From positions 2,954 to 66,953 of the IMG/VR virus record IMGVR_UViG_3300046791_000269: DNA of 64,000 nt. One strand, given 5' to 3'. The position numbers and the translations under genes were made by a program. Positions within the stretch are counted from its first letter, which is position 1, and each line of letters starts with the position of its first letter. Shown piece after piece: positions 1 through 64,000 of the stretch. The notes under the pieces are model-generated. The model made no database searches. It was not told where the DNA came from and worked only from the letters and a program-made list of their open reading frames with translations. The stretch is from a virus.

Positions 1-1
1 C

Positions 2-211
2 AGTGGCAAGCCAGGCGAGTGACGGGAGCGGAGGCGCGACGAGGAGACTGCCGACGGGATCGTTCGGCGTCGACCGCTGCGAGCGGTACGGCGTCCGGGG
101 GTTGTCGGTGGCGAGCCAGCCGGTCGACGGCAGGGCAATCGCGAATGCGGTCCCGATTGGTGCGGCCGTCTCGACCCTACGCGGGACGAGCGGAGCGGGA
201 CGGGCTTGCGG
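2..211 (-). CDS. Continuation of the repeat-containing tail fiber reading frame beyond an in-frame TGA; runs off the left window edge
   Basis: Same frame as 212-1855 still encodes the repeat motif (APIGTAFAIALPSTGWLATD, PSLAWLAT) and has no in-frame start codon after the TGA. Confidence 0.35.
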
Positions 212-1110
212 CTCAGCGTTCCACCCGAACGCCGGCAGAGCGCCGGTGAGGATGTTCCCTACCGGTTCGCTCGGAGCGACCCTGATCGCGATGACCGGCG
301 GGTGTGCCGGGAATTCTGCTGTGAGCCACCCGGTCGAGAGCGAGACGAACGGGGTAAGCGGCCCGGTCGGCTGCTGCGATTCCTGCGCACGCGGTGCCGG
401 GATGATCGGGGCGCGGGTGTCAGTGCGGAGCCAGCCCGTGTCGACCGAAACGAACGGCGCGAGGGGGCCAGTCGGCGCACTCGGCTCGACCCGCTTGGCT
501 ACGAGCGTCGGCTTGCGGCAATCGGCTGGGAACCAGCCCGTCGACGGGGAGACGAACGGGACGAGCGGTCCCGTGGGCTGCGAGGCCTCGAGCGCTTTCC
601 GGATCGTCGAGAGCGCGGTCCTGGGAGCCGGGTCGCACATCCAGCCGAGCGAGGTAAGCCCCGTCGGTGCTGCGCCAATCTCGGCGGGGCCCGCGCTGAT
701 GACCAGCCGCCGCGTTCGGGGCGGGGATGCATCGATCTGGAACCAACCGAGCGAGTCGGACGGCGTGAGCAGCGTCCCGACAGGCTGAGACGGCTGGAGG
801 ACTGCCGGATTGGGACGGAGTGCCCGAGGGGGCAGCGGCGTCGACGAACTGTGCGAAAACTTGGTTAGCGCGAATGTGCCGGTCCCGATCGGCGCAGTCG
901 GCTGTAGAACCGGCGGGTTCGGGCGCTTTGCCGCGAGCGGGAGCGGGACAACCGAATTCCAACCGATTGAATCGGTCGGCGTCATCAGCCGCCCAATCGG
1001 CTGCGCAGTCTGTACCGTGAGCGGCTTGATGGCTCGCGGCGGCTGCGGGAGGGGAGTCGACGGACCCCAGCCGATCGTGCTGAGGCCGCCAGCAACGATC
1101 AGTGCGCCAA
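116..1110 (-). repeat. Coding tandem DNA repeat (about 105-bp unit, about nine copies; CCAGCCsGTCGAC..GAGACGAACGG..GGnCCnGTnGGC)
   Basis: Units start at 116, 326, 431, 533, 641, 743, about 850, 959 and 1066. Confidence 0.7.
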
Positions 1111-1855
1111 CCGGCGCCACCACCTCAACGAATCGCGAGAGCGGTTTGTGCCGGCTCGGCGGGAACAGCGGAACGCGCAGCGGCTCCTGATCCGTGCTGA
1201 CGCTACCGAGCGTAACGGTCGGATTGTCGCTGTCGGTGGTGAGCGTCCCGTGGAGGGTAAACGCGCCACCGGAGCCGCTGTTCGTGGTGTCGCTCGCCGT
1301 CGAGAGACCCATAAACGTGTGCGTCCCGGTCGGGTCGGCGAGAGACTGAGACTGGGTGAGGTTCGCGCCCGTGCTCAGGACGGAGGTAACGATGCCGAAC
1401 GGACGAATGGACGTATTCGGGTTCGGCCCGCCGCCGTCCCAGAAGACGAACATGTTGAGCGCGCCACCGCCCAGGGTGAGCTGCGCGCCGTTCGTGATCG
1501 TGTCGGTACTAAGAGAAGTCTCGCCTTCCTTTCGGAACTCGATGACGTAGTTGGCAGAGCCGGAGGTGTGCTTGATCGAGCAGTAAACGTAGTCGGTGTA
1601 ACCACCCGTCGAGAACGACCCCGCATCGAAGCCGGCGCCGCTGTTGACGAAAAAATCGACGCTGTCAGTCGCGATCTCGTCGGTGTCGATCCCCATCGAA
1701 TCGGCGCCGCCCGACCATCCGAAAACCTGGGTGAAGGTCGTGCCAAAGCCGGAGACCTTGACCCACGCCCAGATCGTCCAGTCACCCGTAACAGTCGGGT
1801 TCCCGGCATCTGCGCGCGAAAGGTAGTTCGCGGAGGATGTGGATTTAGCCGCCAC
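212..1855 (-). CDS. Tail fiber protein with a non-repetitive N-terminal domain and about nine C-terminal 34-36-aa tandem repeats (PTGPLxPFVSxSTGW). Not in the supplied ORF track
   Basis: Manually checked open frame from GTG at 1853-1855 (GGGGG RBS 6 nt upstream) down to TGA at 212-214. The N-terminal part (GDWTIWAWVKVSGFGTTF..) reads like a real protein. Repeat-unit spacings are 102, 105 and 108 nt, all multiples of 3. Confidence 0.6.
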
Positions 1856-2231
1856 GCTTTACCCCCAGCGCGTCGCAAACTGCGTCACAGAGCACCCGCC
1901 GACGCTCGTGCTTCGCCGCTAGCCCCGGGGACATCGGCTGTTCCGGTCGGCGCGTCCGGCGCTCCTCGCGCTCCTCGGGAGTGAGCATGCGATCGATTAG
2001 GATGTCGCGCGCAATCCCAAGCGCCTTGCCGCGCGCAAGCTCCGGAAGCCTGTTCAGCACGTCAGCGAACCAGACCTCACCACGCTGAGCGCGCAAGCGC
2101 TGGACGGGCTCGGTGCCGAGATCGATCTCGTGCGTGACGGTCTCGGTCAAGCCGTCGATCGACGCGGTACCCCGCGCAACGGCACGGAAACCGACGTGTT
2201 CGAGAAGCTCTACCGAGGCGGAGGCTTTCAT
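1845..2231 (-). CDS. Hypothetical protein (128 aa)
   Basis: ATG at 2229-2231 with GGAG 7 nt upstream. Internal start of track ORF 1845-2306, whose N-terminus is Arg-rich. Confidence 0.45.
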   Translation of the reverse strand: MKASASVELLEHVGFRAVARGTASIDGLTETVTHEIDLGTEPVQRLRAQRGEVWFADVLNRLPELARGKALGIARDILIDRMLTPEEREERRTRRPEQPMSPGLAAKHERRRVLCDAVCDALGVKRGG

Positions 2232-2245
2232 TGTAGACTCCGCGA

Positions 2246-2572
2246 ATGTCCGAGAAGGCCTGCGAGCTCTGCGGTTGCGTCGGTTGGCACGGCTGCATGG
2301 GTCCACAGCACATCAACGACTGTCGCTGGCTCGATGGCGCCGACTGCACCTGCGATTTCGAGGCACGGCTCACGCGCCACGCCGCGCTGTTCAGCGACCG
2401 CGAGCGCATGATCGCCTTTTGGCAGAGAGAAGCCGAAGAGCGGCGCGTAATCCGCGGGCTCGGGAAGAAGTCGGTGGACGGCATCGTCCATGTGAATTCG
2501 CGGGAGGGCTTCGCTTCCGTGAATTCTGCGGATGGCGTCATTCGCGCGGCGCTGCCTGCTCGTCACGGCTGA
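2246..2572 (+). CDS. Small Cys-rich protein (CELCGC..C..C..C zinc-binding-like N-terminus)
   Basis: Balanced composition. CELCG motif is shared with the N-terminus of the HNH endonuclease at 6959. Confidence 0.45.
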   Translation: MSEKACELCGCVGWHGCMGPQHINDCRWLDGADCTCDFEARLTRHAALFSDRERMIAFWQREAEERRVIRGLGKKSVDGIVHVNSREGFASVNSADGVIRAALPARHG

Positions 2573-3456
2573 GTCACCCGCACCCAATCGATCTGCATGT
2601 TGGCCGGGTAACCTGCTGGGTTCGGTGTCCCGCCGGCGCCGCCAACGGCCATGTTGAAAACGATGTACTGAGCGAAGCTCGGGACCTGCGAGCCGGACGC
2701 CGTTTGCGTGGTCACGAAACCGTTCCCATCCTCGGCGTCTCTCGACCAGATCATCGAGCCCGCGGACCATTGCAAACGGTAGACGGCGAACTGCGCGCTC
2801 GCATCGAAGCCGAGTGAGTTCTCTCCGCCCGTATGGCTCGCGTTGTAGTGAACGATATTGTTCACCTGCGTGCGGTGGCCGGCGAGAAATTCCGCGATGT
2901 CGGTTTCGCACCAAGCATCGACGGGCCAGTTTTCACCGACGCCGTTCGCCGTGTAGGGCTGCGACGCTTGCCAGTTCTCGCCGAGCATCCAGAAGCAAGG
3001 CCAGACGCCTTGTCCGCCTACGGGAGGCTTGAGTCGCGCGCTCACCGTTCCATAAAGGAACTTGAACCGCGACTGGATCTGGCCTGACGTGTAGTTATAC
3101 GTGACGAGCGGCGTTTCGAAGTCGTGCGGGAACGCCTCGTCGCGGTCGTTCGAGTCCTTGTCCTCGAAGCGGGCAGTGATCGAAAGGATGCTGCCGGTGA
3201 GCGAGATATTGGACGATGTCGGGGTGACCGCGTCCAATTCGCTGTTGTCTAGATCGCCTTGACGGTCGAACTCTGGCTGTCCCGGGACTCCGCCGGTCCA
3301 CTTCGCTTGGTCGAGCGAGTGACCGAGGAAGTCGTCGAAGAATGCAGAGCCGTCCGACGGCACAATGGCGCCGCCCGTGTTGCCGCCAGTGATCGACGAC
3401 TTCCCGCCGATGCGGTAGCCGTAGTCAAAGCTCTGCGTGAACGTGCCGAGTGCCAT
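2563..3456 (-). CDS. Glycoside hydrolase family 16 beta-glucanase (laminarinase/lichenase-like)
   Basis: GH16 catalytic motif E-T-D-I-A-E (WCETDIAEF) and the WPCFWMLG signature. Confidence 0.8.
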   Translation of the reverse strand: MALGTFTQSFDYGYRIGGKSSITGGNTGGAIVPSDGSAFFDDFLGHSLDQAKWTGGVPGQPEFDRQGDLDNSELDAVTPTSSNISLTGSILSITARFEDKDSNDRDEAFPHDFETPLVTYNYTSGQIQSRFKFLYGTVSARLKPPVGGQGVWPCFWMLGENWQASQPYTANGVGENWPVDAWCETDIAEFLAGHRTQVNNIVHYNASHTGGENSLGFDASAQFAVYRLQWSAGSMIWSRDAEDGNGFVTTQTASGSQVPSFAQYIVFNMAVGGAGGTPNPAGYPANMQIDWVRVTQP

Positions 3457-3462
3457 GCGGGC

Positions 3463-3756
3463 TCAGCCGACCGCTAGAATCAGCCGCTCGCGCTGCTCGT
3501 ACGCCCGGAGCTGCTTCTCGAACGGCTGGCACTGAGGCACGCCGATGCAGGTCGGGCAGATCAGGGCGTCGCAGGAGTGACAGCGGCGGATGTCCCGCTT
3601 CTCCTTGCCCTGGCGGATGGCCATTGCGAGCCCCTGGAGCGTCACGTCCTTTTGCATCCGGACAATCCGGTTGCAGTGCGCACAAGTAAAGGTCTCGATC
3701 TCCTCGGTAGCTTCCCCGGGGACGATGATCTGGCTGTAGCCCTTGGCTCGATTCAT
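3463..3756 (-). CDS. Small zinc-ribbon protein (CxxC..CxxC..CPTC)
   Basis: Four Cys pairs. Real start may be an internal one. Confidence 0.45.
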   Translation of the reverse strand: MNRAKGYSQIIVPGEATEEIETFTCAHCNRIVRMQKDVTLQGLAMAIRQGKEKRDIRRCHSCDALICPTCIGVPQCQPFEKQLRAYEQRERLILAVG

Positions 3757-3782
3757 GTGGTAAAACCTGAGCTGGTGAAACG

Positions 3783-4151
3783 ATGAAAACGCTGTACGAA
3801 AGATCGTTAGAGGCGCTGGTTGCTCAACTCGAGGCTGAGAACGAACGGCTACGTGCCGCCGTCACGCCGAGCCCGGCTGTTGCGGCTCCGGCAGAGGAGA
3901 CATCGCAACTCCCGCTTTACGTTGTGCCGCGCATCGGCCGGAGCAGTCAGCCGCCGCCGGAGAAGAGTGGGGCGCCAACGTCAGATGAGAAGCGCGCGGT
4001 TCTCTTTGCTCGCGGCTGGACTCACCACGAGGAGATTTACGAGCAGAACATCCCCGTTTGCTGGGAGCGAGGCGCCAAGTGGTACTCGCTTGATGACGCC
4101 TACAAGGTCGAATTGGGAGAACTGAGCGAGTCCGCCGCGGTGTCGTCGTGA
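3783..4151 (+). CDS. Hypothetical protein (122 aa) with an N-terminal coiled coil
   Basis: Non-biased composition. Confidence 0.45.
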   Translation: MKTLYERSLEALVAQLEAENERLRAAVTPSPAVAAPAEETSQLPLYVVPRIGRSSQPPPEKSGAPTSDEKRAVLFARGWTHHEEIYEQNIPVCWERGAKWYSLDDAYKVELGELSESAAVSS

Positions 4152-4381
4152 AGCTCGTCACGAGACTGGCCAGAGAGGCCGGCGGGAATATTCGATGGGA
4201 GCGCTATAACGAGGATGCGCCGCAGCCGATCCCCATGAGTTTCCGCGATGACAACCGAAGATTTGTCGTCAAGGTCATGCTCGAAGACGGACGGTCTGTG
4301 CTCCTCGATCTTGAGGTGCAGGACGATGCCGCCGAGTCCTCACGACCGCGACGCGCTAGCCGCCGTGTAAATCAAACATGA
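4148..4381 (+). CDS. Hypothetical protein (77 aa)
   Basis: Stop/start overlap with 3783-4151. Confidence 0.4.
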   Translation: MKLVTRLAREAGGNIRWERYNEDAPQPIPMSFRDDNRRFVVKVMLEDGRSVLLDLEVQDDAAESSRPRRASRRVNQT

Positions 4382-4832
4382 GATGCACCCGCGGAGTAGT
4401 CCCCGCGTTCCAGACCGCGTGACGCTCCCGTGTGTTGATCTCGTAAGAAAAGCCGGCCGCCATCCGGTGGACAGCGTCGCCGGAGATGAACATGGCGTCG
4501 GGGTTCGTCAGTAGCGGGACGTGGATCCGCGTGACCCAGTCGTCCCCGAGTTCGTCCGTGTGCGGCTCGATGAATGCGCCGGGCATCACGACTGAGAGCA
4601 GCCGGTTGCGCTCGCGGTAAGCCTTGAGCGGGGCCGGCGTCGCTGCGCGTGCTAGCTCGTCCGTCACGGCCCCGAACGACTGCCACGCCAAATCGGTGAC
4701 CATGGCGGGACGAATCAGACCGTCGGGAAGCCGCGTCTGCTGCGGCCAAAGATCGAACGGGATCGCCGCTACCCATTCGACGACTCGACTAAGCGTCAAG
4801 GCATCTAGGGGCAGCGGCTTTCCTTGCGTCAC
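4356..4832 (-). CDS. Cupin-fold 2OG/Fe(II) oxygenase, aspartyl/asparaginyl beta-hydroxylase family-like
   Basis: HxD...H triad candidates (IEPHTDELG ... RIHVPL), typical of the AspH domain. Confidence 0.5.
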   Translation of the reverse strand: MTQGKPLPLDALTLSRVVEWVAAIPFDLWPQQTRLPDGLIRPAMVTDLAWQSFGAVTDELARAATPAPLKAYRERNRLLSVVMPGAFIEPHTDELGDDWVTRIHVPLLTNPDAMFISGDAVHRMAAGFSYEINTRERHAVWNAGTTPRVHLMFDLHGG

Positions 4833-4835
4833 ACG

Positions 4836-5285
4836 CTACTCGTGGAACGCGATCGCCACGTTGACGTTCGTGCCGATGCCGCCCGCGGCGATCATCTGGA
4901 ACCCGATGCCAGCGTTGGCCGTCGCGGGAATCACGAGCTCGCTCAGCTGGTCGTAGGCCGACCACGGAACGACCGCGCGAGGGTTGAAGAACACGTCATC
5001 CAAGAAGCCGGCCGAGTAGGTCGGTTCGATGGAAGCGTTGACGCCCGCGATGACGACCGACGCCGGATCGGCGAGATCGACCTGCTGCGGCGTGTAAGCC
5101 GTGGACGTGCCGGTCGCCGTGCTGCGCCGAACCTGAACCTCTGCGTTCACGTCGGTGGCGGGAGTGCCAGTCGCCGAGATGCGGAAGTACGAGATCCAGC
5201 CGCGCTGCGCCGCCGTGCCCGTCATGATGAGCGGGGTCTTGGTGGCCGCCGCCGCGATGAAACCTGCTGCCGTATACTTTGCCAT
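4836..5285 (-). CDS. Hypothetical virion/tail protein (149 aa)
   Basis: AGGA RBS. Sits in the structural module. Confidence 0.5.
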   Translation of the reverse strand: MAKYTAAGFIAAAATKTPLIMTGTAAQRGWISYFRISATGTPATDVNAEVQVRRSTATGTSTAYTPQQVDLADPASVVIAGVNASIEPTYSAGFLDDVFFNPRAVVPWSAYDQLSELVIPATANAGIGFQMIAAGGIGTNVNVAIAFHE

Positions 5286-5435
5286 TGTCTTGTTTTCCTA
5301 GGTTGTTGTTGGTCTCCCGAATGCATTCGGGCCTGGCGCCCGATGGGGACGCACGGATCTCCGGCAATCTGCCGGCTTAGTTCGTGTTGGGTGACTCGAT
5401 GGGGGCGAGTCGGGGACTAGCGAGTGGTACGCATC
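5286..5435 (-). promoter_or_regulatory. Structured intergenic region with two perfect palindromes (CCGGCAATCTGCCGG at 5360-5374; CCCGAATGCATTCGGG at 5315-5330)
   Basis: Read directly. No U-tract, so not a canonical terminator. Confidence 0.4.
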
Positions 5436-6941
5436 TCAAAACACGTTCCACACGCGACATTCCCCACGTGCGCCGTCGCCACCTGCTCCGCCGACAGTCG
5501 TACCGGGGCCACCGCCGCCGCCTGCGCCGCCCGGGATCCCGCCAGCCCCGCCTTTGCCGCCAGTGCCAGCCGTGTGTGGGGCTCCGCCGCCGCCACCAGT
5601 GCCGCTCTTGTCGTTGTTGCCCGCGACGCCATCGGTCCCGGCTGCGCCGGCGCTACCAGTTCCGGCTGCACCGCCACTGCCGTCGACAACGCTGTCCGTT
5701 CGGCATCCTGAGCCGCCGCCTGGCTGTCCGTTGATCGGTGAGTTCGCCGCGTCGATAAATCCGCCGGCACCGCCGCCGCCGGCCGCGTAGCAGGAGTTTC
5801 CGCCGCGCCCGTTGAAGGCCGTGGCTGCGCATCCGCCGCCGCCGCCGCCGCCGAACATCGAGCAGCGTCCGTGCTGCGAGTTGCCGCCGGCGCCACCACC
5901 GAAACCGGCGTTCGCGCCGTGGTTCGAGTCGGTCGGCTGAGACCCGCCCGGCTCGCCACCCTTGGCGCCCGTCGTCCCGCCGTTGACGCCGACGCTCATC
6001 GAGCCGCCGCCGCCTGCGCCGGATCGGTCAGTCACGCTCGAGCCGAGGCCGCCAGCGCCGCCGCCGTAGGCGCAGCACTTGGCCGTCGAGCCGCTCACAC
6101 CAAATGCCGTGAAGCTGCCGGCCTTGCCGTCCGAACCATCAGCCACGCTGCCGCCCGCGCCGCCCGTCGTGGCAACGGCTACCGTCACGGTTTCGGTGGA
6201 GCTGAGATCGTTTGCGTCGAGCCTGCGCGTCGAGCGTGCCCCGCCACCGCCTCCGGTTCCGCCCTGACGGATGCCGCCCGCAACCTTGCCGGCGCCGCCG
6301 CCGCCACTGCCGCCGGCCGCAATGCAGTCCGCCACGGCCTCAAGCAGCCCGGGCCGCTTGGTCCAGGTCCCGCTGACCGTGAAGATGTCGAGAATCACCC
6401 CGCCGCGCTCGATGATGAACGTGAGCGCCGTTGAATTGAGTGTGATGGTGTCGTTCGCGGTGAGCTGGAAACGCTGGTTCGCGTACTGCGTGCCCTCGCG
6501 CGCGGGGACGAGCAGGCAGTCGAACACCTCAGCGCTTGAGTCCATGTCGGCCGCACGGGTGAACACGTAGGGAGTGCCAGCCGAACCGAGCGATGTGACT
6601 GTGTAGATCCCGTTGTCGGCCCCGAGCGTCTGCTGCCAGACGAGGACGCGGTTACCGACGCTGAGGGAAACGCCGTCCTGTGCAGCAAGCGCGCCGTTCG
6701 CGTTGGCCGTGAGCACGTTGCCCGTTCTGGTAGCCACGAGCGCGCCGGTCGTCGCAACACGGACCGGATCCTTGATAGTGTGGTCGCGCTCGGCACCAAT
6801 CGTCGCGATGCCCGTAACCGGGTCGTACGCAACAACCGTCGACGTGAAGTTCAGGCCCTTGATCCGGCCTGTGCCGGGGACCTGGACGCCGTCGACGTAG
6901 ACGGTGACGCCGCGGAGGCGGTCTAAATACGGTAAACTCAT
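5436..6941 (-). CDS. Glycine-rich tail fiber protein (501 aa)
   Basis: Globular N-terminal domain followed by a long Gly-rich low-complexity region. The + strand Pro-rich ORFs here are its shadows. Confidence 0.65.
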   Translation of the reverse strand: MSLPYLDRLRGVTVYVDGVQVPGTGRIKGLNFTSTVVAYDPVTGIATIGAERDHTIKDPVRVATTGALVATRTGNVLTANANGALAAQDGVSLSVGNRVLVWQQTLGADNGIYTVTSLGSAGTPYVFTRAADMDSSAEVFDCLLVPAREGTQYANQRFQLTANDTITLNSTALTFIIERGGVILDIFTVSGTWTKRPGLLEAVADCIAAGGSGGGGAGKVAGGIRQGGTGGGGGARSTRRLDANDLSSTETVTVAVATTGGAGGSVADGSDGKAGSFTAFGVSGSTAKCCAYGGGAGGLGSSVTDRSGAGGGGSMSVGVNGGTTGAKGGEPGGSQPTDSNHGANAGFGGGAGGNSQHGRCSMFGGGGGGGCAATAFNGRGGNSCYAAGGGGAGGFIDAANSPINGQPGGGSGCRTDSVVDGSGGAAGTGSAGAAGTDGVAGNNDKSGTGGGGGAPHTAGTGGKGGAGGIPGGAGGGGGPGTTVGGAGGDGARGECRVWNVF

Positions 6942-6958
6942 GCTACAGTGGCTCTCTG

Positions 6959-7528
6959 ATGGATCGAGTCTGCGAACTCTGCGGTTCTAAATTCCGCGTG
7001 GCGCCCTACCTGGCCAAGCGTGGCTATGCGCGCTTCTGCTCGCGCCTGTGTTTCAAGTCGCGAACTGACGACGCCCTCTTTTGGGAGAAGGTCAATCGTG
7101 ATGGTCCCATTGTCCGTGAGGAACTCGGACAGTGCTGGGTCTGGACCGGCGGAACAACAACCGGCTACGGCTCGGTCAGGCTGAAAGAGCTACAGCGTTC
7201 CGTGCTCGCGCATCGCTACTCGTGGAAACTGGCGCACGGGGAATGGCCGGCCCTGTGCGTCTTGCACAAGTGCGACAACCGCCCGTGCATACGCCCGGAG
7301 CATTTGTTCCTTGGAACACACGCCGACAACACCGCAGACATGATGCGCAAGGGGCGCCACCGCCAGGCGCCTCTACGTGGCGCCGATCACCCTATGTCCA
7401 AGCTCACTTGGGAGCAGGTCCGGGAGATTCGGGCCAGCAGCGAGAAGAACGCGGACATCGCTAGACGGCTCGGCATAGTCCCTGAACACATCTCACGCAT
7501 CCGCGGCGGCCACGTCTGGCGCGAGTAG
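6959..7528 (+). CDS. HNH homing endonuclease (HNH_3/AP2-like)
   Basis: CWVWTG..GYG..HR..HKCDNRPCIRPEHLFLGT..DN core, opposite strand to the surrounding tail genes. Confidence 0.85.
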   Translation: MDRVCELCGSKFRVAPYLAKRGYARFCSRLCFKSRTDDALFWEKVNRDGPIVREELGQCWVWTGGTTTGYGSVRLKELQRSVLAHRYSWKLAHGEWPALCVLHKCDNRPCIRPEHLFLGTHADNTADMMRKGRHRQAPLRGADHPMSKLTWEQVREIRASSEKNADIARRLGIVPEHISRIRGGHVWRE

Positions 7529-7630
7529 CACTCATCCGCACAGCTCACCGCGCCCAGATCGGACCAGCACGGAGGCAACCGACCGGGACGAGCGTGGCGC
7601 GGTGAGCTCTACGGATTCGGCGCTGTCAGA

Positions 7631-8401
7631 TCAGAGCGAGCCGCCGTCGATCGTCATGTCGATCCATTGGAGCGTGAGCGCGTTGGCCAGGGAGTTGGCG
7701 CCGCTCTCACCAGTGATCTTCAGTGCCCAGAACATGGTGCTCGACGGTGCAATGCTCTCGACGACGTTGAGTTGAATGCCGTGCGCGGCGTCGTAGATGA
7801 CAGCGGTGGCCGACGTGTCAGCCTGACCACCAACGAGCGCGCTCGAAAGTCCGCTCCCGGTCGAGACGTAGCGGTAGAGATCGATGCGCGGCATGTTGGC
7901 CGGCTTGCTGCCGCCGTGGACGTTGCCGCCCGCAACATCGCCGAGCACGTGGGCCGTGACGGTGATGAGCGTGCCGGCGCGAATCGTTACCGGCAGTTGG
8001 AAAAGCGCGATGTCGCTGGACGAGTTCCCAGTCTGTACGAAATTGAACGTTCCGCCGCCGGACGAGACCGACGACCACGCGCTCGAGTGGATGGGCCGCG
8101 GGAAGAACCCGACGACCGTTGAGCCGAGGGCCTTCCCGGGAAGGGACTCCTTCAACCACTTGAAGTTCTGGAGGAGCGGCTTGGCAATCGCGCGGAAAGC
8201 GTTCGATGCCGTGAGCCGCGTGTCGTCGGGGACCGTGACGTACTGCGTGAGCGTCGCCGGAACTGTGAGGAGGTTCTCCGGGACGCCTGCGCTATTGCCG
8301 GTGATCGTGTTGTAGATCCAGCGGGTTCGGTCGGCGAGGCGGTCGACGCCATCCAAAACTGTGGCCGGATAGTCCGTGTCCCCGACCGAGGGGGCGGGCA
8401 C
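7631..8401 (-). CDS. Tail fiber / receptor-binding structural protein (256 aa)
   Basis: Position within the fiber cluster. Confidence 0.5.
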   Translation of the reverse strand: MPAPSVGDTDYPATVLDGVDRLADRTRWIYNTITGNSAGVPENLLTVPATLTQYVTVPDDTRLTASNAFRAIAKPLLQNFKWLKESLPGKALGSTVVGFFPRPIHSSAWSSVSSGGGTFNFVQTGNSSSDIALFQLPVTIRAGTLITVTAHVLGDVAGGNVHGGSKPANMPRIDLYRYVSTGSGLSSALVGGQADTSATAVIYDAAHGIQLNVVESIAPSSTMFWALKITGESGANSLANALTLQWIDMTIDGGSL

Positions 8402-8539
8402 AGTTGTTTGGAAAAGGTCATTTTCCGTGACGTTTATGGAAATTTGGCCCTGGCCTTCTAGCAGCCAATGCTAGGATGTGAGTGCGCCCGGCGTTGTTTG
8501 AGCAACCCGGGCGCATGACCCACAGGAAGGTTAGTTCCC

Positions 8540-9157
8540 ATGAGTGCGCGAATAGTACTGCAATGCGTCCGCTGCTGCGCTGAGTTCAGCGTGTGGCCCC
8601 ACGAACTACGGAATGGGCGGCGCTTCTGCTCCAAGAATTGCGCGTACGGCGCTCGACTAGGCGAGGCCGGTAAAATTGACAGGCTACGCTCGCGATTTCT
8701 AAGGAGAGTGAACGCGGCGGGTCCCGTACTGCGTCAGGAACTCGGGCCTTGCCATGTATGGACTGGTCTGCGCGACAGGTACGGGTATGCCCAGATGTAT
8801 GCCTGCGGCAGAAGGCGTCCGGCTACCCACGTGGCCATCTATCTCGTCCGCGGCCATTGGCCGTCGGCATGCGCGCTTCACAAATGTGACGGCGGCCCGA
8901 TCGGGTGCGTCCGCGAGGACCACCTGTTCGAAGGGACCAAGGCCGACAATACGGCAGACATGCTCGCAAAGGGACGGGCATGGAAAGGGCGCGAGGTGGG
9001 GACAGGGCCTAAAAAATTAGACGCCGATCGCGTTCGTGAGATCCGCCGGTTGTTGGGTGGCGGCGTCACGCATCGAGCGATTGCCGCCCAGATGGGCATT
9101 GACAGAACAACCGTCTCGCAGGTGGCCCGCGGCCGCACGTGGCGGCACGTGATCTGA
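8540..9157 (+). CDS. HNH homing endonuclease, paralog of 6959-7528
   Basis: CHVWTG..YGY..THVAIY..HKCDGGPIGCVREDHLFEGTKADN. Confidence 0.85.
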   Translation: MSARIVLQCVRCCAEFSVWPHELRNGRRFCSKNCAYGARLGEAGKIDRLRSRFLRRVNAAGPVLRQELGPCHVWTGLRDRYGYAQMYACGRRRPATHVAIYLVRGHWPSACALHKCDGGPIGCVREDHLFEGTKADNTADMLAKGRAWKGREVGTGPKKLDADRVREIRRLLGGGVTHRAIAAQMGIDRTTVSQVARGRTWRHVI

Positions 9158-9161
9158 GTCT

Positions 9162-9800
9162 CTACGGCCCCAGCGTCACGCGGAGGCCAACGAGGCGGCC
9201 GTCCGTGGTGGAGTTTGCGCCAGTCTCTCCCGTGAGTTTCACGTAGAGTTCCTCGTCCGTGTCGATGACCTCGGTCAGGCCAGTCAGCGAAATCAGGTGG
9301 ACAGTCTGGTAGGTGCCGAGGACTGCGGTCGGGTCCGTAACCGTCGACACGAGCGTCGAGCCGCCGGCTGTGCCGCCGATCGTGATGCTTCCCTTGTAGA
9401 GCGAGATCGTCGGCTTCGTACCGATCGAGACGTTCACCGTGTTCGCGTTGAACCAGTAGGCGTCGACGCCTGTGACCTTGCGGCCAACCGGGAGAACCCC
9501 CGAGAGCGGGAAGGAAACGTTTCCGACGCCGGCAACGCTGGTCTGCGTCCAATATGTGCGGTTGGACGAAAGGTTGATCGCGAAGTTGCCGCCTGAGTCG
9601 ATGCCCGCGGTTAGCGGAATGCGAAAGACCGGCGCGTCCGGGTTCCAGAAGAGCTTCAGCCGTTGCGTGCGGTCGACGATCTCCTGAAACGCGGCCACGA
9701 CTTCGCCACTCCAAACGGCGCTGTCGGTGCCGTTCGATGGGACGGCGAGGCCGGTCGTAAAATCGGCATTCGCATGGTTCTCCGTCAAAGCGGTTGTCAT
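9162..9800 (-). CDS. Tail fiber / baseplate-attached protein (212 aa)
   Basis: Position in the tail module. Confidence 0.5.
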   Translation of the reverse strand: MTTALTENHANADFTTGLAVPSNGTDSAVWSGEVVAAFQEIVDRTQRLKLFWNPDAPVFRIPLTAGIDSGGNFAINLSSNRTYWTQTSVAGVGNVSFPLSGVLPVGRKVTGVDAYWFNANTVNVSIGTKPTISLYKGSITIGGTAGGSTLVSTVTDPTAVLGTYQTVHLISLTGLTEVIDTDEELYVKLTGETGANSTTDGRLVGLRVTLGP

Positions 9801-9813
9801 TGATGCTTTTCTT

Positions 9814-10581
9814 TCAGGCGAGCGGCAGCGGGATCTCTGTCCCGCCGCCCCAGATCACTCCGGCCGATCCCCACGTGCCGCCGGATTGTCCCCAGTTGAT
9901 TTGAATCCCCTGCTTCAGAACGAGCCCGCGGCAGATCCATCGCGATGGTTTCCATTTGCGAATGATCCTGATGACCGTGCGCCGGAACTCGGGGGAGTAG
10001 CCGACGGGTCCCCAGACGCCGTCGTAGGTATCGCCCCAGACGAACGTTCCCCAGGGGATCGGCGGGCCAACAACGGGGTGATAACCGGAGTTGAAGACCA
10101 CCCAGAACTGGGACCAGTACGGGGCCGGCTCGCCACGAGGTCCAGGCTCGGACGGGCGGAGCAGGATGTACGTTCCGACATCGCCCCACGCGTAGCCTGT
10201 GGTGCCCCAGGGGAGCCCCGACTCGCCCCACGCTGGAGCCGTAACGGTCGGGCCGAAACCCGCGGCGCGTAGCTGCTCGTTGATGACCGTGTCCGAGCCG
10301 CCGAACGAGTAGATCGTCCAGGCGCTGTCGAGCCGGTTGCGGTGCTGCTCTGGAGACTCGAGCGAGTACCGGTCGAGTCGCCGGTCTTTCGCGATGACCG
10401 GCAGAATGTCGTCGGGGCTCTCCGGATCGTCGAGGAGATGCATCCTCGACGCGAGCGTCTGCGTTTCTTGCGCAGTGTCCGCCGTGACACCGACGAGAAC
10501 GCCGAAGAAGGCACCGGCTAGCTCCGCCCGCTCGTCGCTGTTCGACCAGGACTCTACGAGGTCGGTGAACGTGGCGGCCAT
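9814..10581 (-). CDS. Baseplate / tail protein (P2 gpI-like position), 255 aa, Trp/Gly-rich
   Basis: Immediately downstream of the baseplate J-like gene. Confidence 0.5.
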   Translation of the reverse strand: MAATFTDLVESWSNSDERAELAGAFFGVLVGVTADTAQETQTLASRMHLLDDPESPDDILPVIAKDRRLDRYSLESPEQHRNRLDSAWTIYSFGGSDTVINEQLRAAGFGPTVTAPAWGESGLPWGTTGYAWGDVGTYILLRPSEPGPRGEPAPYWSQFWVVFNSGYHPVVGPPIPWGTFVWGDTYDGVWGPVGYSPEFRRTVIRIIRKWKPSRWICRGLVLKQGIQINWGQSGGTWGSAGVIWGGGTEIPLPLA

Positions 10582-10585
10582 TGGG

Positions 10586-11767
10586 CTAGCCGTTGATCGC
10601 TTGGTAGACGATGCCCGGGGTGTTCAGGCGAGCGCGGGCTCGAGCGGGAACGGGGATGTTCGCTGCCGGCGTGGTGAGCACGACCGTCGACGACTTGAGC
10701 GTCAGCGTTTCGATCGTCGTGCGGATGACCGACTCGATGTCGTTGATCGGAATGATGTCTTGAGGCCCGGGACTGAAATCGAACCCGCCGAGCGGGACGC
10801 GGCGAACGTAGGCCAGCAGTGCCGCCTCAACCGCCGTCTGGACCTCGGCTTGGGTGAAGTTCCCGGAGTAGTAGGCCGTGCCGACGATGTCGACACCGAG
10901 CTCGGGCGCCTTCTTGACTTGGACCGTGGCGTCCATGCCGAACACGTATCGGCGGACGAGCGCCTGAGCGAGAGCAACGTCCGTATCACTCGCTGTCGCG
11001 TCGAGGCCGGCGATGTACACGTCGAACGTGCCCGCGCCGCGTGGGTTCGTTGAGTCCACCGACGTGGCGATGATGCTCGAGGATGCCGCCAAGCAAAGCG
11101 CCTCAACGGCCTCGTCGATGATCTCGAAACCAGAGAGGAGCGCCCATTTGGACGTATTCCGCTCGTCCAGTCTGTCGTCGCTTTCCTCGTCGACGCCCGC
11201 AAGGAAGAGCGAGTGGGCGGTGATGCTCACGCCGGCAAGGGTCGTGTCGAGCGCGAGGGTGACTTGGTCGACGGAGACGGCGTTCCCGATGTTGGCCTGC
11301 GCGCCGGCAACCTGGGACTCGAAAAGGAGCGTTTGGGTCCCGCCGCTCGCGAGGACCACCGGGTAGACGATCGAGTTGCCCTCGACGTTCCGGTAGGTGT
11401 GGCCATCCGCGTGGAAGATGACCACGTCGCCGAGGTTGATCGTGTGCGGCCCGGCTGATGCGAGGCACGAGAGCGTCGCGAGATGCTGCGAGGCAACGGC
11501 GTCCGCGCGCGTATTCTTGAAGAAGCCGCTACTGGTCCGGGTGAGCGCCTCGCCGGTCGCCGTGGCGGACTGGAACGCGTTCTTTAGGAGGACCGAAATC
11601 TTGCTAAGGCGCGCCTCCGCCTCGGCTTGCATCTTGATCAGGGTCGAGACGATAGAGCCTTCCTGAAAGCTCGTGGCGGTAAAGCCGGAGTCGTCCAGCA
11701 TCTCGAGCAGGCGCTGCTCGGACTGGGACTCGCTCACTTCCGCAATGTCGGACCACAGGAGCTCCAT
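10586..11767 (-). CDS. Baseplate J-like protein (gp47/gpJ family)
   Basis: Size and sequence character of the Baseplate_J family; sits in the baseplate cluster. Confidence 0.65.
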   Translation of the reverse strand: MELLWSDIAEVSESQSEQRLLEMLDDSGFTATSFQEGSIVSTLIKMQAEAEARLSKISVLLKNAFQSATATGEALTRTSSGFFKNTRADAVASQHLATLSCLASAGPHTINLGDVVIFHADGHTYRNVEGNSIVYPVVLASGGTQTLLFESQVAGAQANIGNAVSVDQVTLALDTTLAGVSITAHSLFLAGVDEESDDRLDERNTSKWALLSGFEIIDEAVEALCLAASSSIIATSVDSTNPRGAGTFDVYIAGLDATASDTDVALAQALVRRYVFGMDATVQVKKAPELGVDIVGTAYYSGNFTQAEVQTAVEAALLAYVRRVPLGGFDFSPGPQDIIPINDIESVIRTTIETLTLKSSTVVLTTPAANIPVPARARARLNTPGIVYQAING

Positions 11768-12163
11768 TTAGGTAGTCGCCCTGAGTGCCACGAGCGTTCC
11801 GGCTGCTTGCGTGATGTCCATGGTGAACTGAAAGTTTCGAGCGGCTGAGCTGGCGGCGGCGACGACGAGGCGCAGGCGTCGGCCACCGTCAAGAACCTCA
11901 ACGGCTGCGTCGACCGCGTCGACCTGCTCGTCCTTGGCGATCTCGGCTTTCGCGTCCTGGACGATTCGCCACGGTGGAACCTTCGAGAGGAGGTACTGGC
12001 GGAGATCGGTCCCGTACTGTGGCCACCAAGGCTTGGTGCCGCGCCGGGTCGTGAGTCGGCGTCGGAGCCGCTGGGCCACGGCGAGCACACCGGAGACCTC
12101 CGGGGCGTGCGCCTGCATGTCGCCGTCCAGGGCGAGATCCAGCGTCTCTGCAAGGGTTCCCAT
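11768..12163 (-). CDS. Baseplate wedge protein (gpW/gp25-like)
   Basis: 131 aa, immediately upstream of the J-like gene, as in P2/Mu baseplate clusters. Confidence 0.5.
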   Translation of the reverse strand: MGTLAETLDLALDGDMQAHAPEVSGVLAVAQRLRRRLTTRRGTKPWWPQYGTDLRQYLLSKVPPWRIVQDAKAEIAKDEQVDAVDAAVEVLDGGRRLRLVVAAASSAARNFQFTMDITQAAGTLVALRATT

Positions 12164-12272
12164 GGGTTATGGGCGGCCTTGCGGAGCGGCCAATGAGGGC
12201 GCAGACTGGACGTAGTTGGCCCCACGCCGCGCAAACGGCTGGGGCCCGGTCCGAACTACAAGGAGTCCGAAC

Positions 12273-12851
12273 ATGTCGAGTCTACAGAAGTTGGTCATTG
12301 CCGCAACGTTGGGGTTGATTGGGTGCGCATCCGCGCCACCGCCTGCACCGGTCACGGTCCAGCGCGTCGTCTACGTCTACGTTCCCGAGAAGAGCGGTCC
12401 GCCCGTTCCGCCAGGCCCACCGATCGCCGAGTCGCCGCTACTCGTCGCCGCGCAAGCGCAACGGGTGGAGCACTACGACGCGATCGAGAGCGTCAGGCCG
12501 CCGCCGGTCGCTGAGGTGAGCTACGTTCCGAGCTACGGCTACGTAGACAGTTGGGTCGACCCGTACCCGTACAACGGGGGCGTCGTCATCGTTGCCGATG
12601 TCCACGGCCACCATGGGCATCACCACGGACACGATCATGGGCACGACCACGTCCAGCACCACGGAGCGAGCGGGCATCACGGGAACGGTCACGGCTCCCA
12701 TGCTGGGAGCGGCAGTCACCATCAGTCACGTCCGAGCCATCACGGGTCGGGGCGTTCACGCGGAATGCTTGAGCGTGCCGCTGGGCGCTGCATGGATAGG
12801 GCTACGGAGTGGTCGAGGAATCAGTGTTTGAGCGGGACGGCGAGTCGGTGA
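12273..12851 (+). CDS. Histidine-rich lipoprotein (moron)
   Basis: AAGGAG RBS; MSSLQKLVIAATLGLIGCAS signal with lipobox; HGHHGHHHGHDHGHDH..HH run. Confidence 0.6.
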   Translation: MSSLQKLVIAATLGLIGCASAPPPAPVTVQRVVYVYVPEKSGPPVPPGPPIAESPLLVAAQAQRVEHYDAIESVRPPPVAEVSYVPSYGYVDSWVDPYPYNGGVVIVADVHGHHGHHHGHDHGHDHVQHHGASGHHGNGHGSHAGSGSHHQSRPSHHGSGRSRGMLERAAGRCMDRATEWSRNQCLSGTASR

Positions 12852-13108
12852 CTCTAAAAGCTAGACGATGGGTTTGGACCCTCGAGACGCCGGAATTCGT
12901 CCGCTTGGAAGATGTCGAGGTTCCGGTGGGCTTCATCAGCGATCTCAAGATGATCCGGGAACGTGTCTATGACCGGCGGCGGAGCCCGTTCCCAGTCGAT
13001 CTCAAGCTCGTTCGCTGCGAATTCACGAGCATGGACGGCTGCCACAATTCCGACAGCATCGCCACGTTCTGCTTCGGTCACGACAGGGCCGGCTGGCGCT
13101 CAGCATGA
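12809..13108 (+). CDS. Hypothetical protein (99 aa)
   Basis: Plausible composition within the + strand block. Confidence 0.4.
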   Translation: MVEESVFERDGESVTLKARRWVWTLETPEFVRLEDVEVPVGFISDLKMIRERVYDRRRSPFPVDLKLVRCEFTSMDGCHNSDSIATFCFGHDRAGWRSA

Positions 13109-13662
13109 GCGCCGCTGACGTGATCCTGGGGAAGTACCGGCTAACACCGGAACTCCGCGAGCGCCTACGAACCAGCGTTCTTGACTTTGCGAGTAAGCGC
13201 GGGATCGAGGAATTCGAACTCAAGAGGCTAGCTGCCGAACTCGAGGCTCTCGTTGAGGAGGGGCCCCCGGTGCCGAAGCCGGCGGCTGTCACCATGTTCG
13301 ACCTAGATAACCGCGTCCTTAGGACGACCATAACAATACCCGGCGGCACACTCACAGCCGAACAGGCCGCCGAGATTCTCACTGGTGAGCGTGAGGACAG
13401 GACCGAGGAGCTTTGCGCGGCGTTCTGGCTAGCGCACGGGAGGCCGATCCTAGTCGGTCGCAACGAGGCGAGCATGATGTGCTCGTTCTGCAAGCTCGAT
13501 CTTGAGTCAAGCGGCGGACCGATCGATCTCGAGTACGCCAAGACGCGAGCGAGGGGCTTCGCTGCTCATACTGATCTGAAACCAGAAGCCGCAATGGTTG
13601 CCGTCGGGACATTCGACGGGACGCTCGCGGTGAGGTTTATGCCGAAACCTGAGGACTGGTGA
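13105..13662 (+). CDS. Hypothetical protein (185 aa)
   Basis: ATGA-type coupling to neighbouring genes. Confidence 0.45.
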   Translation: MSAADVILGKYRLTPELRERLRTSVLDFASKRGIEEFELKRLAAELEALVEEGPPVPKPAAVTMFDLDNRVLRTTITIPGGTLTAEQAAEILTGEREDRTEELCAAFWLAHGRPILVGRNEASMMCSFCKLDLESSGGPIDLEYAKTRARGFAAHTDLKPEAAMVAVGTFDGTLAVRFMPKPEDW

Positions 13663-13895
13663 GCCTCTCCGCCATCGTCCGCAGCCTATTCTGCCGTCAC
13701 GAATTCGTCGAGCGCGGCACGTTCAAGCGCGGGAACTGGTGGAGCGTTCTCGAATGCGAGAAGTGCCACGCGGTGAAGCGTGAGAAGATGCTGCCGACGC
13801 CGGTTCTATACGGGTACGACGGGCCTACCCGGAAGACGGAACTAACGATCGACGAGCTGCGGGAGTATCTGCGGAGCCCCGACGAAACCCGATGA
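13659..13895 (+). CDS. Small Cys/His zinc-ribbon-like protein (78 aa)
   Basis: CRHEF..CEKCH. Confidence 0.45.
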   Translation: MSLSAIVRSLFCRHEFVERGTFKRGNWWSVLECEKCHAVKREKMLPTPVLYGYDGPTRKTELTIDELREYLRSPDETR

Positions 13896-13935
13896 TTTCT
13901 ACGTTAATTTGCATCCACCCAAGAAAAGGTCTCAC

Positions 13936-14418
13936 ATGACGAACATGAAGCTCATCGGCGTTCTGCTCACGCTCTCTGTCTTTGGCTGCGGTGCTCCAGG
14001 GGAGGAGCCACTTGGAACCGAGCAGCTACCGCTTCCGGTAACGGCGAGCGCGCCGTGCATTCGGGTTACCTGCGACCAGGCGACATGCAACGGCCGGCTA
14101 ACCATCTCGCAGACGGTGCCGGTGGTAACCGGGAACGTAGAGACGTGGAGCGTCATCCACGTGAACGCGGCCCAGACGGAGGCGGAGAACTTGCTACCGT
14201 CCACCGTGCTCACCCAATCACCGGGGAGCGTGACTACCGTCACGCCCATGACGGGGTTCCGGATGAACGACTACGTTTGCGTCCTCACGAGCGTCGTGGT
14301 TCGCAACGCAGCTGGGAACGTCATTGGCGCCCAGAGCGCGCCGGTTGTTTCGGACGGTGGCGGCGGGTTCCGGTTGTCGTTGCAGCCTAGCAGCGTGACG
14401 GCCACCGTCGCGCCATGA
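13936..14418 (+). CDS. Secreted lipoprotein (moron)
   Basis: MKLIGVLLTLSVFGCGA signal with lipobox; RBS AAAAGG. Confidence 0.55.
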   Translation: MTNMKLIGVLLTLSVFGCGAPGEEPLGTEQLPLPVTASAPCIRVTCDQATCNGRLTISQTVPVVTGNVETWSVIHVNAAQTEAENLLPSTVLTQSPGSVTTVTPMTGFRMNDYVCVLTSVVVRNAAGNVIGAQSAPVVSDGGGGFRLSLQPSSVTATVAP

Positions 14419-14549
14419 GCGCCCCGGACTTCATCATCACGTTCCGCTGGCTCTGGACACAGCCGTGGCGCGGACGCGTTGTCATAGCCTACCGATTCGA
14501 GCATGAGCCGGAGAATGTTTTGCGGCTTGCGTGGGCGCACTGGTGAACT
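14415..14549 (+). CDS. Small hypothetical protein (44 aa)
   Basis: ATGA overlap with the upstream gene. Below the ORF track size cutoff. Confidence 0.3.
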
Positions 14550-14563
14550 GCTAGGCTGGCCCC

Positions 14564-14683
14564 ATGGGCTCGCTCGCTCCGATCCACTTCGTCTTGCTGG
14601 CGGTGCTCTGCCTGCCGGTCGTGGTCATTGTCCTGCTCATCCGGCTTCTGTACAACCTGGGCGGGAAACGGGACGAGCGCTAG
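14564..14683 (+). CDS. Small single-pass membrane peptide (39 aa)
   Basis: Hydrophobic run IHFVLLAVLCLPVVVIVLLI. Shares a CTAG stop overlap with the convergent gene 14680-15210. Confidence 0.35.
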   Translation: MGSLAPIHFVLLAVLCLPVVVIVLLIRLLYNLGGKRDER

Positions 14684-15210
14684 GACGCGAACAGGGCCTC
14701 GAGCGCCACGATCGTCCCATTATCTGCTGCGATGAGCGCGAAAGCCGTGCCAAGTTGCGAAGGCCCGGACCCGCCGGGAACGCCGCTGCTGGTCAGCCCG
14801 GATAGGTCAGCGCCCATTGCGCCGATCTCCCCGTCCATTCGGTAGAGATGAACGCCGGCAGTGCTGAGGATGGTCTGGAGTTGCGCCAACGCGGCCAACT
14901 GAGCCTCGAGCGCAATCACGATCGCCCCGAGCTCTATGACAAGCTGGGCCGCAACGCCAGCACTCGCGCCTACCGTTGGGCCCGTGAGAGCCGCCTGAAC
15001 TGACGCCGCTGCCGCTGCCGCGAGGGTGGCGACGGACGCAATACTTGGCGGGCTGATGGTAACTGCCGCCGCCGCCTGGACCGCTCCAGCGAGCCGAGCC
15101 TCCGCGGGAATTAGCGCCGCGTTCGCCGTGGCCGATGCCGTAGCGACCGCTACGGCCGCAAAGGGGACCGCGCCGCCAACAGTGAACCCGCCGATGTATT
15201 GGCCAGACAT
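14680..15210 (-). CDS. Ala-rich tail/baseplate protein (176 aa)
   Basis: Position in the tail module. Confidence 0.45.
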   Translation of the reverse strand: MSGQYIGGFTVGGAVPFAAVAVATASATANAALIPAEARLAGAVQAAAAVTISPPSIASVATLAAAAAASVQAALTGPTVGASAGVAAQLVIELGAIVIALEAQLAALAQLQTILSTAGVHLYRMDGEIGAMGADLSGLTSSGVPGGSGPSQLGTAFALIAADNGTIVALEALFAS

Positions 15211-15211
15211 G

Positions 15212-15520
15212 CTAGGGCGCCGCTGTGTGGCAAACGGAAACCACGTAATTCCCGCCGCCGGTTGTGCCGAAGAATCGTCCCGTCAGTGACCCGTTCGTCG
15301 CGCAGTTTATGTCGAAGAGCCCGGCACCCGCGAGCCGCGTTGTCGGGTTCCAGGTGAATACGTCGCCCGCCTGCGCCCATGGGAGCCCGGAGACGGTAAC
15401 GTCGCCGAACGATGCGGTTAGTGCGCCGACGGGGAAAATGACCGTGTAGACATCGCGCGTGAGTGTCTTCGTTGAACCCGGAAGCGGTGAAGTGCCACTG
15501 AATCCTACTATTCCGGACAT
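15212..15520 (-). CDS. Small baseplate/spike-associated protein (102 aa)
   Basis: Lies just downstream of the hub protein gene. Confidence 0.45.
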   Translation of the reverse strand: MSGIVGFSGTSPLPGSTKTLTRDVYTVIFPVGALTASFGDVTVSGLPWAQAGDVFTWNPTTRLAGAGLFDINCATNGSLTGRFFGTTGGGNYVVSVCHTAAP

Positions 15521-17367
15521 CAGATGATGTTCTGGTCGTTACCAGTCTCGATGAAGCCGAAGCAGGGGAACGGAACCGGTGGACCGGGCGCTGGCATCGG
15601 CACGAACGGGAGAATCACGCGAACCATCGAGCCGAGGCCAGCAGCTGGGCGAGTGCCGCCCGGGTAGGTGATGACCGCGTCGTCAGCAGCCGTGCTGCTC
15701 TCCCAAGAGTCAACGTATGGGAGCGCCGGATCGCCGTCGTCCCAGCCAACAAGGCATCGAGCGCCGCCCGGAACTTCCATGCGCGTGCCGGGAATTCCAA
15801 CACGAACGCGGCACTTCTGAATGCCCCGCCCCTTCATCCGCTCATCGTCAACCAACACGTCAACGCGGCCGTCGCTGCCCTGGCTTACGACCTTGCAGCG
15901 GTAGCGCTTGAAATACTGTGAATCCTGCCGAATCGGCTCGAGCGCCCGCTCCATCACGGAGCGAATGCCATCAGAGCGGAGTTCAGTCCGGAGCCCGCCG
16001 CGGCTCAGCCGGTGCGTGACCTCCTCGACCCGTTGGCCACGGACGACGATCCCGGGGACCATCGACGGCGTGTCAGGCGCGAGCAGGATGACGCCGTCAC
16101 CCCAGTCGTCGTCTTGAACGATGCCGTCCGGTTCAACCTCGGGCCACTCGTCTACGCCGATCCAGACGGTGCCATCGCGGAGGACCCGCCAGACCGCACC
16201 GATCTTCTCGCAGATGCGATCCAGCGCTCGCCGGCCCGGTCCTTTGACCCGCTGCCAAGCGTCGATCTGTTTGGCGAGTAGCTCGGTGTTCGACTCGGCG
16301 GAAAGCGTCTCGCCAGCGTCTCGGAGGATGTCATCGACGACCGTCTTGGCCCTCGTGACCCCGCCTCCGTAGTTCCGCGGCTCGAGATCGTGGGAGAGGC
16401 CGCCAGCCCCGCCAACGACGCGAACCTTTGTCCGCCCGCTTTGCGACCGCCCCGAGCGAGCCGGCACAGCCGACCCGCGAAACTCGATGCCCTCAATCTC
16501 GAACGTGAACGGACCGGTCGGTGGCTCGGCGTCCACGGCTAGCTGGTCGACCGAAACCGTGGCATTCCACTCGCCGCGGCGCGGCATGGTGACCGTCGTG
16601 TCGAGTACGAGCTCACCCGATGCGTGAGGGAAGCCCGGCGACGGACCGAATGAGGACCGGAACGACTGCTCGAGCGCCTCGCCAATCTTCGGCGAAACCT
16701 CGGCCTTGACCGTCTCCTGCTTCTGGACGGACAGGCCAGAGCCGGCCAGTGCGTCGGCGAGCAAGCCGTCGAGTTGAACTCGGATGTCTCGGGAGGCGCT
16801 GACGTTGATCTTCGCCGTAGTCGGGTCGAAAACGGTGATTCCGGCGGTCAGACCCGGTATACCCCTGGGATCGATTCCGGCCTTGAGCGTGACGCCAGCG
16901 AGTGGCGTGCCCTGGTTGCCGGCCTTGACGGTGCCACCTGGTGTGCCAAGTGCGGCACCGAGGCTGATGCCGCCCTGGACGCCGCCAGAGGCACCGAGAG
17001 AGACTTTGCCGCCCGCGCTACCGGACGCTCCGCCCGATACGCTTACGCCGCCAGTGGCGCTACCTGACGCCCCAGCGCCTGCCGTGCCGCCGATGCCGAC
17101 CCCCGTCTCCCTGGTGATCCCGAGGGCCACCGAAAGCTTGGAACGGACGCTGGTTTTGAGCGCGCCCGTGAGCGAGGCGAGCTTTGCCGCGTCGAAATGT
17201 AGACCCAGCTCCCCCTTGACGATGCCGGGGAGCTTCTGATCGATCGATGCGCCGAGCTTCTGATTGACGGCCCTCCGCTCCTCAATCGTGAGCGTCCCCG
17301 TGTTCGGCTCGAGCGAGACCGAGGCGGACTGCTCCCGCGAGATGCTGAGGCCGACGGTTTGGGGCAT
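15520..17367 (-). CDS. Baseplate hub / tail-associated protein (gpD/VgrG-like), 615 aa
   Basis: Large protein between the tape measure protein and baseplate genes, with a Gly-rich central region. Confidence 0.5.
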   Translation of the reverse strand: MPQTVGLSISREQSASVSLEPNTGTLTIEERRAVNQKLGASIDQKLPGIVKGELGLHFDAAKLASLTGALKTSVRSKLSVALGITRETGVGIGGTAGAGASGSATGGVSVSGGASGSAGGKVSLGASGGVQGGISLGAALGTPGGTVKAGNQGTPLAGVTLKAGIDPRGIPGLTAGITVFDPTTAKINVSASRDIRVQLDGLLADALAGSGLSVQKQETVKAEVSPKIGEALEQSFRSSFGPSPGFPHASGELVLDTTVTMPRRGEWNATVSVDQLAVDAEPPTGPFTFEIEGIEFRGSAVPARSGRSQSGRTKVRVVGGAGGLSHDLEPRNYGGGVTRAKTVVDDILRDAGETLSAESNTELLAKQIDAWQRVKGPGRRALDRICEKIGAVWRVLRDGTVWIGVDEWPEVEPDGIVQDDDWGDGVILLAPDTPSMVPGIVVRGQRVEEVTHRLSRGGLRTELRSDGIRSVMERALEPIRQDSQYFKRYRCKVVSQGSDGRVDVLVDDERMKGRGIQKCRVRVGIPGTRMEVPGGARCLVGWDDGDPALPYVDSWESSTAADDAVITYPGGTRPAAGLGSMVRVILPFVPMPAPGPPVPFPCFGFIETGNDQNII

Positions 17368-17370
17368 GGG

Positions 17371-18069
17371 CTAGAACGTCTCGCCCATCCGGCGCAAACG
17401 GTGGTTGCCGAACATGGTGTTGAATACGTTCTCGGCGGCCGACGGGTCCAGCGGCTTCAGCGTGTTCGGATCAACATCCGTCTGGGTGAACCGGGTCAGC
17501 GAGTCGATATGGTTGCCGTTAGCGTCCGTCTCGAGCCCAACCGTTCCGAGCTTGCCGCCACCGATCGCGATCGCTTCCGAAACGTGCGGGTAGTCGCGCG
17601 CGTCTTCGGGCTTGGTCTTCTTCGGCTGCGCTTTCGGCTTGTCGAACCACTCCTCGACTTTCCAGACAACACGGAACCCGCCCCTGGCCGTCGGCTGGTC
17701 CCCGCTGATCTTCAGGATCCGGATGTTCGTGATGCCGAGGAGGTTCGGCCAGGGGTGAACGATCTTGACTGGCGAGCGGTCACGGCCGGGCCTGCGCGGA
17801 TTCAGCACCTGGACGATGCGCTGGAACCCAACAAAGTGGCTCTCATTCATCCACTCGTGGATCTCGAACTTGGCCGGGTCGACGCCATTGTCTTTCGACG
17901 TTGGCTGGTCTGAACCCCTAGCCTTCTTGGTGTCGCACTCGATGCCAACGTCGAGGCCCTTGATCTCGCAGATCCCGGGCAGGACCTCACTTGCCATCTG
18001 CACGCTGTTCCAACTGTCGTCGGCGGCTCCGCCCGCGCCGGTCCAGCCGGGGATTTGTGCAGCGGCCAT
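17371..18069 (-). CDS. Tail protein (gpU / Mu gp43-position), 232 aa
   Basis: Directly downstream of the tape measure protein. Confidence 0.45.
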   Translation of the reverse strand: MAAAQIPGWTGAGGAADDSWNSVQMASEVLPGICEIKGLDVGIECDTKKARGSDQPTSKDNGVDPAKFEIHEWMNESHFVGFQRIVQVLNPRRPGRDRSPVKIVHPWPNLLGITNIRILKISGDQPTARGGFRVVWKVEEWFDKPKAQPKKTKPEDARDYPHVSEAIAIGGGKLGTVGLETDANGNHIDSLTRFTQTDVDPNTLKPLDPSAAENVFNTMFGNHRLRRMGETF

Positions 18070-19742
18070 TACGTGCCGTCCTCAAGCATGCGCATCATTT
18101 GCCCGCGGATACCGCTGACGATTGCGCCGGCTGCGCCCTCGGGGGTTCCGTCATGGTCACCGAGGGCCACGTTGATGTCGCCGAACTTGATATCACCGTA
18201 CTTGTGGCCACCGGCGGCTACCGACCCGGCCTGTGTGGCCGAGTTGGTTGAGCGGGAAGCCGCGGCCATGCGGGCCTGGCTTTCCTTTACTGCGTCGCCG
18301 TCGCCGAACGTCTCATTGAGTGGCGTAAACATGAACTTCGCGAAGTCCGACGATGCGAGCGCGATGAATGGCTTGAAGAAATCGGCCGCCATTTGGAGCC
18401 CGGTGCCCATCGCGACCGCGAACCTGACAAAGGACTCACGCAACTCTGCGCCGTGGTCACGAATGAAAACGGCTGCTGCCTGGATCTCCGTCCCGAGCGA
18501 CTTGGCCGCCTCCGACAGAAGTCCAGCGATGTCCGTTTGCTGAACGAACGCCGATGCCGCGTTGAACAGTTCCACGACAGCCTTACCGAGTGCCGCAACC
18601 TGCGGGCCGGCCACTGCCGATTGAATCGACGCCATGATGCTCGAGAACGCGGCGGTGACACCGGGCCCAACCTCTTCACCGAGCGAGATGAAAGCGTTTT
18701 CGACCTGTCCCTTGAGCGTGCGCCACATCCCCCCGACAGAGGACGAATTGATCTTCATCGCGAATCCACCGGACTGCTCCACTCCGAGCTGGTTCCGGAC
18801 CGCCTGCAAAATGGCCGGGATAGCCACGTCGGCCGACAGATCGCCAGCCTTCTGCATCTTGAGGATCTCTTGGCGCGTCTTGCCGAGCGTCTTTCCGAGA
18901 ACCTTGTAAACCTCGTCGGCGCTGACACCGTGCTCCGCGAGCTGGCCGGTGATTTCTTCCGCCTGTAGCCGCCCCTTCATCTTGATCTGCGAGATGGCGC
19001 GCAGGGCGAATTCGGCGCTCTCGGAGCTTCCGGTCAAGGCCTGCAAATCGGCAGACATCCGGACGAGCTCGCGGGCCATCGGAACCTTGAAGCCCGAGTT
19101 GGCCAGCATCTTGAACTGGTCGACCGTTTCGACCACGTCGAGTCCGAGGCCGCCGGCCTCCTTGCGGACCTCGGAGAACTGCTGAGCGGCGAGGGGCCCG
19201 TCCTTCAAAATCGATGTGAGTGCAGTTTTAGAGCGCTGGCCAAAGTCGATGGCGGCCATCGTGGCGCTCGTGAACTTTGCGGCAACGAATCCGACTGCGG
19301 CCGCAGCCACAGCCGACACGCCAGCGATGGTGGCGAGCGCGCCGACCGCTGTTGAGCGCCCCGCGGTGTCGTTCCGTGCTCCGCGCGCTTGGCTGCGGCG
19401 GAGGTTCCTAGCTTGTGTCTGCTTGTGGCGCATGACACCAGCGAAACGCTCCTGGAGGCGGGCGCGCTGTGCGCCCAGCCGACTCTTGGTGTCGGCCGCG
19501 GCGGCCCGTTGCGTGGCCTCACGCTTCTTCTGCATCGCGCGAAGCTCCTGACGATGCGTCGTGTCCGCCATGCGCCGGCTGGCCTTCAGCTTCTTCTGAA
19601 ACGCCGACTCACCCTGATCAAAAATCCGCTGCTTGTCGCGCAGGTCATCGCTAAGGCCACGGATCGAACGCGACATCGCGCGCGCCGGGCCCGTCACCTG
19701 ATTGTTCAGGCGTAGCGTAAAGTCTGCGGAGCCGTCAGCCAT
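18069..19742 (-). CDS. Tail tape measure protein
   Basis: 557 aa, helical, Ala/Gln/Arg-rich with hydrophobic segments. Follows the G/GT chaperone pair. Confidence 0.75.
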   Translation of the reverse strand: MADGSADFTLRLNNQVTGPARAMSRSIRGLSDDLRDKQRIFDQGESAFQKKLKASRRMADTTHRQELRAMQKKREATQRAAAADTKSRLGAQRARLQERFAGVMRHKQTQARNLRRSQARGARNDTAGRSTAVGALATIAGVSAVAAAAVGFVAAKFTSATMAAIDFGQRSKTALTSILKDGPLAAQQFSEVRKEAGGLGLDVVETVDQFKMLANSGFKVPMARELVRMSADLQALTGSSESAEFALRAISQIKMKGRLQAEEITGQLAEHGVSADEVYKVLGKTLGKTRQEILKMQKAGDLSADVAIPAILQAVRNQLGVEQSGGFAMKINSSSVGGMWRTLKGQVENAFISLGEEVGPGVTAAFSSIMASIQSAVAGPQVAALGKAVVELFNAASAFVQQTDIAGLLSEAAKSLGTEIQAAAVFIRDHGAELRESFVRFAVAMGTGLQMAADFFKPFIALASSDFAKFMFTPLNETFGDGDAVKESQARMAAASRSTNSATQAGSVAAGGHKYGDIKFGDINVALGDHDGTPEGAAGAIVSGIRGQMMRMLEDGT

Positions 19743-19959
19743 CCTTCAGTTTTCTTCCGGCCTTGGCCAGTGCGTCGAGATACGCAGTCAAGTTCCGATC
19801 GATGTTCACGACCGCCGACTGGTACTGGAGTTCGAGGTCCGCGCCGAGTTCGGCCTCGTCGGTGAATGCGCCACTCTCGTCGCGCTCGAGCCCGCGAAAT
19901 GCAAGCAAGGCCCGCCCGCCCACGTCGGGGGCAGAGCGGGCCTCGTCTAGTCTTTTCCC
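19735..19959 (-). CDS. T-extension of the tail assembly chaperone, expressed as a G-T fusion by -1 frameshift
   Basis: -1 frame is open from 19971 downward. Slippery heptamer G_GGA_AAA (plus-strand 19953-19959) sits 2 codons before the gpG stop. Confidence 0.55.
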   Translation of the reverse strand, partial: GKRLDEARSAPDVGGRALLAFRGLERDESGAFTDEAELGADLELQYQSAVVNIDRNLTAYLDALAKAGRKLKDG

Positions 19960-20348
19960 TCGGTCACGCCCTCATCCTGCATCTTAGAGATAGCTAGGGC
20001 GGCCTGGTTTGCGAAGTTCGTGTATTCGTCGAAAACTTGCTTGAGTTGCTCGCGGTCTTTCGGCCAGATGCAGCACGACTTCGTAGCGGTCTCGTTCGCG
20101 TCGATCAGTGGAGCGGCGTCGCCGTCAGCCTCGTACTTCTTGTTCGCGCTGTTCGAAAGCTTCGTGAACGCAATAACCTCGCTCCGTCGCATCCTGCGAC
20201 AGGCGACGAGGCCAAAGCCATCGATCTCCCACCAAACTATGAACTTGTGCTGAGCCCGCAGCGACGCGAGAATCCCCGCCCGCTCGGCCTTTTTCGATTC
20301 TTCGGACGAGCCCAGTTCATCCGCGCGCTCGACTAGCGAATCCGTCAC
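19947..20348 (-). CDS. Tail assembly chaperone (gpG-like)
   Basis: 133 aa, acidic; lies between the tube and tape measure genes. Confidence 0.6.
   Translation of the reverse strand: MTDSLVERADELGSSEESKKAERAGILASLRAQHKFIVWWEIDGFGLVACRRMRRSEVIAFTKLSNSANKKYEADGDAAPLIDANETATKSCCIWPKDREQLKQVFDEYTNFANQAALAISKMQDEGVTEGKD
19953..19959 (-). other. Programmed -1 ribosomal frameshift slippery site GGGAAAA(G)
   Basis: Lambda G/GT uses GGGAAAG. The position and a downstream open -1 frame match. Confidence 0.5.
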
Positions 20349-20391
20349 GTTTGCCTCCGTTTTCCGACCGCATTACGCGGCCACTCGCGCA

Positions 20392-20865
20392 CTAAACCGC
20401 GCTGCCTACGTCCTGACCGTAAACGTCGACACCCTGGTAGTAGATGTTCGACGTGTTGAACTCGACCGGCACGACCAGCATGTCCGGGCCACGCTTGTAA
20501 GACTGCTCGACGCTCGAAACGCGCGCCCTCCAGATCGTGTCCTGCGTGATGATGTTGTTCTTGAAGTAGGTGGCGCCGATGGTGAGGACCATCGTGCCGA
20601 CCCCGAACCCAAGCTCCGCGGCAATCGCAGCCCAGTAGTCCCACTGGGCCTTCTGGACCGTCATCGCCGTCTCGTGCTCGGCCTCGCCGTCGGTCCAGTC
20701 CTGAACCGTCCGGTGCGAGCCGTACATGGGCTCGCGGTTGATCTTCGTGGAGTAGCTCAACTCTTCGAGCATTCCGACGAGCCCGATGGAACCCTGCGTG
20801 GTCACGAGCTCGACCGAGCAGTTCTGAAGGTCCATCGTGATGTTGTTGACCGTGACAGTTGCCAT
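20392..20865 (-). CDS. Tail tube protein
   Basis: 157 aa, immediately after the sheath gene. Confidence 0.65.
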   Translation of the reverse strand: MATVTVNNITMDLQNCSVELVTTQGSIGLVGMLEELSYSTKINREPMYGSHRTVQDWTDGEAEHETAMTVQKAQWDYWAAIAAELGFGVGTMVLTIGATYFKNNIITQDTIWRARVSSVEQSYKRGPDMLVVPVEFNTSNIYYQGVDVYGQDVGSAV

Positions 20866-20867
20866 CG

Positions 20868-22361
20868 TTACACCGCCACCGATCGGGAGAGACCCACGGT
20901 CGCTTCAAGGTTTTCCATCGGAGGCAGCGGGACTGCCCTCCACGTCGCCTTGACGATGCGCGTACCGAACACGTCATTCGTCTGGTCGATTGTCGCGCCC
21001 TGCTCCTCGACGTGGTTCGGTTGTCCGTCCACCGTCGGGCCGCGCATGACTTCCGCGATCTGCGCGTTGATGGCGCTTTCCATCTGCTTGGCCGCCACCG
21101 GGTGAATCGGCCGCTGCGTCACGCCCGGGACTCTGATGGTCGAAACCTTCGAGTTCCGGTAGCGCGCAAGCGCCATGTCGAACACCGTGGTTCCCTCGTC
21201 GAGGGTCACGCCGAAATCCCAGTAAAGGAAGTCGGAGCCGGCCGGGCTCTTGAGGTAGCCGTTCGTCGGGAAGAATCCGGGTCCGCTCTGGTCGGTGCGG
21301 AACGTGTTGGTCTTGTCCGCTTCGGTGAAGATCGGCGCCTTCATCTCGTCGTTCGAGATGGCCACGACGCCGTCCATCGGACCGGACGCCACGCGCCCGA
21401 GGTTCTCGGAGATTTGCGCCCGAACCGCCCGGAGGAAGTTCGAGTGGATCTCAGAGACGCGCGGGATCGCGAAGCCAGCGAAGGGCTGCGGGCTGATGCG
21501 CTCCTCGAGGCCGTACTGGACAGCCACGCGGGAGTTGGCGAACACGCCGCCCACGCTGGTCAGGTAGTTGGCGCTCGTATCGATCGAGCCGCCGTCCGCC
21601 ATCGCGCGGGCAAAGTGCTTGCTCGTGGCGAGCGTCGACATGTGTGTAGCGATAGCCGCGAGAACCGTTGCCGCCGCAGACGCCGACGCCGGATTGCCGG
21701 CAAAGCAGACCTTGCGGATCTTCCGGTTGTTGAGGAGCGGCGACGCGAGGAGTGCCGTGATGGCTGTGCCGAGGTCGGTCGTGTTGTAGTGCGGGCACGT
21801 CGAGGTGCCGGTGAACACGTCGCCGAGTTCGAAGAAGGTCGGGCCGCCACCGGGCGTAAACGTCCACGTGAACCCAGCCCCGGGCACAGCGAACGTTCCG
21901 CCGGCCGGGATGATGATCTCCTCAGAGAACGTCCGGTCCGTGTCGGCCGTCGCGTTGGTGCGGTCGAGTGAGTAGTCGAACTTGCCGACTCCCACCGTTC
22001 CGGTCTTCTTGATGCGGATCTTGACCGCAAAGTCGTGCGTCGCTCCGCCGGCGGACACCGTCATGGTGCCGGTGCTCGTGCCGATACGAGCGACGGTGAT
22101 CGCGCTGTTCACGCCAGCAACGGTCGCCGCCGTCTTCAGAAAGAAGCAGCCGCCGATCGCGTCGATGCAGGAGAGCGCGATGTCAACGCCGGGCCCGCGC
22201 CCCACGGCGGTCTTGAACGCCTGTGGATCTGTCCCCATGTAGAGCGTCGCGGCTGTGCCGGCGCTCGACGGGGCAATGACAAGCGGGAAATTCGCTCCGC
22301 CCGAGACGAGCTGGAGCCCGCCATCCTGGACCGTGATGGTAACTGTGCCCGGATAGGCCAT
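20868..22361 (-). CDS. Contractile tail sheath protein
   Basis: 497 aa; sheath-like sequence character and position. Confidence 0.75.
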   Translation of the reverse strand: MAYPGTVTITVQDGGLQLVSGGANFPLVIAPSSAGTAATLYMGTDPQAFKTAVGRGPGVDIALSCIDAIGGCFFLKTAATVAGVNSAITVARIGTSTGTMTVSAGGATHDFAVKIRIKKTGTVGVGKFDYSLDRTNATADTDRTFSEEIIIPAGGTFAVPGAGFTWTFTPGGGPTFFELGDVFTGTSTCPHYNTTDLGTAITALLASPLLNNRKIRKVCFAGNPASASAAATVLAAIATHMSTLATSKHFARAMADGGSIDTSANYLTSVGGVFANSRVAVQYGLEERISPQPFAGFAIPRVSEIHSNFLRAVRAQISENLGRVASGPMDGVVAISNDEMKAPIFTEADKTNTFRTDQSGPGFFPTNGYLKSPAGSDFLYWDFGVTLDEGTTVFDMALARYRNSKVSTIRVPGVTQRPIHPVAAKQMESAINAQIAEVMRGPTVDGQPNHVEEQGATIDQTNDVFGTRIVKATWRAVPLPPMENLEATVGLSRSVAV

Positions 22362-22364
22362 TCG

Positions 22365-22742
22365 CTAGGCTCCCTTGACCGATGCGGTTCGCTTCGGTGC
22401 GTGAGGCGAGAGCGCCGCGGGGTGCGGCTCGTACTCGCCATGAGTGTTGGTTTTGCCGGCCGCGCTGAGCGCAGCCTCGTAGTCGGCGCGGGTGAGCTTG
22501 ATTGGCTCGCCGGCGTGGTGCGCGTGCGATGCCCAACCGTGGAGGGCAGACGCGGCCTCGTGCTCCCACAGGAAGTCACCGATCACGTCAAACTCTTTGC
22601 CGTTGATCTTTGAGACGGTGTCCTCGAACCGTTTCGAGCGGCGCTGTCCGCACGGGCCCGTCCACTCTTCCGGAGTGCGCTTGTCACTCTGGACAGGGCT
22701 CGGCACTGGCGCCACAGCACTTTTCTCGTCGTCTTTCGCCAT
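22365..22742 (-). CDS. Hypothetical virion protein (125 aa)
   Basis: Position. Confidence 0.4.
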   Translation of the reverse strand: MAKDDEKSAVAPVPSPVQSDKRTPEEWTGPCGQRRSKRFEDTVSKINGKEFDVIGDFLWEHEAASALHGWASHAHHAGEPIKLTRADYEAALSAAGKTNTHGEYEPHPAALSPHAPKRTASVKGA

Positions 22743-22747
22743 GTTTT

Positions 22748-23341
22748 CTACGGTTCGCTGTACTTGTCAGGTTCAACCCACTGGTTGACCTCGTAGGCAG
22801 TGTCGGCCTCGAGTTCGCCAACCGGCGATTCGATGCCTGTGCGGATCACGGTGTCCACGAGCACCACAGTCTCAACCTCGCCGTCGAACTCGCGCGCGAC
22901 GTTCACCCAAACGGGCAGGTTCAACACGATCACTGACAGTCCGCTTTGGAGCGACTTCCCGGCGATCTGTGACGGGTACTCGTAGGAAGCGGCCTCGGCC
23001 CAGCGGAAACGCTCCGCCGCGACTCGGTCGGTGGCCATCCAGAGCCGGTCAAGCAGGTGCTCGGCCTGCTCCTCATTCGTGTGCCAGATGCGGATCTGGC
23101 TCATCGCCAGGCGGACACCGAGAACGGGTACCGGTGGATCGCTCTGGTCCGTGATGACGTGGTCGCTGGTAGTGAAGCGCCCGCCGATTTGTGTCCAGAC
23201 GACTTTCGGCGCCTTCTGGTCCTCGTTGAACCCGATGCGTCCGAATTCGAGCTCCGGGACGGCCCGGGACTCAGCGGTTAGGATTTCGTCGAGCTGTTCG
23301 TGAACGTCGCGCACGAGCAGTCGCCAGGGCGACTCGGCCAT
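22748..23341 (-). CDS. Tail completion / neck protein candidate (197 aa)
   Basis: Position between the head and tail modules. Confidence 0.45.
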   Translation of the reverse strand: MAESPWRLLVRDVHEQLDEILTAESRAVPELEFGRIGFNEDQKAPKVVWTQIGGRFTTSDHVITDQSDPPVPVLGVRLAMSQIRIWHTNEEQAEHLLDRLWMATDRVAAERFRWAEAASYEYPSQIAGKSLQSGLSVIVLNLPVWVNVAREFDGEVETVVLVDTVIRTGIESPVGELEADTAYEVNQWVEPDKYSEP

Positions 23342-23752
23342 CTACTTGAGTCCGAGCGTCAGGAGACAGTGCGTGTTCCAGATGCGGTCGAAGCTGTTGT
23401 CCCAGCTACCCGGCACGCGGCGACCCGGTGAAAGCGCGCGGCGGCGGGAGAAATAGCCGCGGTAGGTAGCCCGCGATCCGATGGTGAAGCCGAATCGGGA
23501 GAGGGTTTTGACTTGGTAGCTCGAGCGGAGCTTCCCGGTCTTGCCCTGGCCGATGCGGCGACCGTCTGGGCGTTTCTTGGGAGCCCAGGGACGGCCAAAC
23601 GGGTCGGCCTGCTTGGCGAACTCGTCGTCGGTGCGGCTCAGTGACTCAGCGGCGAACTTGGCCGAGACATCGTGGAGCGAATTCGGGCTCCCGAGCGCCA
23701 GGATCCCGCGCTGCCACTCGTCGAGTACGCCAAAATCACCGGTCAGGCCCAT
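23342..23752 (-). CDS. Head-tail joining protein candidate (136 aa)
   Basis: Internal ATG of track ORF 23342-24268, whose N-terminal 172 aa are Arg-rich shadow. ATGA overlap with the upstream gene. Confidence 0.45.
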   Translation of the reverse strand: MGLTGDFGVLDEWQRGILALGSPNSLHDVSAKFAAESLSRTDDEFAKQADPFGRPWAPKKRPDGRRIGQGKTGKLRSSYQVKTLSRFGFTIGSRATYRGYFSRRRALSPGRRVPGSWDNSFDRIWNTHCLLTLGLK

Positions 23753-24204
23753 CAGGTGAACCCATCGAGAGACTCGTTCGTCGCCTGCACGAACAGCATG
23801 CAACGGAGCGGCTTGATTTCGACGTGGACGATGCTGAACCGCTCCCACGCCGGATAGAGAGGTCCGCGCAGGAACACGAAGCGGCTTTCGCCATCCTCGA
23901 GCGCGCGGACAAATTTCGATGTATCGAATCCGCCGCCTGCGAATGCCGGCGTGATGGGTCCGACCGTCCAGAGGTTTCCCGGGGCGTTGCCGAACGGGAT
24001 GTCCTCGCCCTTGGCCTGCTTTACGCGCGGGCTCTGTCCGCCAGCCTCGACGATCGCGAATTCCTCGCGAACGATCGTGCCGTCGCCACTCTCGGGGTCG
24101 GCCCACTCGAAAACGAGCTTGGCTTGGTAGCTGCGAAACCCATACGCACCCGCAATGGCCCGCCCGTTGTAGACGGTGGGAAGTAGGTCGTCGGCGAGGG
24201 TCAT
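23752..24204 (-). CDS. Head-tail connector/neck protein candidate (150 aa)
   Basis: Good composition. Confidence 0.5.
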   Translation of the reverse strand: MTLADDLLPTVYNGRAIAGAYGFRSYQAKLVFEWADPESGDGTIVREEFAIVEAGGQSPRVKQAKGEDIPFGNAPGNLWTVGPITPAFAGGGFDTSKFVRALEDGESRFVFLRGPLYPAWERFSIVHVEIKPLRCMLFVQATNESLDGFT

Positions 24205-25031
24205 CAGACTGGGTGGTGCGCGATGTACTCGGGTTGCTCACCAACTCGAGCGGCAAGGGCACGCGCAAGCACAGCGATCCCGTCTGTCACGTCTGTGGGC
24301 TTGAGCTCGGCGCGACGCTCGGCCACGTGGTTGCGGCGAGCCTCAGCGGAGTTCAGGAGCGCCCGACACTGCTCGACGATGCGGGCCGGGCTGAGCCTCC
24401 GCAGCGGGTCCGTGTCGTTCTCTGTCAGGACGCAAGCGCCGCGGGAGTCGAGGAAGAACGTCCGCGTCTTGTCGCTCGGGTCGCTCTCGCGCTGCTTGAT
24501 GTCCACGATGACCTTGGCGCGGTCTACGAGGGCATTCCGCTCAGCGCCGAAGACGTTGAAGTGGCACTCTGGGTTGAGGCCGGCGTCCTGGAGTTTGGTG
24601 AGTAGCTCTACGCGGCGCTCGGTGAGCGAGCCGTAGAACAGGATGTCGATGTCTTTTGGTACGTCCGCCGGCGTCTGCTCGTACCGACCCGGCTCGACGA
24701 CAGCCAAGCCCGTACCGTAGCCGTGAGCCGAGTCCCACACGCAGAGCGCTCGACTGAGCTTCTCTACGTAGGATGCTGGGAACGACCCGCTGCCGGGGAC
24801 CTCGGTCTGGTAGATGATGACCGGGTAGTTCGGGAGGACAACGCCCTCGCGGTGGGCGCCGATGACGATCTCGATGGCGCCTTTGAGGGCTCCGGCTGCG
24901 TGGTCCTGGGCGAAATCATTGGCTCGCCACACCTCGTGGCCGGCCGCTTTCAGTGCAGCGGCGAGACAATCCGCGATGTCCTCGAGGCACCGCCACCACC
25001 GGAGGCGGGGCAGCACGACCGAGAATTTCAC
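24204..25031 (-). CDS. Glycosyltransferase-like protein (GT-B-like C-terminal region)
   Basis: DIDILFYGSL..R..FNVFG pattern resembling GT1-type C-terminal domains. Weak call. Confidence 0.45.
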   Translation of the reverse strand: MKFSVVLPRLRWWRCLEDIADCLAAALKAAGHEVWRANDFAQDHAAGALKGAIEIVIGAHREGVVLPNYPVIIYQTEVPGSGSFPASYVEKLSRALCVWDSAHGYGTGLAVVEPGRYEQTPADVPKDIDILFYGSLTERRVELLTKLQDAGLNPECHFNVFGAERNALVDRAKVIVDIKQRESDPSDKTRTFFLDSRGACVLTENDTDPLRRLSPARIVEQCRALLNSAEARRNHVAERRAELKPTDVTDGIAVLARALAARVGEQPEYIAHHPV

Positions 25032-25864
25032 GACGGACCGTCAGGGTGGATGTGGACCGGAAGCGGTCCGTACATCTTTACCGCCGGCGCTTGGCCATTC
25101 GGTTTCGACTCGGCCGGCACGCTCGCGTGCGGGTCTTGCCGAACCTCGGGGGTAGTATCGGGCGTGCGGTTCGCCTTGGTGGGCGTAACGTCATCTTCGC
25201 GTGGAACGAAGACCTGCTCGCCGTAGTGCTCGACAACCACGCCGCGATGCATCCAAATCTCGCCGCCGAGGTTCGTCCACCTGCGACAGAACGCGATGTC
25301 CTCGCCAGCGTAGCTAACGCCCTGCTGGAACGTCGGCGACCAGAGCCCCGTGATGATGCCGTAGCCCTTCACTTCGTAGACGAGGCTTCGGTAGGCGCCC
25401 GCCATCCGCTCGATCACGGCCCGCTCAATGAGCATGAAGCCGGCCGGGACGTGCTTGCACTCCCAAAGCGGCAGATCGATCTCGGGGCCGCGCGCCCTGG
25501 CGTTCGGATAGAGGGTCGCGAAAGGTTCGCCCTCTTGGCGCCCCGTGTAGTCGGCGGGGATTTCGCGGTTTTCCTGCTTCTTCGAATATGTGCCGGCGAT
25601 GAACGGCTTCCTCGTGTCGAGGAGTGCCTGGATCTGCTCCGGCCCAAACCCGATGTCCGAGTCCACACAGAGCATGTGTGTCGCTGGACTGTCGAGGAAG
25701 CCGTCGGTCAGGAGGTCGCGATTTCTCGGAAGGATTGGCCCGTGCTTCTGGGCCATCTGCATCCGTTCATGAAAAACATGCGCGGTCCTAAGAACGCCCT
25801 GGAAATACGGGATATGTACGCGGCCGTCATGGGTCGGTGTGCAGAGATAGAGTGTCGGTTTCAC
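25028..25864 (-). CDS. Glycosyltransferase, GT-A fold with DxD motif
   Basis: LCVDSDIGF (DxD) and YAGEDIAFCRRW motifs. Confidence 0.55.
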   Translation of the reverse strand: MKPTLYLCTPTHDGRVHIPYFQGVLRTAHVFHERMQMAQKHGPILPRNRDLLTDGFLDSPATHMLCVDSDIGFGPEQIQALLDTRKPFIAGTYSKKQENREIPADYTGRQEGEPFATLYPNARARGPEIDLPLWECKHVPAGFMLIERAVIERMAGAYRSLVYEVKGYGIITGLWSPTFQQGVSYAGEDIAFCRRWTNLGGEIWMHRGVVVEHYGEQVFVPREDDVTPTKANRTPDTTPEVRQDPHASVPAESKPNGQAPAVKMYGPLPVHIHPDGPS

Positions 25865-25891
25865 TGGGGTTCCCTTGTTGAAATTGCCTTT

Positions 25892-26290
25892 TCAGCCGAG
25901 AGAAATCTCCCCGGTATTCGGCGCCGAAGTGCCGAAGTAGCGCCCGTACAATTCGACCCCAAACGATTGTCGCAGCCGCTCGATGAGCATCTTGCCGCGG
26001 CCCATTGCGTCAACCGACGCTCCGTTAGACTCGGTGGTGGTGTTGTACCACTCGACGTCGCCCGTGATGGCCTTGAGCGAGCCGGTCGAGCTAGCAGACG
26101 CTCCCGCGGTCGCAATGACAGCGTCGATCGTCACGAGCTCGGTAAGGATTGTCTCCACCGCGGTCTGCTCAACAGCAGACCCGCCCACCTTGTCCATCAT
26201 CCCCTCGAGTTGAGGGTCGAGATCGTAGAACCCGAGCGGGCGCCCGAGGTATCGACGGATGGATACCTTTTGCGTTTCGGTGAAGGCCAT
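25892..26290 (-). CDS. Hypothetical head/connector protein (132 aa)
   Basis: Position. Confidence 0.45.
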   Translation of the reverse strand: MAFTETQKVSIRRYLGRPLGFYDLDPQLEGMMDKVGGSAVEQTAVETILTELVTIDAVIATAGASASSTGSLKAITGDVEWYNTTTESNGASVDAMGRGKMLIERLRQSFGVELYGRYFGTSAPNTGEISLG

Positions 26291-26292
26291 TG

Positions 26293-26775
26293 TCAGCTCG
26301 TGGCCGACTTCGGCCCTTCTAGTTTCTTCGGCTTGCGCTCAGTCAACTCGAGCTTCCGCGTAGTCTCCGCAATGAGTTCCTCGGCCGCCTTCGTGTCGGC
26401 CTTGGCCGATGCGAGTTCGGACTCAAGAGCCCTCACGCGATCCGATAGCGCCACCGAACGAGCCTCAGCCGTTTCGCGGCGCGACTCGGCGGCCTGGATC
26501 TCTGCGCGGGCCGCTTTTGCGTCGGCTTCGGCCGCGGCCAGCGACTCCTTCAGCCGCAGATACTCGTCAGAGCGAATCGTCGCGCGCTCTTCCTCGGCCA
26601 CCCGTCGCGCCTTTGTCTCTGGCGCGACGGGGATCTCTGCAACGGGGAACTTCTGCGCAACCAGATGTGCAACGAGATCGCCTGGCACTTCACATGCGCC
26701 ATAGGCGTCCCACCGGTATTTCCTACCGAGGGCCTCCCAATCGAGCCGATGCTGCGTCTGGTTGTGGAGAAGCAT
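26293..26775 (-). CDS. Coiled-coil protein (160 aa)
   Basis: Long heptad-like AEAxAKA repeats. Confidence 0.45.
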   Translation of the reverse strand: MLLHNQTQHRLDWEALGRKYRWDAYGACEVPGDLVAHLVAQKFPVAEIPVAPETKARRVAEEERATIRSDEYLRLKESLAAAEADAKAARAEIQAAESRRETAEARSVALSDRVRALESELASAKADTKAAEELIAETTRKLELTERKPKKLEGPKSATS

Positions 26776-27311
26776 CAGGCCGGCACCACGTCCACGTAGA
26801 TGCCGATCGGCCCGTCCTGCGAGTGGTCGTTGAGCTGTTCCTTGATCTCGTTCACGAGAACGAGGAGGTCAGTGGCGTCCGTCGCGTCGGCGGTCGTGAC
26901 CGTGTTGGTGTCGTCCGCCGTGTAGTGGACGTTCGACGCCGTGCGGTGCGTGTTGAACTGGGCCTTGATCTCGTTCGCGAGAGCCACGCAGGTAGCGGTG
27001 TCGGTGCCGTCCGCCATCGTGATCACGGCGGATGTCGCCGTGTCGTGCGCCTTGCCGAGTGCGTCCGTGAAGTGGGCGTCCGTATAGGCTTTGCACTCAT
27101 TGGTGAGGGAAAAGCCCGTGGCGTCGTCCGTCGCGTCCGCGGTTGCGATGGTGTAGGCCGAAAATGCGTAGTCGCGCGAGTCCGGACGCAACGTCGACGA
27201 CATTTTCGAGATGTGGAATTTGGTGCTGATGCCATCGAGTACCAGCTTGTTGTTCGCGGCAAGAAGCGCGGACAGCAGGTCGGTATCGACGTCTCTCGGT
27301 TGAATAGCCAT
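26775..27311 (-). CDS. Capsid accessory/decoration candidate with internal repeats (178 aa)
   Basis: ANEIKAQFNTH and VNEIKEQLNDH repeats. Lies downstream of the major capsid protein gene. Confidence 0.45.
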   Translation of the reverse strand: MAIQPRDVDTDLLSALLAANNKLVLDGISTKFHISKMSSTLRPDSRDYAFSAYTIATADATDDATGFSLTNECKAYTDAHFTDALGKAHDTATSAVITMADGTDTATCVALANEIKAQFNTHRTASNVHYTADDTNTVTTADATDATDLLVLVNEIKEQLNDHSQDGPIGIYVDVVPA

Positions 27312-27380
27312 GCTTGTTTTCTCCGTGTGACTGAGCGGGCGCCCGACAGGCGGGTTAGGCCGCGAGCGCCCAGTCAGCTA

Positions 27381-28448
27381 CTAGGGTGCGAAGTTCAGCT
27401 TGACGAAGCGCCGCACGCCGCACGTGCGGGGATTCTTCACGCGAAGCTCGCAGTACGTCTTGGCCATGTAGGGCGTCGCGTCGCCGGTCTTCGCGAGCTT
27501 CACGACGGCCGCCATGAGCGGGATGTCGCCGAAGCCGTCGTTCGCCGTGAGCACGGTCTCCGGGTCGAACATGAGCTGCGGGAAAGCCGCCGCAAACTCG
27601 GGCGGAGGCAGGATCTGGAGGCTCACGAACTCGCTGTTGACGTAGTAGATGCGTCCCGAGCCGCTGCCCGACTCGAGCGTGGCGTCCTTGTCCTTGATGA
27701 ACACGCAGCCATCGACCTCGATGCCGCTGTAGCCGCCGGAAAGAACGATCTTCCCGCGCGCCGTCGTGAACTCCGTCACCGTCTGGATCAGGCGGCGCTG
27801 CGAGTCGAAGAGGTTACCGACCTCGTTGAACACGCTGTGATGACAAAGCGCGATGTCGGGCGCCATGCCCGACTGAACCGTGATCTCTTTCAGATCCTCG
27901 CGGATCTGGCCGAGCGACAGGTTCGTCGCAACGCCAGGGTTGACGAGATACGGTTTCCACGTGGCAACCGACCCGCGGGCGATCGTTGCGTACGTGTTGG
28001 TGTTGTCGCCGATGGCCTGGTCGAGACCCGTGACCTGCTTCGGGGAGGCCGCACCATCGCCGGAATAGACGTGGAGATTGACCTTGCTCACGAGCGCGGC
28101 GAGCGAGTTCGTCACCTGGCGCGCGATCTGGTTCAGATTGCCCTGGGGGGTGCGCGAGGTACGCGCGGCCGCCTGAGCTGGGCCAGTGACGGACGAGCTC
28201 TGCTCGTAGTAGGCCCAATTGAGAACGGCCGAGTCCTGGCCATCCGAAGTCGCGGCTGCGGGATTCGCGCCTTCGAGCATTGCTTGAGCGGTGGCGCCGT
28301 CCTTCTCGGCCACCCACGCGCAGTTTTTGCCCTCGTCCATGCGGATCGGGAGCACGCGCAGCGCGGAGCAGGTTCGGTTGACGGTGCGGACGACATCGCC
28401 CGCGTAATTCTGCGCGAGCACGGTAGTTGCGATACTTTGAACGGCCAT
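27381..28448 (-). CDS. Major capsid protein
   Basis: 355 aa, directly after the scaffold gene. Confidence 0.65.
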   Translation of the reverse strand: MAVQSIATTVLAQNYAGDVVRTVNRTCSALRVLPIRMDEGKNCAWVAEKDGATAQAMLEGANPAAATSDGQDSAVLNWAYYEQSSSVTGPAQAAARTSRTPQGNLNQIARQVTNSLAALVSKVNLHVYSGDGAASPKQVTGLDQAIGDNTNTYATIARGSVATWKPYLVNPGVATNLSLGQIREDLKEITVQSGMAPDIALCHHSVFNEVGNLFDSQRRLIQTVTEFTTARGKIVLSGGYSGIEVDGCVFIKDKDATLESGSGSGRIYYVNSEFVSLQILPPPEFAAAFPQLMFDPETVLTANDGFGDIPLMAAVVKLAKTGDATPYMAKTYCELRVKNPRTCGVRRFVKLNFAP

Positions 28449-28496
28449 CTTGTCTCTCTCTTGTTGTGTTTTTCTGGCCGCTCAGACGCGGCGTGA

Positions 28497-29360
28497 TCAG
28501 TCGATGAGCGAGGCCGGATCGATTCCGAGTGCCTCGAACTGCTGGAGTGTTCTGGTTGCGGGATCGCCGCTGAGCGGCTGTCCGCCGCCGCCACTTCCGG
28601 GGACACGCGGACCGGGTGGTCCGCCGCCGCCAGTGGGCTTGGGTGCTGCCCGAAAAAGCTTCATCCCTGGCTCTTCGAGAAGAACCGGGATCGCTTCCTC
28701 GAGCGCGATGTCCTCGTCTGCTTCCGGTGCGCCCTTGTACGGGGCGCGCTTCACGCGGAAGAGCGCGTTTCCCTGTTCGTCGACCTTCAGCCGCCCCTGA
28801 ACCAGGGTGAGATGATCGATCGCAATGTCGGTCATGCCGGGCGCGAGCTTGTCGGCGAGCCCCGAGCGGAGCTTCAGCTTCGCTGCGTCAAGCTTTCGAT
28901 TCGTCTCCGACTCGGCACGTAGGCGCGCCTCTTCCTTGCGCGCGGTCTCACTCGCCTCGAGCTTCGTAGCAAGTTCTTGGAGCTGCCGAGCTACAGCGTC
29001 GTCGCTGGCCGCCTTGCCGCCCTTTGCTTTGCCGCCGTCACCGCTGCCGCCGCCAGAACCGCTGTCGTCGGGCTTTGGGATGAGTTCGGTTACGACGGGG
29101 CCAATCAGGCCCTTCCAGTCGACGCCCTTGAGTTGCTCAGCAAGCGCAGGCTGGCGCTTGAGATGACTCGTGACGGCCGCGTTGACGGTCTGGCCAATGG
29201 CCGCGAGCTGCTCTTCCGAGAAGAGCGGCTTCGGCGGATCTCCACCGCCGCCATCGTCTCCAGCCTTGTCCAACAGGGGGAACGGTCGATTGAATAGGAG
29301 CATGCCAATCCTCTTCCGGCCGATGGCTGTGGCCGTTCGCCTTGTGGGGGCGTTACCCAT
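28497..29360 (-). CDS. Capsid scaffolding protein
   Basis: Gly-rich linkers plus a long charged coiled coil, located between the portal and capsid genes. Confidence 0.65.
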   Translation of the reverse strand: MGNAPTRRTATAIGRKRIGMLLFNRPFPLLDKAGDDGGGGDPPKPLFSEEQLAAIGQTVNAAVTSHLKRQPALAEQLKGVDWKGLIGPVVTELIPKPDDSGSGGGSGDGGKAKGGKAASDDAVARQLQELATKLEASETARKEEARLRAESETNRKLDAAKLKLRSGLADKLAPGMTDIAIDHLTLVQGRLKVDEQGNALFRVKRAPYKGAPEADEDIALEEAIPVLLEEPGMKLFRAAPKPTGGGGPPGPRVPGSGGGGQPLSGDPATRTLQQFEALGIDPASLID

Positions 29361-29419
29361 TCAGGTCGTTGGCGGGTGACCCGTAGTCCCGTGCACGCGA
29401 AAGCCGCGTGTTCTGTCTG

Positions 29420-30013
29420 TCAGCAGTCGAGGTAAACGGTGGTTGCTACAGTCGTGTCACCAGTGGCAGCAGCGGTCGCCGCGCCCTTGGTGACCACTCG
29501 AGTAGCTGCAAGCTCGTAGAAGGCGCGATTGGCAATCACCACCGGAATCACATCTGTAGGAGCGCCGGAGCCCTGGCCGTAGACGATGCTCAAGTCACCG
29601 TCGGCATGAAGCTCGATGCCCGAGAACGCGTCGCCCTGGGGTGCGCCAATGTCCTGCACACCGAATGAGAGCGCGCCGGCGGTGCTGACCTGGCCGGGCA
29701 CGTCGATGTTTGCAATCCCGTCGAAAATCAGCAGGCCGCTGAGCGTATCTCCGCCGTCAGCATTGGCCGGCGTGATGAGCTCGACCGCGGTTCTGCCGCC
29801 GCGCCGACCGGTGATCGTGAACGGATCAAGGGTGTAGGCGCCGGTGGAAAGCGAGCGCGTGATCGTCGTCGACCGTGGGAGGTCGAGGGTACTCATGATC
29901 AGGTCGCCGTCCGTGAACGCGCTGGTCGCCACGGCGGTCGCCGCGGAGGCCTTGATCGCGTCCGTCACGTCGAGCTGCGCCGCCGTGTAGGTCTTGGTTC
30001 GGAATGAACTCAA
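29420..30013 (-). CDS. Minor head protein candidate (197 aa)
   Basis: Position. Confidence 0.45.
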   Translation of the reverse strand: MSSFRTKTYTAAQLDVTDAIKASAATAVATSAFTDGDLIMSTLDLPRSTTITRSLSTGAYTLDPFTITGRRGGRTAVELITPANADGGDTLSGLLIFDGIANIDVPGQVSTAGALSFGVQDIGAPQGDAFSGIELHADGDLSIVYGQGSGAPTDVIPVVIANRAFYELAATRVVTKGAATAAATGDTTVATTVYLDC

Positions 30014-30576
30014 AGTCTTGCTCGCAAAATCTTTGCCCCGCGCCTGACGAGCTCGGGTTCAATTTGGTCCCAGACGGTGCGACAACCGACGGCCATCGCG
30101 CTCTGCCCGGGGACTCGCTCGGCCACTTGCGTGTCGAGCTGGATGAAAAGGTCGGCGGGAAGGCCCGTCGGGTTCCTGGCCAGCCATTTTCTCGTGGCTC
30201 GGGCCATGATGACGTTCTCGCAGACCATCGGGCCCGGCTCGTCGAGCCACTTCGCTGCGGCGACCGATCCCTGATCGGGACCGAGGCCGACATCCTTCAG
30301 CTCTTCGCCGTGATGGTACTTTCGACCGTCGACCGCGAGCTTTCGAGCCAAGTGCGACTTACCCGCTCGTGGGCCTCCTGAGATGACGATCCGCTCATGC
30401 TGCTGGTGGCTCAGCAGTCTTGCCAGGCCGTCCAGTGCCGTTCGGTGGGCCGCTCGTTGGGCTGGCGAAAAGCGCTGCGGCGGCTTCTCGCTCGAGCCTC
30501 GCGTCCTCTGCGGGATCCGTTGTGCCAACCTTGATCTCCTCGCGGATGATCGTCTTCGTGGTCTCGGGCAGGTCAC
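30010..30576 (-). CDS. P-loop NTPase / small kinase-like protein
   Basis: Walker A motif GGPRAGKSH. No ATG/GTG/TTG between the portal stop and the Walker A, so the start must overlap the portal 3' end. Start is uncertain. Confidence 0.45.
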   Translation of the reverse strand: MTCPRPRRRSSARRSRLAQRIPQRTRGSSEKPPQRFSPAQRAAHRTALDGLARLLSHQQHERIVISGGPRAGKSHLARKLAVDGRKYHHGEELKDVGLGPDQGSVAAAKWLDEPGPMVCENVIMARATRKWLARNPTGLPADLFIQLDTQVAERVPGQSAMAVGCRTVWDQIEPELVRRGAKILRARL

Positions 30577-31936
30577 GGAGTAGCGCCTCGGCGACTCGCG
30601 TGTTTGCCTCGATCGCGAAGGTCTTGCTCGGGATGGCCCCGACCTTGTCTTTCAACAGGGCGAGGTTCGCGAGGAAAGCGTCGATGTCGAGCGCCGCAAA
30701 GTCGTCCAGGCCCTCAACGGACCATTCGAACTCTTCACCGCGTGCCCGACTGATGGTGTCGAGCGTGTACTCGATCGTCTCTTTGACGATGCGGGAGAAC
30801 GCCACGAGAACCACCCGCGTGCTCTCCATGTCGCTCGCCTTCGAATCGGCTGAGCGGCCCACGGCGGCTGCGTTGTTCTCGACTCCGAGCGCCATCTGAT
30901 GGGCGACTCGGAAGATTTCGTCCTTCTCGGCCTTGATCTCAACGTCGAGGGCGGCGAAGTGCGCGCCATCGGGGGAGGACCATTGCGCCTTGTCATCCTT
31001 GTGTAGGATGACCTCGTAGCCAGGTCCGGAGATTTGCTTTTCGAACTCGTCGGGCTTGCCGACGAAGTACTCACGCAGCGCGTAGCACGTGGCCGCCATC
31101 GACCAGGCCTGCGCGTTCACCTTGCGGAAGTGCGCGAGTTGCGGGGAGCGAAGCCTGTTCGCTACCCAAAGCGCCGGCGGGAGGTCCAAGCAGACGAGCG
31201 GGACGCGGCCAAAGCCGTGAGTCACAGCGCCGAGGCTCGGAACTTCCTGCTTGGCGTCCGGCCTTTTGCTCTTGTCGTAGCTGATGCGGAAAGTCTCGAC
31301 AGCCTCGGCCGTCAGGAACTCCCACGTCTCGGTGATGGTTTCGCGAGAGCCTGAAACCCCGTTGCGCTTGGCCGTAGCCTTGTGGGTGATTGCCCACTCG
31401 AGCCGGCCGTCCTCGCCGGTGTCCCAGTCGAGAACGTTGCATGTCTCGAGGACATCAACCCAGCATTCGCCAAGTTTGCGATCCTCGAATTCGGCAGCGC
31501 TCGCGGGTGTCGGCGCCCCGTCGTTCGGCTGATTCACACGGAGCCAGCCCGTGCGCGCAACCATCGCGTTCGTGAGCAGCTGCTTGAACGCCGCGTCGAT
31601 GTCTGTCCCAGCCCGGTCGCAGTCCTCGCGGAATGCGTCCCAGTAGGGCCCGGTATTGACCGCCTCGTCCTTGCCGGCGAGCCGCGCCTTGAGCATGGGG
31701 CTCGAGACGAAGAGCATCGACGTGAAGTAGTCGATGATGGGCCCGAGGTAGTTCCGGTACTGCGCCTCTTTCAGCCGCGTTTCGTAACGCTGCTGACGTT
31801 CCCGCTCCCGCCTTGGGAGCAGCGTAGGGTAGAGCTTCTCGAGCTTTTCCCCACCCTCGTAGAGCGCCTCGAGCTCGCGCTGCCGCTGCTCGTTGTAGCT
31901 CGGGTGGCGTTGGTTGAGGTCGGCGTAGGTGGGCAC
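30395..31936 (-). CDS. Portal protein
   Basis: 513 aa, immediately downstream of the large terminase. Confidence 0.7.
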   Translation of the reverse strand: MPTYADLNQRHPSYNEQRQRELEALYEGGEKLEKLYPTLLPRRERERQQRYETRLKEAQYRNYLGPIIDYFTSMLFVSSPMLKARLAGKDEAVNTGPYWDAFREDCDRAGTDIDAAFKQLLTNAMVARTGWLRVNQPNDGAPTPASAAEFEDRKLGECWVDVLETCNVLDWDTGEDGRLEWAITHKATAKRNGVSGSRETITETWEFLTAEAVETFRISYDKSKRPDAKQEVPSLGAVTHGFGRVPLVCLDLPPALWVANRLRSPQLAHFRKVNAQAWSMAATCYALREYFVGKPDEFEKQISGPGYEVILHKDDKAQWSSPDGAHFAALDVEIKAEKDEIFRVAHQMALGVENNAAAVGRSADSKASDMESTRVVLVAFSRIVKETIEYTLDTISRARGEEFEWSVEGLDDFAALDIDAFLANLALLKDKVGAIPSKTFAIEANTRVAEALLRDLPETTKTIIREEIKVGTTDPAEDARLEREAAAALFASPTSGPPNGTGRPGKTAEPPAA

Positions 31937-31937
31937 T

Positions 31938-33461
31938 TCAGCTCTGGAGTCGCCCGTACTTGAAGACCGGGATCTGCCTTACGGACCAGCCGATCGCCTC
32001 AGCTAGAACGAGGTCGTCGTTCTCGCCTGGCGCCGCCTCGGGCTTGCCATTCGAATTGGTGACGAACGTCCGGAACTGCCCGAGGACCGCACGGTCAGGC
32101 GATGACCAGTGTCCGTTCCGGTGCGCGTCGTCGAGCGCGTCCAGCATGATCGGGCGCGTCACGGGATTCGTGGGCCACCCGTTCTTCTTGTCCGCGTGCT
32201 CGTAAATCTGTTTGTACTTCTCTTCACGCTCGAGGGCTTGAAGGGTCGCGTGGCCGTGGTTGTTCCGCTCCACAGCGATCAGCGCATCGTTGTACTCGTG
32301 CCCCAACTTGGCGCCGGCGCGGGCGAGCTCCCACGGCGGGTACTGGCCGTCGATGGTGGCGCAGTGCTCCCCAGTGACGCGCTCCCGAAGGATGCCGCCG
32401 CTCGGGTCACCGCCGCCGCCCTCTGCACAGTCGAGGGCCAGGAGGTAGGCCTTGCTGGGCTCGGGGCGCCTGAAAATGCGGACGCGGTCGTGGTCTCGGC
32501 GCTCAAGCGGCTGAGTCGCCAGCTTGAACAGTTTCGTCGTGACCGATTGGTCAAAGAACCCGCGTCCAGAGACGAGAAAGCACGTCTCGGCGTCGCTCGG
32601 ATATTCCTGGTCCGTCTTCTCCTGGCCACCCTTGTCGGCGACCTTGGCGCGATACCATTTGAGCTGTTCTTGCGTGACACCGGCCTTGGCCAGCGCATCT
32701 TCACGCTCAGTCGTCGGCTCGATCTTCTCGTCCGGCTCGAGCGGCGTTTGGTACTCAGTCGCCGCGAACCAGGGGAAAAAGTGGAGCTTGTAGGCGCCCG
32801 CTCCCGATGCGGCCGATTGGCATCGGCGGTAGAACGCCCCGGATGCCCCGTTCGGTGTGGACTCGTCGACGATCTCGGAACCGTGCTCGACGCCCGGCAC
32901 GCACTCGAGAAGCGCGTTGAGCGTCTCGTCGGCATACTCGTAGAACGCCGTTTCGGTGAGGTGTAGCCGCGAGACCGTTCCCGCGCGCCCCTTCTTCACC
33001 GCCGCGGCCTCTGATGCGCCAGCCTCTACGATTCGGAGCGATGCGTCCCGGTCCGCCAACGACCACTCACCGGCCGTCCGGGTGTGGAAGTTCAGTTTGA
33101 GGCCTGCCCGTTCGAGTGATTCGAACATCACCCGGTAGTTCTTGCTGAGGAGCTTGAACGGGTCGTGGTCGGTGAGGGACTGGCAGGTGGCCACGACGCG
33201 AGCGCCGGGCACCGTGAGGAAATGGTAAACGTCGCGCGCCTGCTCAAGCGTCGTGAAGCCAACCTGGCGGGGCTTCAGAACAACGTCGCGCTGCGTACGT
33301 TCGCGGCAGTAACGCCGCTGGATGCCGTTGAGGACGAGCTTCTGACGCCCACCGCTCTTCGGTACGATGTCGAGGATCCCGGCGAACCGCTCGAACTTGG
33401 AGAACGCCCAAGCTAGGAATTCGGCTCGGGCTTTTCGGTCGTCTCCGGCTCCGTCGGGCAT
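31938..33461 (-). CDS. Terminase large subunit
   Basis: 507 aa with an ATPase N-terminus and a nuclease C-terminus. Confidence 0.8.
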   Translation of the reverse strand: MPDGAGDDRKARAEFLAWAFSKFERFAGILDIVPKSGGRQKLVLNGIQRRYCRERTQRDVVLKPRQVGFTTLEQARDVYHFLTVPGARVVATCQSLTDHDPFKLLSKNYRVMFESLERAGLKLNFHTRTAGEWSLADRDASLRIVEAGASEAAAVKKGRAGTVSRLHLTETAFYEYADETLNALLECVPGVEHGSEIVDESTPNGASGAFYRRCQSAASGAGAYKLHFFPWFAATEYQTPLEPDEKIEPTTEREDALAKAGVTQEQLKWYRAKVADKGGQEKTDQEYPSDAETCFLVSGRGFFDQSVTTKLFKLATQPLERRDHDRVRIFRRPEPSKAYLLALDCAEGGGGDPSGGILRERVTGEHCATIDGQYPPWELARAGAKLGHEYNDALIAVERNNHGHATLQALEREEKYKQIYEHADKKNGWPTNPVTRPIMLDALDDAHRNGHWSSPDRAVLGQFRTFVTNSNGKPEAAPGENDDLVLAEAIGWSVRQIPVFKYGRLQS

Positions 33462-33880
33462 TCGTTCGACTCGGCGGACTTCTTCAGCGCGTCGAGCTCA
33501 TCGAGGGCCACGGCTGCAACGCGGAGGTCTTGTTTGGTTGGTGCTTTCGCCCCGCTCACGTCGGCCCAGAGGTCGCCCATGAGCTTTGCGGCTTTCGCGT
33601 CCCCCAGCGCCACGGCTTCACGGAAGAGCTTTCGGGCACCAACGCTGATGTCCCGCTCGGCCTCGTCCTTGTCGGCTGTGATGCGGCGGTGAGCCTCGGA
33701 TGAGGCCTTCTCGACCACACCGAGTGTCACGCCCCATTCAGCGGCGAGCTTAGGACCGGACTTGCCACGAACCCACTCAAACCGCTCCATCATCCCGGCG
33801 ATGTGGTCGACGCGCTCAGCGACCGTAAGGATCGCGCGCGCGCGGGTGGGACTATCCGGTTTGTCGGCCGGCTCGGCCAT
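33413..33880 (-). CDS. Terminase small subunit candidate
   Basis: 155 aa, helical, just upstream of the large terminase. Confidence 0.5.
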   Translation of the reverse strand: MAEPADKPDSPTRARAILTVAERVDHIAGMMERFEWVRGKSGPKLAAEWGVTLGVVEKASSEAHRRITADKDEAERDISVGARKLFREAVALGDAKAAKLMGDLWADVSGAKAPTKQDLRVAAVALDELDALKKSAESNECPTEPETTEKPEPNS

Positions 33881-33889
33881 TTGCTCTGC

Positions 33890-34009
33890 TCAATCGTCTC
33901 GGCGCATCAACGAGCGCCATGCCTGTCGTGCGAGCAGTGCCGGGAGCACACACCAGAACACAACCGTTTCGATCACGTCGCCGGCCTGCTCGCTCAGGTC
34001 TTTCGTCAT
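33890..34009 (-). CDS. Small membrane peptide (39 aa)
   Basis: MTKDLSEQAGDVIETVVFWCVLPALLA. Confidence 0.3.
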   Translation of the reverse strand: MTKDLSEQAGDVIETVVFWCVLPALLARQAWRSLMRRDD

Positions 34010-34013
34010 TCGT

Positions 34014-34241
34014 TCACTTCTCGATGAGTTGCCGGAGCTTGAACTGCTCCCAGGTGAGCATCGCCATCGCGAGCGGCATCGAGCCTGCCCAGCCGTGCTG
34101 GACCTCGTCGCCACGACGGTTGCCGAGGAGTACGCAGCCGATCAGCTCACCTTTGCGGGCATCGTCGAGCCACGTTTCCAGGCACCGCACAAGGTCGGTG
34201 TCTATCTCGGGCCGGATACTGCGAACCTTTGCCGGTTCACT
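34014..34241 (-). CDS. Hypothetical protein (75 aa)
   Basis: Internal ATG of track ORF 34014-34292. Confidence 0.4.
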   Translation of the reverse strand, partial: SEPAKVRSIRPEIDTDLVRCLETWLDDARKGELIGCVLLGNRRGDEVQHGWAGSMPLAMAMLTWEQFKLRQLIEK

Positions 34242-34434
34242 CATTCGCCAGCAACTCCACCGGCAACTCTTCCGCCGTCTCGACCGCCTCAACCTTCACG
34301 ACTCGCCTGCGTGCCGGCCTGACGTTCGCCCCGTAGCTTGGGGGAGCATGGTCGACTGAGGGCTTGGTGTGATCGGCTGCCCGTTTCCAGGCTGCGAGGT
34401 GTCTCGGCTCGAGGGTCGGCATCAGGTGCGCCAC
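34237..34434 (-). CDS. Hypothetical protein (65 aa)
   Basis: Track ORF. Confidence 0.3.
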   Translation of the reverse strand: MAHLMPTLEPRHLAAWKRAADHTKPSVDHAPPSYGANVRPARRRVVKVEAVETAEELPVELLANE

Positions 34435-34607
34435 TCTTCCCAGCCGCTCGGGGGCTGGTCACCGATGCGAATCTCGGTTCCGCGTGGGCCGAACAGGTCG
34501 ACCTTTGGGAACACGGGCCAGGCCTTGCGCCTCGCCCTTTCGTCTTCGGCGATCTCGATGAGCCTGTCCAGCAGGGTCTCGAGCTTAGTGGCGAGCCGCT
34601 TGATCAT
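34422..34607 (-). CDS. Hypothetical protein (61 aa)
   Basis: ATGA coupling. Confidence 0.4.
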   Translation of the reverse strand: MIKRLATKLETLLDRLIEIAEDERARRKAWPVFPKVDLFGPRGTEIRIGDQPPSGWEEWRT

Positions 34608-34711
34608 GCTCTCCCGAACTTCCGCGCCATCTCCGCGATCTCGACAACGATCCCAACGGACATGACCGTCGCGATTGCCACGAGCGAGAGGAAACCGAGG
34701 GTCTTGACGAT
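34604..34711 (-). CDS. Small membrane peptide (35 aa)
   Basis: MIVKTLGFLSLVAIATVMSVGIVV. Not in the ORF track. Confidence 0.3.
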   Translation of the reverse strand: MVKTLGFLSLVAIATVMSVGIVVEIAEMARKFGRA

Positions 34712-34911
34712 CATGCCTTTAGCCGTTGAGCGTCTCGGAAGATTTGTTCGATCGCGCCCTTGCCTGGCCACGCCGGTCGGACTTGGCTTACCGGCTCGGT
34801 CTCTTCGACCGCGTCGGCTAGCTCCAGTCGTCGCTGGCCTTGAGTTTGGCGGATGACCTCGGGGGGTCGTTTCGGCGGGATCGCTCGGCGCTTAGGCCGC
34901 GGGTTCGTCAT
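34711..34911 (-). CDS. Hypothetical protein (66 aa)
   Basis: Track ORF. Confidence 0.35.
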   Translation of the reverse strand: MTNPRPKRRAIPPKRPPEVIRQTQGQRRLELADAVEETEPVSQVRPAWPGKGAIEQIFRDAQRLKA

Positions 34912-34956
34912 GTCGACGGGATCGTTTGGGGCGGCCAGACGGATTGACCGTTCTGG

Positions 34957-35405
34957 TCACCGCGCGCACGCCCTCACCCTTCCCGAATTTGATGTCTCTT
35001 TTGAGTCACTTTCGTTACCTTCGAGGGTTGCTACGTCGGATAGGTACTGGGCTGTAAGCCTGCGCCAGCTTTCAAGATTCCTGAGTCTTGATCCGTGGTC
35101 GTTCACTTGCCGGTGTAGGTGTCGTGTTTTGGAGCTGAGGTCGGCTACGTTCTTCTCGAGGTCGGACAGCACGCGCTCCTCGGGCAAGCGGATGCGGTCG
35201 AGCGCGTTCGCATTCACATAGATGCGTCCGCGCCACCGCTTGTGGAACTTCTCGCCGTGGAACTCCTCAGCCGCACGTAGGGCCCTGTAGGCGTACTGTC
35301 GCCGCGTTCGCCGGCTGCTGTTCTTGAGCTTCTCGTCCGTGCCGGCGAGCCGACGCCCGAGATCGCTCAGCTGGATCCAGCGGTCGTTACGCGGCTCATT
35401 CACTG
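34957..35405 (-). CDS. Hypothetical protein (about 149 aa)
   Basis: C-terminal part of track ORF 34957-35862 is protein-like. GTG start overlaps the upstream stop (GTGA). Confidence 0.4.
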
Positions 35406-36158
35406 CTCCGCCTTCGCCGGGTCGTACTCCGGCAAGAGCGCCCGCCGCTCGCCCACACGACGCGGCTTCTTCGCCTCGTCCTTGGCCGTCCGCCATGCCG
35501 CGTGGTCGCCCTTGGCGGCATCCTCCGCGAGCTTCAGTGCCGCGCCGATGACTCGCCCGCTCTTGCCCTTGTTCGGGTCCTGGCAGGCAACCAGGAGCTT
35601 GGCCGGGTCGTCGCACAGGTGGAACGCAAGGGCCGCAGCACGACCAAGCCTGGCCTCTGTGCCCTTGCGCGCATGAAACCCGGTCGGCTTCTGCGGCTCG
35701 ACAGCGCCGTACTTGGTGATCGCCTCGACGCTCGGGCAAGCGTCCTTGGCCTTGGCGCCGAAACCTTCGTCGCTCCGGAACTGCGCCGGCGGGGCCTTGT
35801 ACCAAAGATCCAACCGGAACCTCACCGGCTTGGGCAGCGTCGACCACGCCGCCGAAAGCCACCGGTGCCGCTCCACCGAGCCGATCACCGTGTTGCCCCA
35901 GCCGATCTGCTGGTCGTCGTACAAGTCGGTGTTTGGCACACCCGTGAACGGTCCGCCGTGCTCGAGCTGGGCGATCGTTCCGCCCAGGGTGCCGCGCTCT
36001 CCCATTTCCGCGTCGCCCATCACGAGCAGGAACTCGAGGTCAGGGTCGAACGCCTCTTCGCTGCGTTGTCGTGGTCTCTTGGATTCTGTCGCCACCGGGA
36101 TCAACCCGGTAGCGCTGTCACCGTCTGCCATGGTAGGTTTCTCCTTGAACGCCGCCAA
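35400..36158 (-). CDS. Hypothetical protein (252 aa)
   Basis: Good composition. Confidence 0.5.
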   Translation of the reverse strand: MAAFKEKPTMADGDSATGLIPVATESKRPRQRSEEAFDPDLEFLLVMGDAEMGERGTLGGTIAQLEHGGPFTGVPNTDLYDDQQIGWGNTVIGSVERHRWLSAAWSTLPKPVRFRLDLWYKAPPAQFRSDEGFGAKAKDACPSVEAITKYGAVEPQKPTGFHARKGTEARLGRAAALAFHLCDDPAKLLVACQDPNKGKSGRVIGAALKLAEDAAKGDHAAWRTAKDEAKKPRRVGERRALLPEYDPAKAEQ

Positions 36159-36210
36159 GCAGTTCTCGGAGCGCCTCGGTCACGAGCCGGGGCGTTTCGT
36201 CGTTTCAGGT

Positions 36211-36576
36211 CTACCAGTGGTCGGCCCGCTTCCACCGGGACTCACTGAAGCTATTCGTGAAGTCAATCAGACTGGGTAATTCGCCTGTTCGTTTTACGAA
36301 GTGCCGCTCGGCTACGCTGTGCGGGACCGTGGCAAACAGCGGCACGCCTCTCACATCAGATGCGTTGAAACTGAGCGGGCCGTCGCCGAACACGCCGAAC
36401 GGCATCCCGCTCCACCCCATCAGCGGCAACCCGTCCATCAACACGGGATACCAGCGCCCGGACCTCCACCCGCCAACAAACGAGTAAGCCCTCACGACCG
36501 GCTCCGGAACGAAAATCCCCGCCGCCGTGGCGGTCAGGGCTTGGAGGAGCTGGCGGCGGTTCACGGCAACTCCCAC
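36211..36576 (-). CDS. Small Tat-signal (twin-arginine) secreted protein
   Basis: N-terminus MGVAVNRRQLLQALTATAAGIFV. Confidence 0.5.
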   Translation of the reverse strand: MGVAVNRRQLLQALTATAAGIFVPEPVVRAYSFVGGWRSGRWYPVLMDGLPLMGWSGMPFGVFGDGPLSFNASDVRGVPLFATVPHSVAERHFVKRTGELPSLIDFTNSFSESRWKRADHW

Positions 36577-36806
36577 TCTCTGACGACATCGACCGGCACC
36601 GGCTGCACGACGCGGCCCTTGATGATGAACGCGCCCTCGGTCTCGTTCAGGTTTTCACCGGGACAGCTCGCGAGCCATTTCGGCGCGCTCTCTCCCTCGC
36701 CCCAGTAGCCGCTGGCGAGTTTGTGGCGCAGGTCGGTGGCTGTGTGCTCCGTGACGTACACGTCGCCATCCTCGGTGCCCCTGATCACGTAGAACATCTC
36801 GGTCAT
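36561..36806 (-). CDS. Hypothetical protein (81 aa)
   Basis: Start lies inside the 33-bp repeat copy 1. Confidence 0.45.
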   Translation of the reverse strand: MTEMFYVIRGTEDGDVYVTEHTATDLRHKLASGYWGEGESAPKWLASCPGENLNETEGAFIIKGRVVQPVPVDVVREWELP

Positions 36807-36835
36807 TCCGTTCCTTTCGGTTCGTGCAAAACGCA
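36803..36835 (-). repeat. 33-bp direct repeat copy 1 (TCATTCCGTTCCTTTCGGTTCGTGCAAAACGCA)
   Basis: Matches 40428-40460 with 1 mismatch. Confidence 0.9.
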
Positions 36836-37027
36836 GCCGAAGTCGGGCGGGGTCAGAAAGTCCACGTCGGCTCGTCCGTATCCGCCGTCGAATGGCGCCT
36901 CAAGCCGAGGCAGTGCGTCGCCGTCGACGGGAATGCGCACGCAATGCCCGGCACCGTCCTTGCGGGTCTCGCGGCGCCGCCAGAACTTGCAGCTCCCGCA
37001 CCTCGGCTCCGGCCCGGAGATCATCAA
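36803..37027 (-). CDS. Small Cys-containing protein (74 aa). Its C-terminal 10 aa (CVLHEPKGTE) are encoded by the repeat
   Basis: Cys pairs CGSC..C; ATGA coupling. Confidence 0.4.
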   Translation of the reverse strand: MMISGPEPRCGSCKFWRRRETRKDGAGHCVRIPVDGDALPRLEAPFDGGYGRADVDFLTPPDFGCVLHEPKGTE

Positions 37028-37950
37028 GCCACCATCTCTCTTCCCCCAACCCGCGCTAGCCTCGCCATCGTCTCCGCCACGCCCTCAACGAGCGACCCGG
37101 TAAACGTCATTCCGGCCCGCTCGATCTTCTCTCGCGACACCACGTAGGAAAGCTGGTTCATGATGGGCGAGTCGACGAACACGGTCTCGAGCCTCGGTGC
37201 GTGTCGCCGGATGATCTCGACGATCTGCCCAACCGTCGCGTTTTCGGTCACAACGTTGTAGGTCTCGCCACCGAACAGGCCGCGCTCCACAGCGAACCAG
37301 ATCGCTCGGCACGCATCGAGGATGTCGAGATACGGCCGCCCCTGATCGAGCGCCGTCCGCCACACCGTGATCGGCTGCCCCGTGCTCGCCTGCCAACAGA
37401 ACCGGTTGACCGCCGTGTGAAAGCGCATGCCCGGTGAGATTCCGAAGATCGTTCCAAAGCGCAGGATACATGCGTCGTGTCCGCCGGCCCTGAGCATCTC
37501 CTCGCCCCTGGTCTTGCTCTCTGCGTAGGGGCTCTGTGGGACGACCGGAGACGCCTCGGTGACGATGCCCTCGTTCTGCCCGTAGACGCTCGTGGACGAG
37601 GCGAACACCGGACGGGCGCCGACTGCACGACAGGCCGCCGCCACTCGCTCGGTTCCCTGGAAGTTGACGCGCTCAACCTCAGCCGCTCGTCCAAAGCTCG
37701 TGGCCGCGTCCGTCAGGGCCGCGAGATGAACGACCGCCCCGCAGCCGTCGAGTAGCGGCTCTAGCTCACTCGTCACCACGTCGGCCTCGGTGAACTGAAA
37801 TCCGATACCGCGTGGCAAATCGAACAGCGAGCAGAGCCGCTGGGTCGAAAGGTTGTCGATGAGCCGGACCTCCTCGAATTGGCCGGGCTGGATCGTGCGG
37901 ATGAGCGCCGAGCCGATGTGGCCGAGTGCTCCAGTGATAGCGATTTTCAT
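37024..37950 (-). CDS. NAD-dependent sugar-nucleotide epimerase/dehydratase (SDR family)
   Basis: MKIAITGALGHIGSALIR Rossmann motif. Internal ATG of track ORF 37024-38496. Confidence 0.8.
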   Translation of the reverse strand: MKIAITGALGHIGSALIRTIQPGQFEEVRLIDNLSTQRLCSLFDLPRGIGFQFTEADVVTSELEPLLDGCGAVVHLAALTDAATSFGRAAEVERVNFQGTERVAAACRAVGARPVFASSTSVYGQNEGIVTEASPVVPQSPYAESKTRGEEMLRAGGHDACILRFGTIFGISPGMRFHTAVNRFCWQASTGQPITVWRTALDQGRPYLDILDACRAIWFAVERGLFGGETYNVVTENATVGQIVEIIRRHAPRLETVFVDSPIMNQLSYVVSREKIERAGMTFTGSLVEGVAETMARLARVGGREMVA

Positions 37951-38825
37951 GGGTGCTCCGTGTAGTGCGCGCGAGTGAGCTCGATACCCTCTGTGATCCA
38001 CACGGCCGGACGCCAGCCCGTGGCGTGGCGGAATGCCGACGTGTCCATCACCGCGTTCCGTGTGTCGATCGCAGCGAGTACGGTGTCCGGCGTTACGTGC
38101 TTGAAGTTGCCGCCCGCGGCAATCGCCGCCACCCTTGCGAATAGGTGAGCCGCTCCAGAGCCGACAACGAAGTGCCGCCCGTTCGTCGTGGCCTGGTTGG
38201 CCGCAGCGAGCATGAACGCCCGACACACGTCGTCGAGGTAGACGTAGTCCCGGGTCCAGTCTCCGGCGCCGTAAACCTGGACCGGTTCGCCCCTGGTTGA
38301 CTGTCGGATCATTCGGTTCAAGACGCCGCGCGTCGGGCCGCTCTCGCTCGTGCTTTGGCCGTAGACGTTGGCCAGTCGGAGCGTGCAGCCGCGTGCCCAT
38401 CCGCGCCGGCAGGCGTGCTCGAGCGCCATCTCGGCCATGCATTTGTGTAGGTCGTAGACGGTGAGCGGTGCGTCGGTCATGCCCTCGTGAATGCAAGACT
38501 CTGCCGGCACGCCAACCTGCGTGGCCGCGCCCGCGAATACGATGAACGGCTTTGGCTCGTGCCCGCGGAACTCCTCGATTAGCCCGTACATGGGCTCGAC
38601 GTTCGCGGACAGATCCTCGAGCGGGTCCTCGTCAGCGTCGCGCGCGCTCGTCTGCGCAGCAAGGTGGAAGACCACCTCGACATCCTTGTCTGGGCCAACA
38701 GCCGCCCCCGCCTCCACGAGCATTTGTACCAGACGCGAGCCGATGTACCCGCTTGCGCCCGTGACGGCGCAGCGTCGGCCCTTGAGCCACTCGATCGCGT
38801 TCAACGGATCTCCCTCTTCAGCCAA
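37947..38825 (-). CDS. NAD(P)-dependent SDR reductase/epimerase (RmlD-like size)
   Basis: VTGASGYIGSRL motif; about 292 aa. Confidence 0.75.
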   Translation of the reverse strand: MAEEGDPLNAIEWLKGRRCAVTGASGYIGSRLVQMLVEAGAAVGPDKDVEVVFHLAAQTSARDADEDPLEDLSANVEPMYGLIEEFRGHEPKPFIVFAGAATQVGVPAESCIHEGMTDAPLTVYDLHKCMAEMALEHACRRGWARGCTLRLANVYGQSTSESGPTRGVLNRMIRQSTRGEPVQVYGAGDWTRDYVYLDDVCRAFMLAAANQATTNGRHFVVGSGAAHLFARVAAIAAGGNFKHVTPDTVLAAIDTRNAVMDTSAFRHATGWRPAVWITEGIELTRAHYTEHP

Positions 38826-39253
38826 TCGTAGCCGATGGCTGGATCGTTGTGCGGGATCCGTAGCTCGTCGTCCGGGTTGTACTCATGCGAGGTCACATAC
38901 AGGAGCTCGCAGTCGGTGAGAGCCCGGCAGCCGTGCGCCACGTTCGTGGGCACCCTGACGAGCCGAGCCGGGTGGTCGTCGCCCATCAGGATCTCTTGCG
39001 TCTCCTTGTGCGTCGGGTTGCCGTCTCGCATGTCATGCATGACGAGGAGCAGGGCGCCGCGCACCACGTACCACCAATCGATCTGCCGGCGATGCAAGTG
39101 CCACGCCTTGATCGCGCCGGCCCGCATGCGCGAGTGGCTCAGTTGCCCGAAGCCCTCAGCGAAACACGCGTCGGTCTTTCGGACGATCTCGCGGAAAAAT
39201 CCCCGCTCGTCGTCGCGGGTGTCCAGGTTTCTGAGGACAACGCCGGAAATCAT
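38801..39253 (-). CDS. Cupin NDP-sugar 3,5-epimerase / 3,4-ketoisomerase (RmlC/FdtA-like)
   Basis: ERGFFRE..WHLHR His pair; about 150 aa cupin. Confidence 0.65.
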   Translation of the reverse strand: MISGVVLRNLDTRDDERGFFREIVRKTDACFAEGFGQLSHSRMRAGAIKAWHLHRRQIDWWYVVRGALLLVMHDMRDGNPTHKETQEILMGDDHPARLVRVPTNVAHGCRALTDCELLYVTSHEYNPDDELRIPHNDPAIGYDWLKREIR

Positions 39254-40431
39254 AGGATCTTGACCTCCGGCACGTGCGTGATGAACCGGCCACCGCGCTC
39301 GCGATAGGCTGTCTCTTTCGCCAGGATCTCAGCCGCGTGGTTCCAGGCGAACAGGAGCATGTAGTCCGGTGGGTCAGCGTAGAAACGCTCGGGCGAGACA
39401 ACCGGGATGTGGACGCCGGGAGAGAGCTTCCCTTGTTTCCCTGGCGTCGTGTCGGTGATGTACTCGATGAGTTCGGGTCCGATGCCGGCGTAGTTCGTGA
39501 CGGTCGTGCTCTTGGACGTTGCCCCGTAAGCTGCCACGCGCTTTCCGTCACTCTTGAGCGTCTCGAGCAGGCCGCGCAACGTTGCGCACTTCGCGTCGAC
39601 TCGTTCCTGGAATGCTGCGTAGGCCGCCTCGTCGCCAAGACCCAACACAACCTCCTTGCCGAGCAGGCGGAACACATCGTCTGAGGCCGCCCGCTCGCCC
39701 CGGCACGCCACGGTGTACCGCATTGAACCGCCGTGCGTCACTTGCCACTCCGCGTGGACAAGCTCGAGGCCGGCCGCGTTCGCCAGTGCCGCAACAGACG
39801 TGAGCGAGAAGTAGGACGCGTGCTCGTCGTAAATCTGATCGAACGAGCAAAGCCTCAGAATGTCCCCCAGGTAGGGTTCCTCGAAAATGAACAGGCCGGG
39901 CGGTTTCAAAAGGACAGCAACGCCCCGAAAGAAGTCCGCCGGGTCCGGGACGTGGCAGACGACGTTGGACGCGATCACGGCGTCGGCTTGCCCGTGCTCC
40001 TTGACCAGATCGCCGGCCCGCTCCTCCGTGAAGAACCCGCCCACGACGGTGAGGCCACGTTCACGCGCCGCATAGGCAACGTTGGCGCTCGGCTCGATGC
40101 CGAGATGCCGCCGACCCGCGAAATGCTGGAGCATGATCCCGTCGTTGCAGCCAATCTCAACGACGAGCCCACCCGATGGCGTGCGTGACTTCACCGACTC
40201 GGCGAACGCGGCGAAGTGCTTGGCCATGGCGGAACTCGACGAGGAGTAGAACGCATACTGATCGTGGAACATCCGCTCGGGTGGGACGAGGTCGAGCAGC
40301 TGGACCAGCTTGGTATCCGGGTCGAAACCCGCGCGGAGCGGAAAGCGGGGCTCGTCTGCGATCTCTGCCGCGTCGAGAAAGCCGTTGGCTATCGGCATCG
40401 GGCCGAGGTCGAGGAAGGGGCGGAGACTCAT
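39250..40431 (-). CDS. NDP-hexose C-methyltransferase-like SAM-dependent methyltransferase (TylC3/TcaB9 family)
   Basis: LDLGPMPIANGFL N-terminus, class I SAM fold (VVEIGCNDG), C-terminal C-methyltransferase-like domain. Start inside repeat copy 2. Confidence 0.7.
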   Translation of the reverse strand: MSLRPFLDLGPMPIANGFLDAAEIADEPRFPLRAGFDPDTKLVQLLDLVPPERMFHDQYAFYSSSSSAMAKHFAAFAESVKSRTPSGGLVVEIGCNDGIMLQHFAGRRHLGIEPSANVAYAARERGLTVVGGFFTEERAGDLVKEHGQADAVIASNVVCHVPDPADFFRGVAVLLKPPGLFIFEEPYLGDILRLCSFDQIYDEHASYFSLTSVAALANAAGLELVHAEWQVTHGGSMRYTVACRGERAASDDVFRLLGKEVVLGLGDEAAYAAFQERVDAKCATLRGLLETLKSDGKRVAAYGATSKSTTVTNYAGIGPELIEYITDTTPGKQGKLSPGVHIPVVSPERFYADPPDYMLLFAWNHAAEILAKETAYRERGGRFITHVPEVKIL

Positions 40432-40460
40432 TCCGTTCCTTTTGGTTCGTGCAAAACGCA
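40428..40460 (-). repeat. 33-bp direct repeat copy 2
   Basis: TCATTCCGTTCCTTTTGGTTCGTGCAAAACGCA. Confidence 0.9.
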
Positions 40461-41090
40461 CAGCTTCCCGATCGAGTACGCCAAATTCTCTCGCGCCTTT
40501 TGCTCCCACCGCTCGCGTCCGTAGTCGGTGAAATAGATGCGCGGCCGCTCGAGGAACTTCTGGAGAATGGCCGCCCGCCCTGCCGCGAATTGCTCGTCGC
40601 CGATGAAAGGCCACTCGAGCCGGACGAGCCGCTCGTAGTCGTCGAAAGCCTCACGGTCGGCGCCGAGGATGGCGATGTCAGCATCAGATAGGATCGCCTC
40701 GTCCGGTTTCAAGTCGTGCGCGTCGTGGGCCGTGGCCATGATGAGCCGCTCAACCGTTGCCGCGAGGTCTGGGCGGCCGGCAGTCGTGAGCATCTTCCGC
40801 GCGCAGTCCGCCGATGCGAACTCGTCATCAGGTAGTCCCTGCAAAACGAAGTCGTGATACCAGGCGGCCCAGCGCAGAGCGGCCGTCTCGTCGGGCGTTC
40901 CGTTCCACATCGGCGCCGCCGTGATCTGATCGATGCGCGTCAGAACCCACATGATGTGATGGAGCGTGTGGTAGTGGCGCCGTGCTCCGCTGTACGCCTG
41001 GACGAGCGAGAGGAAAACGGCGTTCCCGTTGCCCTGACAGTTGGTGTCGCCCCAGAGGCGGTTGAATTCGATGCGGGGGATGAGGTTCAC
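40428..41090 (-). CDS. HD-superfamily metal-dependent phosphohydrolase-like protein
   Basis: RHYHTLHH ... WYHDFV His/Asp motifs. C-terminus CVLHEPKGTE is encoded by repeat copy 2. Confidence 0.55.
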   Translation of the reverse strand: MNLIPRIEFNRLWGDTNCQGNGNAVFLSLVQAYSGARRHYHTLHHIMWVLTRIDQITAAPMWNGTPDETAALRWAAWYHDFVLQGLPDDEFASADCARKMLTTAGRPDLAATVERLIMATAHDAHDLKPDEAILSDADIAILGADREAFDDYERLVRLEWPFIGDEQFAAGRAAILQKFLERPRIYFTDYGRERWEQKARENLAYSIGKLCVLHEPKGTE

Positions 41091-41353
41091 GTGTCCTCCG
41101 GTTTGATGTATGCGTACATGGGCCGCGGGGTTGCCTCGACGATCTTCGCCGCCAACCGCGCCAGGTGCGCGTCGAGCAAGAACATCAGCACGTGAAACTG
41201 CGTGGCCATCGTCATCTGCATCGAGTCGGCGCCCTCGTACTTCTTCTCAAGCGCAGCCAACAGATCGGCGTGCTGCTCGGGGTTGTTGCCGATCTCGAGC
41301 AGCAAAGCATCGACTTGCTCGGTCAGGGTCTTCTTTTCGGACAGGTCAATCAT
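41087..41353 (-). CDS. Hypothetical protein (88 aa)
   Basis: Internal ATG of track ORF 41087-41641. Confidence 0.4.
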   Translation of the reverse strand: MIDLSEKKTLTEQVDALLLEIGNNPEQHADLLAALEKKYEGADSMQMTMATQFHVLMFLLDAHLARLAAKIVEATPRPMYAYIKPEDT

Positions 41354-41580
41354 CGTTTCCCCTCCCACCGGCCCATCAGCATGCCCGTCGTCTGTTCGAG
41401 ACGCTGCGGGGCTGGTTGCTTGTTGGTGTCCGTGTACTTGTATTTGACATTGTCGATCTCGTAGTGAATCCCGTTCACGACCAGCACCGAACGCGGGTAG
41501 CGCTCGCTCTGGCTCGGGTGGTACAAAACTCCGGACGAGTACGGCCTCGCTGACTTGGGAACGGGGCGGCGTTTCACCAT
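41350..41580 (-). CDS. Hypothetical protein (76 aa)
   Basis: Internal ATG (MVKRRP..). Confidence 0.35.
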   Translation of the reverse strand: MVKRRPVPKSARPYSSGVLYHPSQSERYPRSVLVVNGIHYEIDNVKYKYTDTNKQPAPQRLEQTTGMLMGRWEGKR

Positions 41581-41924
41581 GTCGGCCTCTCGATGGTGAT
41601 GGTGTCGCCGACACCACCGGTTGGACGCCGCATCCGCACAAGCTTCACATCCCAAAGCGTTGCGGCCTTGACGCACCACTCGATCCCGTGGCGGAAACAC
41701 CACTCGTTCATCCGGGCCGGCGTCACCACATCGTAGCCCGGCTCGCGCGCGTTCGGGCCCGGGTCGAGCATGAACTTGCGGCCACCGAATTCGCCCATGA
41801 GCACGGCTACGACGGTTTCGATCTCTCCGGCCTCGCGCTCAGTTGTTGGGTTGGGGACGAAGATGTTCACTGGCCACCTTCCCGGCCGAGGCGCTCGCTG
41901 CTGTTCACTTTGGATCCTTGCCAA
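41574..41924 (-). CDS. Hypothetical protein (116 aa)
   Basis: Track ORF. Confidence 0.4.
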   Translation of the reverse strand: MARIQSEQQRAPRPGRWPVNIFVPNPTTEREAGEIETVVAVLMGEFGGRKFMLDPGPNAREPGYDVVTPARMNEWCFRHGIEWCVKAATLWDVKLVRMRRPTGGVGDTITIERPTW

Positions 41925-42246
41925 ACTTCGCGTGAAGTTCCTCGTATTGTCTGCGCATGCCAGCCTCGCGTTGCTTCTCGAACTCCACGCGCTTGGCGGC
42001 GTACCAGGCGTTCACCTCGTCTTGGCTCAGAACGCCAAGCAGAGCCAGATCGTGGACGTGCGGCTCGTCTTCACCAGACAGCTCTTTCATGCTCGCGCTG
42101 TCGTAGTCGTTCTCGCAATCAATCTGCACGATGCCGCCCTCGAACACGAGTGTCAGTTCCGACGAGTCGAACCGCGCACCCTCCAGTCGCTGGCCAACGG
42201 CGTCCTCCAGCTTGATCACGGGTTTTGGTAGTTTGATTGGGATCAT
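41905..42246 (-). CDS. Hypothetical acidic protein (113 aa)
   Basis: Track ORF with good composition. Confidence 0.45.
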   Translation of the reverse strand: MIPIKLPKPVIKLEDAVGQRLEGARFDSSELTLVFEGGIVQIDCENDYDSASMKELSGEDEPHVHDLALLGVLSQDEVNAWYAAKRVEFEKQREAGMRRQYEELHAKFGKDPK

Positions 42247-42455
42247 TTGCTCTCCTCGTAAAACCGCTCACACTCCGCCAGCCGCTTTCGGTACTGATCG
42301 AGGTCGGTCCGGTCGGTGGGTGGGCCGCCGGTACAGTGGAGAATGTCCGAGCGCGCAGCCACGCTGTCCATGTGGCTGTTGATCACGTAGTAGGCGGCCA
42401 CGACCCCGCCGATGAGGACCGCGATGGCAAAGCCTGGGGCGAATAGGTCGATCAT
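42243..42455 (-). CDS. Small membrane protein (about 70 aa)
   Basis: MIDLFAPGFAIAVLIGGVVAAYYVI transmembrane helix. Confidence 0.4.
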   Translation of the reverse strand: MIDLFAPGFAIAVLIGGVVAAYYVINSHMDSVAARSDILHCTGGPPTDRTDLDQYRKRLAECERFYEESK

Positions 42456-42670
42456 TGCTCCACATCCCGCCCGTACGGACAGTCCGGATCTCCGCACGTC
42501 GGGCAGATCAGTCGCGTCTTTTTCTTCGCTGCAACGACAGGCTTCCCGCCGAGCAGCTTCGCGATGTTGTCGAGGGTCGAGTCAGTTGAGGGCGCCCCGT
42601 CCAGCGGCTTGAACGCCGGAGTCTCCGAAACTGACGGCTGGTCCAAAGTACGCTTCTTCTGATCCTGCAT
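42452..42670 (-). CDS. Small disordered protein with a C-terminal zinc ribbon (CPTCGDPDCPYG)
   Basis: Overlaps the AAA+ gene 3' end by 89 nt. Start is uncertain. Confidence 0.35.
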   Translation of the reverse strand: MQDQKKRTLDQPSVSETPAFKPLDGAPSTDSTLDNIAKLLGGKPVVAAKKKTRLICPTCGDPDCPYGRDVEQ

Positions 42671-44198
42671 GGAATGTCGCCTTTCGCACGTTGCTCGGCA
42701 CGCGGCCGATGCTCTCGATCTTCTCGAAAATAGCCCCCAGGTTGTTTACGTCCGCCATCTCGCGGAATGACTCGGTCACGGCTGCACGGATGTCGTCGGC
42801 CGTGATCCCGTTCGCCACGCCCTGCTCACGATCGCGCCGAATGGCACGAGACGCTGCACGGTTCACGAATCCCGAGATGACGGCGCCGCTCAGCATGTCA
42901 CGGAGGCACAGGACTTCACGCGGGCCTTCCTCAAATAGCAGCTCGTACAGCGCGAGCTTGTCCGAATACATGAGCTGAACGGCTACGGAGCCGAGCTCGC
43001 CGGCATCCCCTGGTCGGCCACGCATGGCCAGTCGGAAAACCTGCTCTGCCGATTCAGCATCGGGCCGCCCAACCTTCACGCGCCGATCGATGCGCCCGTC
43101 CCGCACGATGGCCGGGTCGAGCGAATCGGGCCGGTTTGTGCTCAGCATGACGAACGCTCCGGAGTCTTCCAGGCCGTCCATCTCGGCAAGGAAGCTCGGA
43201 ACTGTCATGGACGCCACGCCGAGACCGCTCCCGCTGCCACCGGTAGCCAGGAGTGCCTCGGCTTCGTCGATGAAGACGATCGCCGGCCGCCCAGTCTTCC
43301 GCTTGTGGTCGCGCGCGCGGTCGAAGATGCTCCGCACGGTGGCCTCGGACTCGCCGACCCACTTGCTCAGAACCTCGGCGCCCTTGACGTAGATGAAACC
43401 CGAGCCGTCGCCCATGGCGTTTGCGGCGGCCTTCCCGAGCATCGTTTTCCCGCAGCCGGGCGGGCCGTAGAGCAAGACGCCGCGTGATGGTCTCTGCCCG
43501 TAGCCAGCGTAAACGTCCGCGTACTTGGTGGGATACTCGATGGCCTCACGGAGCGCTTCCTTGGCCTCCTCGAGGCCGCCGATGTCGCCCCACGTGACCG
43601 TCTCGACGTTGACGGCAAAGCGGTTCTTGTCGCGGCCGAGGTTCTTCATCGCGACCATGCCAGACGGATCGAGCTGCACGCGGTCACCGGACTCGGGCAG
43701 CGGATCCATGCCAGCGGCAACAGACGCAGACGCCGACTCTTGCCCGCGCGAGAAGTAAACCTCGTGGCCGTCGATTCGATCGATCGTCACGATCGACCCG
43801 AATACAGCCGGCGTTTTCAACACGCCGATCGGCTGGCTCGTGGACATGAGCGTCCGCACCTGGCTGCCAATCTCGCCACCAGGAGGCAGGTTCACCTCGA
43901 GCGTTACGCCACGAACGGCAACGATGCCACGCCCGTCTTCCGTCTTGCCCGTAACAGTGCCGATCGCGCAGGGCTCTGAGTTGATCTTCTTGATGAAAGC
44001 GTCTTGCTGCTCGAGCTTCTGGCCGGCATCCCGGAGCGCCATCTCGAGTTGTTCCTCGCGGGACTGCGGAGGGCGAGGCGGCCCAAACGGGCTGGTTTGC
44101 ATCATTCGGTACATTTGCTCGCGCATCATTTCGCTTGGGTCTTCAATGATCCGCCCGTTCGTGATCCTGAACTCGCCTGTCGTGAAATCTTTTGCCAT
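42582..44198 (-). CDS. AAA+ ATPase of the proteasomal-ATPase type (ARC/Mpa/PAN-like unfoldase)
   Basis: N-terminal coiled coil plus OB-like region, then VLLYGPPGCGKTMLGKA (Walker A), IVFIDEAEAL (Walker B), second region of homology and a lid domain. ATG at 44198 with an AAGGGA RBS. Confidence 0.75.
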   Translation of the reverse strand: MAKDFTTGEFRITNGRIIEDPSEMMREQMYRMMQTSPFGPPRPPQSREEQLEMALRDAGQKLEQQDAFIKKINSEPCAIGTVTGKTEDGRGIVAVRGVTLEVNLPPGGEIGSQVRTLMSTSQPIGVLKTPAVFGSIVTIDRIDGHEVYFSRGQESASASVAAGMDPLPESGDRVQLDPSGMVAMKNLGRDKNRFAVNVETVTWGDIGGLEEAKEALREAIEYPTKYADVYAGYGQRPSRGVLLYGPPGCGKTMLGKAAANAMGDGSGFIYVKGAEVLSKWVGESEATVRSIFDRARDHKRKTGRPAIVFIDEAEALLATGGSGSGLGVASMTVPSFLAEMDGLEDSGAFVMLSTNRPDSLDPAIVRDGRIDRRVKVGRPDAESAEQVFRLAMRGRPGDAGELGSVAVQLMYSDKLALYELLFEEGPREVLCLRDMLSGAVISGFVNRAASRAIRRDREQGVANGITADDIRAAVTESFREMADVNNLGAIFEKIESIGRVPSNVRKATFHAGSEEAYFGPAVSFGDSGVQAAGRGALN

Positions 44199-44303
44199 CC
44201 GTTTTTCCCTTTTCTGTTCCGCTCTTGCTTTCTTGCCTGTTGATGTTCGCTTCGCCTGATTCCGTTGCCAGCGCTCGCGCGCTCGATCTTCCGCGCGTCT
44301 CAC

Positions 44304-44528
44304 CTACGCAGCCCTCCCGTCCTCCAGCGCTCGCCTCTCCAACTCCCCCGCAACCCACTCGCCCGTCTTCCTGAAAACGTCGCTCAGCGCGTCGTCGAGA
44401 TCGAAATCGAGAACCTCCCGATGCACCGGCGGCGGCGTGTAGGCTGGGCCGGGGCGGGAGGCGTGGATCACCACTTGGTATGTGCCGTCACGTTTGCGGA
44501 CCAAATCGAAACTTAGCACTTGGTCCAC
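44304..44528 (-). CDS. Hypothetical protein (74 aa)
   Basis: Track ORF. Confidence 0.4.
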   Translation of the reverse strand: MDQVLSFDLVRKRDGTYQVVIHASRPGPAYTPPPVHREVLDFDLDDALSDVFRKTGEWVAGELERRALEDGRAA

Positions 44529-44962
44529 GGCTCCTCGTCGCCAAAGGTTGCGGTGACGAACGGGATGTCATCCTCGGGACCAGCGGTCGAACCGGAACTG
44601 CCGCCGTAGTCCGCGCCGTCGTAGGTGCCGTCGTCGCCGGGGGGAGGCTTGGTTGCTGCCCCGGCACCCGGCTTTGCTCCGCCACCGAACGTCAGCTCCG
44701 AGACGCGGCAGTCGAGGTAACTCTTCCCATTGTGCTCCCGAATCGAGAGCTCGCCCGTGATGACCACGAACGTTCCCTTGCGGAGATGCTGGACGAGAGC
44801 CTCGCCACGCTTTCCCCAAAGACTCGCGCCGATCCATTGCGTCTTCTCCTCGCCCTTCACCTTCTTCGACGTGGCGATGCTGAACGAGCAGACCTGATCG
44901 CGGCCTGCGGTGCGGAGTTCGGCGTCTTTTCCTAGGCGGCCTGCGGCTGTAACGGTTAGCAC
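44513..44962 (-). CDS. ssb: Single-stranded DNA-binding protein
   Basis: OB fold, Gly-rich linker and acidic C-terminal tail DDIPF. Confidence 0.85.
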   Translation of the reverse strand: MLTVTAAGRLGKDAELRTAGRDQVCSFSIATSKKVKGEEKTQWIGASLWGKRGEALVQHLRKGTFVVITGELSIREHNGKSYLDCRVSELTFGGGAKPGAGAATKPPPGDDGTYDGADYGGSSGSTAGPEDDIPFVTATFGDEEPWTKC

Positions 44963-44976
44963 TTATGTTGGTCCTT

Positions 44977-46002
44977 TCAGGGGTAGCGAGGGTCTTCGTC
45001 TGCAATGTTGTGGAGGTCCGCCAAAACTTCAGGCGGCGGCAGCAGTGGGTCATGAACAGTCCGGAAGCTCGCGCTCCGCTGGTCCCAGTCGAGTGGCACC
45101 TTCGCGCCCCGCGGCCCGTTCTTCACCTTGTCGACGTGAATGCACTTGGTGCCGGCGGGAACAATCACGTCGCCGCGGTCGTCCTCGATGGCCTTGTCCG
45201 GCTCGAACGCAATCAGGATCACCTCGGCCGCGTTGGCGATGTCGCGACACTCGCGGATGTTGTGCCGGTTCGGAACCTTGGTCTTGCCGTCCTGACTGAA
45301 CGTGAGTTGAGACAGGATGACCCCAGCGATCTTCGACTCCTTAGCCACGCGCCGGCAGACCTTCGCGATCTCCTTGTACTTGGTGCGCTCGTCCTGGTGC
45401 CGGTTCTTGGACTCGAATTCCTGGATGTAGTCGTAGGCGATGAGATCGATCGAGCAGTCCTTGATGATGCTGCGTAGATGCGGCTCGAGCCTCTCGATCT
45501 TCCAGCCGATCGCCTCGACGTAGACCGGCATCGGCCCCGCGTTGGTCTCAGCCTCGAGAACCTTTTGCCGGTCGTCGGGAGTCAGCTTGCCGTCGCGGTA
45601 CGCAATCGCGTCGATGCCAGTGCGGCGGACCATGAACCGATCGCCGTACAGCTCCTCGGGGTCCTCGGCAGAGACGATCAGAACCTTCTTTCCCTGGAGT
45701 AGGTTCTCGTCGGCGATCGAAACGAGCAGGCTTGTCTTCCCGACGGACGTGTCCCCGCCGATCAGCCAGACGAACCCCGGGCGGATCTTCCCGGTGATGT
45801 AGTCGAGCCGGTAGTGTCCCGTCGTCAGCCGCTTGTCGTCGCCCTGGCCGGCCGTGAAAGCGCGCTCGCGAGACGCGGTCATGATGTCCCGCAGCGAGCG
45901 AACACGCGGAACCTCGGCCGCAACGATGCGCGTTCCCTTCGTCGGGTCCGGGGATGCCGTGCCGGCCTTCAGGCTATCCGCTTCGTCGGGTTGCTTGCTC
46001 AT
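44977..46002 (-). CDS. DnaB-like replicative helicase (RecA-fold C-terminal domain)
   Basis: GGDTSVGKTSLL Walker A; DnaB C-terminal-type motifs. Confidence 0.75.
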   Translation of the reverse strand: MSKQPDEADSLKAGTASPDPTKGTRIVAAEVPRVRSLRDIMTASRERAFTAGQGDDKRLTTGHYRLDYITGKIRPGFVWLIGGDTSVGKTSLLVSIADENLLQGKKVLIVSAEDPEELYGDRFMVRRTGIDAIAYRDGKLTPDDRQKVLEAETNAGPMPVYVEAIGWKIERLEPHLRSIIKDCSIDLIAYDYIQEFESKNRHQDERTKYKEIAKVCRRVAKESKIAGVILSQLTFSQDGKTKVPNRHNIRECRDIANAAEVILIAFEPDKAIEDDRGDVIVPAGTKCIHVDKVKNGPRGAKVPLDWDQRSASFRTVHDPLLPPPEVLADLHNIADEDPRYP

Positions 46003-47033
46003 GCCAAAAGCTCCGGCTCGAGACGGCTCACCACCGCTCGGCCCCTGACTGTTTCGATGACCTCGCCCGCGTACCGTTCGCCAGCGTCGTCGATGTGCGT
46101 GCGGACGATCACGTCGCTGCCGTACGGTACGCGCTCAGCGAACCCGCTGTGCCAGCTCCCGGACATCACCCCGAGCACGGCCTCCGATGGACTCAGGATC
46201 GAGCGAGCCAGAAAGTCCGGCTCACCCTCGACGACCACGATCCGGCGCGGCCTGGCGTTGCCGCGGAGCCACCGTTGGGCCGATGCGTTCGCGAGCACGA
46301 GCCCGGACGCCTTGTGGCCAACCGGCGGGACACGCTTCGGCATCCCCTCGGCTCCGTTGACGAGCCACGCACGAACGGAGCGCATCTCGCCCGCGTAGTC
46401 GAACACCGGCAGGATCAAGCGGTGCCCGGTGGCCGTCCAGGCTCTCGCCGACGGCTGCCGGCCCTTGAACTTCGCCCACGACGGCACGCTCGAGCCGTGG
46501 GTCAGTGGGTGCAACGCGGCAGCCGAACCGGTCCGAGCCACCGCAGCCGGGTCGATCTCGCGGCCACGCAGCAGGCCAGACACCTCGGCATCCTCGGTGA
46601 CTGGAACGCATGCCGACCAGAGCAAAGCCACCTCGCTCGCCGGCGGGTAGTCCCGGGCCGGCTCCGGAGGCGGCAACGGAACGGCCCGGCGCTTTGGTGC
46701 CGGCTTGCCGCCGCGTAGCTCGTCCGCCTCGGCAGCCATCCCGGCGAGCTCGCACGCAGACGCCAGCGTCTCTCGGAACCGCCCCTCGAGCCCGTACACG
46801 GCCGCCACAAGCGTCAGCAAGTCCCCGGTCCACTTACACCCCCAGCACTTCACACCCACGCCGCCGTCGCGCTTGTGAATCGAGCACGAGCCAGTTTTCT
46901 CGGCATGCACCGGGCACAGGACCAGGACGTACGAGCCGCAGTCGTCGTGGACCTTGAGCCCGAGCGCGTCTGCAACCCGGCGCGGTGAAGCCAGTGCGCG
47001 GCGGACTTCTCGGGCTAGATCGCGCTCGGTCAT
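45999..47033 (-). CDS. DNA primase (zinc-binding CHC2 plus TOPRIM)
   Basis: CPVHAEKTGSCSIH zinc finger. ATG at 47033 overlaps the upstream stop. Confidence 0.7.
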   Translation of the reverse strand: MTERDLAREVRRALASPRRVADALGLKVHDDCGSYVLVLCPVHAEKTGSCSIHKRDGGVGVKCWGCKWTGDLLTLVAAVYGLEGRFRETLASACELAGMAAEADELRGGKPAPKRRAVPLPPPEPARDYPPASEVALLWSACVPVTEDAEVSGLLRGREIDPAAVARTGSAAALHPLTHGSSVPSWAKFKGRQPSARAWTATGHRLILPVFDYAGEMRSVRAWLVNGAEGMPKRVPPVGHKASGLVLANASAQRWLRGNARPRRIVVVEGEPDFLARSILSPSEAVLGVMSGSWHSGFAERVPYGSDVIVRTHIDDAGERYAGEVIETVRGRAVVSRLEPELLA

Positions 47034-47917
47034 ACCTGCCACTCCGAGCGCGGTCCGTAGCCGCCGGTTTCGTCGTTGGCGGGCGGCATCTCCGGTGGCT
47101 TGATCGGTCGCTTCTTGGGGTTGCTCCAGTCCCGGTGAACCCACCGCGAGCAACTCTGGTTCCATTCGGCATCGGTTCTGAAATCGGCGGTTTCCGCGAG
47201 GAAATGGCTACGGTGAGCATGAATTAGGGCGTCCTGGGCGAATCTTGGAATCAGTGCAACGTCGAGGCCCTTGCGGGTGATCTCTGTGGGCACCCATTCC
47301 GAGTGCATCGCGAAAGTACCGGGCTTGGTGTTGCGGGCGGCTGACTGCTCCTGCTCCTGTTCGTTCTCCTGCTCCTGATTTGCGCGCGGAGACTGTTCCG
47401 GTAACGGTTCGGCTAACTGTTTAGCAAACGGTTCCGATAACTGTTTGCGTGGTTTTGGGAACGTGTTTGGCAGACCGTTTGGGAAGCGGTTCCCGGCCCC
47501 TGACATGCCTGTTACCCAGTTGATGATCTCGGTCACGGCGGCATCGCGCAGGGAGCATTCCGGAACGAGCTCGATGTGTTTGGCCCAGCCACGGAGGACG
47601 TTCTCGTTCTTGGGCTGGTTCGACGGCACGTGGATCGACTTCGGCAGCCAGAGCACGCCAGCCTTCCAGTCTGCGTAAACCTTGCCGGTCGGCTTGTCGT
47701 CGGCGCCAGCGAGCTTCGAAAACGCCGTACGGAAAGCGCCGATCGACATTCCGAACTTGTGGGCCAGCTGCGGCTCGGAGGCTGGCCAGAGCCCTGCCAC
47801 GGGCGTCACGTGTGGGCCGGTGAGGAGACGGAACCAGACGAGCTGAGCCATGTGCGGCAGCGCACAGAACCACTCGTCCGCGTTGATGCGGCGATCGATC
47901 GAGCTGTAGAAGCTCAT
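47030..47917 (-). CDS. Replication initiator candidate with internal iterons
   Basis: Lies upstream of the primase and helicase genes. Peptide repeats KQLSEPFAKQLAEPLPEQ are encoded by DNA iterons. Confidence 0.5.
   Translation of the reverse strand: MSFYSSIDRRINADEWFCALPHMAQLVWFRLLTGPHVTPVAGLWPASEPQLAHKFGMSIGAFRTAFSKLAGADDKPTGKVYADWKAGVLWLPKSIHVPSNQPKNENVLRGWAKHIELVPECSLRDAAVTEIINWVTGMSGAGNRFPNGLPNTFPKPRKQLSEPFAKQLAEPLPEQSPRANQEQENEQEQEQSAARNTKPGTFAMHSEWVPTEITRKGLDVALIPRFAQDALIHAHRSHFLAETADFRTDAEWNQSCSRWVHRDWSNPKKRPIKPPEMPPANDETGGYGPRSEWQV
47391..47500. repeat. Iteron-like array: AAC(G/T)GTT(C/T) repeats at about 12-bp spacing inside the initiator gene (putative ori)
   Basis: gactgttcc, aacggttcg, aactgttta, aacggttcc, aactgtttg, gtgtttgg, ccgtttgg, gcggttcc. 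Confidence 0.5.
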
Positions 47918-48438
47918 TGTTTCTCACCGTGGATCCGCTCGTGGCAGACGTTGCAGATCGCGCGCAGTTCCCAAAGAAATTCGTTCCCGACGTGAGCGTA
48001 GGTTTCGTGATGAACCTGGACAGCCGCTCTGGCTCCGCACCCCTCGCACATGCCGCCGGATCGGCGCTTCACCATTGCCGCGCGCTCCCGCCAAGCTGGC
48101 GACTTCAGGTACTGGTTGTACCAAGTCCACCATTCCCGACTCTGCGCCGCGCGCTCTCGTTCTGAGCGTTCACGATCGCGTTGACGGTCTTCTTCCATCA
48201 GCCTGGAGTGCGTCCGGTTCTCGACTGCATTGAGGCAAATCCTGCAAGTGCCGCGGCCCGTATTCGTGAGCTTGCCCGGTACGGCCTTGAGCCACTTGCC
48301 GCAAAGGGTGCGCTCGGTGTTTTCGGCGTCCACGAGATGGATCTTGCCTGGTCCGAATTCATGCGGGTCCGCCGCCCAGAGTCCTGCCGCGATAGTCACG
48401 CTGCCCTCCACTGTGTTTCGTTCTTCGCCTTGGCCCAT
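47914..48438 (-). CDS. HNH endonuclease-domain protein
   Basis: CEGCG..VHHETYAHVGNEF..CNVCHERIH. Start is uncertain (internal ATG preferred). Confidence 0.6.
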   Translation of the reverse strand: MGQGEERNTVEGSVTIAAGLWAADPHEFGPGKIHLVDAENTERTLCGKWLKAVPGKLTNTGRGTCRICLNAVENRTHSRLMEEDRQRDRERSERERAAQSREWWTWYNQYLKSPAWRERAAMVKRRSGGMCEGCGARAAVQVHHETYAHVGNEFLWELRAICNVCHERIHGEKQ

Positions 48439-48896
48439 TGTTCGAAAGCTCGGTATGCCCACCACAGATCGCGGTTCGTTCCGGCTCGGCAGTTGCGGCA
48501 CGCCCACTTGCCGGACTCGGAAACGAGCGTCGGTTTCTTGCACGCACGACAGAACGTCAGGATGCAACGGTCCCAGCCGCCATCGGCCTCGAATATTTCT
48601 CCAACGTCCGCCGTGTCGCCACTGATGAGGATCGCCGCGTCACCCTCCCACCCAGAGCACTCGAGTTTGCTCTTGGCCAGGTCGATGTTCTCCTGCGTCG
48701 GCTTGATCTCGATCAGCAGCGGGCGGGCTCCGAACTTCAAGTCGAAGTCCGGGATGTAGCCGTTCAAGTCGGTGGGCTCGTAGTCCCATTTCCACCCGAG
48801 CTCGTCGAAGAATGCGGCCCATGTGGCCTCGTGTCGCGAGCGGAACCGAATGCCGCTGTAGACGGTCGGGATCCCTTGAATCAAGTACTCAGACAT
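48396..48896 (-). CDS. PD-(D/E)xK nuclease-fold protein with a C-terminal zinc ribbon
   Basis: PDFDL..EIKP motif; CRACKKP..CRNC. Confidence 0.45.
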   Translation of the reverse strand: MSEYLIQGIPTVYSGIRFRSRHEATWAAFFDELGWKWDYEPTDLNGYIPDFDLKFGARPLLIEIKPTQENIDLAKSKLECSGWEGDAAILISGDTADVGEIFEADGGWDRCILTFCRACKKPTLVSESGKWACRNCRAGTNRDLWWAYRAFEQWAKAKNETQWRAA

Positions 48897-49010
48897 TCGC
48901 GCATCCTCCCGAAAAATAGTCAGCGGCAGCCCCAGCATCAGCGAATGATGTCGCATCGCACCGCTGGAGCCGCCGCACCCGGTTGCCCGGGGAAGTCTTG
49001 GGGTGGGTGG

Positions 49011-49913
49011 TCATGAGCCGGTTTCCTTGGGAGCGAAGAGGGCGGTTTGGCCGGCGACCATGCGGCGTCGCGTCGAGTCGGATCGCTCGGCTTTGATGAT
49101 CTCGGCGGCCAATTCCGCGGTCTTTCTATCGACGTCGCAACCGATGAAGCGACGGCCGGTTCGGAGGGCGGCGATGCCGGTGGTTGCGGCCCCGCACACC
49201 GAGTCGACCACCAGGCCCTCGACGAGCGAGTAGTCCTGGACGATCTGGATCATGGCGCGCTTTGGTTTGCCGCCGACGATTCGGTCTGACCCATCGGCTG
49301 AGTTCTGGTCACGCTCGCCAGGGACAGCGTACCAACCCGTCAAAGTTCCCCAACTCTTGAAGTCTGCCCCTTTCGGGCGGGCCACCATGATGAAACAGGA
49401 CCAGTTGCTCGGTCCGTCTCCGTGCATGCGGACACGCGAGCCGGTCTCGATGAGCGGAATGGACGGGAACGTGACCCGGTCCTCAGCCTCGTACGCGGCT
49501 CGCCAGTGCTGCGAAAGAACGTCATCGGTGATCGAGACGAGCCACCCGTTCGTGAGTGGCGACCAGAGCTTGACGAACCGGTCGACGTCCGCGGGCGTCC
49601 AGGCCGGATAGTCGATGTCGCGCCGTCCGCCGCTACCCTCGGCTGCCTTTCGAGCCGCGTAGGCGCGTTCGTTCTTTGCGTTCGCCCGGCTGAGTTTGTT
49701 CGAAAGCGGGCGCCTTGCGAACGCCTCGGCACGGTTGGCCGTCATCTTCCCCTGGCTGTGCCCGGCGTGAGTCTTGTCGCTGTACGGCGCATCCACACAA
49801 AGCAAATCCGCCTTCCGCTCGCCCATCACCTCGGCAACGTGCTCGGGGTTGAGCGAGTCGGCGTGCCAGATTTCGGCAAGGTCGTCGCGGAACAGGCGGT
49901 CGGGATGGCTCAC
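49011..49913 (-). CDS. DNA methyltransferase (N6-adenine/N4-cytosine, beta-class), orphan
   Basis: DAPY motif (LCVDAPYSD) near the N-terminus and SAM-binding VVDSVCGAATTGIAA near the C-terminus. Confidence 0.8.
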   Translation of the reverse strand: MSHPDRLFRDDLAEIWHADSLNPEHVAEVMGERKADLLCVDAPYSDKTHAGHSQGKMTANRAEAFARRPLSNKLSRANAKNERAYAARKAAEGSGGRRDIDYPAWTPADVDRFVKLWSPLTNGWLVSITDDVLSQHWRAAYEAEDRVTFPSIPLIETGSRVRMHGDGPSNWSCFIMVARPKGADFKSWGTLTGWYAVPGERDQNSADGSDRIVGGKPKRAMIQIVQDYSLVEGLVVDSVCGAATTGIAALRTGRRFIGCDVDRKTAELAAEIIKAERSDSTRRRMVAGQTALFAPKETGS

Positions 49914-50302
49914 GCGCTCCGCCTTTCCTGAATCCCAACAGCCCGCAGCGCCTCACCAACCGAACGAACGACCGCGTACCGGACACCGTGCCGCTCAGCC
50001 TTCACCTGCCAAGCTTTCTGCGTGGCGGACTGCTTGCCCTTGATGGTCTTGCACTCGATGGCCATCAGCGTGCCGACGCGATCGCTCTCAAAGTTGCCGT
50101 TCCCGTCGAGCATCAGGGGCGTTCGCTTCACGTCCAGCGGCTTGACCGCGAAGATGTCCGGCCCGCCCGCCTCGCCCTGCCGGAAGAACCGGCGGGACTT
50201 GCCTGTGCCTAGAACGAGCGCGCCGGATTGGTTACGCCACGCCCAGACGCCCTTAGCTTTCAGGGCGTCGAGGACAGCGCGGACGAGAATTCCCTCGCTC
50301 AT
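49910..50302 (-). CDS. VRR-NUC domain nuclease
   Basis: GGPDIFAV ... AIECK. Confidence 0.7.
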   Translation of the reverse strand: MSEGILVRAVLDALKAKGVWAWRNQSGALVLGTGKSRRFFRQGEAGGPDIFAVKPLDVKRTPLMLDGNGNFESDRVGTLMAIECKTIKGKQSATQKAWQVKAERHGVRYAVVRSVGEALRAVGIQERRSA

Positions 50303-50658
50303 TCGCTCCCCCTCCGCAAAACCCAGTCCTTCACGTCATCCACGTCGTAGAAGATCGGCCGGCCGAGGCGCTGCATTTCGAGAGCCTCGCCGCGCGCGCC
50401 TTTGGACGCTTCCCAGCCTGGGATGAGCAGGATCGCGTCGCAGGCACGGCATAGGGCGAGGGTGCCGGCTACATAGAAGTCATACCCCTGGAGAACCTCG
50501 TACTGCGGATGATCGGTGTTCTTGTGCGGGACGACCGGGTAAGCGCAGACGCGCGCGAGTTGTAGGCCGTAGTACTCCGCCGCCGCGATGTTCTTCTCAA
50601 CCTCGTGGCGCAGCGGAGCGGTGAATTTCCCGGCTACGTAGACTAGGGGCGGGGTCAT
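50299..50658 (-). CDS. Nucleoside 2-deoxyribosyltransferase-like protein (DUF4406-like)
   Basis: LVYVAGKF...RNI..AEYY-type fold signature. Internal ATG of track ORF. Confidence 0.5.
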   Translation of the reverse strand: MTPPLVYVAGKFTAPLRHEVEKNIAAAEYYGLQLARVCAYPVVPHKNTDHPQYEVLQGYDFYVAGTLALCRACDAILLIPGWEASKGARGEALEMQRLGRPIFYDVDDVKDWVLRRGSE

Positions 50659-51461
50659 TCGGCGGCCTTCGCTTGCGGCACCGGGAATTCGCGCGGCCAG
50701 TTGCCGGGGATTTCGGTGAGGTCGCCGCCCTTCTTGCTGCGGAGCCTGATCGGGTTTCCGCCGAACTGGGGCTTTGCCCCGAACTGCTTCACGAATGGCG
50801 GAACGCCAGCGATCCGGCACTGCTCGACCAAGCCCTGAACCCAGGCCAGATCCGTCGCGCGCGATCCGCCGCCACTCTCCCCGCCGACGATGACCCACGA
50901 AATACCATCGAGGTCCGCGGTGATGGGCCCAAGCATCGGCTCGCACGAAACGAACCGCACGCGAGCCGGCAGCCGCTTCAGGAACTTGACGCGCTTGTCC
51001 CAGCCGGCCTGATCGCCGGCGGTCGTTCCCATCCAGACGTTGTTGGGAAAGCCGTCGTTCATCCAGTGCGGCGGAACGAGCGCCGCCATGTTCTGCGGAC
51101 GCTTGGTAAGGAGCTGGTAGTCGAGCCAGGGCGTCTGCTCAATGAGCGGCCAGAACGCGGCGCGCACACGGTCCATCTCGCGCCCCACGTCGTCGTTGCG
51201 CCGCTCGCCGATGTCCATCATCGAGCCGCAGAACACGCGCGCTTTCTCGTCTGACAGGCACGCGTCCCTGTTCCATTTGAGCGGCAGGTCGAGGTGCTTC
51301 TGGCCGAAGAACCGCCGAGCACCCAGGCCCCACACGTCGTGGCCGGTACGCTTGGCAAACGCCCGCGCGTAGCAGTGATCGCACTCCGGGCCGTCCTCGA
51401 CGCAGCCCCACCAAAGGTTGTGCGTGTGTGTCGTCCACTCGATTTTCGTTTCAGCGCCCAT
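50655..51461 (-). CDS. Phage Gp37/Gp68 family protein (DUF5131)
   Basis: TKIEWT..NLWWGC..C..C N-terminus, typical of the family. Confidence 0.7.
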   Translation of the reverse strand: MGAETKIEWTTHTHNLWWGCVEDGPECDHCYARAFAKRTGHDVWGLGARRFFGQKHLDLPLKWNRDACLSDEKARVFCGSMMDIGERRNDDVGREMDRVRAAFWPLIEQTPWLDYQLLTKRPQNMAALVPPHWMNDGFPNNVWMGTTAGDQAGWDKRVKFLKRLPARVRFVSCEPMLGPITADLDGISWVIVGGESGGGSRATDLAWVQGLVEQCRIAGVPPFVKQFGAKPQFGGNPIRLRSKKGGDLTEIPGNWPREFPVPQAKAAE

Positions 51462-51651
51462 GATGGCCTCCGCTCATCCCGACAACCCGCCTAACCCATT
51501 CACCCCTCGCCCTCCGCTCCGACTCCGCCCGCTCGATCGCCGCAAGCCACGCCTGGTGCTCGACCGGCGGGATGACGTGGGCGATGACTGGGGAGGGCTT
51601 TCCGAGGCAGGTCGAAAAGCGCTGGTGGGGGAAGTGGATAATTTTGCTCAT
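51451..51651 (-). CDS. Hypothetical protein (66 aa)
   Basis: Internal ATG (MSKIIHFPHQ..). Confidence 0.35.
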   Translation of the reverse strand: MSKIIHFPHQRFSTCLGKPSPVIAHVIPPVEHQAWLAAIERAESERRARGEWVRRVVGMSGGHHGR

Positions 51652-51935
51652 TCCGCGGCCGCCGGTTTCTCTGCCGAGTGTCCGCACATCGGGCAGCCGA
51701 ACACGCCGATGGCAGCCCAGCCGGCGCGAAGTATTGTCAGCCCGCGCGAATCGAACTGAGCGCGGCGGATCAACCCCCTACGCTCAAGGGCCACGAGGTG
51801 ATCGCTGACGCCGTTCGTCGAGTTGATCCCAAGGTGCGTAGCTATTTCCCTGAGCGTCGGTGGGTAGCCGTGCTCTCGCCAAAACTCGGCGATGAAACGC
51901 AGCACCTGGACCTGTCGCTTGGTTACGTCTCTCAC
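51648..51935 (-). CDS. LexA-type winged-helix DNA-binding-domain protein lacking the S24 peptidase domain
   Basis: LTKRQVQVLRFI..GYPPTLREIATHLGINSTNGVSDHLVALERRGLIRR..SRGL matches the LexA N-terminal pattern. Only 95 aa. Confidence 0.7.
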   Translation of the reverse strand: MRDVTKRQVQVLRFIAEFWREHGYPPTLREIATHLGINSTNGVSDHLVALERRGLIRRAQFDSRGLTILRAGWAAIGVFGCPMCGHSAEKPAAAE

Positions 51936-52189
51936 AACTCCTCCATTTGCTTCTTCAAACTCGCGAACGCTTCACACGGCGCACGCTTGACTCCGTGCTT
52001 TTCGAGAATGTCGAGAATCCGCGGCGCCTCACTCTTTGGCGCCGTGAACTCGAACCCCCACCCGTCGATCTCTTCCGAGCGAACGTCGCGACCGATCGGC
52101 ACGTCCATGATCTCGCCGAACACCTCGTCGCTGATGCCTTGGACGAGGAACCGGACGAGGTCGGTGGTTTGGGCGAAGTTGGCGGTCAC
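51932..52189 (-). CDS. Hypothetical protein (85 aa)
   Basis: Track ORF. Confidence 0.4.
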   Translation of the reverse strand: MTANFAQTTDLVRFLVQGISDEVFGEIMDVPIGRDVRSEEIDGWGFEFTAPKSEAPRILDILEKHGVKRAPCEAFASLKKQMEEL

Positions 52190-53445
52190 GGGGACACCCC
52201 GTTCCCATCCGGCCCGTTCGCCCCAGCCGGAGCCACCGGTGAGGGAGCGCCGATTGGGCCTGTTAGACGCGGATCGATTGCAGTCCAGTCCTCAAGGCGA
52301 TGTAACGAATCTGCACACCCGTGGCCCCCAGTGGCGGCAAGTTGCGCGACGCAACTGGCGTAATTGCTCGCCTTTCCCTCTATCTCACCATCTGCCGAGC
52401 CTTTTAAGTCCCCCGCGTTTGCCGTTTCGCCAAGGGGCCGCGCTACAGTCTGTAACGTTTTTGCACTGACACCGAGCAGGTTCCCGAGCTCGTCGGGCTT
52501 CATCTGTCCGTAGACCGTCCGGACCATCGCATCGTTCTTGTGCCTGAGAAAGCGGCTCACATGGGACTGGTTTGCGCCGGCTGCGATGAGCCAGGACGAC
52601 GCGGTACGACGTAGGTCCTTCGGGGACAGGTGTGGGATACCAGCCCTGGCGCACGCTTCCCCGAGCGCCTTCGACGACCGCGGCCAGCTCACCGGCAGCC
52701 GCTCGAGGGCGTAGAGGAACAGGTCCTCGACGTGCTCGAGCACCGGAACCTCGGCGTCCCGGGTGAGCGTCTTGGTTCCCCTCACCCGCATTACCTTGCG
52801 CTTCGGGTCGTAGTCGCCGCGTACTGCGCGTTCGATGTCGCCAGCGTCGGCGCCTACCGAGATCGCGAGAGCTACCCAAGCCCGCTCGGTGTCGCTCGGG
52901 AGGGCCTCCCACAGCTTCGGGAGGTCGGACGGGAGCAGCGTCCTGGTCGTCGGGGTGTAGTTCGCGGAGAACGCCACCGGCATCACTTCGGCAATGTCGG
53001 CGGGGAACTGCCCGGCCCGCTTGGCGTACCTGAGGAGCTGGCGAAGGCAGGTGAGCTCCCTCTTGATGGTGTTGTTCTTGGCCCCCTCGTCCTGCCGTTG
53101 CCGGATGAACGAATCCACCCTCGTCGCTGATACGTCAGCAAGCCGGAACTCGTCGCCCCAGATGCGAACGAAGTGGCCGAGCTTCACCCCGTACATGTGG
53201 AGTGTGCCACCCGACCGCTCGCGTTCCTTGGTCTCGAGCGTCCGCACTACCCAGTCCCCGAAGCTCGCCGCAAGCGCGGCTGCGTAACTGGGGCTCGACG
53301 CGACCCGCTGCCGCTCAGCGTCCCAGAGGTACGCGGCTTCCGGGTCCGTACGCCCGGTCGATCGGGGAAGCCCGTCGATGGCATCGGTCCGGACCCAGAC
53401 AACAGCCCCGCGGCGGTAGAAACCTCTCTTGAGTTTCTTTCCCAT
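52186..53445 (-). CDS. int: Tyrosine integrase (site-specific recombinase); the C-terminal about 90 aa may be non-coding read-through
   Basis: SAM-like N-terminal domain; R..HxxR..Y region (LRHKNDAMVRTVYG). The 3' tail 52190-52480 has lower GC. Confidence 0.75.
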   Translation of the reverse strand: MGKKLKRGFYRRGAVVWVRTDAIDGLPRSTGRTDPEAAYLWDAERQRVASSPSYAAALAASFGDWVVRTLETKERERSGGTLHMYGVKLGHFVRIWGDEFRLADVSATRVDSFIRQRQDEGAKNNTIKRELTCLRQLLRYAKRAGQFPADIAEVMPVAFSANYTPTTRTLLPSDLPKLWEALPSDTERAWVALAISVGADAGDIERAVRGDYDPKRKVMRVRGTKTLTRDAEVPVLEHVEDLFLYALERLPVSWPRSSKALGEACARAGIPHLSPKDLRRTASSWLIAAGANQSHVSRFLRHKNDAMVRTVYGQMKPDELGNLLGVSAKTLQTVARPLGETANAGDLKGSADGEIEGKASNYASCVAQLAATGGHGCADSLHRLEDWTAIDPRLTGPIGAPSPVAPAGANGPDGNGVSP

Positions 53446-53588
53446 TTTTCTAAATCCTCCGGCCTGATTCGAAGCACACCCTTGCGCACGTAGAAGCCGC
53501 CAGCCTTGCGCATGAGCCGGGCAGCCTGGAGTCGCGTGATCCCGTAGCGCTCGACAAGGTCGGCGGGGGTTAGGCGGCGGTCGGTCAT
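53247..53588 (-). CDS. xis: Excisionase / helix-turn-helix DNA-binding protein (Xis/AlpA-like); only the N-terminal about 55 aa look real
   Basis: LTPADLVERYGITRLQAARLMRKAGGFYVRKGVLRIRPEDLEKW. Overlaps the int N-terminus in another frame. Confidence 0.5.
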   Translation of the reverse strand: MTDRRLTPADLVERYGITRLQAARLMRKAGGFYVRKGVLRIRPEDLEKWERNSREVSTAAGLLSGSGPMPSTGFPDRPGVRTRKPRTSGTLSGSGSRRAPVTQPRLRRASGTG

Positions 53589-53946
53589 CGGCGCATCCTC
53601 CCAGCCCGCACGTACAGGCTCACGCCTCGATGAACGGGCCCGCCCTGATGCTGGTGGAGCTCAACGCGCGCCAACACCCAGCCACTTCGGGTAAAGCGCC
53701 GGTGCCGCGTCCTGCCGATTGGAAGGCCGAGCGAAAGCACCTTGTCGGCCCAGCGACGCATCCCCGGCGTGACCCTGGCGGCCGGAACCCACCCGACGAG
53801 CCTCGCGAGCTTGCTCGGCGCCGGTTCGCTCTTTGGCGGCACCACCGGCACGGACCGGCGGATCTCCGCGAAGACGTCCGGCTCGACGTACCGAACGCCG
53901 TTCGCGGGCGGAACCAGGCCGGCGGCAAGGAGGGAGGCCGCGAGGA

Positions 53947-54171
53947 TCAAATCTTCTCCCCGTTCTTCACCCGCTCCGAAACCTGCGCGCGGATCGCGTC
54001 CTGGATCTCTTGCGTCGAGAACGTGATCGCTTGGTTGTCGGGCTCGGGCGCGGTCGTCTGGCTCGTCCACGTGAAGGAGCCCTTCGAATTTGTGAGCCGC
54101 CACACCAGCCAGACGAGCACGACCGTCCACACCAGGAGCAGGGAGAGAATTACGGCTTCGAGGTTCAACAT
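53947..54171 (-). CDS. Small membrane protein (74 aa)
   Basis: AVILSLLLVWTVVLVWLVW transmembrane helix. Confidence 0.4.
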   Translation of the reverse strand: MLNLEAVILSLLLVWTVVLVWLVWRLTNSKGSFTWTSQTTAPEPDNQAITFSTQEIQDAIRAQVSERVKNGEKI

Positions 54172-54421
54172 CTAGGAGCGCTCCTGAGTGAATTGATGGT
54201 CACGACCGACGGGATGAAAGACGTTCAAGTACGCGGCGACCAAAAGAGCGACGCCGATCAGCGCGAGAAGTTTCCAGGCCCTCACCGCCAGGCCCTACCG
54301 TTCGCGATCACGAAGTCTCGATCGGTGCGCGACACGGCCCTGAGCCCCGGCGCACGAACCCGTAGCGCGGCGAAGACGAATGCAAAGCCGGACAGGGCGA
54401 GGAGGTAGGCGGCGAGCATTA
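54171..54421 (-). other. Two unlisted small transmembrane-peptide ORFs (about 37 and about 48 aa)
   Basis: VRAWKLLALIGVALLVAAYL.. and MLAAYLLALSGFAFVFAAL.. read manually from the sequence. Confidence 0.3.
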
Positions 54422-55387
54422 CTTCCCAACCATCGCCGGGCTCATGATGAACTGCTGCCCCGCCGGAACCATCATCACGCTGACGTTCGGTGAGAGCTTT
54501 TGCGCGAAGATGTACTGTGTCAGTGCCGGGCTGATGCTCTTCGCCAGCTTCTCGTTCGCCTCGGCCTCTTTGGAAGCAAGAACTAGGTTCGCGTCGGCTT
54601 GCTTCGTTGCGTTGATGAGCACCGCATCCGCCTTGCCGCGCGCTTGCTCGATTGCCTGGTCCGCTCGGGCACGCTCAGCCGCAACCTTTTCCCGCTCGGC
54701 GAGCGCAAGCTGGCTCTGCGTCTGCTTCTCCTCGATCGCCGCCTGGAACTTCTGATCGAACGCGATGTTGTCGATCAGCAGGTCCCGAACGTCGATGCTG
54801 TCCGAGCTGAGTTCCCGCTGGAGTCTGGCACGAACGGCGCGGCGGATGTCCTCACGGTGTGGAGCGATGTCCACCGACCCGTACTTGACGATCTCGTCCT
54901 TGTGGGCCTGGAGAACCCGGGGCGCCACGAGAACCTCGAAGTAGTTCGCGCCAACCTCACGATAGAGCCGCTGAATGTGTGACGGTGAAACGTGGATGTT
55001 CAGCGTGGCATTGACGTAGACTTGCTGCGTCTCCTTGCTGAAACAGTGCAGCGTGTCATCGTAGTCAGCGGTGCCGTCGTCTTTCCTATGCATGGCGAAC
55101 TTGTGCCCGAGCACCTGGATCGACGCCTGCTCGACCGACTGCCACGGGAGAACCCACTGCATTCCTTCCGGGCGCTGACCGGCGATGGCGCCGAAAGACC
55201 GGACGAGTCCGACGTTGCCGGCGTCCACGCTGTTGTACGACGAAACGGAGGTGGCGATGATCAGACCCGCGAGGCCAACAAGGAGCGCCACGAACCGGTA
55301 GGGCTTTACGTCCTCGTCCTTGCCCATGATCCAAACGATGGCAGCGAGAGCGGCGGCGAGCGAAACGAACAGAATGATGAAGCCCAT
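54419..55387 (-). CDS. SPFH/Band-7 (stomatin/prohibitin/HflKC-like) membrane protein
   Basis: N-terminal transmembrane helix, SPFH core and a C-terminal Ala/Gln/Glu coiled coil. Internal ATG (MGFIILFVSL). Confidence 0.7.
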   Translation of the reverse strand: MGFIILFVSLAAALAAIVWIMGKDEDVKPYRFVALLVGLAGLIIATSVSSYNSVDAGNVGLVRSFGAIAGQRPEGMQWVLPWQSVEQASIQVLGHKFAMHRKDDGTADYDDTLHCFSKETQQVYVNATLNIHVSPSHIQRLYREVGANYFEVLVAPRVLQAHKDEIVKYGSVDIAPHREDIRRAVRARLQRELSSDSIDVRDLLIDNIAFDQKFQAAIEEKQTQSQLALAEREKVAAERARADQAIEQARGKADAVLINATKQADANLVLASKEAEANEKLAKSISPALTQYIFAQKLSPNVSVMMVPAGQQFIMSPAMVGK

Positions 55388-55391
55388 GTGT

Positions 55392-55526
55392 TTATTTCCC
55401 TTGTGTGAATGTCTCAGGAAGAATTGACGCTCGAGTGCACTCCCGCCCCGCCTCAAGCCTCCCGAGCTGGTACGAGAGGAATACGGCGAGGGCGGCAATC
55501 AGGCACAGGACGGCTCGGTAGATCAT
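55392..55526 (-). CDS. Small membrane peptide (44 aa)
   Basis: MIYRAVLCLIAALAVFLSY; ATGA overlap. Confidence 0.35.
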   Translation of the reverse strand: MIYRAVLCLIAALAVFLSYQLGRLEAGRECTRASILPETFTQGK

Positions 55527-55789
55527 CAGTTGCTCCTCAACTGCCGAATCACCCGGATAGCCTCGCGACGAACGGTCTCCTCGGCGCGGTAGGCGTCCAA
55601 CTCGAGCTGCATCTCGTACGCACGGCGGCGCTCCTCGTGCAGCTCCTCGACAACCTCGTCGCGGTTCTTCATCGCGTCGCGCATGCATTCGCGGGCCAGT
55701 CGCTCGTTCGCGCGCAGGTGGCGGGAGGCGCGGAGTTGCCTGGTGAGGGCGGCTCCGAGGAGAAGGCAAATGAGGGCTAGCGGCATCAT
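55526..55789 (-). CDS. Small membrane plus coiled-coil protein (87 aa)
   Basis: MMPLALICLLLGAALT transmembrane segment, then a charged helix. Confidence 0.4.
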   Translation of the reverse strand: MMPLALICLLLGAALTRQLRASRHLRANERLARECMRDAMKNRDEVVEELHEERRRAYEMQLELDAYRAEETVRREAIRVIRQLRSN

Positions 55790-56016
55790 TTGGGAAGCTC
55801 CACGATTCGCTTGGCAATGCGCGCTCGCTGGTTCTCATCGAAGTTTCGCAGAACGAAATGGACGGCGTCGGCAAGCGACGGGGAAATGTCCGTCTCTGCC
55901 AACAGCTCGCCGTCCGTCGTGTGGTACTGGCGAACCGCTCGGCAACGGTCGTCCGCACTGTCGCCCTCGCCGCGCGTGATCTCGCTCTCGATGACCCGGA
56001 TCAATCGCGGCATCAC
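55786..56016 (-). CDS. Hypothetical protein (76 aa)
   Basis: Track ORF. Confidence 0.4.
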   Translation of the reverse strand: MMPRLIRVIESEITRGEGDSADDRCRAVRQYHTTDGELLAETDISPSLADAVHFVLRNFDENQRARIAKRIVELPK

Positions 56017-56170
56017 GAGACCCCCAGTGACGCGCGTTCACTCGGCATCCGCACACGTGGATTCCGTTCAGCACGAGCGCCACGCTGAACATCGGTGCGC
56101 ATGACTTGCGCGACACGGTGGCGCCGGTCCGCGTATACGAGGCGCGATGCCCTAAAAAAAGTACTAAGGA

Positions 56171-56521
56171 TCATCCCGTATGCCTCCGTGATTGCGACGC
56201 TTCTTGCCTCTTGCGGCGAAGCTCCTCGAGTGCCCAACGTGGCGGCAGACACTTGGTCATCGAGGTATCGCGCCAGTGCCTCAAAGCGCCTTCCGTCACG
56301 CCGATGAGACGCGCCGCTTTCGACTGCTCGCCGATGCTCGCGACGCCACTAAGGAACAGCTCGCGCTCGAGTTCAGCTTTCGAGACGCGATCGTGATCGG
56401 CACGCAGCTTGCTGATGCGAAGATGAGTAGACGATGACGACGAACACTTGCGCAGCGGTCCCGACGCCGGAACGAACGGCGCCGCGAGTTGAGCGACGAG
56501 CTTGTCGATGCGATCGCTCAT
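56171..56521 (-). CDS. Putative HTH regulator (about 116 aa)
   Basis: KAARLIGVTEGALRHW helix-turn-helix-like segment. Confidence 0.4.
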   Translation of the reverse strand: MSDRIDKLVAQLAAPFVPASGPLRKCSSSSSTHLRISKLRADHDRVSKAELERELFLSGVASIGEQSKAARLIGVTEGALRHWRDTSMTKCLPPRWALEELRRKRQEASQSRRHTG

Positions 56522-56823
56522 CGCGCACCACCGTTCTTGTGCGTGACGACGATCCGGCACAGGTGTCGGATGAACGGGACGCGCAGTCGTTGCGATCGCA
56601 ACACCGTGTCCGAGTTGACGGGAACTTTCCCCGAAACCCAGCGCTGGACGGTGCTAACAGAAATGTCCATCGATCTCGCGGCCATTGCCTGCGAAAATCG
56701 AGTTGTCCCCAGGGCGTACGCAATAGATCGCAGCGTCCATGCTTGGGGTATTTCACCCCTGACATTCTTCGGCCTTGCGGCGCGACGGTGCGTCTTGCTA
56801 CGTTCCCGTGTTCTACTCATCAC
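56518..56823 (-). CDS. HTH DNA-binding regulator (101 aa)
   Basis: MAARSMDISVSTVQRWVSGK. Confidence 0.45.
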   Translation of the reverse strand: MMSRTRERSKTHRRAARPKNVRGEIPQAWTLRSIAYALGTTRFSQAMAARSMDISVSTVQRWVSGKVPVNSDTVLRSQRLRVPFIRHLCRIVVTHKNGGAR

Positions 56824-56917
56824 AACTCAGGGGCTTTAGATGGGATTCGCGGAAATCATTGCGGCGAGATACGAACTGGACAGGCTGAGGGTAGAGCGAC
56901 AACAGGGGCGGCCGGAC

Positions 56918-57151
56918 TCACGCGGCTGGCTTGTTGGCGGAATGGTCGGGATTCGGGACTGGCTCGTCCCACCAGTGCATTGGGATGCGCTTGACGCTCC
57001 AGAACCGCTTTCGGACGTCCATGCCGGGGACGCGCTCCCCGCTGAGGATCCGCCCGAGGTACCCTTGGTCCACCTCGACGAGTTCCGCGAGACGCGCCTT
57101 CGAGCCGCGGGCCGCGACAGACCTGCTGAGTTTTCGAGCCGCACGGTTCAC
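56918..57151 (-). CDS. Cro-like XRE-family HTH regulator, first gene of the leftward operon, probably leaderless
   Basis: KARLAELVEVDQGYLGRILSGERVPG HTH motif. GTG start at 57151 lies 7 nt downstream of the -10 TAGACT. Confidence 0.55.
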   Translation of the reverse strand: MNRAARKLSRSVAARGSKARLAELVEVDQGYLGRILSGERVPGMDVRKRFWSVKRIPMHWWDEPVPNPDHSANKPAA

Positions 57152-57158
57152 GATGGGC

Positions 57159-57187
57159 AGTCTATGCCCCTAGGGCAACTTGTCAAG
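57159..57187 (-). promoter_or_regulatory. Leftward early promoter/operator (PL/OL-like): -35 TTGACA (57186-57181), 16-nt spacer, -10 TAGACT; operator 14-mer CTTGACAAGTTGCC plus CTAGGG
   Basis: Read directly. Twin of the site at 57642-57671 in inverted orientation. Confidence 0.55.
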
Positions 57188-57220
57188 AGGGCAAGCCATG
57201 GACGGTGGCAAGCTAGCGAA

Positions 57221-57586
57221 ATGCCAAGCGCAAAAACTTCTCGCGGCGGTGGCGGCGTGAAGGAAATTGGTCCGCGCTTTCGGGTTGCGAGGAAACGGCT
57301 AGGGCTGACGCAGACCGATTTTTGCGCCCCGCTCGACCTCAGCGAGACCGCGCTTTCCCGCTTCGAGACCGGCAAGCGCGGCATCCAGAGCGACAAGCTG
57401 CTCGCCCTTCTGCGTATCGCCGCCGAGCGCGGCATGAATGTGGACGGTTTCGTCCTACGTGGTCAGGGCGAACCAGTGCGTGCGGGGTCGGAGTCCGAGA
57501 TGCTTGAACGCATCCTGAAGACCGTGGAGGGCCTGCGACCCGATGAAGAAGCTCCACACGCGGCCCCCAGGCGCGCCAGCAAATGA
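57221..57586 (+). CDS. XRE-family HTH repressor candidate (CI-like), lacking a peptidase domain
   Basis: RKRLGLTQTDFCAPLDLSETALSRFETGKRGIQSDKLLALLRIA HTH motif. Located between the two operator copies. Start is uncertain (57164 or 57221). Confidence 0.6.
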   Translation: MPSAKTSRGGGGVKEIGPRFRVARKRLGLTQTDFCAPLDLSETALSRFETGKRGIQSDKLLALLRIAAERGMNVDGFVLRGQGEPVRAGSESEMLERILKTVEGLRPDEEAPHAAPRRASK

Positions 57587-57641
57587 GAGGCTAATAGTTT
57601 CGGGCACATAGGAAAAATCGACGCGGGGCCAACGTTGCCGC

Positions 57642-57671
57642 CTTGACAAGTTGCCGCTAGGGCAATATGGT
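57642..57671 (+). promoter_or_regulatory. Rightward early promoter/operator (PR/OR-like): TTGACA-17 nt-TATGGT with the operator CTTGACAAGTTGCC-G-CTAGGG overlapping the -35 and spacer
   Basis: Near-consensus σ70 hexamers. The ATG at 57678 lies at the predicted transcription start site, so the first gene is leaderless. Confidence 0.6.
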
Positions 57672-57677
57672 CTGGGC

Positions 57678-57863
57678 ATGGTTACCGCGCTCACCAAAGC
57701 CCGCATCCGAACGACCCTCATCCTGAACGGCACTGAGCTCCCGAGCTGCTTCGCCGACAGCACCATCTCGGCGCTCTGCAACGTGCTCGACCGCAACGCT
57801 GACAAGCGGACGGTCCGCAGGCTCAGCGGCAAGGTCGCACGCATCACGACGGTGTCGCCGTGA
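57678..57863 (+). CDS. First rightward early gene (61 aa), probably leaderless
   Basis: ATG 7 nt after the -10; internal start of track ORF 57651-57863. Confidence 0.45.
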   Translation: MVTALTKARIRTTLILNGTELPSCFADSTISALCNVLDRNADKRTVRRLSGKVARITTVSP

Positions 57864-58045
57864 GCACGACACGGCCTGCCACTCCGTCCGACCAGCTACC
57901 GGTCGCGCTTCTCGGCATCGAGATACCGCCCTCGCCGAGACTGCCCCGCGGCTGTTTGTTCGTCGTCGGCCTGCCTGTCAGTGCGGCGAGTCCGAGGGTG
58001 ATCGAGTGCAGTGGTGAATTGCTGAGCGATCGGCGGGTGGCGTGA
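57860..58045 (+). CDS. Hypothetical early protein (61 aa)
   Basis: Translationally coupled. Confidence 0.3.
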   Translation: MSTTRPATPSDQLPVALLGIEIPPSPRLPRGCLFVVGLPVSAASPRVIECSGELLSDRRVA

Positions 58046-58305
58046 TGGCTCGCCGCACTCCCGCTGCCCGTGCCCTTGTTGGCGCTCTCGCTCTCCGTGA
58101 CGGAGCGACAACGAACCAGGCATTCAAGCTCGCCGGCTACGGCCTCATCATCGCGAGCCCCGAGACATCGAACCACAGTGCGCGGCTCGTCATGCGCCGC
58201 AACCACATCGTGTTCCGTAGCCGCAACGCCTTCATCGCGTCGGCCTGGCTCCTGAAGCTCGGCCAGAAGCTCGAATCGCTCGGCGTTGGAAAGGTTGCCG
58301 CGTGA
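58042..58305 (+). CDS. Hypothetical early protein (87 aa)
   Basis: ATGA coupling. Confidence 0.4.
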   Translation: MMARRTPAARALVGALALRDGATTNQAFKLAGYGLIIASPETSNHSARLVMRRNHIVFRSRNAFIASAWLLKLGQKLESLGVGKVAA

Positions 58306-58595
58306 TGATCACCTCCCAGCGCGCCACCCTCCCCGACGGCCGCCCCGTGACCCTGACCTGGGAAGTCTCGCTCATCCGACTCGACCCGGCGACACAGGGG
58401 GACGGGTGGGCGGTGGACGAGGTTCTCTCGCTCGACGCCAAGACCGACGACGGCATCCCGGCCGAAGTGTCGGACGAGTGGATCCAGGAACAGCGCGACA
58501 TCCTCGACCCCGACGAGCTCGCCAGCGAAGCGGCCGACGATGCTTGCGACGGGCCGGATTACGACGAGCGCGAGCCGATGGGGTGGAGCCCATGA
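58302..58595 (+). CDS. Hypothetical acidic early protein (97 aa)
   Basis: ATGA coupling. Confidence 0.4.
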   Translation: MMITSQRATLPDGRPVTLTWEVSLIRLDPATQGDGWAVDEVLSLDAKTDDGIPAEVSDEWIQEQRDILDPDELASEAADDACDGPDYDEREPMGWSP

Positions 58596-58663
58596 TCGCC
58601 CGCGCATTCCTCCTCGTTGAAACCGTCCTGATTCTGCTCGTCCTTTTCGCGAGGCACCAATGA
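58592..58663 (+). CDS. Tiny hydrophobic peptide (23 aa)
   Basis: MIARAFLLVETVLILLVLFARHQ. Not in the ORF track. Confidence 0.25.
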   Translation: MIARAFLLVETVLILLVLFARHQ

Positions 58664-58944
58664 CCGAGCTATCCCAAATCCTCCGCTCCGCCGCTGCCGA
58701 ACTCGGCCGGTCCGAGAAGCGGCTGCTGGACGAGGCGCGCGTCAGTCTGCTCGTCGAGGCGGCACACGGGCTCGCCATGGCCGGCGGTCTCGATCCGGAC
58801 GTTCACGCCGTTGCGATCCTCGAGTCCTGGCAGCGCGCCGGTAGCGAGCACTGGGCCCGGCTGTTCGTGCTGTGCGGGATCAAGCCTGATGCGGACGTTC
58901 GGGATGGGGTGATGCGGGAGCTTGGGCGGAGGGCTGGACGATGA
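58660..58944 (+). CDS. Hypothetical early protein (94 aa)
   Basis: Coupled. Confidence 0.4.
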   Translation: MTELSQILRSAAAELGRSEKRLLDEARVSLLVEAAHGLAMAGGLDPDVHAVAILESWQRAGSEHWARLFVLCGIKPDADVRDGVMRELGRRAGR

Positions 58945-59186
58945 GCTACTCCGTATCCTGGGGCTACTGCGCGGAAAGCGGCGCGACCGTGCCGACGCTG
59001 GACGCAGCGATCATCGTCGCGCTGACCGTCTGGCACGAGTACGGCGGAAAGATGCCGCGAATGTCCGTCCCGCCGCGCATTGCCAACGACGACCGGGTTG
59101 ACGGTGACTGGGATGGCGAGCGCTACCGGTTCTTTGACGGTCTCGACGACGACGAGCGGGAACGCTTGGAAATGGCTGGGTTATGA
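58941..59186 (+). CDS. Hypothetical early protein (81 aa)
   Basis: Coupled. Confidence 0.4.
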   Translation: MSYSVSWGYCAESGATVPTLDAAIIVALTVWHEYGGKMPRMSVPPRIANDDRVDGDWDGERYRFFDGLDDDERERLEMAGL

Positions 59187-59572
59187 GGCCGCTATCCCAA
59201 CCCAATCAGCGCTGGAAGATCAGTCGCGAGATGCGCCGCCATCCGCAGTTCCCGACGCATGACTACATCCCTGAACGAATCCACCAGCCGACAGGCAAGG
59301 AGTTGGCGCGCCTCGAGAAGAGCAATCACCGGGAGGCGCTCTACGACGTGCTCGGCGGGCGCTGTTGGTACTGCCACGACATCGCGGACCCGCTGACGAT
59401 CGACCACTTCGTCGCCGTGTCGAAGGGCGGAGCTGACTCGCTCGAAAACATGGTTCCGGCGTGCGAATCGTGCAACCGGCTCAAGGGCAGCCACCCGGCC
59501 GATCATTTCCTGTTCAAGACGGTGCGCAAGGATCCGCGATTCGATGCGGCGCGACGACGGGTGTCACCATGA
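59183..59572 (+). CDS. HNH endonuclease
   Basis: CWYCHDIADPLTIDHFVAVSKGGADSLENMVPACESCNRLKG. Confidence 0.75.
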   Translation: MRPLSQPNQRWKISREMRRHPQFPTHDYIPERIHQPTGKELARLEKSNHREALYDVLGGRCWYCHDIADPLTIDHFVAVSKGGADSLENMVPACESCNRLKGSHPADHFLFKTVRKDPRFDAARRRVSP

Positions 59573-59766
59573 CCGAGTGGGTCGTCCGCCGCGTCAACGC
59601 CAAAAGGCAGACCGGTTTCGGCTCGGCCGGTGAGATCGCGACCGCAACGTTCGCCAGGCTCGTCGAGAACGCGAAGGACAGCGGCGAGACGGAGACGTTC
59701 GAGCTCGAGAAAGATGGTGAGGTTGTGTCGCGGGCGATCGTGCCGGCGAGGAAAGGAGCGGACTGA
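59569..59766 (+). CDS. Hypothetical protein (65 aa)
   Basis: Internal ATG with ATGA overlap. Confidence 0.35.
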   Translation: MTEWVVRRVNAKRQTGFGSAGEIATATFARLVENAKDSGETETFELEKDGEVVSRAIVPARKGAD

Positions 59767-59857
59767 CGGCCAGAAGCGGGTCCAGGCGATGCGACGTGCT
59801 CCCCCCTCACGTCCCGCCTGGCCCGGCTTGTGGCCACCGAGTCCGAACGGAGAGCAA

Positions 59858-60028
59858 ATGATCTACCGCGTAATTCTCCAGCGTGCCGTCTCCGAAGAGG
59901 CCGCAATCGAAATCGAGGCTGGGTCTCCCGAGGAGGCCGAGGACACCGCGCGCACCCGCGAGTCAGACGGGATGGTTGCGTGGGTGAAGACGCACGAGGA
60001 AGTGGAGGCGCTCGCATGTCCAACGTGA
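59858..60028 (+). CDS. Small acidic protein (56 aa)
   Basis: Internal ATG (MIYRVILQ..). Confidence 0.3.
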   Translation: MIYRVILQRAVSEEAAIEIEAGSPEEAEDTARTRESDGMVAWVKTHEEVEALACPT

Positions 60029-60870
60029 AACCCGGCATCTACCCCCGCGGCACCATCGACTACGACGCGATCGACGCCGTGAACTTTAGCTCGCTAAAAG
60101 AACTGGCCCATTCGCCGAAGCGGTATCAGCACCGGAAGAAGCACGGGCGGAAGGCTACGCGATCGATGGAACGCGGGACGGCTGCCCACACTGCCCTGCT
60201 CGAGCCCGACCGTTTCTTCCGTGACTACGCCGTTTTCGGCCTCGACAAGAAGCGAGGATCGAAGGAGTGGAGCGCGTTCGAGGCTGCGAACCCGGGCAAG
60301 GAAATCCTCAAGCTCGCCGAGTACGAGGAGGCCATCACGGTTGCCGCCGCCGTCCGCGCCGACCCCATCGCCATGCGCTACCTCGAGAACGGGATGCCCG
60401 AGGTGGCGCTCGTGTGGACCGACAAGGAGACGGGTACTCAGTGCAAGGGACGTGTCGATTGGCTCGACGACATCGGCCGCGTGATACCCGACATCAAGGG
60501 CGCGCGGAACATCGAGTCCCATGCATTTTGGCGGCAGGGCGCCGCGCTAAATTACCATACCCAGGCGGCTTTCTATGCCTCGGGGTACCACGCGATCACC
60601 GGCCACGAGCCGACGTCCAAGATCATCGCCGTCGAGTTCGAGCCGCCGCACGACGTGGTCGTCTACAACATGACGGAAGAGGTTCTCGACAAGGGGCGCG
60701 AGGAGTACCGGCGGCTACTCCTGAAGCTCATCGGCTGCCAGGACGACAACCGGTGGCCGGGCTACGCGAACAACTGCGAGCTCGATGCGCAACTGCCCGC
60801 TTGGATGATGACGGACGACGACGATTTGGACGGGCTCGACCTCGACATGGGTGAGGCCGCCGCTGAGTAA
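60016..60870 (+). CDS. PD-(D/E)xK recombination exonuclease (lambda Exo / YqaJ-like)
   Basis: GRVDWLDDIGRVIPDIKGARN D..E.K core; about 285 aa; early-operon position. Confidence 0.6.
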   Translation: MSNVKPGIYPRGTIDYDAIDAVNFSSLKELAHSPKRYQHRKKHGRKATRSMERGTAAHTALLEPDRFFRDYAVFGLDKKRGSKEWSAFEAANPGKEILKLAEYEEAITVAAAVRADPIAMRYLENGMPEVALVWTDKETGTQCKGRVDWLDDIGRVIPDIKGARNIESHAFWRQGAALNYHTQAAFYASGYHAITGHEPTSKIIAVEFEPPHDVVVYNMTEEVLDKGREEYRRLLLKLIGCQDDNRWPGYANNCELDAQLPAWMMTDDDDLDGLDLDMGEAAAE

Positions 60871-60920
60871 CGCCCACGGTCATGGTGACCAAGGCATGCA
60901 ACCAATAGGAGAACACGAAC

Positions 60921-61325
60921 ATGGGAAAGCCAGTTGATTGGGATGAATTGTACCCGGGTCGCTTCATCAAGGCGGGCGAGTTCAAGGGCAAGCGCCCGAC
61001 GCTCACCATCAAAGACGTAGACGTCGAGCTGCTCGCGGGCGACGATGGGAAGGAAAAGACGAAAGGCATCATCTCATTCGTCGAAACTCCGAAGCAACTC
61101 CCGCTCAACAAGACGAACGGAATTTGCTTGCGGGCAATGTTCGGTCGCAAAGTCCAGGAGTGGGTCGGTAAACGCGTGACGCTCTACGCCGACAAGTGGA
61201 ACGGCGAGGAAGCAACGCGCGTCTGGGGTAGCCCGGACATCAAGGAGGATCAGGCCGTCGAGGTGAAGCTCCCGAGGAAGAAGCCGATCGTCATGACCAT
61301 GCACACGAAAGCCGAGGCAGCGTGA
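60921..61325 (+). CDS. Hypothetical basic protein (134 aa)
   Basis: Track ORF with good composition. Confidence 0.45.
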   Translation: MGKPVDWDELYPGRFIKAGEFKGKRPTLTIKDVDVELLAGDDGKEKTKGIISFVETPKQLPLNKTNGICLRAMFGRKVQEWVGKRVTLYADKWNGEEATRVWGSPDIKEDQAVEVKLPRKKPIVMTMHTKAEAA

Positions 61326-61606
61326 TGGCAACCGCAAAACCCCCAATCGAGCCGACGCCAACCCCCGCGAAACGCCGCACCCCGACCCAGGTTCAGCGCG
61401 AACGTTTGCAGGAGCGGATCGAGCGCATCAAGGCCGATGCGAGGCGTGCCGAGCGAGATGCGATCACAGAGATCCAAGACAACGCGGCCTCGGAGATCAG
61501 CAAGAAGATCGACAACGCCAAGAACCGCGTGGCGAACCGGTTCGGCATGAAGCTCCAGCCGCTCGAGAAGATGCTGGCAGCGCTAGCACCGGAGCTCCCC
61601 GAATGA
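61322..61606 (+). CDS. Hypothetical coiled-coil protein (94 aa)
   Basis: Coupled. Confidence 0.4.
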   Translation: MMATAKPPIEPTPTPAKRRTPTQVQRERLQERIERIKADARRAERDAITEIQDNAASEISKKIDNAKNRVANRFGMKLQPLEKMLAALAPELPE

Positions 61607-62367
61607 CTCCCTCCCCAAAACCCGAAGACCGGCTGTTTGAGGGCGACAACGTCTGCGCGCTGTGTGGCGGCCGTGGCGATCGTCTCTGCGACCAGGACGG
61701 CTTCGAAGGGTTCATGTATTGCAACGGGTGCAGCGCAAGAGTCGGATCGCGCAATCCGTCTGCTGCCGATCCGCCGCGTGGTGTGTACGCCGAATACCTC
61801 CGCCGCCGTTCCCTCGCCGCGAACCCGAAGCCCGCCGTGGAGAAGTACGCCGACTTTCCCGATGACATGAGGGAACTGCTCGACGAGGCTCGGTGGGCCC
61901 ACAGCAGTCTCGTCGATGCCTTGGCCGAAAACCGAGTCTACCCACGCGAGGACGCCCGGCGAATGCTCGAACCCGCCACACCTCCCACCGCTCCGGCAGC
62001 CGAGTCGAAGGGGCGCATCATCTACTGTCAGGACTGCGGGTTATCGGTGCCGTACGTCGATTCGTGGATCATGCCCGGAGAAAAGCCGACGTGTCGTGAG
62101 TGCCACTGGAAGAAGAGTGGCGCGCGCGGAGTCGAGTCGAATCCGAAGAAGCGGCCGGACCCGTACGCGAATTTCCCGCACGGCATGAACGAGGCACAGG
62201 TGGCCATCGCGACGGCCGGCCAAGACCTCGCCTACCGCCGCCGCGTCCAGGTCGATTCGCTGCTGCGGGACATGGGGCGGCCGATGGTGAGAAGGGACAA
62301 GATGGGGCGCGAGGTGGTGCCGTGGGTTGGGTGGGTTTCGACGCAACACGCGAAAGGAGGCAAGTGA
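61603..62367 (+). CDS. Zinc-ribbon-containing protein (254 aa)
   Basis: CALCGGRGDRLCD..CNGC and CQDCG..CRECH. Confidence 0.45.
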   Translation: MTPSPKPEDRLFEGDNVCALCGGRGDRLCDQDGFEGFMYCNGCSARVGSRNPSAADPPRGVYAEYLRRRSLAANPKPAVEKYADFPDDMRELLDEARWAHSSLVDALAENRVYPREDARRMLEPATPPTAPAAESKGRIIYCQDCGLSVPYVDSWIMPGEKPTCRECHWKKSGARGVESNPKKRPDPYANFPHGMNEAQVAIATAGQDLAYRRRVQVDSLLRDMGRPMVRRDKMGREVVPWVGWVSTQHAKGGK

Positions 62368-62969
62368 TGCCGACAGGATACACCGCCGAATTGAGCGAAA
62401 AGGCCCAGTCTTTCGAGGCGTTCGTGTGGGGATGCGCTCGGGCGTTCGGTGCTCTGGTTCTCATGCGTGATGACCCGAGCGACAAGCCGGTGCCGGAGAA
62501 GCTGGAGGAGCAATCGTTCTACGTGGGGCAGCTAGCGAAGACTAAGAGCGAGCTTGCCGAGTGGGACGGTTCCGGAGAAGTACAGCGCCGCGCCATGTAC
62601 GAGGCGCAGAAGCTAGCCGACGCGCAAACGGCCGAGCGGTACCGGGAGAGGGCTCGGGCCACGGTTGCTCGTTACAGGGCGATGGTCGAGCGCGTGAGGG
62701 GCTGGGAGCCGCCGAGCTCGGAACACACAGAGCTTCGGAAGTTCATGCTCGAGCAGCTCGCCACGTCGATTGAACACGACGGGTGGGAGTACTCGCCAAC
62801 GCCGCTCCCTGAATTCTCGGCGTGGACGGAGAAGCACCGTAAGAGCCTGGTAGACGACCTCGCGCGCTATGCAGGCGAAGTCGAAAAGGAGCGGGACCGA
62901 AACGAATCACGCCAGCGCTGGGTTGACCAGCTACGAGCGTCGGTGCCGCAACCGTCGGCCTCCCCATGA
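62367..62969 (+). CDS. Hypothetical protein (200 aa)
   Basis: Internal ATG overlapping the upstream stop. Confidence 0.45.
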   Translation: MPTGYTAELSEKAQSFEAFVWGCARAFGALVLMRDDPSDKPVPEKLEEQSFYVGQLAKTKSELAEWDGSGEVQRRAMYEAQKLADAQTAERYRERARATVARYRAMVERVRGWEPPSSEHTELRKFMLEQLATSIEHDGWEYSPTPLPEFSAWTEKHRKSLVDDLARYAGEVEKERDRNESRQRWVDQLRASVPQPSASP

Positions 62970-63472
62970 CCTCCCCACCGAAACGCGCCGCGAAGGGCCG
63001 GAAGCACGAGCCCTGGACGCACTTCCACGACATGCACAGTGGCGGCGGTCAAAAGCTCGACTGGGGGAACATCTTCATCGAAGGCGACGAGGCGACGGCG
63101 CGGGGGATCTTCACTAAGCGTTTCGGGCGCGACCCGGACAACGTGACGTGTTACTGCTGCGGCCCGGACTACTCGGTAACGGAGTCTAGATCGTTGCGGC
63201 TAGCCACTGCGTTCAGCCGCGGATGCCGCTATCTCAGAACTCCGCGCGACGCGACTGGGCGGTACGTCGAGCCGACAGACCCGGCGTTTCGGGATCACTA
63301 CTATCTAGAGGACGGTGAAGAGCCACCCGCCGGCTTTCAGGTAGACGACAGTCCTCGCTGGAATGGCTACCAGACCCTTGGCGCGTACGTGAAGACGTCG
63401 GGTGTGCTCGTTGTCCGCGCCAGGAAACAGAAACTCCGCGCCGCCAGCAAGCCGAAAAGGAGAACGCGATGA
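62966..63472 (+). CDS. Hypothetical protein (168 aa)
   Basis: Coupled. Confidence 0.45.
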   Translation: MTSPPKRAAKGRKHEPWTHFHDMHSGGGQKLDWGNIFIEGDEATARGIFTKRFGRDPDNVTCYCCGPDYSVTESRSLRLATAFSRGCRYLRTPRDATGRYVEPTDPAFRDHYYLEDGEEPPAGFQVDDSPRWNGYQTLGAYVKTSGVLVVRARKQKLRAASKPKRRTR

Positions 63473-63675
63473 GTAAAAAGAAGACCGCCACGATTCAGCT
63501 CTACTGCAAGGAGCCGGACGAGTTTGGCAATCTGATTGAGGATCTCGGACTGTCGGAAACTAAGGCAGACGCACACTTCGAATTCGGCGAGTACGCAACG
63601 CTGGAACTAACGATCGACTCTGACCTGCGCGTCGTCGGTGGGCGCGTCGTGCCGTTGAACGTGAGAAAGCGATGA
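63469..63675 (+). CDS. Hypothetical protein (68 aa)
   Basis: Coupled. Confidence 0.4.
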   Translation: MSKKKTATIQLYCKEPDEFGNLIEDLGLSETKADAHFEFGEYATLELTIDSDLRVVGGRVVPLNVRKR

Positions 63676-63890
63676 GCGAGCCGAAGACCGTCCGGGTGAG
63701 GATCGCGGTGGCGGTTGATGCTAACAGCAACTGGTTTTCGGCTGGAGGATCGGAACCCTGTAGCGACAAGGAACTTTTCCTTGATGCGCTTCGAGAGGTG
63801 GATGACGGCGCGAAGCTCTACTGGCTGACCGCCGACCTCCCAATCCCGACCGTCGCCGAAGTTCCAGCCGAAGGAGAGGAGAGCAAATGA
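63672..63890 (+). CDS. Hypothetical protein (72 aa)
   Basis: Coupled. Confidence 0.4.
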   Translation: MSEPKTVRVRIAVAVDANSNWFSAGGSEPCSDKELFLDALREVDDGAKLYWLTADLPIPTVAEVPAEGEESK

Positions 63891-64000
63891 CCGTCCGGGT
63901 GACAGATGCCGACCGTCAGGGAGCGGCGAGGGTGTTGGTGCCGTACCGAACACGGCTCATCAACCACGAGCCGGACGCCTCTCTTGAAGAGACCATCGCC
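63887..64000 (+). CDS. Hypothetical protein, 5' partial (runs off the window)
   Basis: ATG overlapping the upstream stop. Confidence 0.3.
   Translation, partial: MTVRVTDADRQGAARVLVPYRTRLINHEPDASLEETIA

Follow-up and report, generated by a model that had tools for sequence, protein, structure and literature searches.

An Mpa-like AAA+ ATPase and a Pup-like small protein encoded by overlapping genes in a temperate phage

The ATPase gene, its overlapping small ORF and their neighbours

The source virus is a temperate phage. The window (the whole stretch of DNA that was analysed, 64,000 nucleotides) is identified as phage by genes for a portal, a terminase, an SU10-type capsid protein, a tape measure, baseplate J and an integrase, and no near-identical DNA turned up when 12 kb were compared with 50,697 phage records. 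The genes described here (Table 1) lie in the early/replication region, beside those for primase, DnaB and SSB. The genes of the operon overlap or are closely spaced; a scan of the operon found no promoter-like sites, and the count of terminator-like sites did not rise above the shuffle expectation.

The largest of these genes encodes an AAA+ ATPase. The ORF 42582..44198(-) is translated into 538 aa, a product identical to the JGI gene call (P0001), and contains both VLLYGPPGCGKT and IVFIDEAEAL, bearing out the canonical Walker A and B motifs that a first, sequence-only reading of this DNA had reported. There are two candidate start codons, namely the ATG at 44198 used in the JGI call and a GTG at 44303 that would give a protein of 573 aa. 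The GTG adjoins the stop codon upstream of it, and a strong Shine-Dalgarno sequence, GGGAGGG (44312-44318), precedes it by 8 nt. Furthermore, homologues of the ATPase carry a similar basic N-terminal extension that includes the stretch ‘RW..(K/R)Q..KR’. Judging from this sequence context, GTG 44303 may be the start of the gene.

The 3′ end of the ATPase gene is overlapped for 89 nt by a small ORF of 72 codons. When a family HMM, from whose training set the window protein had been left out, was run against the 536 small ORFs of the window, this ORF was the sole significant match (E 3.1e-11), and the alignment took in residues 1-71. We therefore take both the ORF and its ATG to be real. The overlapping arrangement is kept in three relatives (L163, L164 and L165), and the overlap with the ATPase gene causes gene callers to overlook the small ORF in close relatives. 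Scans of Pfam, PHROGs, NCBIfam and PADLOC returned nothing for the 72-aa protein. The 70-aa membrane protein encoded next to it is not conserved among relatives of the ATPase locus, and its membership of a module with the ATPase and the small protein is uncertain.

Table 1. Coordinates of the genes and protein features at the ATPase locus (positions in the window; residue numbers in the respective protein).
Feature	Position	Strand	Basis or remark
Predicted single-pass membrane protein, 70 aa	42243..42455	(-)	Start ATG overlaps stop of small ORF (ATGA)
Pup-like small protein, 72 aa, MQDQKKR N-terminus	42452..42670	(-)	Family HMM, model
Cys knuckle C56-P-T-C59-G-D-P-D-C64-P-Y66 of small protein	42473..42505	(-)	C-x2-C-x4-C
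Helix motif P27-G41 of small protein, PSTDSTLDNIAKLLG	42548..42592	(-)	Aligns with Mpa-binding helix region of Pup
Mpa/ARC-like AAA+ unfoldase gene	42582..44303	(-)	Stop TGA 42582-42584
Low-confidence C-terminal tail, residues 509-538, ...VQAAGRGALN	42585..42674	(-)	Dual-coding with small ORF
Lid/C-terminal domain with beta insert, residues 381-508	42675..43058	(-)	Model, Mpa alignment
Classical AAA module	43059..43601	(-)	PF00004 at 2.3e-33 and invariant columns
Two tandem OB-type beta barrels, residues 77-126 and 136-188	43635..43970	(-)	Model, Mpa alignment
Long N-terminal helix, residues 47-74, predicted coiled-coil arm	43977..44060	(-)	Model pLDDT 92-96; aligns to Mpa
Possible basic N-terminal extension, MRRAEDRARERWQRNQAKR...	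44199..44303	(-)	GTG context and homologues

A further gene, 40428..41090(-), encodes an HD-like protein that matches phrog_19425 ‘phosphohydrolase’ at 2.6e-27 and has no Pfam match. The sequence-only reading had placed an HD hydrolase here and had listed it with the ATPase as one gene set. The gene itself is borne out by the PHROGs match, and the grouping is not, since no HD homologue was found within ∼5-6 kb of the ATPase at any of 166 related loci (0/166). Homologues of five other short neighbours were likewise absent from the vicinity of the ATPase in these 166 loci. The HD-like gene adjoins a sugar-nucleotide cassette; the hydrolase belongs to this neighbouring cassette and has no link to the ATPase.

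Fold and family of the ATPase

The ATPase is a single-module classical AAA+ protein with the architecture of ARC/Mpa. Its AlphaFold model (mean pLDDT 88.6) runs from the long N-terminal helix through the two OB barrels, both with pLDDT above 90, to an AAA domain at residues ∼200-380 and the lid with its beta insert. The coiled coil and OB domain that had been proposed for the N-terminus are thus both present in a high-confidence model. Within the AAA module we located the Walker A motif at G245-T252 (GPPGCGKT), the pore loop at K279-G282 (KWVG), the Walker B residues D311-E312 and the arginines of the second region of homology, R366 and R369. All of these motifs are invariant across 70 homologues.

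Both profile and structure searches place the protein with Mpa. TIGR03689 was the top family model, with an alignment of nearly full length (residues 46-486 on positions 15-487 of the 512-position profile) and a score of 269 bits that lies below the cutoff of 504.75. In a Foldseek search of the PDB, the best 30 matches were all Mycobacterium tuberculosis Mpa (E 1e-34 to 1e-28, ∼470-510 aligned columns, 28-30% identity), followed by Rpt subunits. A profile of the 70-member family matched Mpa with 319-327 bits in one continuous stretch that takes in the OB region, and aligned to the Mpa chain 5kwa from profile position 54. These results agree with the earlier assignment to ARC/Mpa-like proteasomal ATPases. 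The objection that the protein might be closer to FtsH or ClpX finds no footing in them, as FtsH scores lower and ClpX is absent among the matches listed.

With Mpa/ARC (TIGR03689; PDB 5KZF, 5KWA, 7PX9-7PXD) the phage ATPase has in common the coiled-coil helix, the two tandem OB barrels, the single classical AAA module with its aromatic pore loop and arginine fingers, the beta-insert lid and a small disordered partner gene close by. However, the two are only 28-30% identical, the TIGR03689 score is about half of the curated cutoff, and the phage protein has neither the GQYL tail nor accompanying dop, pafA or prcAB genes. Moreover, the gene is carried by a phage, and it is in CPR, DPANN and Bacteroidales, not in Actinobacteria, that its relatives are found. 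PAN and Rpt1-6, the next-best fold matches, also combine a coiled coil with an OB ring and an AAA ring, but they differ from the phage ATPase in having just one OB domain, an HbYX tail and AAA_lid_3; the PAN models score 150-176 bits on it, below the Mpa model. The top raw sequence scores over the AAA core came from Cdc48, p97 and VAT (170 bits for D2, a sum of ∼300), and the summed score is high because D1 and D2 both matched. An identity with these proteins was rejected, as they have two AAA modules (D1 and D2) and a double-psi-barrel N-domain, whereas the phage ATPase has one AAA module, a coiled coil and OB domains.

Among viral proteins, no structure with the complete architecture was found in BFVD. 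A protein search of phage records gave distant matches only, covering at most 54% of the ATPase. The best of these were from Brevundimonas phages, annotated as ‘proteasome-associated ATPase’, and matched at the AAA and lid regions only (residues 202-492). The Brevundimonas phage ATPase carries an N-terminal CGDPNCMEC motif.

The C-terminus of the ATPase, ...AAGRGALN, has no HbYX motif, no GQYL and no penultimate Tyr, which upholds the earlier statement that the protein lacks a 20S-docking motif. True Mpa relatives recovered from IMG/VR in the same searches end in GQYL or GMYL. The tail ends in Asn or Ala in 51 of the 70 closest homologues. In the subfamily to which the window belongs, the codon for the terminal Asn and the stop codon are embedded in the conserved S-T-D codons of the small ORF, and for this reason the terminal Asn was down-weighted as a docking signal. 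Pfam and PHROGs searches covering most ORFs of at least 120 aa detected no Dop/PafA, 20S or other peptidase in the window. Among the related loci, Dop/PafA-like neighbours occurred only at those of true Mpa.

A family of small partner proteins and its likeness to Pup

The small proteins that are syntenic with Mpa-like ATPases form a previously unannotated family. Its members are built from a basic MxxQxKKR N-terminus, a short helix of the form PSTDxxLxxIxxLL and a C-terminal Cys cluster. An ORF of at most 135 aa whose final 25 residues include a Cys cluster was present no more than 1 kb downstream of the ATPase at 36 of 48 related phage loci; the same Cys-cluster criterion was satisfied by 7.9% of control ORFs. 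In addition, the 72-aa protein, used blind as a phmmer query, led to P0135, whose gene lies 9 nt past that for a 512-aa ATPase relative. The pairing is found in phages as well as in cellular CPR and Bacteroidales genomes, and in the relatives it is located among small early genes, recombination genes and methylases.

The model of the window protein (mean pLDDT 61, pTM 0.21) is mostly of low confidence, with a lone helix at residues 29-41. A canonical zinc ribbon consists of two CxxC (or CxxH) knuckles that provide four metal ligands on a pair of beta-hairpins. The sequence-only reading had described a small disordered zinc-ribbon protein overlapping the 3′ end of the ATPase gene; its disorder and the overlap stand, while the zinc ribbon was rejected because the protein has three Cys only (C56, C59 and C64, in a C-x2-C-x4-C arrangement) and falls in a Pup-like family.

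The protein of the window ends in ...CPYGRDVEQ, and small proteins of relatives carry CxC or CCC at the extreme C-terminus. The type of tail tracks the presence of a neighbouring gene. A DUF1360 membrane protein is encoded next in 36 of the 38 relatives with a CxC-ending small protein, compared with 2/10 of the others (Fisher p 5e-6, a value that overstates the support as related loci are not phylogenetically independent). These DUF1360 proteins carry a CPYC motif. A search of all six frames found no DUF1360 in the window, where the small protein is of the C-x2-C-x4-C type.

The link to Pup was assessed by running an HMM of seven genuine actinobacterial Pups over 12,796 small ORFs. In related loci, the ORF that immediately follows the ATPase gene accounted for 30 of its 35 non-seed matches, a positional enrichment with p ∼5e-46 that again overstates the support, given loci that are not phylogenetically independent. 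Matches to relatives in the family ranged from E 3e-5 at best to 7, and the 72-aa protein of the window was not itself matched by this HMM. With hhalign, the family aligned to Pup at 64% probability (P 6.5e-5) and the alignment led by the window protein reached 49.5%; the former placed the helix motif onto the Pup helix only, and the latter was likewise confined to the helix. The small-family HMM also matches one true Pup. The Pfam Pup model, on the other hand, recovered none of eight small family proteins, even at E ≤ 10. The likeness is limited to ∼16-25 residues of acidic amphipathic helix and could be convergent. By its sequence, the 72-aa protein is classed as a member of a Pup-like disordered family, through which it is tied to Pup transitively only.

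Pup (PF05639) and the small family agree in several respects beyond this helix, which is of the ‘(D)DxLxEIDxxL’ type in both. Both are ∼60-90 aa long, mostly disordered and encoded beside an Mpa-type ATPase, and both begin with an MxQEQxKR-type N-terminus followed by a Gly-rich or acidic stretch. The defining C-terminus of Pup is GGQ/GGE, the site of isopeptide conjugation by PafA. The small family has neither this ending nor the ‘...FVxxYVQKGGQ’ that leads to it in Pup, and bears the Cys cluster at its C-terminus instead. Furthermore, it comes with no ligase or depupylase, and the Pfam model misses it. A parallel to the phage module as a whole may be drawn with the Corynebacterium-type Pup-ARC system, in which there is no proteasome and pupylation serves disassembly rather than degradation. 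Both are unfoldases without a proteolytic chamber, but the Corynebacterium-type system retains PafA/Dop and the GGE isopeptide link, whereas the phage module has no conjugation enzyme.

A possible unfoldase module, its alternatives and significance

On balance, and with modest confidence, we favour the view that the two genes in the early/replication operon constitute a Pup/Mpa-like unfoldase module that operates without ligase and without proteasome. From the observed fold, motifs, synteny and family relationships we infer hexamer formation, docking of the helix, threading, a role for the Cys cluster and the nature of the target, as follows. The product of the first gene would be a hexameric Mpa/ARC-type unfoldase in which coiled-coil arms and a double OB ring are combined with a single ATPase ring lined by the KWVG pore loop. 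The second, translationally overlapping gene would supply a small, mostly disordered Pup-like protein. By analogy with Pup-Mpa, its amphipathic helix (residues 27-41) would dock on the coiled-coil arm of the ATPase and its flexible basic N-terminus would enter the pore, so that ATP hydrolysis pulls in the small protein and whatever its C-terminal Cys knuckle holds. The partner held by the knuckle could be the DUF1360 membrane protein in many relatives, and another protein or a metal-bridged partner in this phage. The output is most likely unfolding or disassembly, i.e., remodelling, rather than degradation, because there is no ligase, no proteolytic chamber and no 20S-docking tail on the ATPase.

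A rather doubtful alternative is that the small protein is not threaded at all and regulates the ATPase or serves it as a metal-binding adaptor, for instance as an inhibitor, an assembly factor or a tether to a membrane or target via the Cys cluster. Its likeness to Pup would then be convergent or coincidental, in keeping with the failure of the Pfam Pup model and with a similarity confined to one short helix. The association of tail type with a CPYC-bearing DUF1360 neighbour fits tethering as well. A tether alone, however, would leave the basic disordered N-terminus and the Pup-like helix unexplained, both of which a threaded tag needs, and the Pup HMM selectively picks out ORFs downstream of the ATPase.

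Two further readings are improbable in our estimation. The ATPase could feed a protease chamber of the host (20S, HslV, ClpP or other) through a conserved C-terminal tail, making the module a degradative one. Mpa, PAN and HslU all dock onto their protease via their C-termini, which sets a precedent, and both the prevalence of a terminal Asn or Ala among the closest homologues and the conservation of the tail sequence within the subfamily of the window would suit such a role. Against this, the phage tail has none of the known docking motifs seen in true Mpa relatives, is modelled at low confidence and shares the codons of its terminal Asn and stop with the small ORF, and no protease was found in the window. 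Equally improbable is an anti-defence and host-takeover device, or one for superinfection or defence, that unfolds a particular host protein. The location of the module beside replication genes speaks for it, as does the company of small early genes, recombination genes and methylases in relatives. PADLOC gave only generic AAA-core matches for the ATPase (IetA and TRIP13, ≤69 bits) and none for the HD, 70-aa membrane and small proteins, and the defence or counter-defence role floated in the sequence-only reading thus gains nothing from this search. The module also occurs in CPR and Bacteroidales cells, which argues for a more general function. A role of this kind, in takeover or in defence, is in any case compatible with the Pup/Mpa-like unfolding mechanism that we favour.

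A literature search of incomplete coverage, and hence no proof of novelty, turned up no description of an Mpa-like/Pup-like phage module, and a Pup/Mpa-like module without ligase or proteasome is apparently undescribed. More tentatively, the favoured mechanism may be extended to a ligase- and proteasome-independent relative of Pup-Mpa in which the Cys cluster couples the Pup-like protein to cargo or to DUF1360 and the ring unfolds that cargo. The coupling may involve a shared metal site, a disulfide or a lipid, and not the GGE isopeptide bond. If so, it would be a new way to mark proteins for mechanical unfolding, one adopted by infecting phages.

Pup-Mpa is viewed as a system peculiar to Actinobacteria, UBact providing a second example, and as one bound to a ligase and the 20S proteasome. 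The present findings point to a wider and older pairing, in which an Mpa-type unfoldase and a disordered protein resembling Pup do without both ligase and proteasome. If confirmed, this pairing would offer a testable route to the evolution of Pup recognition, and the Cys tail with its DUF1360 neighbour would suggest a new attachment chemistry or membrane tether. Moreover, the target of the phage-encoded unfoldase could expose a hitherto unrecognized stage of host takeover or replication.

ATPase architecture, ends and distribution

The AAA+ gene encodes 538 residues when read from ATG 44198. The product contains both Walker strings (A and B) quoted in the sequence-only reading, and is identical to a JGI gene call on a 66,953-bp contig, where it is annotated 'proteasome-associated ATPase'. 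Pfam assigned PF00004 alone and found neither AAA_lid_3 nor the PAN OB domain. The top curated model was TIGR03689 (pup_AAA, 'proteasome ATPase') at 269 bits, short of its curated cutoff of 504.75, with residues 46-486 aligned to profile positions 15-487 of 512. One CDC48 domain (203 bits), PAN (176 bits) and FtsH, one of the competing clades named in the sequence-only reading (146 bits), all scored lower. Cdc48/p97 owed its first rank in PDB sequence searches solely to having two AAA modules that both match; among matches running in one stretch through the OB and lid regions, the best were to Mpa/ARC, the actinobacterial proteasome ATPase (183 bits with the single sequence). A 70-member family profile matched Mpa/ARC at 319-327 bits, with 5KWA aligned from profile position 54.

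The AlphaFold model built from the 70-member family alignment was confident (pLDDT 88.6). In it, a long helix (47-74) precedes two beta barrels (77-126, 136-188), which lead to the AAA module and a lid that carries a beta insert; the final 30 residues are ill-defined. Foldseek against the PDB returned Mpa chains as hits 1-30 (E 1e-34 to 1e-28, 470-510 aligned columns, 28-30% identity, TM up to 0.73), followed by Rpt subunits, while BFVD held no viral protein with the full architecture. The curated model, PDB profile, predicted structure and fold search thus uphold the proposed Mpa/ARC-like architecture, and we have little doubt that the protein is an Mpa-like unfoldase. The earlier expectation that it would not dock to a 20S proteasome also held, since its C-terminus (...GRGALN) differs from the GQYL or GMYL of true Mpa relatives in the same searches. 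No peptidase partner was found in Pfam or PHROGs scans covering most window ORFs of ≥120 aa, and PADLOC gave generic AAA-core matches and nothing more.

The alternative start GTG 44303 abuts the upstream stop codon and follows a strong Shine-Dalgarno sequence (GGGAGGG, 8 nt upstream). It would add 35 basic residues resembling the N-terminal extensions of homologues, which have in common a 'RW..(K/R)Q..KR' stretch. Given this context and resemblance, the ATPase may be 573 aa in length, and the two starts may reflect two isoforms or a mis-called start.

Full-length relatives (40-69% identity) occur frequently on metagenomic contigs of phage size and in IMG/VR. The 80 loci in the latter lie on contigs that range from tens of kb, as is ordinary for phages, to several hundred kb. 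Other carriers are CPR bacteria (Saccharibacteria, Parcubacteria), DPANN archaea, Bacteroidales MAGs and one Pseudobdellovibrionaceae MAG; actinobacterial Mpa proper appears only at approximately 32% identity. The sole cultured-phage relative, from Brevundimonas phage Polewnik, is annotated 'proteasome-associated ATPase' and matches the query over the AAA module and lid alone (residues 202-492). Its own N-terminus carries CGDPNCMEC, which resembles the Cys knuckle of the small protein described below and may reflect a fusion.

Positions of features in the window and at loci of related ATPases (L-numbers)
Sequence	Feature	Position	Strand	Remark
Window	Primase-like gene	45999-47165	-	First of minus-strand run
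Window	DnaB-type helicase	44977-46002	-	Minus-strand run
Window	SSB	44513-44962	-	Minus-strand run
Window	74-aa ORF		-	Between SSB and AAA+ gene
Window	Alternative ATPase start region	44199-44318		
Window	AAA+ ATPase gene	42582-44198	-	
Window	Dual-coding overlap	42582-42670		
Window	Small (72-aa) ORF	42452-42670	-	
Window	HD-like gene	40428-41090	-	Far end of run, past short ORFs
Window	Sugar-nucleotide cassette with HD-like gene	37024-41090		
Window	tRNA-Ser(CGA)	29183-29258	+	
Window	ORF around tRNA	28497-29360	-	
Window	GH16 glycosyl hydrolase	2563-3456		
Window	Asp/Asn beta-hydroxylase-like protein	4356-4832		
Window	SPFH/Band-7 protein	54419-55498		
L163	Dual-coding overlap	~7640-7735		
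L164	Dual-coding overlap	~5320-5412		
L165	Dual-coding overlap	1-210		
L005	Paralogous small proteins	7441-8054		
L088, L091	Paralogous small proteins	~3300-3560		
L023	DUF1360 gene	3075-3461		
L086	DUF1360 gene	6460-		
L082 (Polewnik)	ATPase relative	3566-4987		

A small protein family encoded beside the ATPase

Clustering of every ORF around the 80 viral loci gave one conserved neighbour, antisense shadows of the ATPase aside: a membrane protein of ~110 aa, assigned by Pfam to DUF1360, at 26 loci. In most loci the short gap between these two genes holds a small hydrophilic ORF. In 36 of 48 family loci, the 1 kb downstream of the ATPase contains an ORF of ≤135 aa whose last 25 residues include a Cys cluster, against a rate of 7.9% among 3,663 control ORFs. 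Alignment showed a common three-part layout: an N-terminal 'MxxQxKK(R)' followed by a Gly-rich or acidic stretch, the motif '(V)P-x-[VI]-D-D-h-L-x-x-h-D-x-A-h', and a basic stretch leading to a C-terminal Cys cluster.

The 72-aa ORF matches all three parts (MQDQKKR...; PSTDSTLDNIAKLLG; LICPTCGDPDCPY), and was the sole significant match among 536 small window ORFs to a family HMM trained without it (E 3.1e-11, residues 1-71 aligned). This supports the gene, its ATG at 42670 and hence its 89-nt overlap with the ATPase tail. The same overlap occurs in three close relatives (L163, L164 and L165) with both reading frames conserved, the small ORF having been missed by gene callers in the first two. 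With the 72-aa sequence as query, a blind phmmer search across 1.84 billion representative proteins brought up two clear relatives. One is P0135 ('...VPDISDILKQLD...LICNVCGDPDCPMGKDVYE'), whose gene lies 9 nt downstream of that for a 512-aa ATPase relative; the other is P0136 ('MQDQKKR...IPSTDAVLGDIERLIG...'). The databases hold no name for these small proteins. The 72-aa protein very probably belongs to this conserved partner family. It had been read as a zinc ribbon, but with three cysteines in a C-x2-C-x4-C arrangement it is no canonical one. Its predicted structure is mostly of low confidence, with a single helix (29-41) and a very short hairpin at the cysteines.

Within the conserved overlap of ~90 nt, the ATPase tail (...Q..G.G..N*) is read in a different frame from the N-terminal third of the small protein, and the ATPase stop codon falls within conserved S-T-D codons of the latter. 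The last ATPase residue is Asn in 35 and Ala in 16 of 70 close homologues (alignment A2). As many such genes have no overlapping downstream ORF, the overlap alone does not account for this ending, which could be a degron or docking signal. Some loci encode two paralogous small proteins (e.g., L091, '...ETDRLLDEIDEILEADE...GCGSCWG').

The type of Cys tail correlates almost perfectly with DUF1360 (Fisher p 5e-6). Where the small protein has a bare CxC or CC at its extreme C-terminus, a DUF1360 gene is next in 36 of 38 cases; with the internal C-x(1,2)-C-x4-C knuckle, the window's type, it is missing in 8 of 10. DUF1360 is absent from the window, which has instead a non-conserved 70-aa membrane protein that may or may not be part of the module; its ATG overlaps the stop codon of the small ORF. 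DUF1360 (PF07098) lies behind the ATPase and small-protein pair at 42 phage and CPR loci (within L004-L048 and L085-L150).

Resemblance to Pup

The layout of these proteins is reminiscent of Pup, the ubiquitin-like tag of the actinobacterial system (e.g., L028, MSAQEQIKKRSHKGGGGGGSNDF...VDEVLRNLDSDI; L086, ...VPEVDDLLGEIDQLL...CGC). An HMM seeded with seven genuine Pups alone, from true Mpa loci and ending ...FVQ(K/Q)GG(Q/E), was searched against 12,796 small ORFs taken from the window and every locus (E ≤ 10). Thirty of its 35 non-seed matches were the ORF that comes immediately after the ATPase gene, a position held by 2.1% of database ORFs (hypergeometric p ~5e-46, a value inflated by the kinship of the loci). 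The best were Bacteroidales proteins (MKRRFRQKQD...ENVDIDDVIQEIDTHLE; E 3e-5), followed by CPR members. In profile-profile comparison the Pup helix paired with the helix motif of the family (64% probability, P 6.5e-5). A window-led alignment to M. tuberculosis Pup gave 49.5%, and in reverse the small-family HMM matched a true Pup. Against homology, the Pfam Pup model did not match these proteins, the similarity is confined to one short acidic helix, and the loci are related. We therefore call the family 'Pup-like'; common descent with Pup is probable but unproven.

Genes resembling Dop/PafA, the Pup ligase/depupylase enzymes, adjoin true Mpa genes only; none turned up in the window or at the loci from phages, CPR bacteria or Bacteroidales. 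In the Bacteroidales MAGs (L106-L127), the ATPase and a Pup-like ORF without a Cys tail (MKRRFRQKQD...IDDVIQEIDTHLE...) lie directly downstream of ABC-transporter-like genes, a cellular, non-phage context.

Genomic setting and possible role

The whole window is from a temperate tailed phage, encoding a portal, large terminase, SU10-type capsid protein, tape measure, baseplate J/P2-I, integrase, DUF5131 and methylase; no catalogued phage is close at the DNA level. GH16, Asp/Asn beta-hydroxylase-like and SPFH/Band-7 proteins are also encoded. The ORF around the tRNA-Ser(CGA) has no family match; it may not be genuine, or may in fact be shorter. From 47165 to ~40400 the minus strand is a single run of closely packed or overlapping genes, in which the 74-aa ORF is followed by the AAA+ gene, the 72-aa ORF, the 70-aa membrane protein and further short ORFs. 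A consensus scan found no promoter-like sites in this block and three terminator-like sites, below the count from shuffled sequence. The HD hydrolase had been counted in the ATPase gene set, but no homologue of it occurs near any related ATPase. Its gene instead adjoins a phage-borne sugar-nucleotide cassette, made up of two NAD-dependent epimerase/dehydratases, a dTDP-4-dehydrorhamnose-3,5-epimerase-like cupin and a C-methyltransferase, which may serve glycan or DNA modification.

In the actinobacterial system, the Pup helix folds onto the Mpa coiled coil and the Pup N-terminus is threaded through the pore. Pup-Mpa structures (7PX9-7PXD) were among the Foldseek matches of the ATPase model. 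By analogy, the small protein would dock through its helix on the coiled coil of the phage ATPase, the KWVG pore loops would engage its N-terminus and its Cys end would connect to cargo. The outcome would be unfolding or disassembly, as there is neither a protease chamber nor a docking tail. We favour this docking-and-threading mechanism by a small measure, and hold any specific role for the cysteines with less confidence. We infer that DUF1360, with the CxxC in its conserved SCPYCxSHW motif, and the two-Cys tail would jointly form a metal or disulfide site. This would tether the Pup-like protein to the membrane, and the unfoldase by way of it. The three-Cys knuckle would be a version that either stands alone or has another partner.

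The ATPase annotation is not new, as automatic pipelines already give 'proteasome-associated ATPase'. The partner family, the spread over phages, CPR bacteria and Bacteroidales without ligase or proteasome, and the Cys-tail/DUF1360 dichotomy all appear undescribed in the searchable literature. The position of the module in a replication/early operon, both in the window and in relatives, suggests an early role, which could be to remodel a complex of host or phage origin.

Follow-up and report, generated by a model that had tools for sequence, protein, structure and literature searches.

A stand-alone LexA DNA-binding domain encoded among the early genes of a temperate tailed phage, and its possible role as a RecA-proof regulator

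Results

Gene organization of the locus

The DNA analyzed in this work (the window, a stretch of 64,000 nucleotides) corresponds to a tailed temperate phage with a GC content of 64%, whose structural module includes a terminase-sized ORF, an SU10-like capsid protein, a tape measure protein and baseplate J, and whose replication genes encode a DnaB-like helicase, a primase zinc finger and a DnaT-like protein. Against GTDB genomes, the phage terminase displayed 38% identity at best, with a "Deltaproteobacteria" MAG; against cultured phages, terminase identity was at most 31%, and the only capsid match was to an uncultured virus (54%). The gene under study, encoding a LexA-like protein, is located on the minus strand within a block of early genes, and the features relevant to this work are the following.

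50655-51461: DUF5131 gene, overlapping orf66 by 11 bp
51451..51651, minus strand: orf66 (66 aa), whose start overlaps the stop of the LexA-like gene by 4 bp; also a gene call on the identical contig L002
51648..51935, minus strand: LexA-like gene, 95 aa, GTG start, TGA stop (ORF list, Pfam, PHROG 3502/362/24920)
51678..51722, minus strand: conserved tail, residues 72-86, GWAAIGVFGCPMCGH, with motif GW..LG..CPxCG (alignment); candidate dimerization or metal-binding element
51726..51935, minus strand: winged helix-turn-helix domain, residues 1-70 (AlphaFold pLDDT >90; Foldseek)
51795..51821, minus strand: recognition helix STNGVSDHL, residues 39-47 (alignment with cellular LexAs)
51932..52189, minus strand: orf85, with no assigned function; overlaps the LexA-like start at its 3' end (GTGA) and the int stop at its 5' end
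51938..51944, minus strand: Shine-Dalgarno-like GGAGGAG, 2 nt 5' of the GTG and inside the end of orf85 (read from the sequence)
52186..53445, minus strand: tyrosine integrase (int), upstream in the same operon (Pfam Phage_int_SAM_1 and Phage_integrase)
56066..56090: perfect everted dyad GTTCAGC-N11-GCTGAAC, intergenic, in the early operon; candidate binding site only
57159..57186, minus strand: PR-like promoter (TTGACA-16-TAGACT), about 5.3 kb upstream of the LexA-like gene (promoter scan)
57221-57586: CI-like XRE-type gene (HTH_31), 121 aa, without S24 domain, between the PR-like and PL-like promoters
57643-57671, plus strand: PL-like promoter, divergent (promoter scan)

The leftward early block opens with Cro-like and CII-like HTH genes, and its order is: Cro-like genes, small ORFs, an SPFH-like gene, small membrane proteins, orf181, a xis-like gene, int, orf85, the LexA-like gene, orf66, DUF5131, DUF4406, VRR-NUC, an N6/N4 methylase and the replication genes. 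The int, orf85 and LexA-like genes are translationally coupled through overlapping stop and start codons. The earlier note described the LexA-like gene as adjacent to int/xis; the minus-strand order (xis-like, int, orf85, LexA-like) roughly agrees with this description, although the 85-aa orf85 intervenes, and the xis-like gene that precedes int was assigned from a weak, below-threshold HTH_17 match of 21 bits. Searches of Pfam, PHROG, NCBIfam and PADLOC gave no match for orf85, and no family match was found for orf66; likewise, no defense-system association was found for the LexA-like gene or its small neighbors.

A scan of positions 51300-57800 with a sigma-70 (E. coli-type) consensus, which could miss an internal promoter, yielded two promoter-like sites only, both strong, namely the PR-like and PL-like promoters, which share a 30-nt operator-like sequence (CTTGACAAGTTGCC..CTAGGGCA). 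A terminator-like site at 54251-54264 was discarded, as it lies inside the small membrane-protein ORFs. The PR-like promoter is the presumed source of the early transcript carrying the LexA-like gene, and because this gene belongs to a continuous same-strand block downstream of that promoter, it is probably expressed early.

Regarding the gene itself, the coordinates and length given in the earlier note (51648-51935, 95 aa) proved exact, on the minus strand and with a GTG start. The encoded protein (MRDVTKRQVQVLRFIAEFWREHGYPPTLREIATHLGINSTNGVSDHLVALERRGLIRRAQFDSRGLTILRAGWAAIGVFGCPMCGHSAEKPAAAE) begins at the same alignment position as cellular LexAs, and identical protein and DNA sequences were present in an independent assembly record (contig L002), the matching contig belonging to SRR26075152. 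The ribosome-binding site, the start matching those of cellular LexAs and the existence of thousands of homologues indicate that the ORF is a real gene. Its short length, low codon-usage score (10.5) and lack of a C-terminal domain might suggest that it is only what is left of a host lexA once captured, with no function of its own; this is hardly credible, given that its ribosome-binding site and reading frame are intact, that all core domain positions and the subfamily tail are conserved, that similar stand-alone proteins number in thousands, and that no S24 remnant lies downstream.

The protein corresponds to a LexA DNA-binding domain without the peptidase

Residues 1-65 of the protein matched the whole Pfam LexA_DNA_bind profile (PF01726, positions 1-65 of 65; E 1.3e-21, 76.6 bits, cut-off 23.7), and a phmmer search against the PDB recovered LexA N-terminal domains only (E 4e-12 to 2e-9). 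Scores for MarR_2 (25.3, threshold 27) and MarR (18.0, threshold 24.6) were both below the Pfam gathering thresholds; they reflect generic winged-helix similarity only, and membership in the MarR family was rejected. Two AlphaFold models built from two alignments (pLDDT 86.5 and 87.0) displayed a winged helix-turn-helix over residues 1-75, with three helices (6-22, 28-35 and 40-52) and a two-stranded wing (56-58 and 66-68), followed by a poorly defined tail. The top Foldseek matches to the model were LexA structures (3jso, 3k2z and 1lea), with rmsd values of 0.9-1.0 A over 68-69 columns for E. coli LexA-DNA complexes, the best being 3jso (1.0 A over 68 columns). The almost position-by-position similarity to the LexA N-terminal domain described in the earlier note was thus borne out by an end-to-end profile alignment and by the structural comparison.

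The similarity is restricted to this domain. The match to the NCBIfam LexA equivalog model (TIGR00498) was confined to profile positions 1-70 of 203 and reached 68.1 bits, whereas the cut-off is 110.95; as a control, a genuine LexA (P0100) scored 230.8 bits with the same model. The protein ends at residue 95 and contains neither an S24 domain with its Ser/Lys dyad nor an Ala-Gly cleavage site. The earlier note had proposed that a peptidase domain recovered downstream after frameshift correction would overturn its reading. A frameshifted or split LexA was considered and rejected: tblastn searches with the C-terminal domains of three true LexAs against the six frames of the 64-kb window gave a best E of 0.14 over 14 residues, no S24 similarity appeared in any frame, and orf66 and the DUF5131 gene leave no room downstream. 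The absence of the autocleavage domain was therefore confirmed and, because both the cleavage site and the S24 catalytic domain are missing, RecA-stimulated self-cleavage cannot inactivate this protein, as the earlier note had anticipated in calling it non-cleavable. Judged on sequence and by family definition, the protein does not qualify as a LexA and is instead a LexA DNA-binding domain on its own.

A conserved C-terminal tail

LexA dimerizes through its C-terminal domain, which is absent from the phage protein. In cellular LexA, cleavage lowers the affinity for DNA, and the resulting fragments are then degraded, the N-terminal one by ClpXP and Lon (PMC3159453). The family to which the phage protein belongs seems to replace dimerization in various ways, including tandem domains, helical tails and the GW..LG..CPxCG tail, and the 28 tandem double-domain relatives among the best 150 matches (see below) suggest that two DNA-binding domains are needed. 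The CxxC tail was found in 22 short proteins among the same 150 matches, some of which carry two CxxC motifs, which suggests metal binding. For proteins such as ours, in which each chain has only one CxxC, it is tempting to suppose that two subunits share one zinc site, and the tail may replace the lost dimerization domain; in the monomer AlphaFold models it displayed pLDDT values of 50-65 with either alignment.

Recognition helix and predicted DNA specificity

The recognition helix STNGVSDHL is identical in one cellular LexA (P0100) and differs by one residue in two others (P0047 and P0091). All three carry S24 domains, and two of them have chromosomal-type neighbors, namely a Ser/Thr kinase (P0100) and the NADH dehydrogenase operon (P0047). 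Over the DNA-binding domain, the phage protein is 56-57% identical to this class of LexAs (57% to P0100). The lexA promoters of P0100 and P0047 contain TTGACA followed about 10 nt on by (T)GTTCAGC, a layout matching that of the Myxococcus xanthus lexA promoter, in which the SOS box is CTRHAMRYBYGTTCAGS (PMC9705874). These LexAs, of the GTTCAG-box (M. xanthus) type, share the same or nearly the same helix with the phage protein, which differs from them in having no linker cleavage site, no S24 domain and no autoregulated promoter of its own.

The corresponding helix of E. coli LexA is SPNAAEEHL, and this difference makes the CTGT-N8-ACAG box an unlikely target of the phage protein. Among viral contigs, helices of the form STNGVxDHL were found in high-GC phages and SPNAAxDHL in phages of about 50% GC, and these two groups suggest that the phage proteins track the LexA helices of their probable host groups. 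Since cellular LexAs with GTTCAG-type boxes possess exactly this helix, binding to host SOS boxes is plausible, and it is likewise plausible that many family members, the protein studied here included, may still read LexA-type operators.

Candidate target sites in the phage DNA

The earlier note had proposed a search of the phage for SOS boxes. Eleven motif classes were scanned, comprising 10 SOS-box types and the operator of phage GIL01 gp6 (see below), and covering gamma/beta, Gram-positive, alpha, Myxococcus, Geobacter, cyanobacterial, Xanthomonas, Verrucomicrobia and Bdellovibrio sites; none exceeded chance in the 64-kb window. No LexA-type boxes were found at the PR-like and PL-like promoters. 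Similarly, GTTCAG was not enriched in the window (34 occurrences, versus 30 +/- 6 expected), and no perfect palindrome recurred beyond chance pairs, the early-late junction at 34.6-35.4 kb included. One conspicuous match, a perfect Verrucomicrobia-type palindrome (TGTTCCTTGGAACA) at 7305, was judged coincidental, since it falls in the coding sequence for HLFLGT, a conserved motif of an HNH endonuclease; the sole CACA-N2-TGTG match in the window, at 8879, is also inside an HNH gene.

One site, to be regarded as no more than a candidate, is the everted dyad at 56066-56090, located between a CII/Cro-like gene and the next early gene, which is the only intergenic pair of Myxococcus-type (GTTCAG) half-sites in the window. 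The pattern GTTCAG-N13-CTGAAC, chosen after seeing this site, occurs 7 times with up to 2 mismatches, versus 2.2 expected, and 6 of these 7 contain 1-2 mismatches and are located inside called ORFs. A 15-nt stretch including one arm of the dyad recurs inverted at 54995-55009. We rejected a role of the dyad as an intrinsic terminator, as its 10-bp RNA hairpin has no U-tract and the regional folding energy is ordinary.

Distribution and genomic context of related proteins

The protein matched three PHROG families (3502, 362, annotated as "transcriptional repressor", and 24920), and tblastn identified 77 phage records with relatives, often annotated as "LexA DNA binding domain protein", which include SfII gp44, SfV orf42, mEp460, cdtI, many Stx2 phages, and Bacillus phages 11143 and Wrath. 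An exhaustive HMMER search, run against 1.8 billion representatives, returned 16,011 matches at E <= 1e-3, and the best 150 of these were distributed as follows.

S24-bearing proteins (true LexA): 7
Proteins with two domains in tandem, about 160 aa (P0017 being a confirmed example): 28
Short proteins ending in a CxxC tail: 22
Other short proteins: 69
Other fusions, such as that of P0071 to a T5orf172 domain: 24

In IMG/VR, relatives of at most 160 aa are encoded in 74 of the 80 best viral loci. Sequence comparison thus places the protein in a widespread phage family of truncated LexA homologues, and the rarity of stand-alone LexA domains implied by the earlier note does not hold, as they are common in phages. 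Within this known family, the CPxCG-tailed subgroup with an unchanged host-type helix constitutes a modestly new variant.

In 48 of the 57 viral loci that are non-redundant, same-strand neighbors abut the homologue on both sides. None of the 80 viral loci displayed synteny with int, orf85 or orf66, and the proximity to int, mentioned in the earlier note, is therefore not a conserved trait of the relatives. In SfII, a phage with its own cI, cro, cII and Q, the homologue lies between dam and rusA, in a nin-like region; it is located near rusA in Edwardsiella phage EPP-1 and beside a methyltransferase gene in an uncultured podovirus (MW202482), and in Bacillus phage 11143 a site-specific recombinase is immediately upstream of the LexA-domain gene.

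Discussion

Comparison with characterized systems

Our literature search found no work on lambdoid or high-GC stand-alone LexA domains, and the sole characterized member that it found was gp6 of GIL01, a tectivirus of Bacillus thuringiensis. This 66-aa truncated LexA homologue, produced from the early operon, binds GaCACAnnTGTGaC overlapping the -35 region of the late promoter P3 and activates P3, and Lys38 of its recognition helix is essential (PMC6182141). The protein described here has the general traits of the gp6 type, being a small phage-encoded protein with a single LexA_DNA_bind winged helix (E 7.9e-14 in the case of gp6) and no S24 domain, whose gene belongs to a co-directional early operon. 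However, gp6 is tailless, as opposed to the 95-aa protein with its CPxCG tail; its helix has diverged (SHKTAHRYL, with K38), whereas the phage protein keeps the cellular helix STNGVSDHL; and it comes from a tectivirus and not from a tailed, integrase-bearing phage. BLASTP produced no alignment between the two proteins, and the gp6-specific traits were found neither in the protein (Lys38 helix) nor in the window (GaCACAnnTGTGaC at a late promoter). A second GIL01 protein, gp7, modulates the host LexA regulon by binding host LexA, and is not a DNA-binding LexA homologue.

The lambdoid relatives (SfII gp44, SfV orf42, mEp460, Stx2 and cdtI) are also short stand-alone LexA domains encoded in early or nin-like operons, with a DNA methylase and a junction nuclease nearby, as in our phage; they differ in their 35% identity, in their E. 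coli-like helices (SVNAAVEHL or SPNAAxDHL) and in having a helical tail instead of CPxCG. A functional analogy may be drawn with non-cleavable LexA mutants and with the LexA N-terminal fragment, which represent LexA DNA-binding activity that RecA cannot switch off. The mutants, however, keep the dimerizing C-terminal domain that the phage protein lacks, and the natural fragment binds DNA weakly, whereas the phage protein has a different, conserved tail. Finally, repressors of the lambda CI type combine an HTH with an S24 domain, are encoded divergently from the lytic promoter and have operators at PR and PL; the LexA-like gene encodes no S24 domain and lies about 5.3 kb inside the operon of lytic direction, and it is the separate CI-like gene and the Cro-like genes that flank the PR-like and PL-like promoters. 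From its position deep in the early lytic operon, and from the separate CI-like/Cro-like switch, we infer that its product is not the lysogeny repressor.

Possible functions of the LexA-like protein

The explanation that we favor, held tentatively and with a likelihood somewhat short of even, is that the protein acts as a RecA-proof LexA surrogate on host-type LexA boxes during lytic development. It would be made early, after infection or induction, and would bind host LexA operators of the GTTCAG type through its cellular-type helix, with the conserved tail supplying dimerization, possibly through zinc bound jointly by two subunits. During the destruction of host LexA, or in the course of lytic growth, such a damage-insensitive surrogate would keep LexA-controlled promoters shut, that is, those of host SOS genes and of any LexA-controlled rival mobile elements. 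Against this reading, gp6, the sole characterized relative, binds a different palindrome and activates transcription, the isolated N-terminal domain of LexA binds DNA poorly and dimerization through the tail is a conjecture, and the helix may be identical simply because it was captured from a host lexA not long ago. A more detailed version, in which CPxCG-tailed LexA surrogates would form zinc-hook-like dimers through a shared CxxC, recognize half-sites in a non-LexA geometry (e.g., the dyad at 56066-56090) and, being RecA-proof, re-silence the host SOS response and competitor prophages early, is doubtful.

The example of gp6 itself points to another possibility, namely a phage-specific regulator with its own operator that times phage transcription (late activation or early shut-off) and has no role at host SOS boxes, which we regard as rather unlikely, though worth serious consideration. 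Both genes encode LexA_DNA_bind-only proteins from early operons, gp6 activating the late P3 and the gene studied here lying upstream of the late genes, and the intergenic dyad at 56066-56090, with its perfect LexA-type half-sites, would offer one candidate operator in the early operon. Nevertheless, the diverged helix of gp6, with its essential K38, contrasts with a helix unchanged from cellular LexA, and the two proteins do not align by BLASTP; furthermore, the window contains no recurrent palindrome, even at the early-late junction, and no excess of GTTCAG hexamers, and lambdoid phages carrying homologues already use Q for late control. The translational coupling with int and orf85, together with the recombinase directly upstream of the LexA-domain gene in Bacillus phage 11143, could instead suggest an accessory of the recombination module, acting as a DNA-binding or architectural partner, or as a regulator of the integrase and of excision. 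This is improbable, considering that the 80 viral loci lack synteny with int, orf85 or orf66, that the homologues of SfII, EPP-1 and MW202482 are found among dam or other methylase genes and rusA, in nin-like regions, and that a separate xis-like HTH_17 gene already precedes int.

The earlier note had raised the possibility that the protein uncouples host SOS genes or prophage induction from RecA, or acts as a decoy. A protein expressed in the lysogen that keeps the prophage or the host SOS regulon silent, making induction independent of RecA, would fit its uncleavable nature, and the CI-like repressor of the phage (121 aa, HTH_31), lacking an S24 domain, implies that induction proceeds by some other route. 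Even so, we consider this very unlikely, since the gene is located about 5.3 kb past the PR-like promoter in a tightly packed operon of lytic direction, with no promoter-like site nearby, its relatives are equally operon-embedded (48 of 57 loci), the PR-like and PL-like promoters bear no LexA-type boxes, and the phage has, at another location, a complete CI-like/Cro-like switch whose operators are shared. The last of these observations, together with the early-operon position, makes the proposed role as a prophage repressor unlikely, and a decoy for SOS boxes is at odds with gp6, the only characterized relative, which activates phage late genes at its own operator.

Implications

As a single locus, the LexA-like gene is no surprise. 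Small regulators consisting of a LexA DNA-binding domain alone are rather common in temperate phages, and most of the close relatives lack the peptidase, but a function is known only for gp6. The protein described here and its high-GC group keep the exact recognition helix of cellular LexAs, which leads to a simple and directly testable hypothesis: that phages re-impose LexA-type repression by means of a protein that DNA-damage signaling cannot remove. If this proves false, the family would more likely represent a toolbox of LexA-derived, phage-specific regulators, like gp6. If the surrogate role proves true, it would constitute an added route by which phages rewire the SOS response, with consequences for competition between prophages, for mutagenesis and for induction by antibiotics.

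Immunity region

Region 57140-57695, which contains divergent promoters and a CI-like gene, constitutes a lambda-like immunity region, organized as follows:

Within 57140-57215, minus strand, PR-like promoter (TTGACA-16-TAGACT)
57221-57586, plus strand, CI-like gene encoding a 121-aa XRE-type repressor, between the two promoters
Within 57620-57695, plus strand, PL-like promoter (TTGACA-17-TATGGT)

A 30-nt inverted repeat, CTTGACAAGTTGCC..CTAGGGCA, is common to both promoters, and the operators probably lie within it. The CI-like repressor has no S24 domain, and classical CI autocleavage is therefore excluded as the induction route.

Dyad in the early operon

The 154-bp gap following the CII/Cro-like gene contains one perfect dyad:

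56066-56090, GTTCAGC-N11-GCTGAAC

A 15-nt stretch that takes in one arm of this dyad, GATGTTCAGCGTGGC, has a second, inverted copy at 54995-55009, inside the SPFH-like gene. The half-site is identical to the arm that is conserved in LexA boxes of the Myxococcus type, but the two copies are everted. The dyad also constitutes a hairpin, with no U-tract.

Integration genes

52186-53445, minus strand, integrase ORF
53247-53588, minus strand, xis-like ORF with a weak HTH_17 match of 21 bits

These two ORFs overlap by 199 nt, and int is not adjoined by any non-coding stretch able to accommodate attP.

Tail and structural region

6959-7528, plus strand, HNH-type endonuclease gene, first of two paralogues
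8540-9157, plus strand, HNH-type endonuclease gene, second paralogue

Both HNH-type genes sit amid tail-fibre and baseplate genes of the opposite (minus) strand, and the palindrome TGTTCCTTGGAACA falls in the conserved HLFLGT motif of the first. The tail-fibre region also encodes a 501-aa protein (5436-6941, minus strand) whose C-terminal half is very glycine-rich, with long GGxGG runs, and which has no match in Pfam. ARAGORN called a tRNA-Ser(cga) at 29183-29258 (plus strand) within a well-scoring structural gene (28497-29360, minus strand); the feature probably either is spurious or overlaps that gene.

Metabolic and defence-like genes

Between the replication and late genes, 37024-40614 (minus strand) encodes sugar-nucleotide-type enzymes: an NAD-dependent epimerase/dehydratase, and also a C-methyltransferase bearing a zinc-binding domain. 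Together with the accompanying phosphohydrolase, these enzymes may point to modification of surface glycans or of DNA.

40428-41090, phosphohydrolase
42582-44303, minus strand, AAA ATPase, matching the PADLOC IetA and TRIP13 models (E 1e-19)
50655-51461, minus strand, DUF5131 gene, matching PDC-M41B and PDC-M30B, which are candidate defence families (E 7.5e-45)

Architectures among relatives of the LexA-like protein

Among the 150 best hits of the exhaustive HMMER search, P0017, P0018 and 26 other close relatives carry two LexA DNA-binding domains fused in tandem (approximately 160 aa), and in another relative, P0071, this domain is joined to a T5orf172/MUG113 nuclease-like domain. In view of these fusions, the LexA winged helix is a mobile module that occurs in several architectures.
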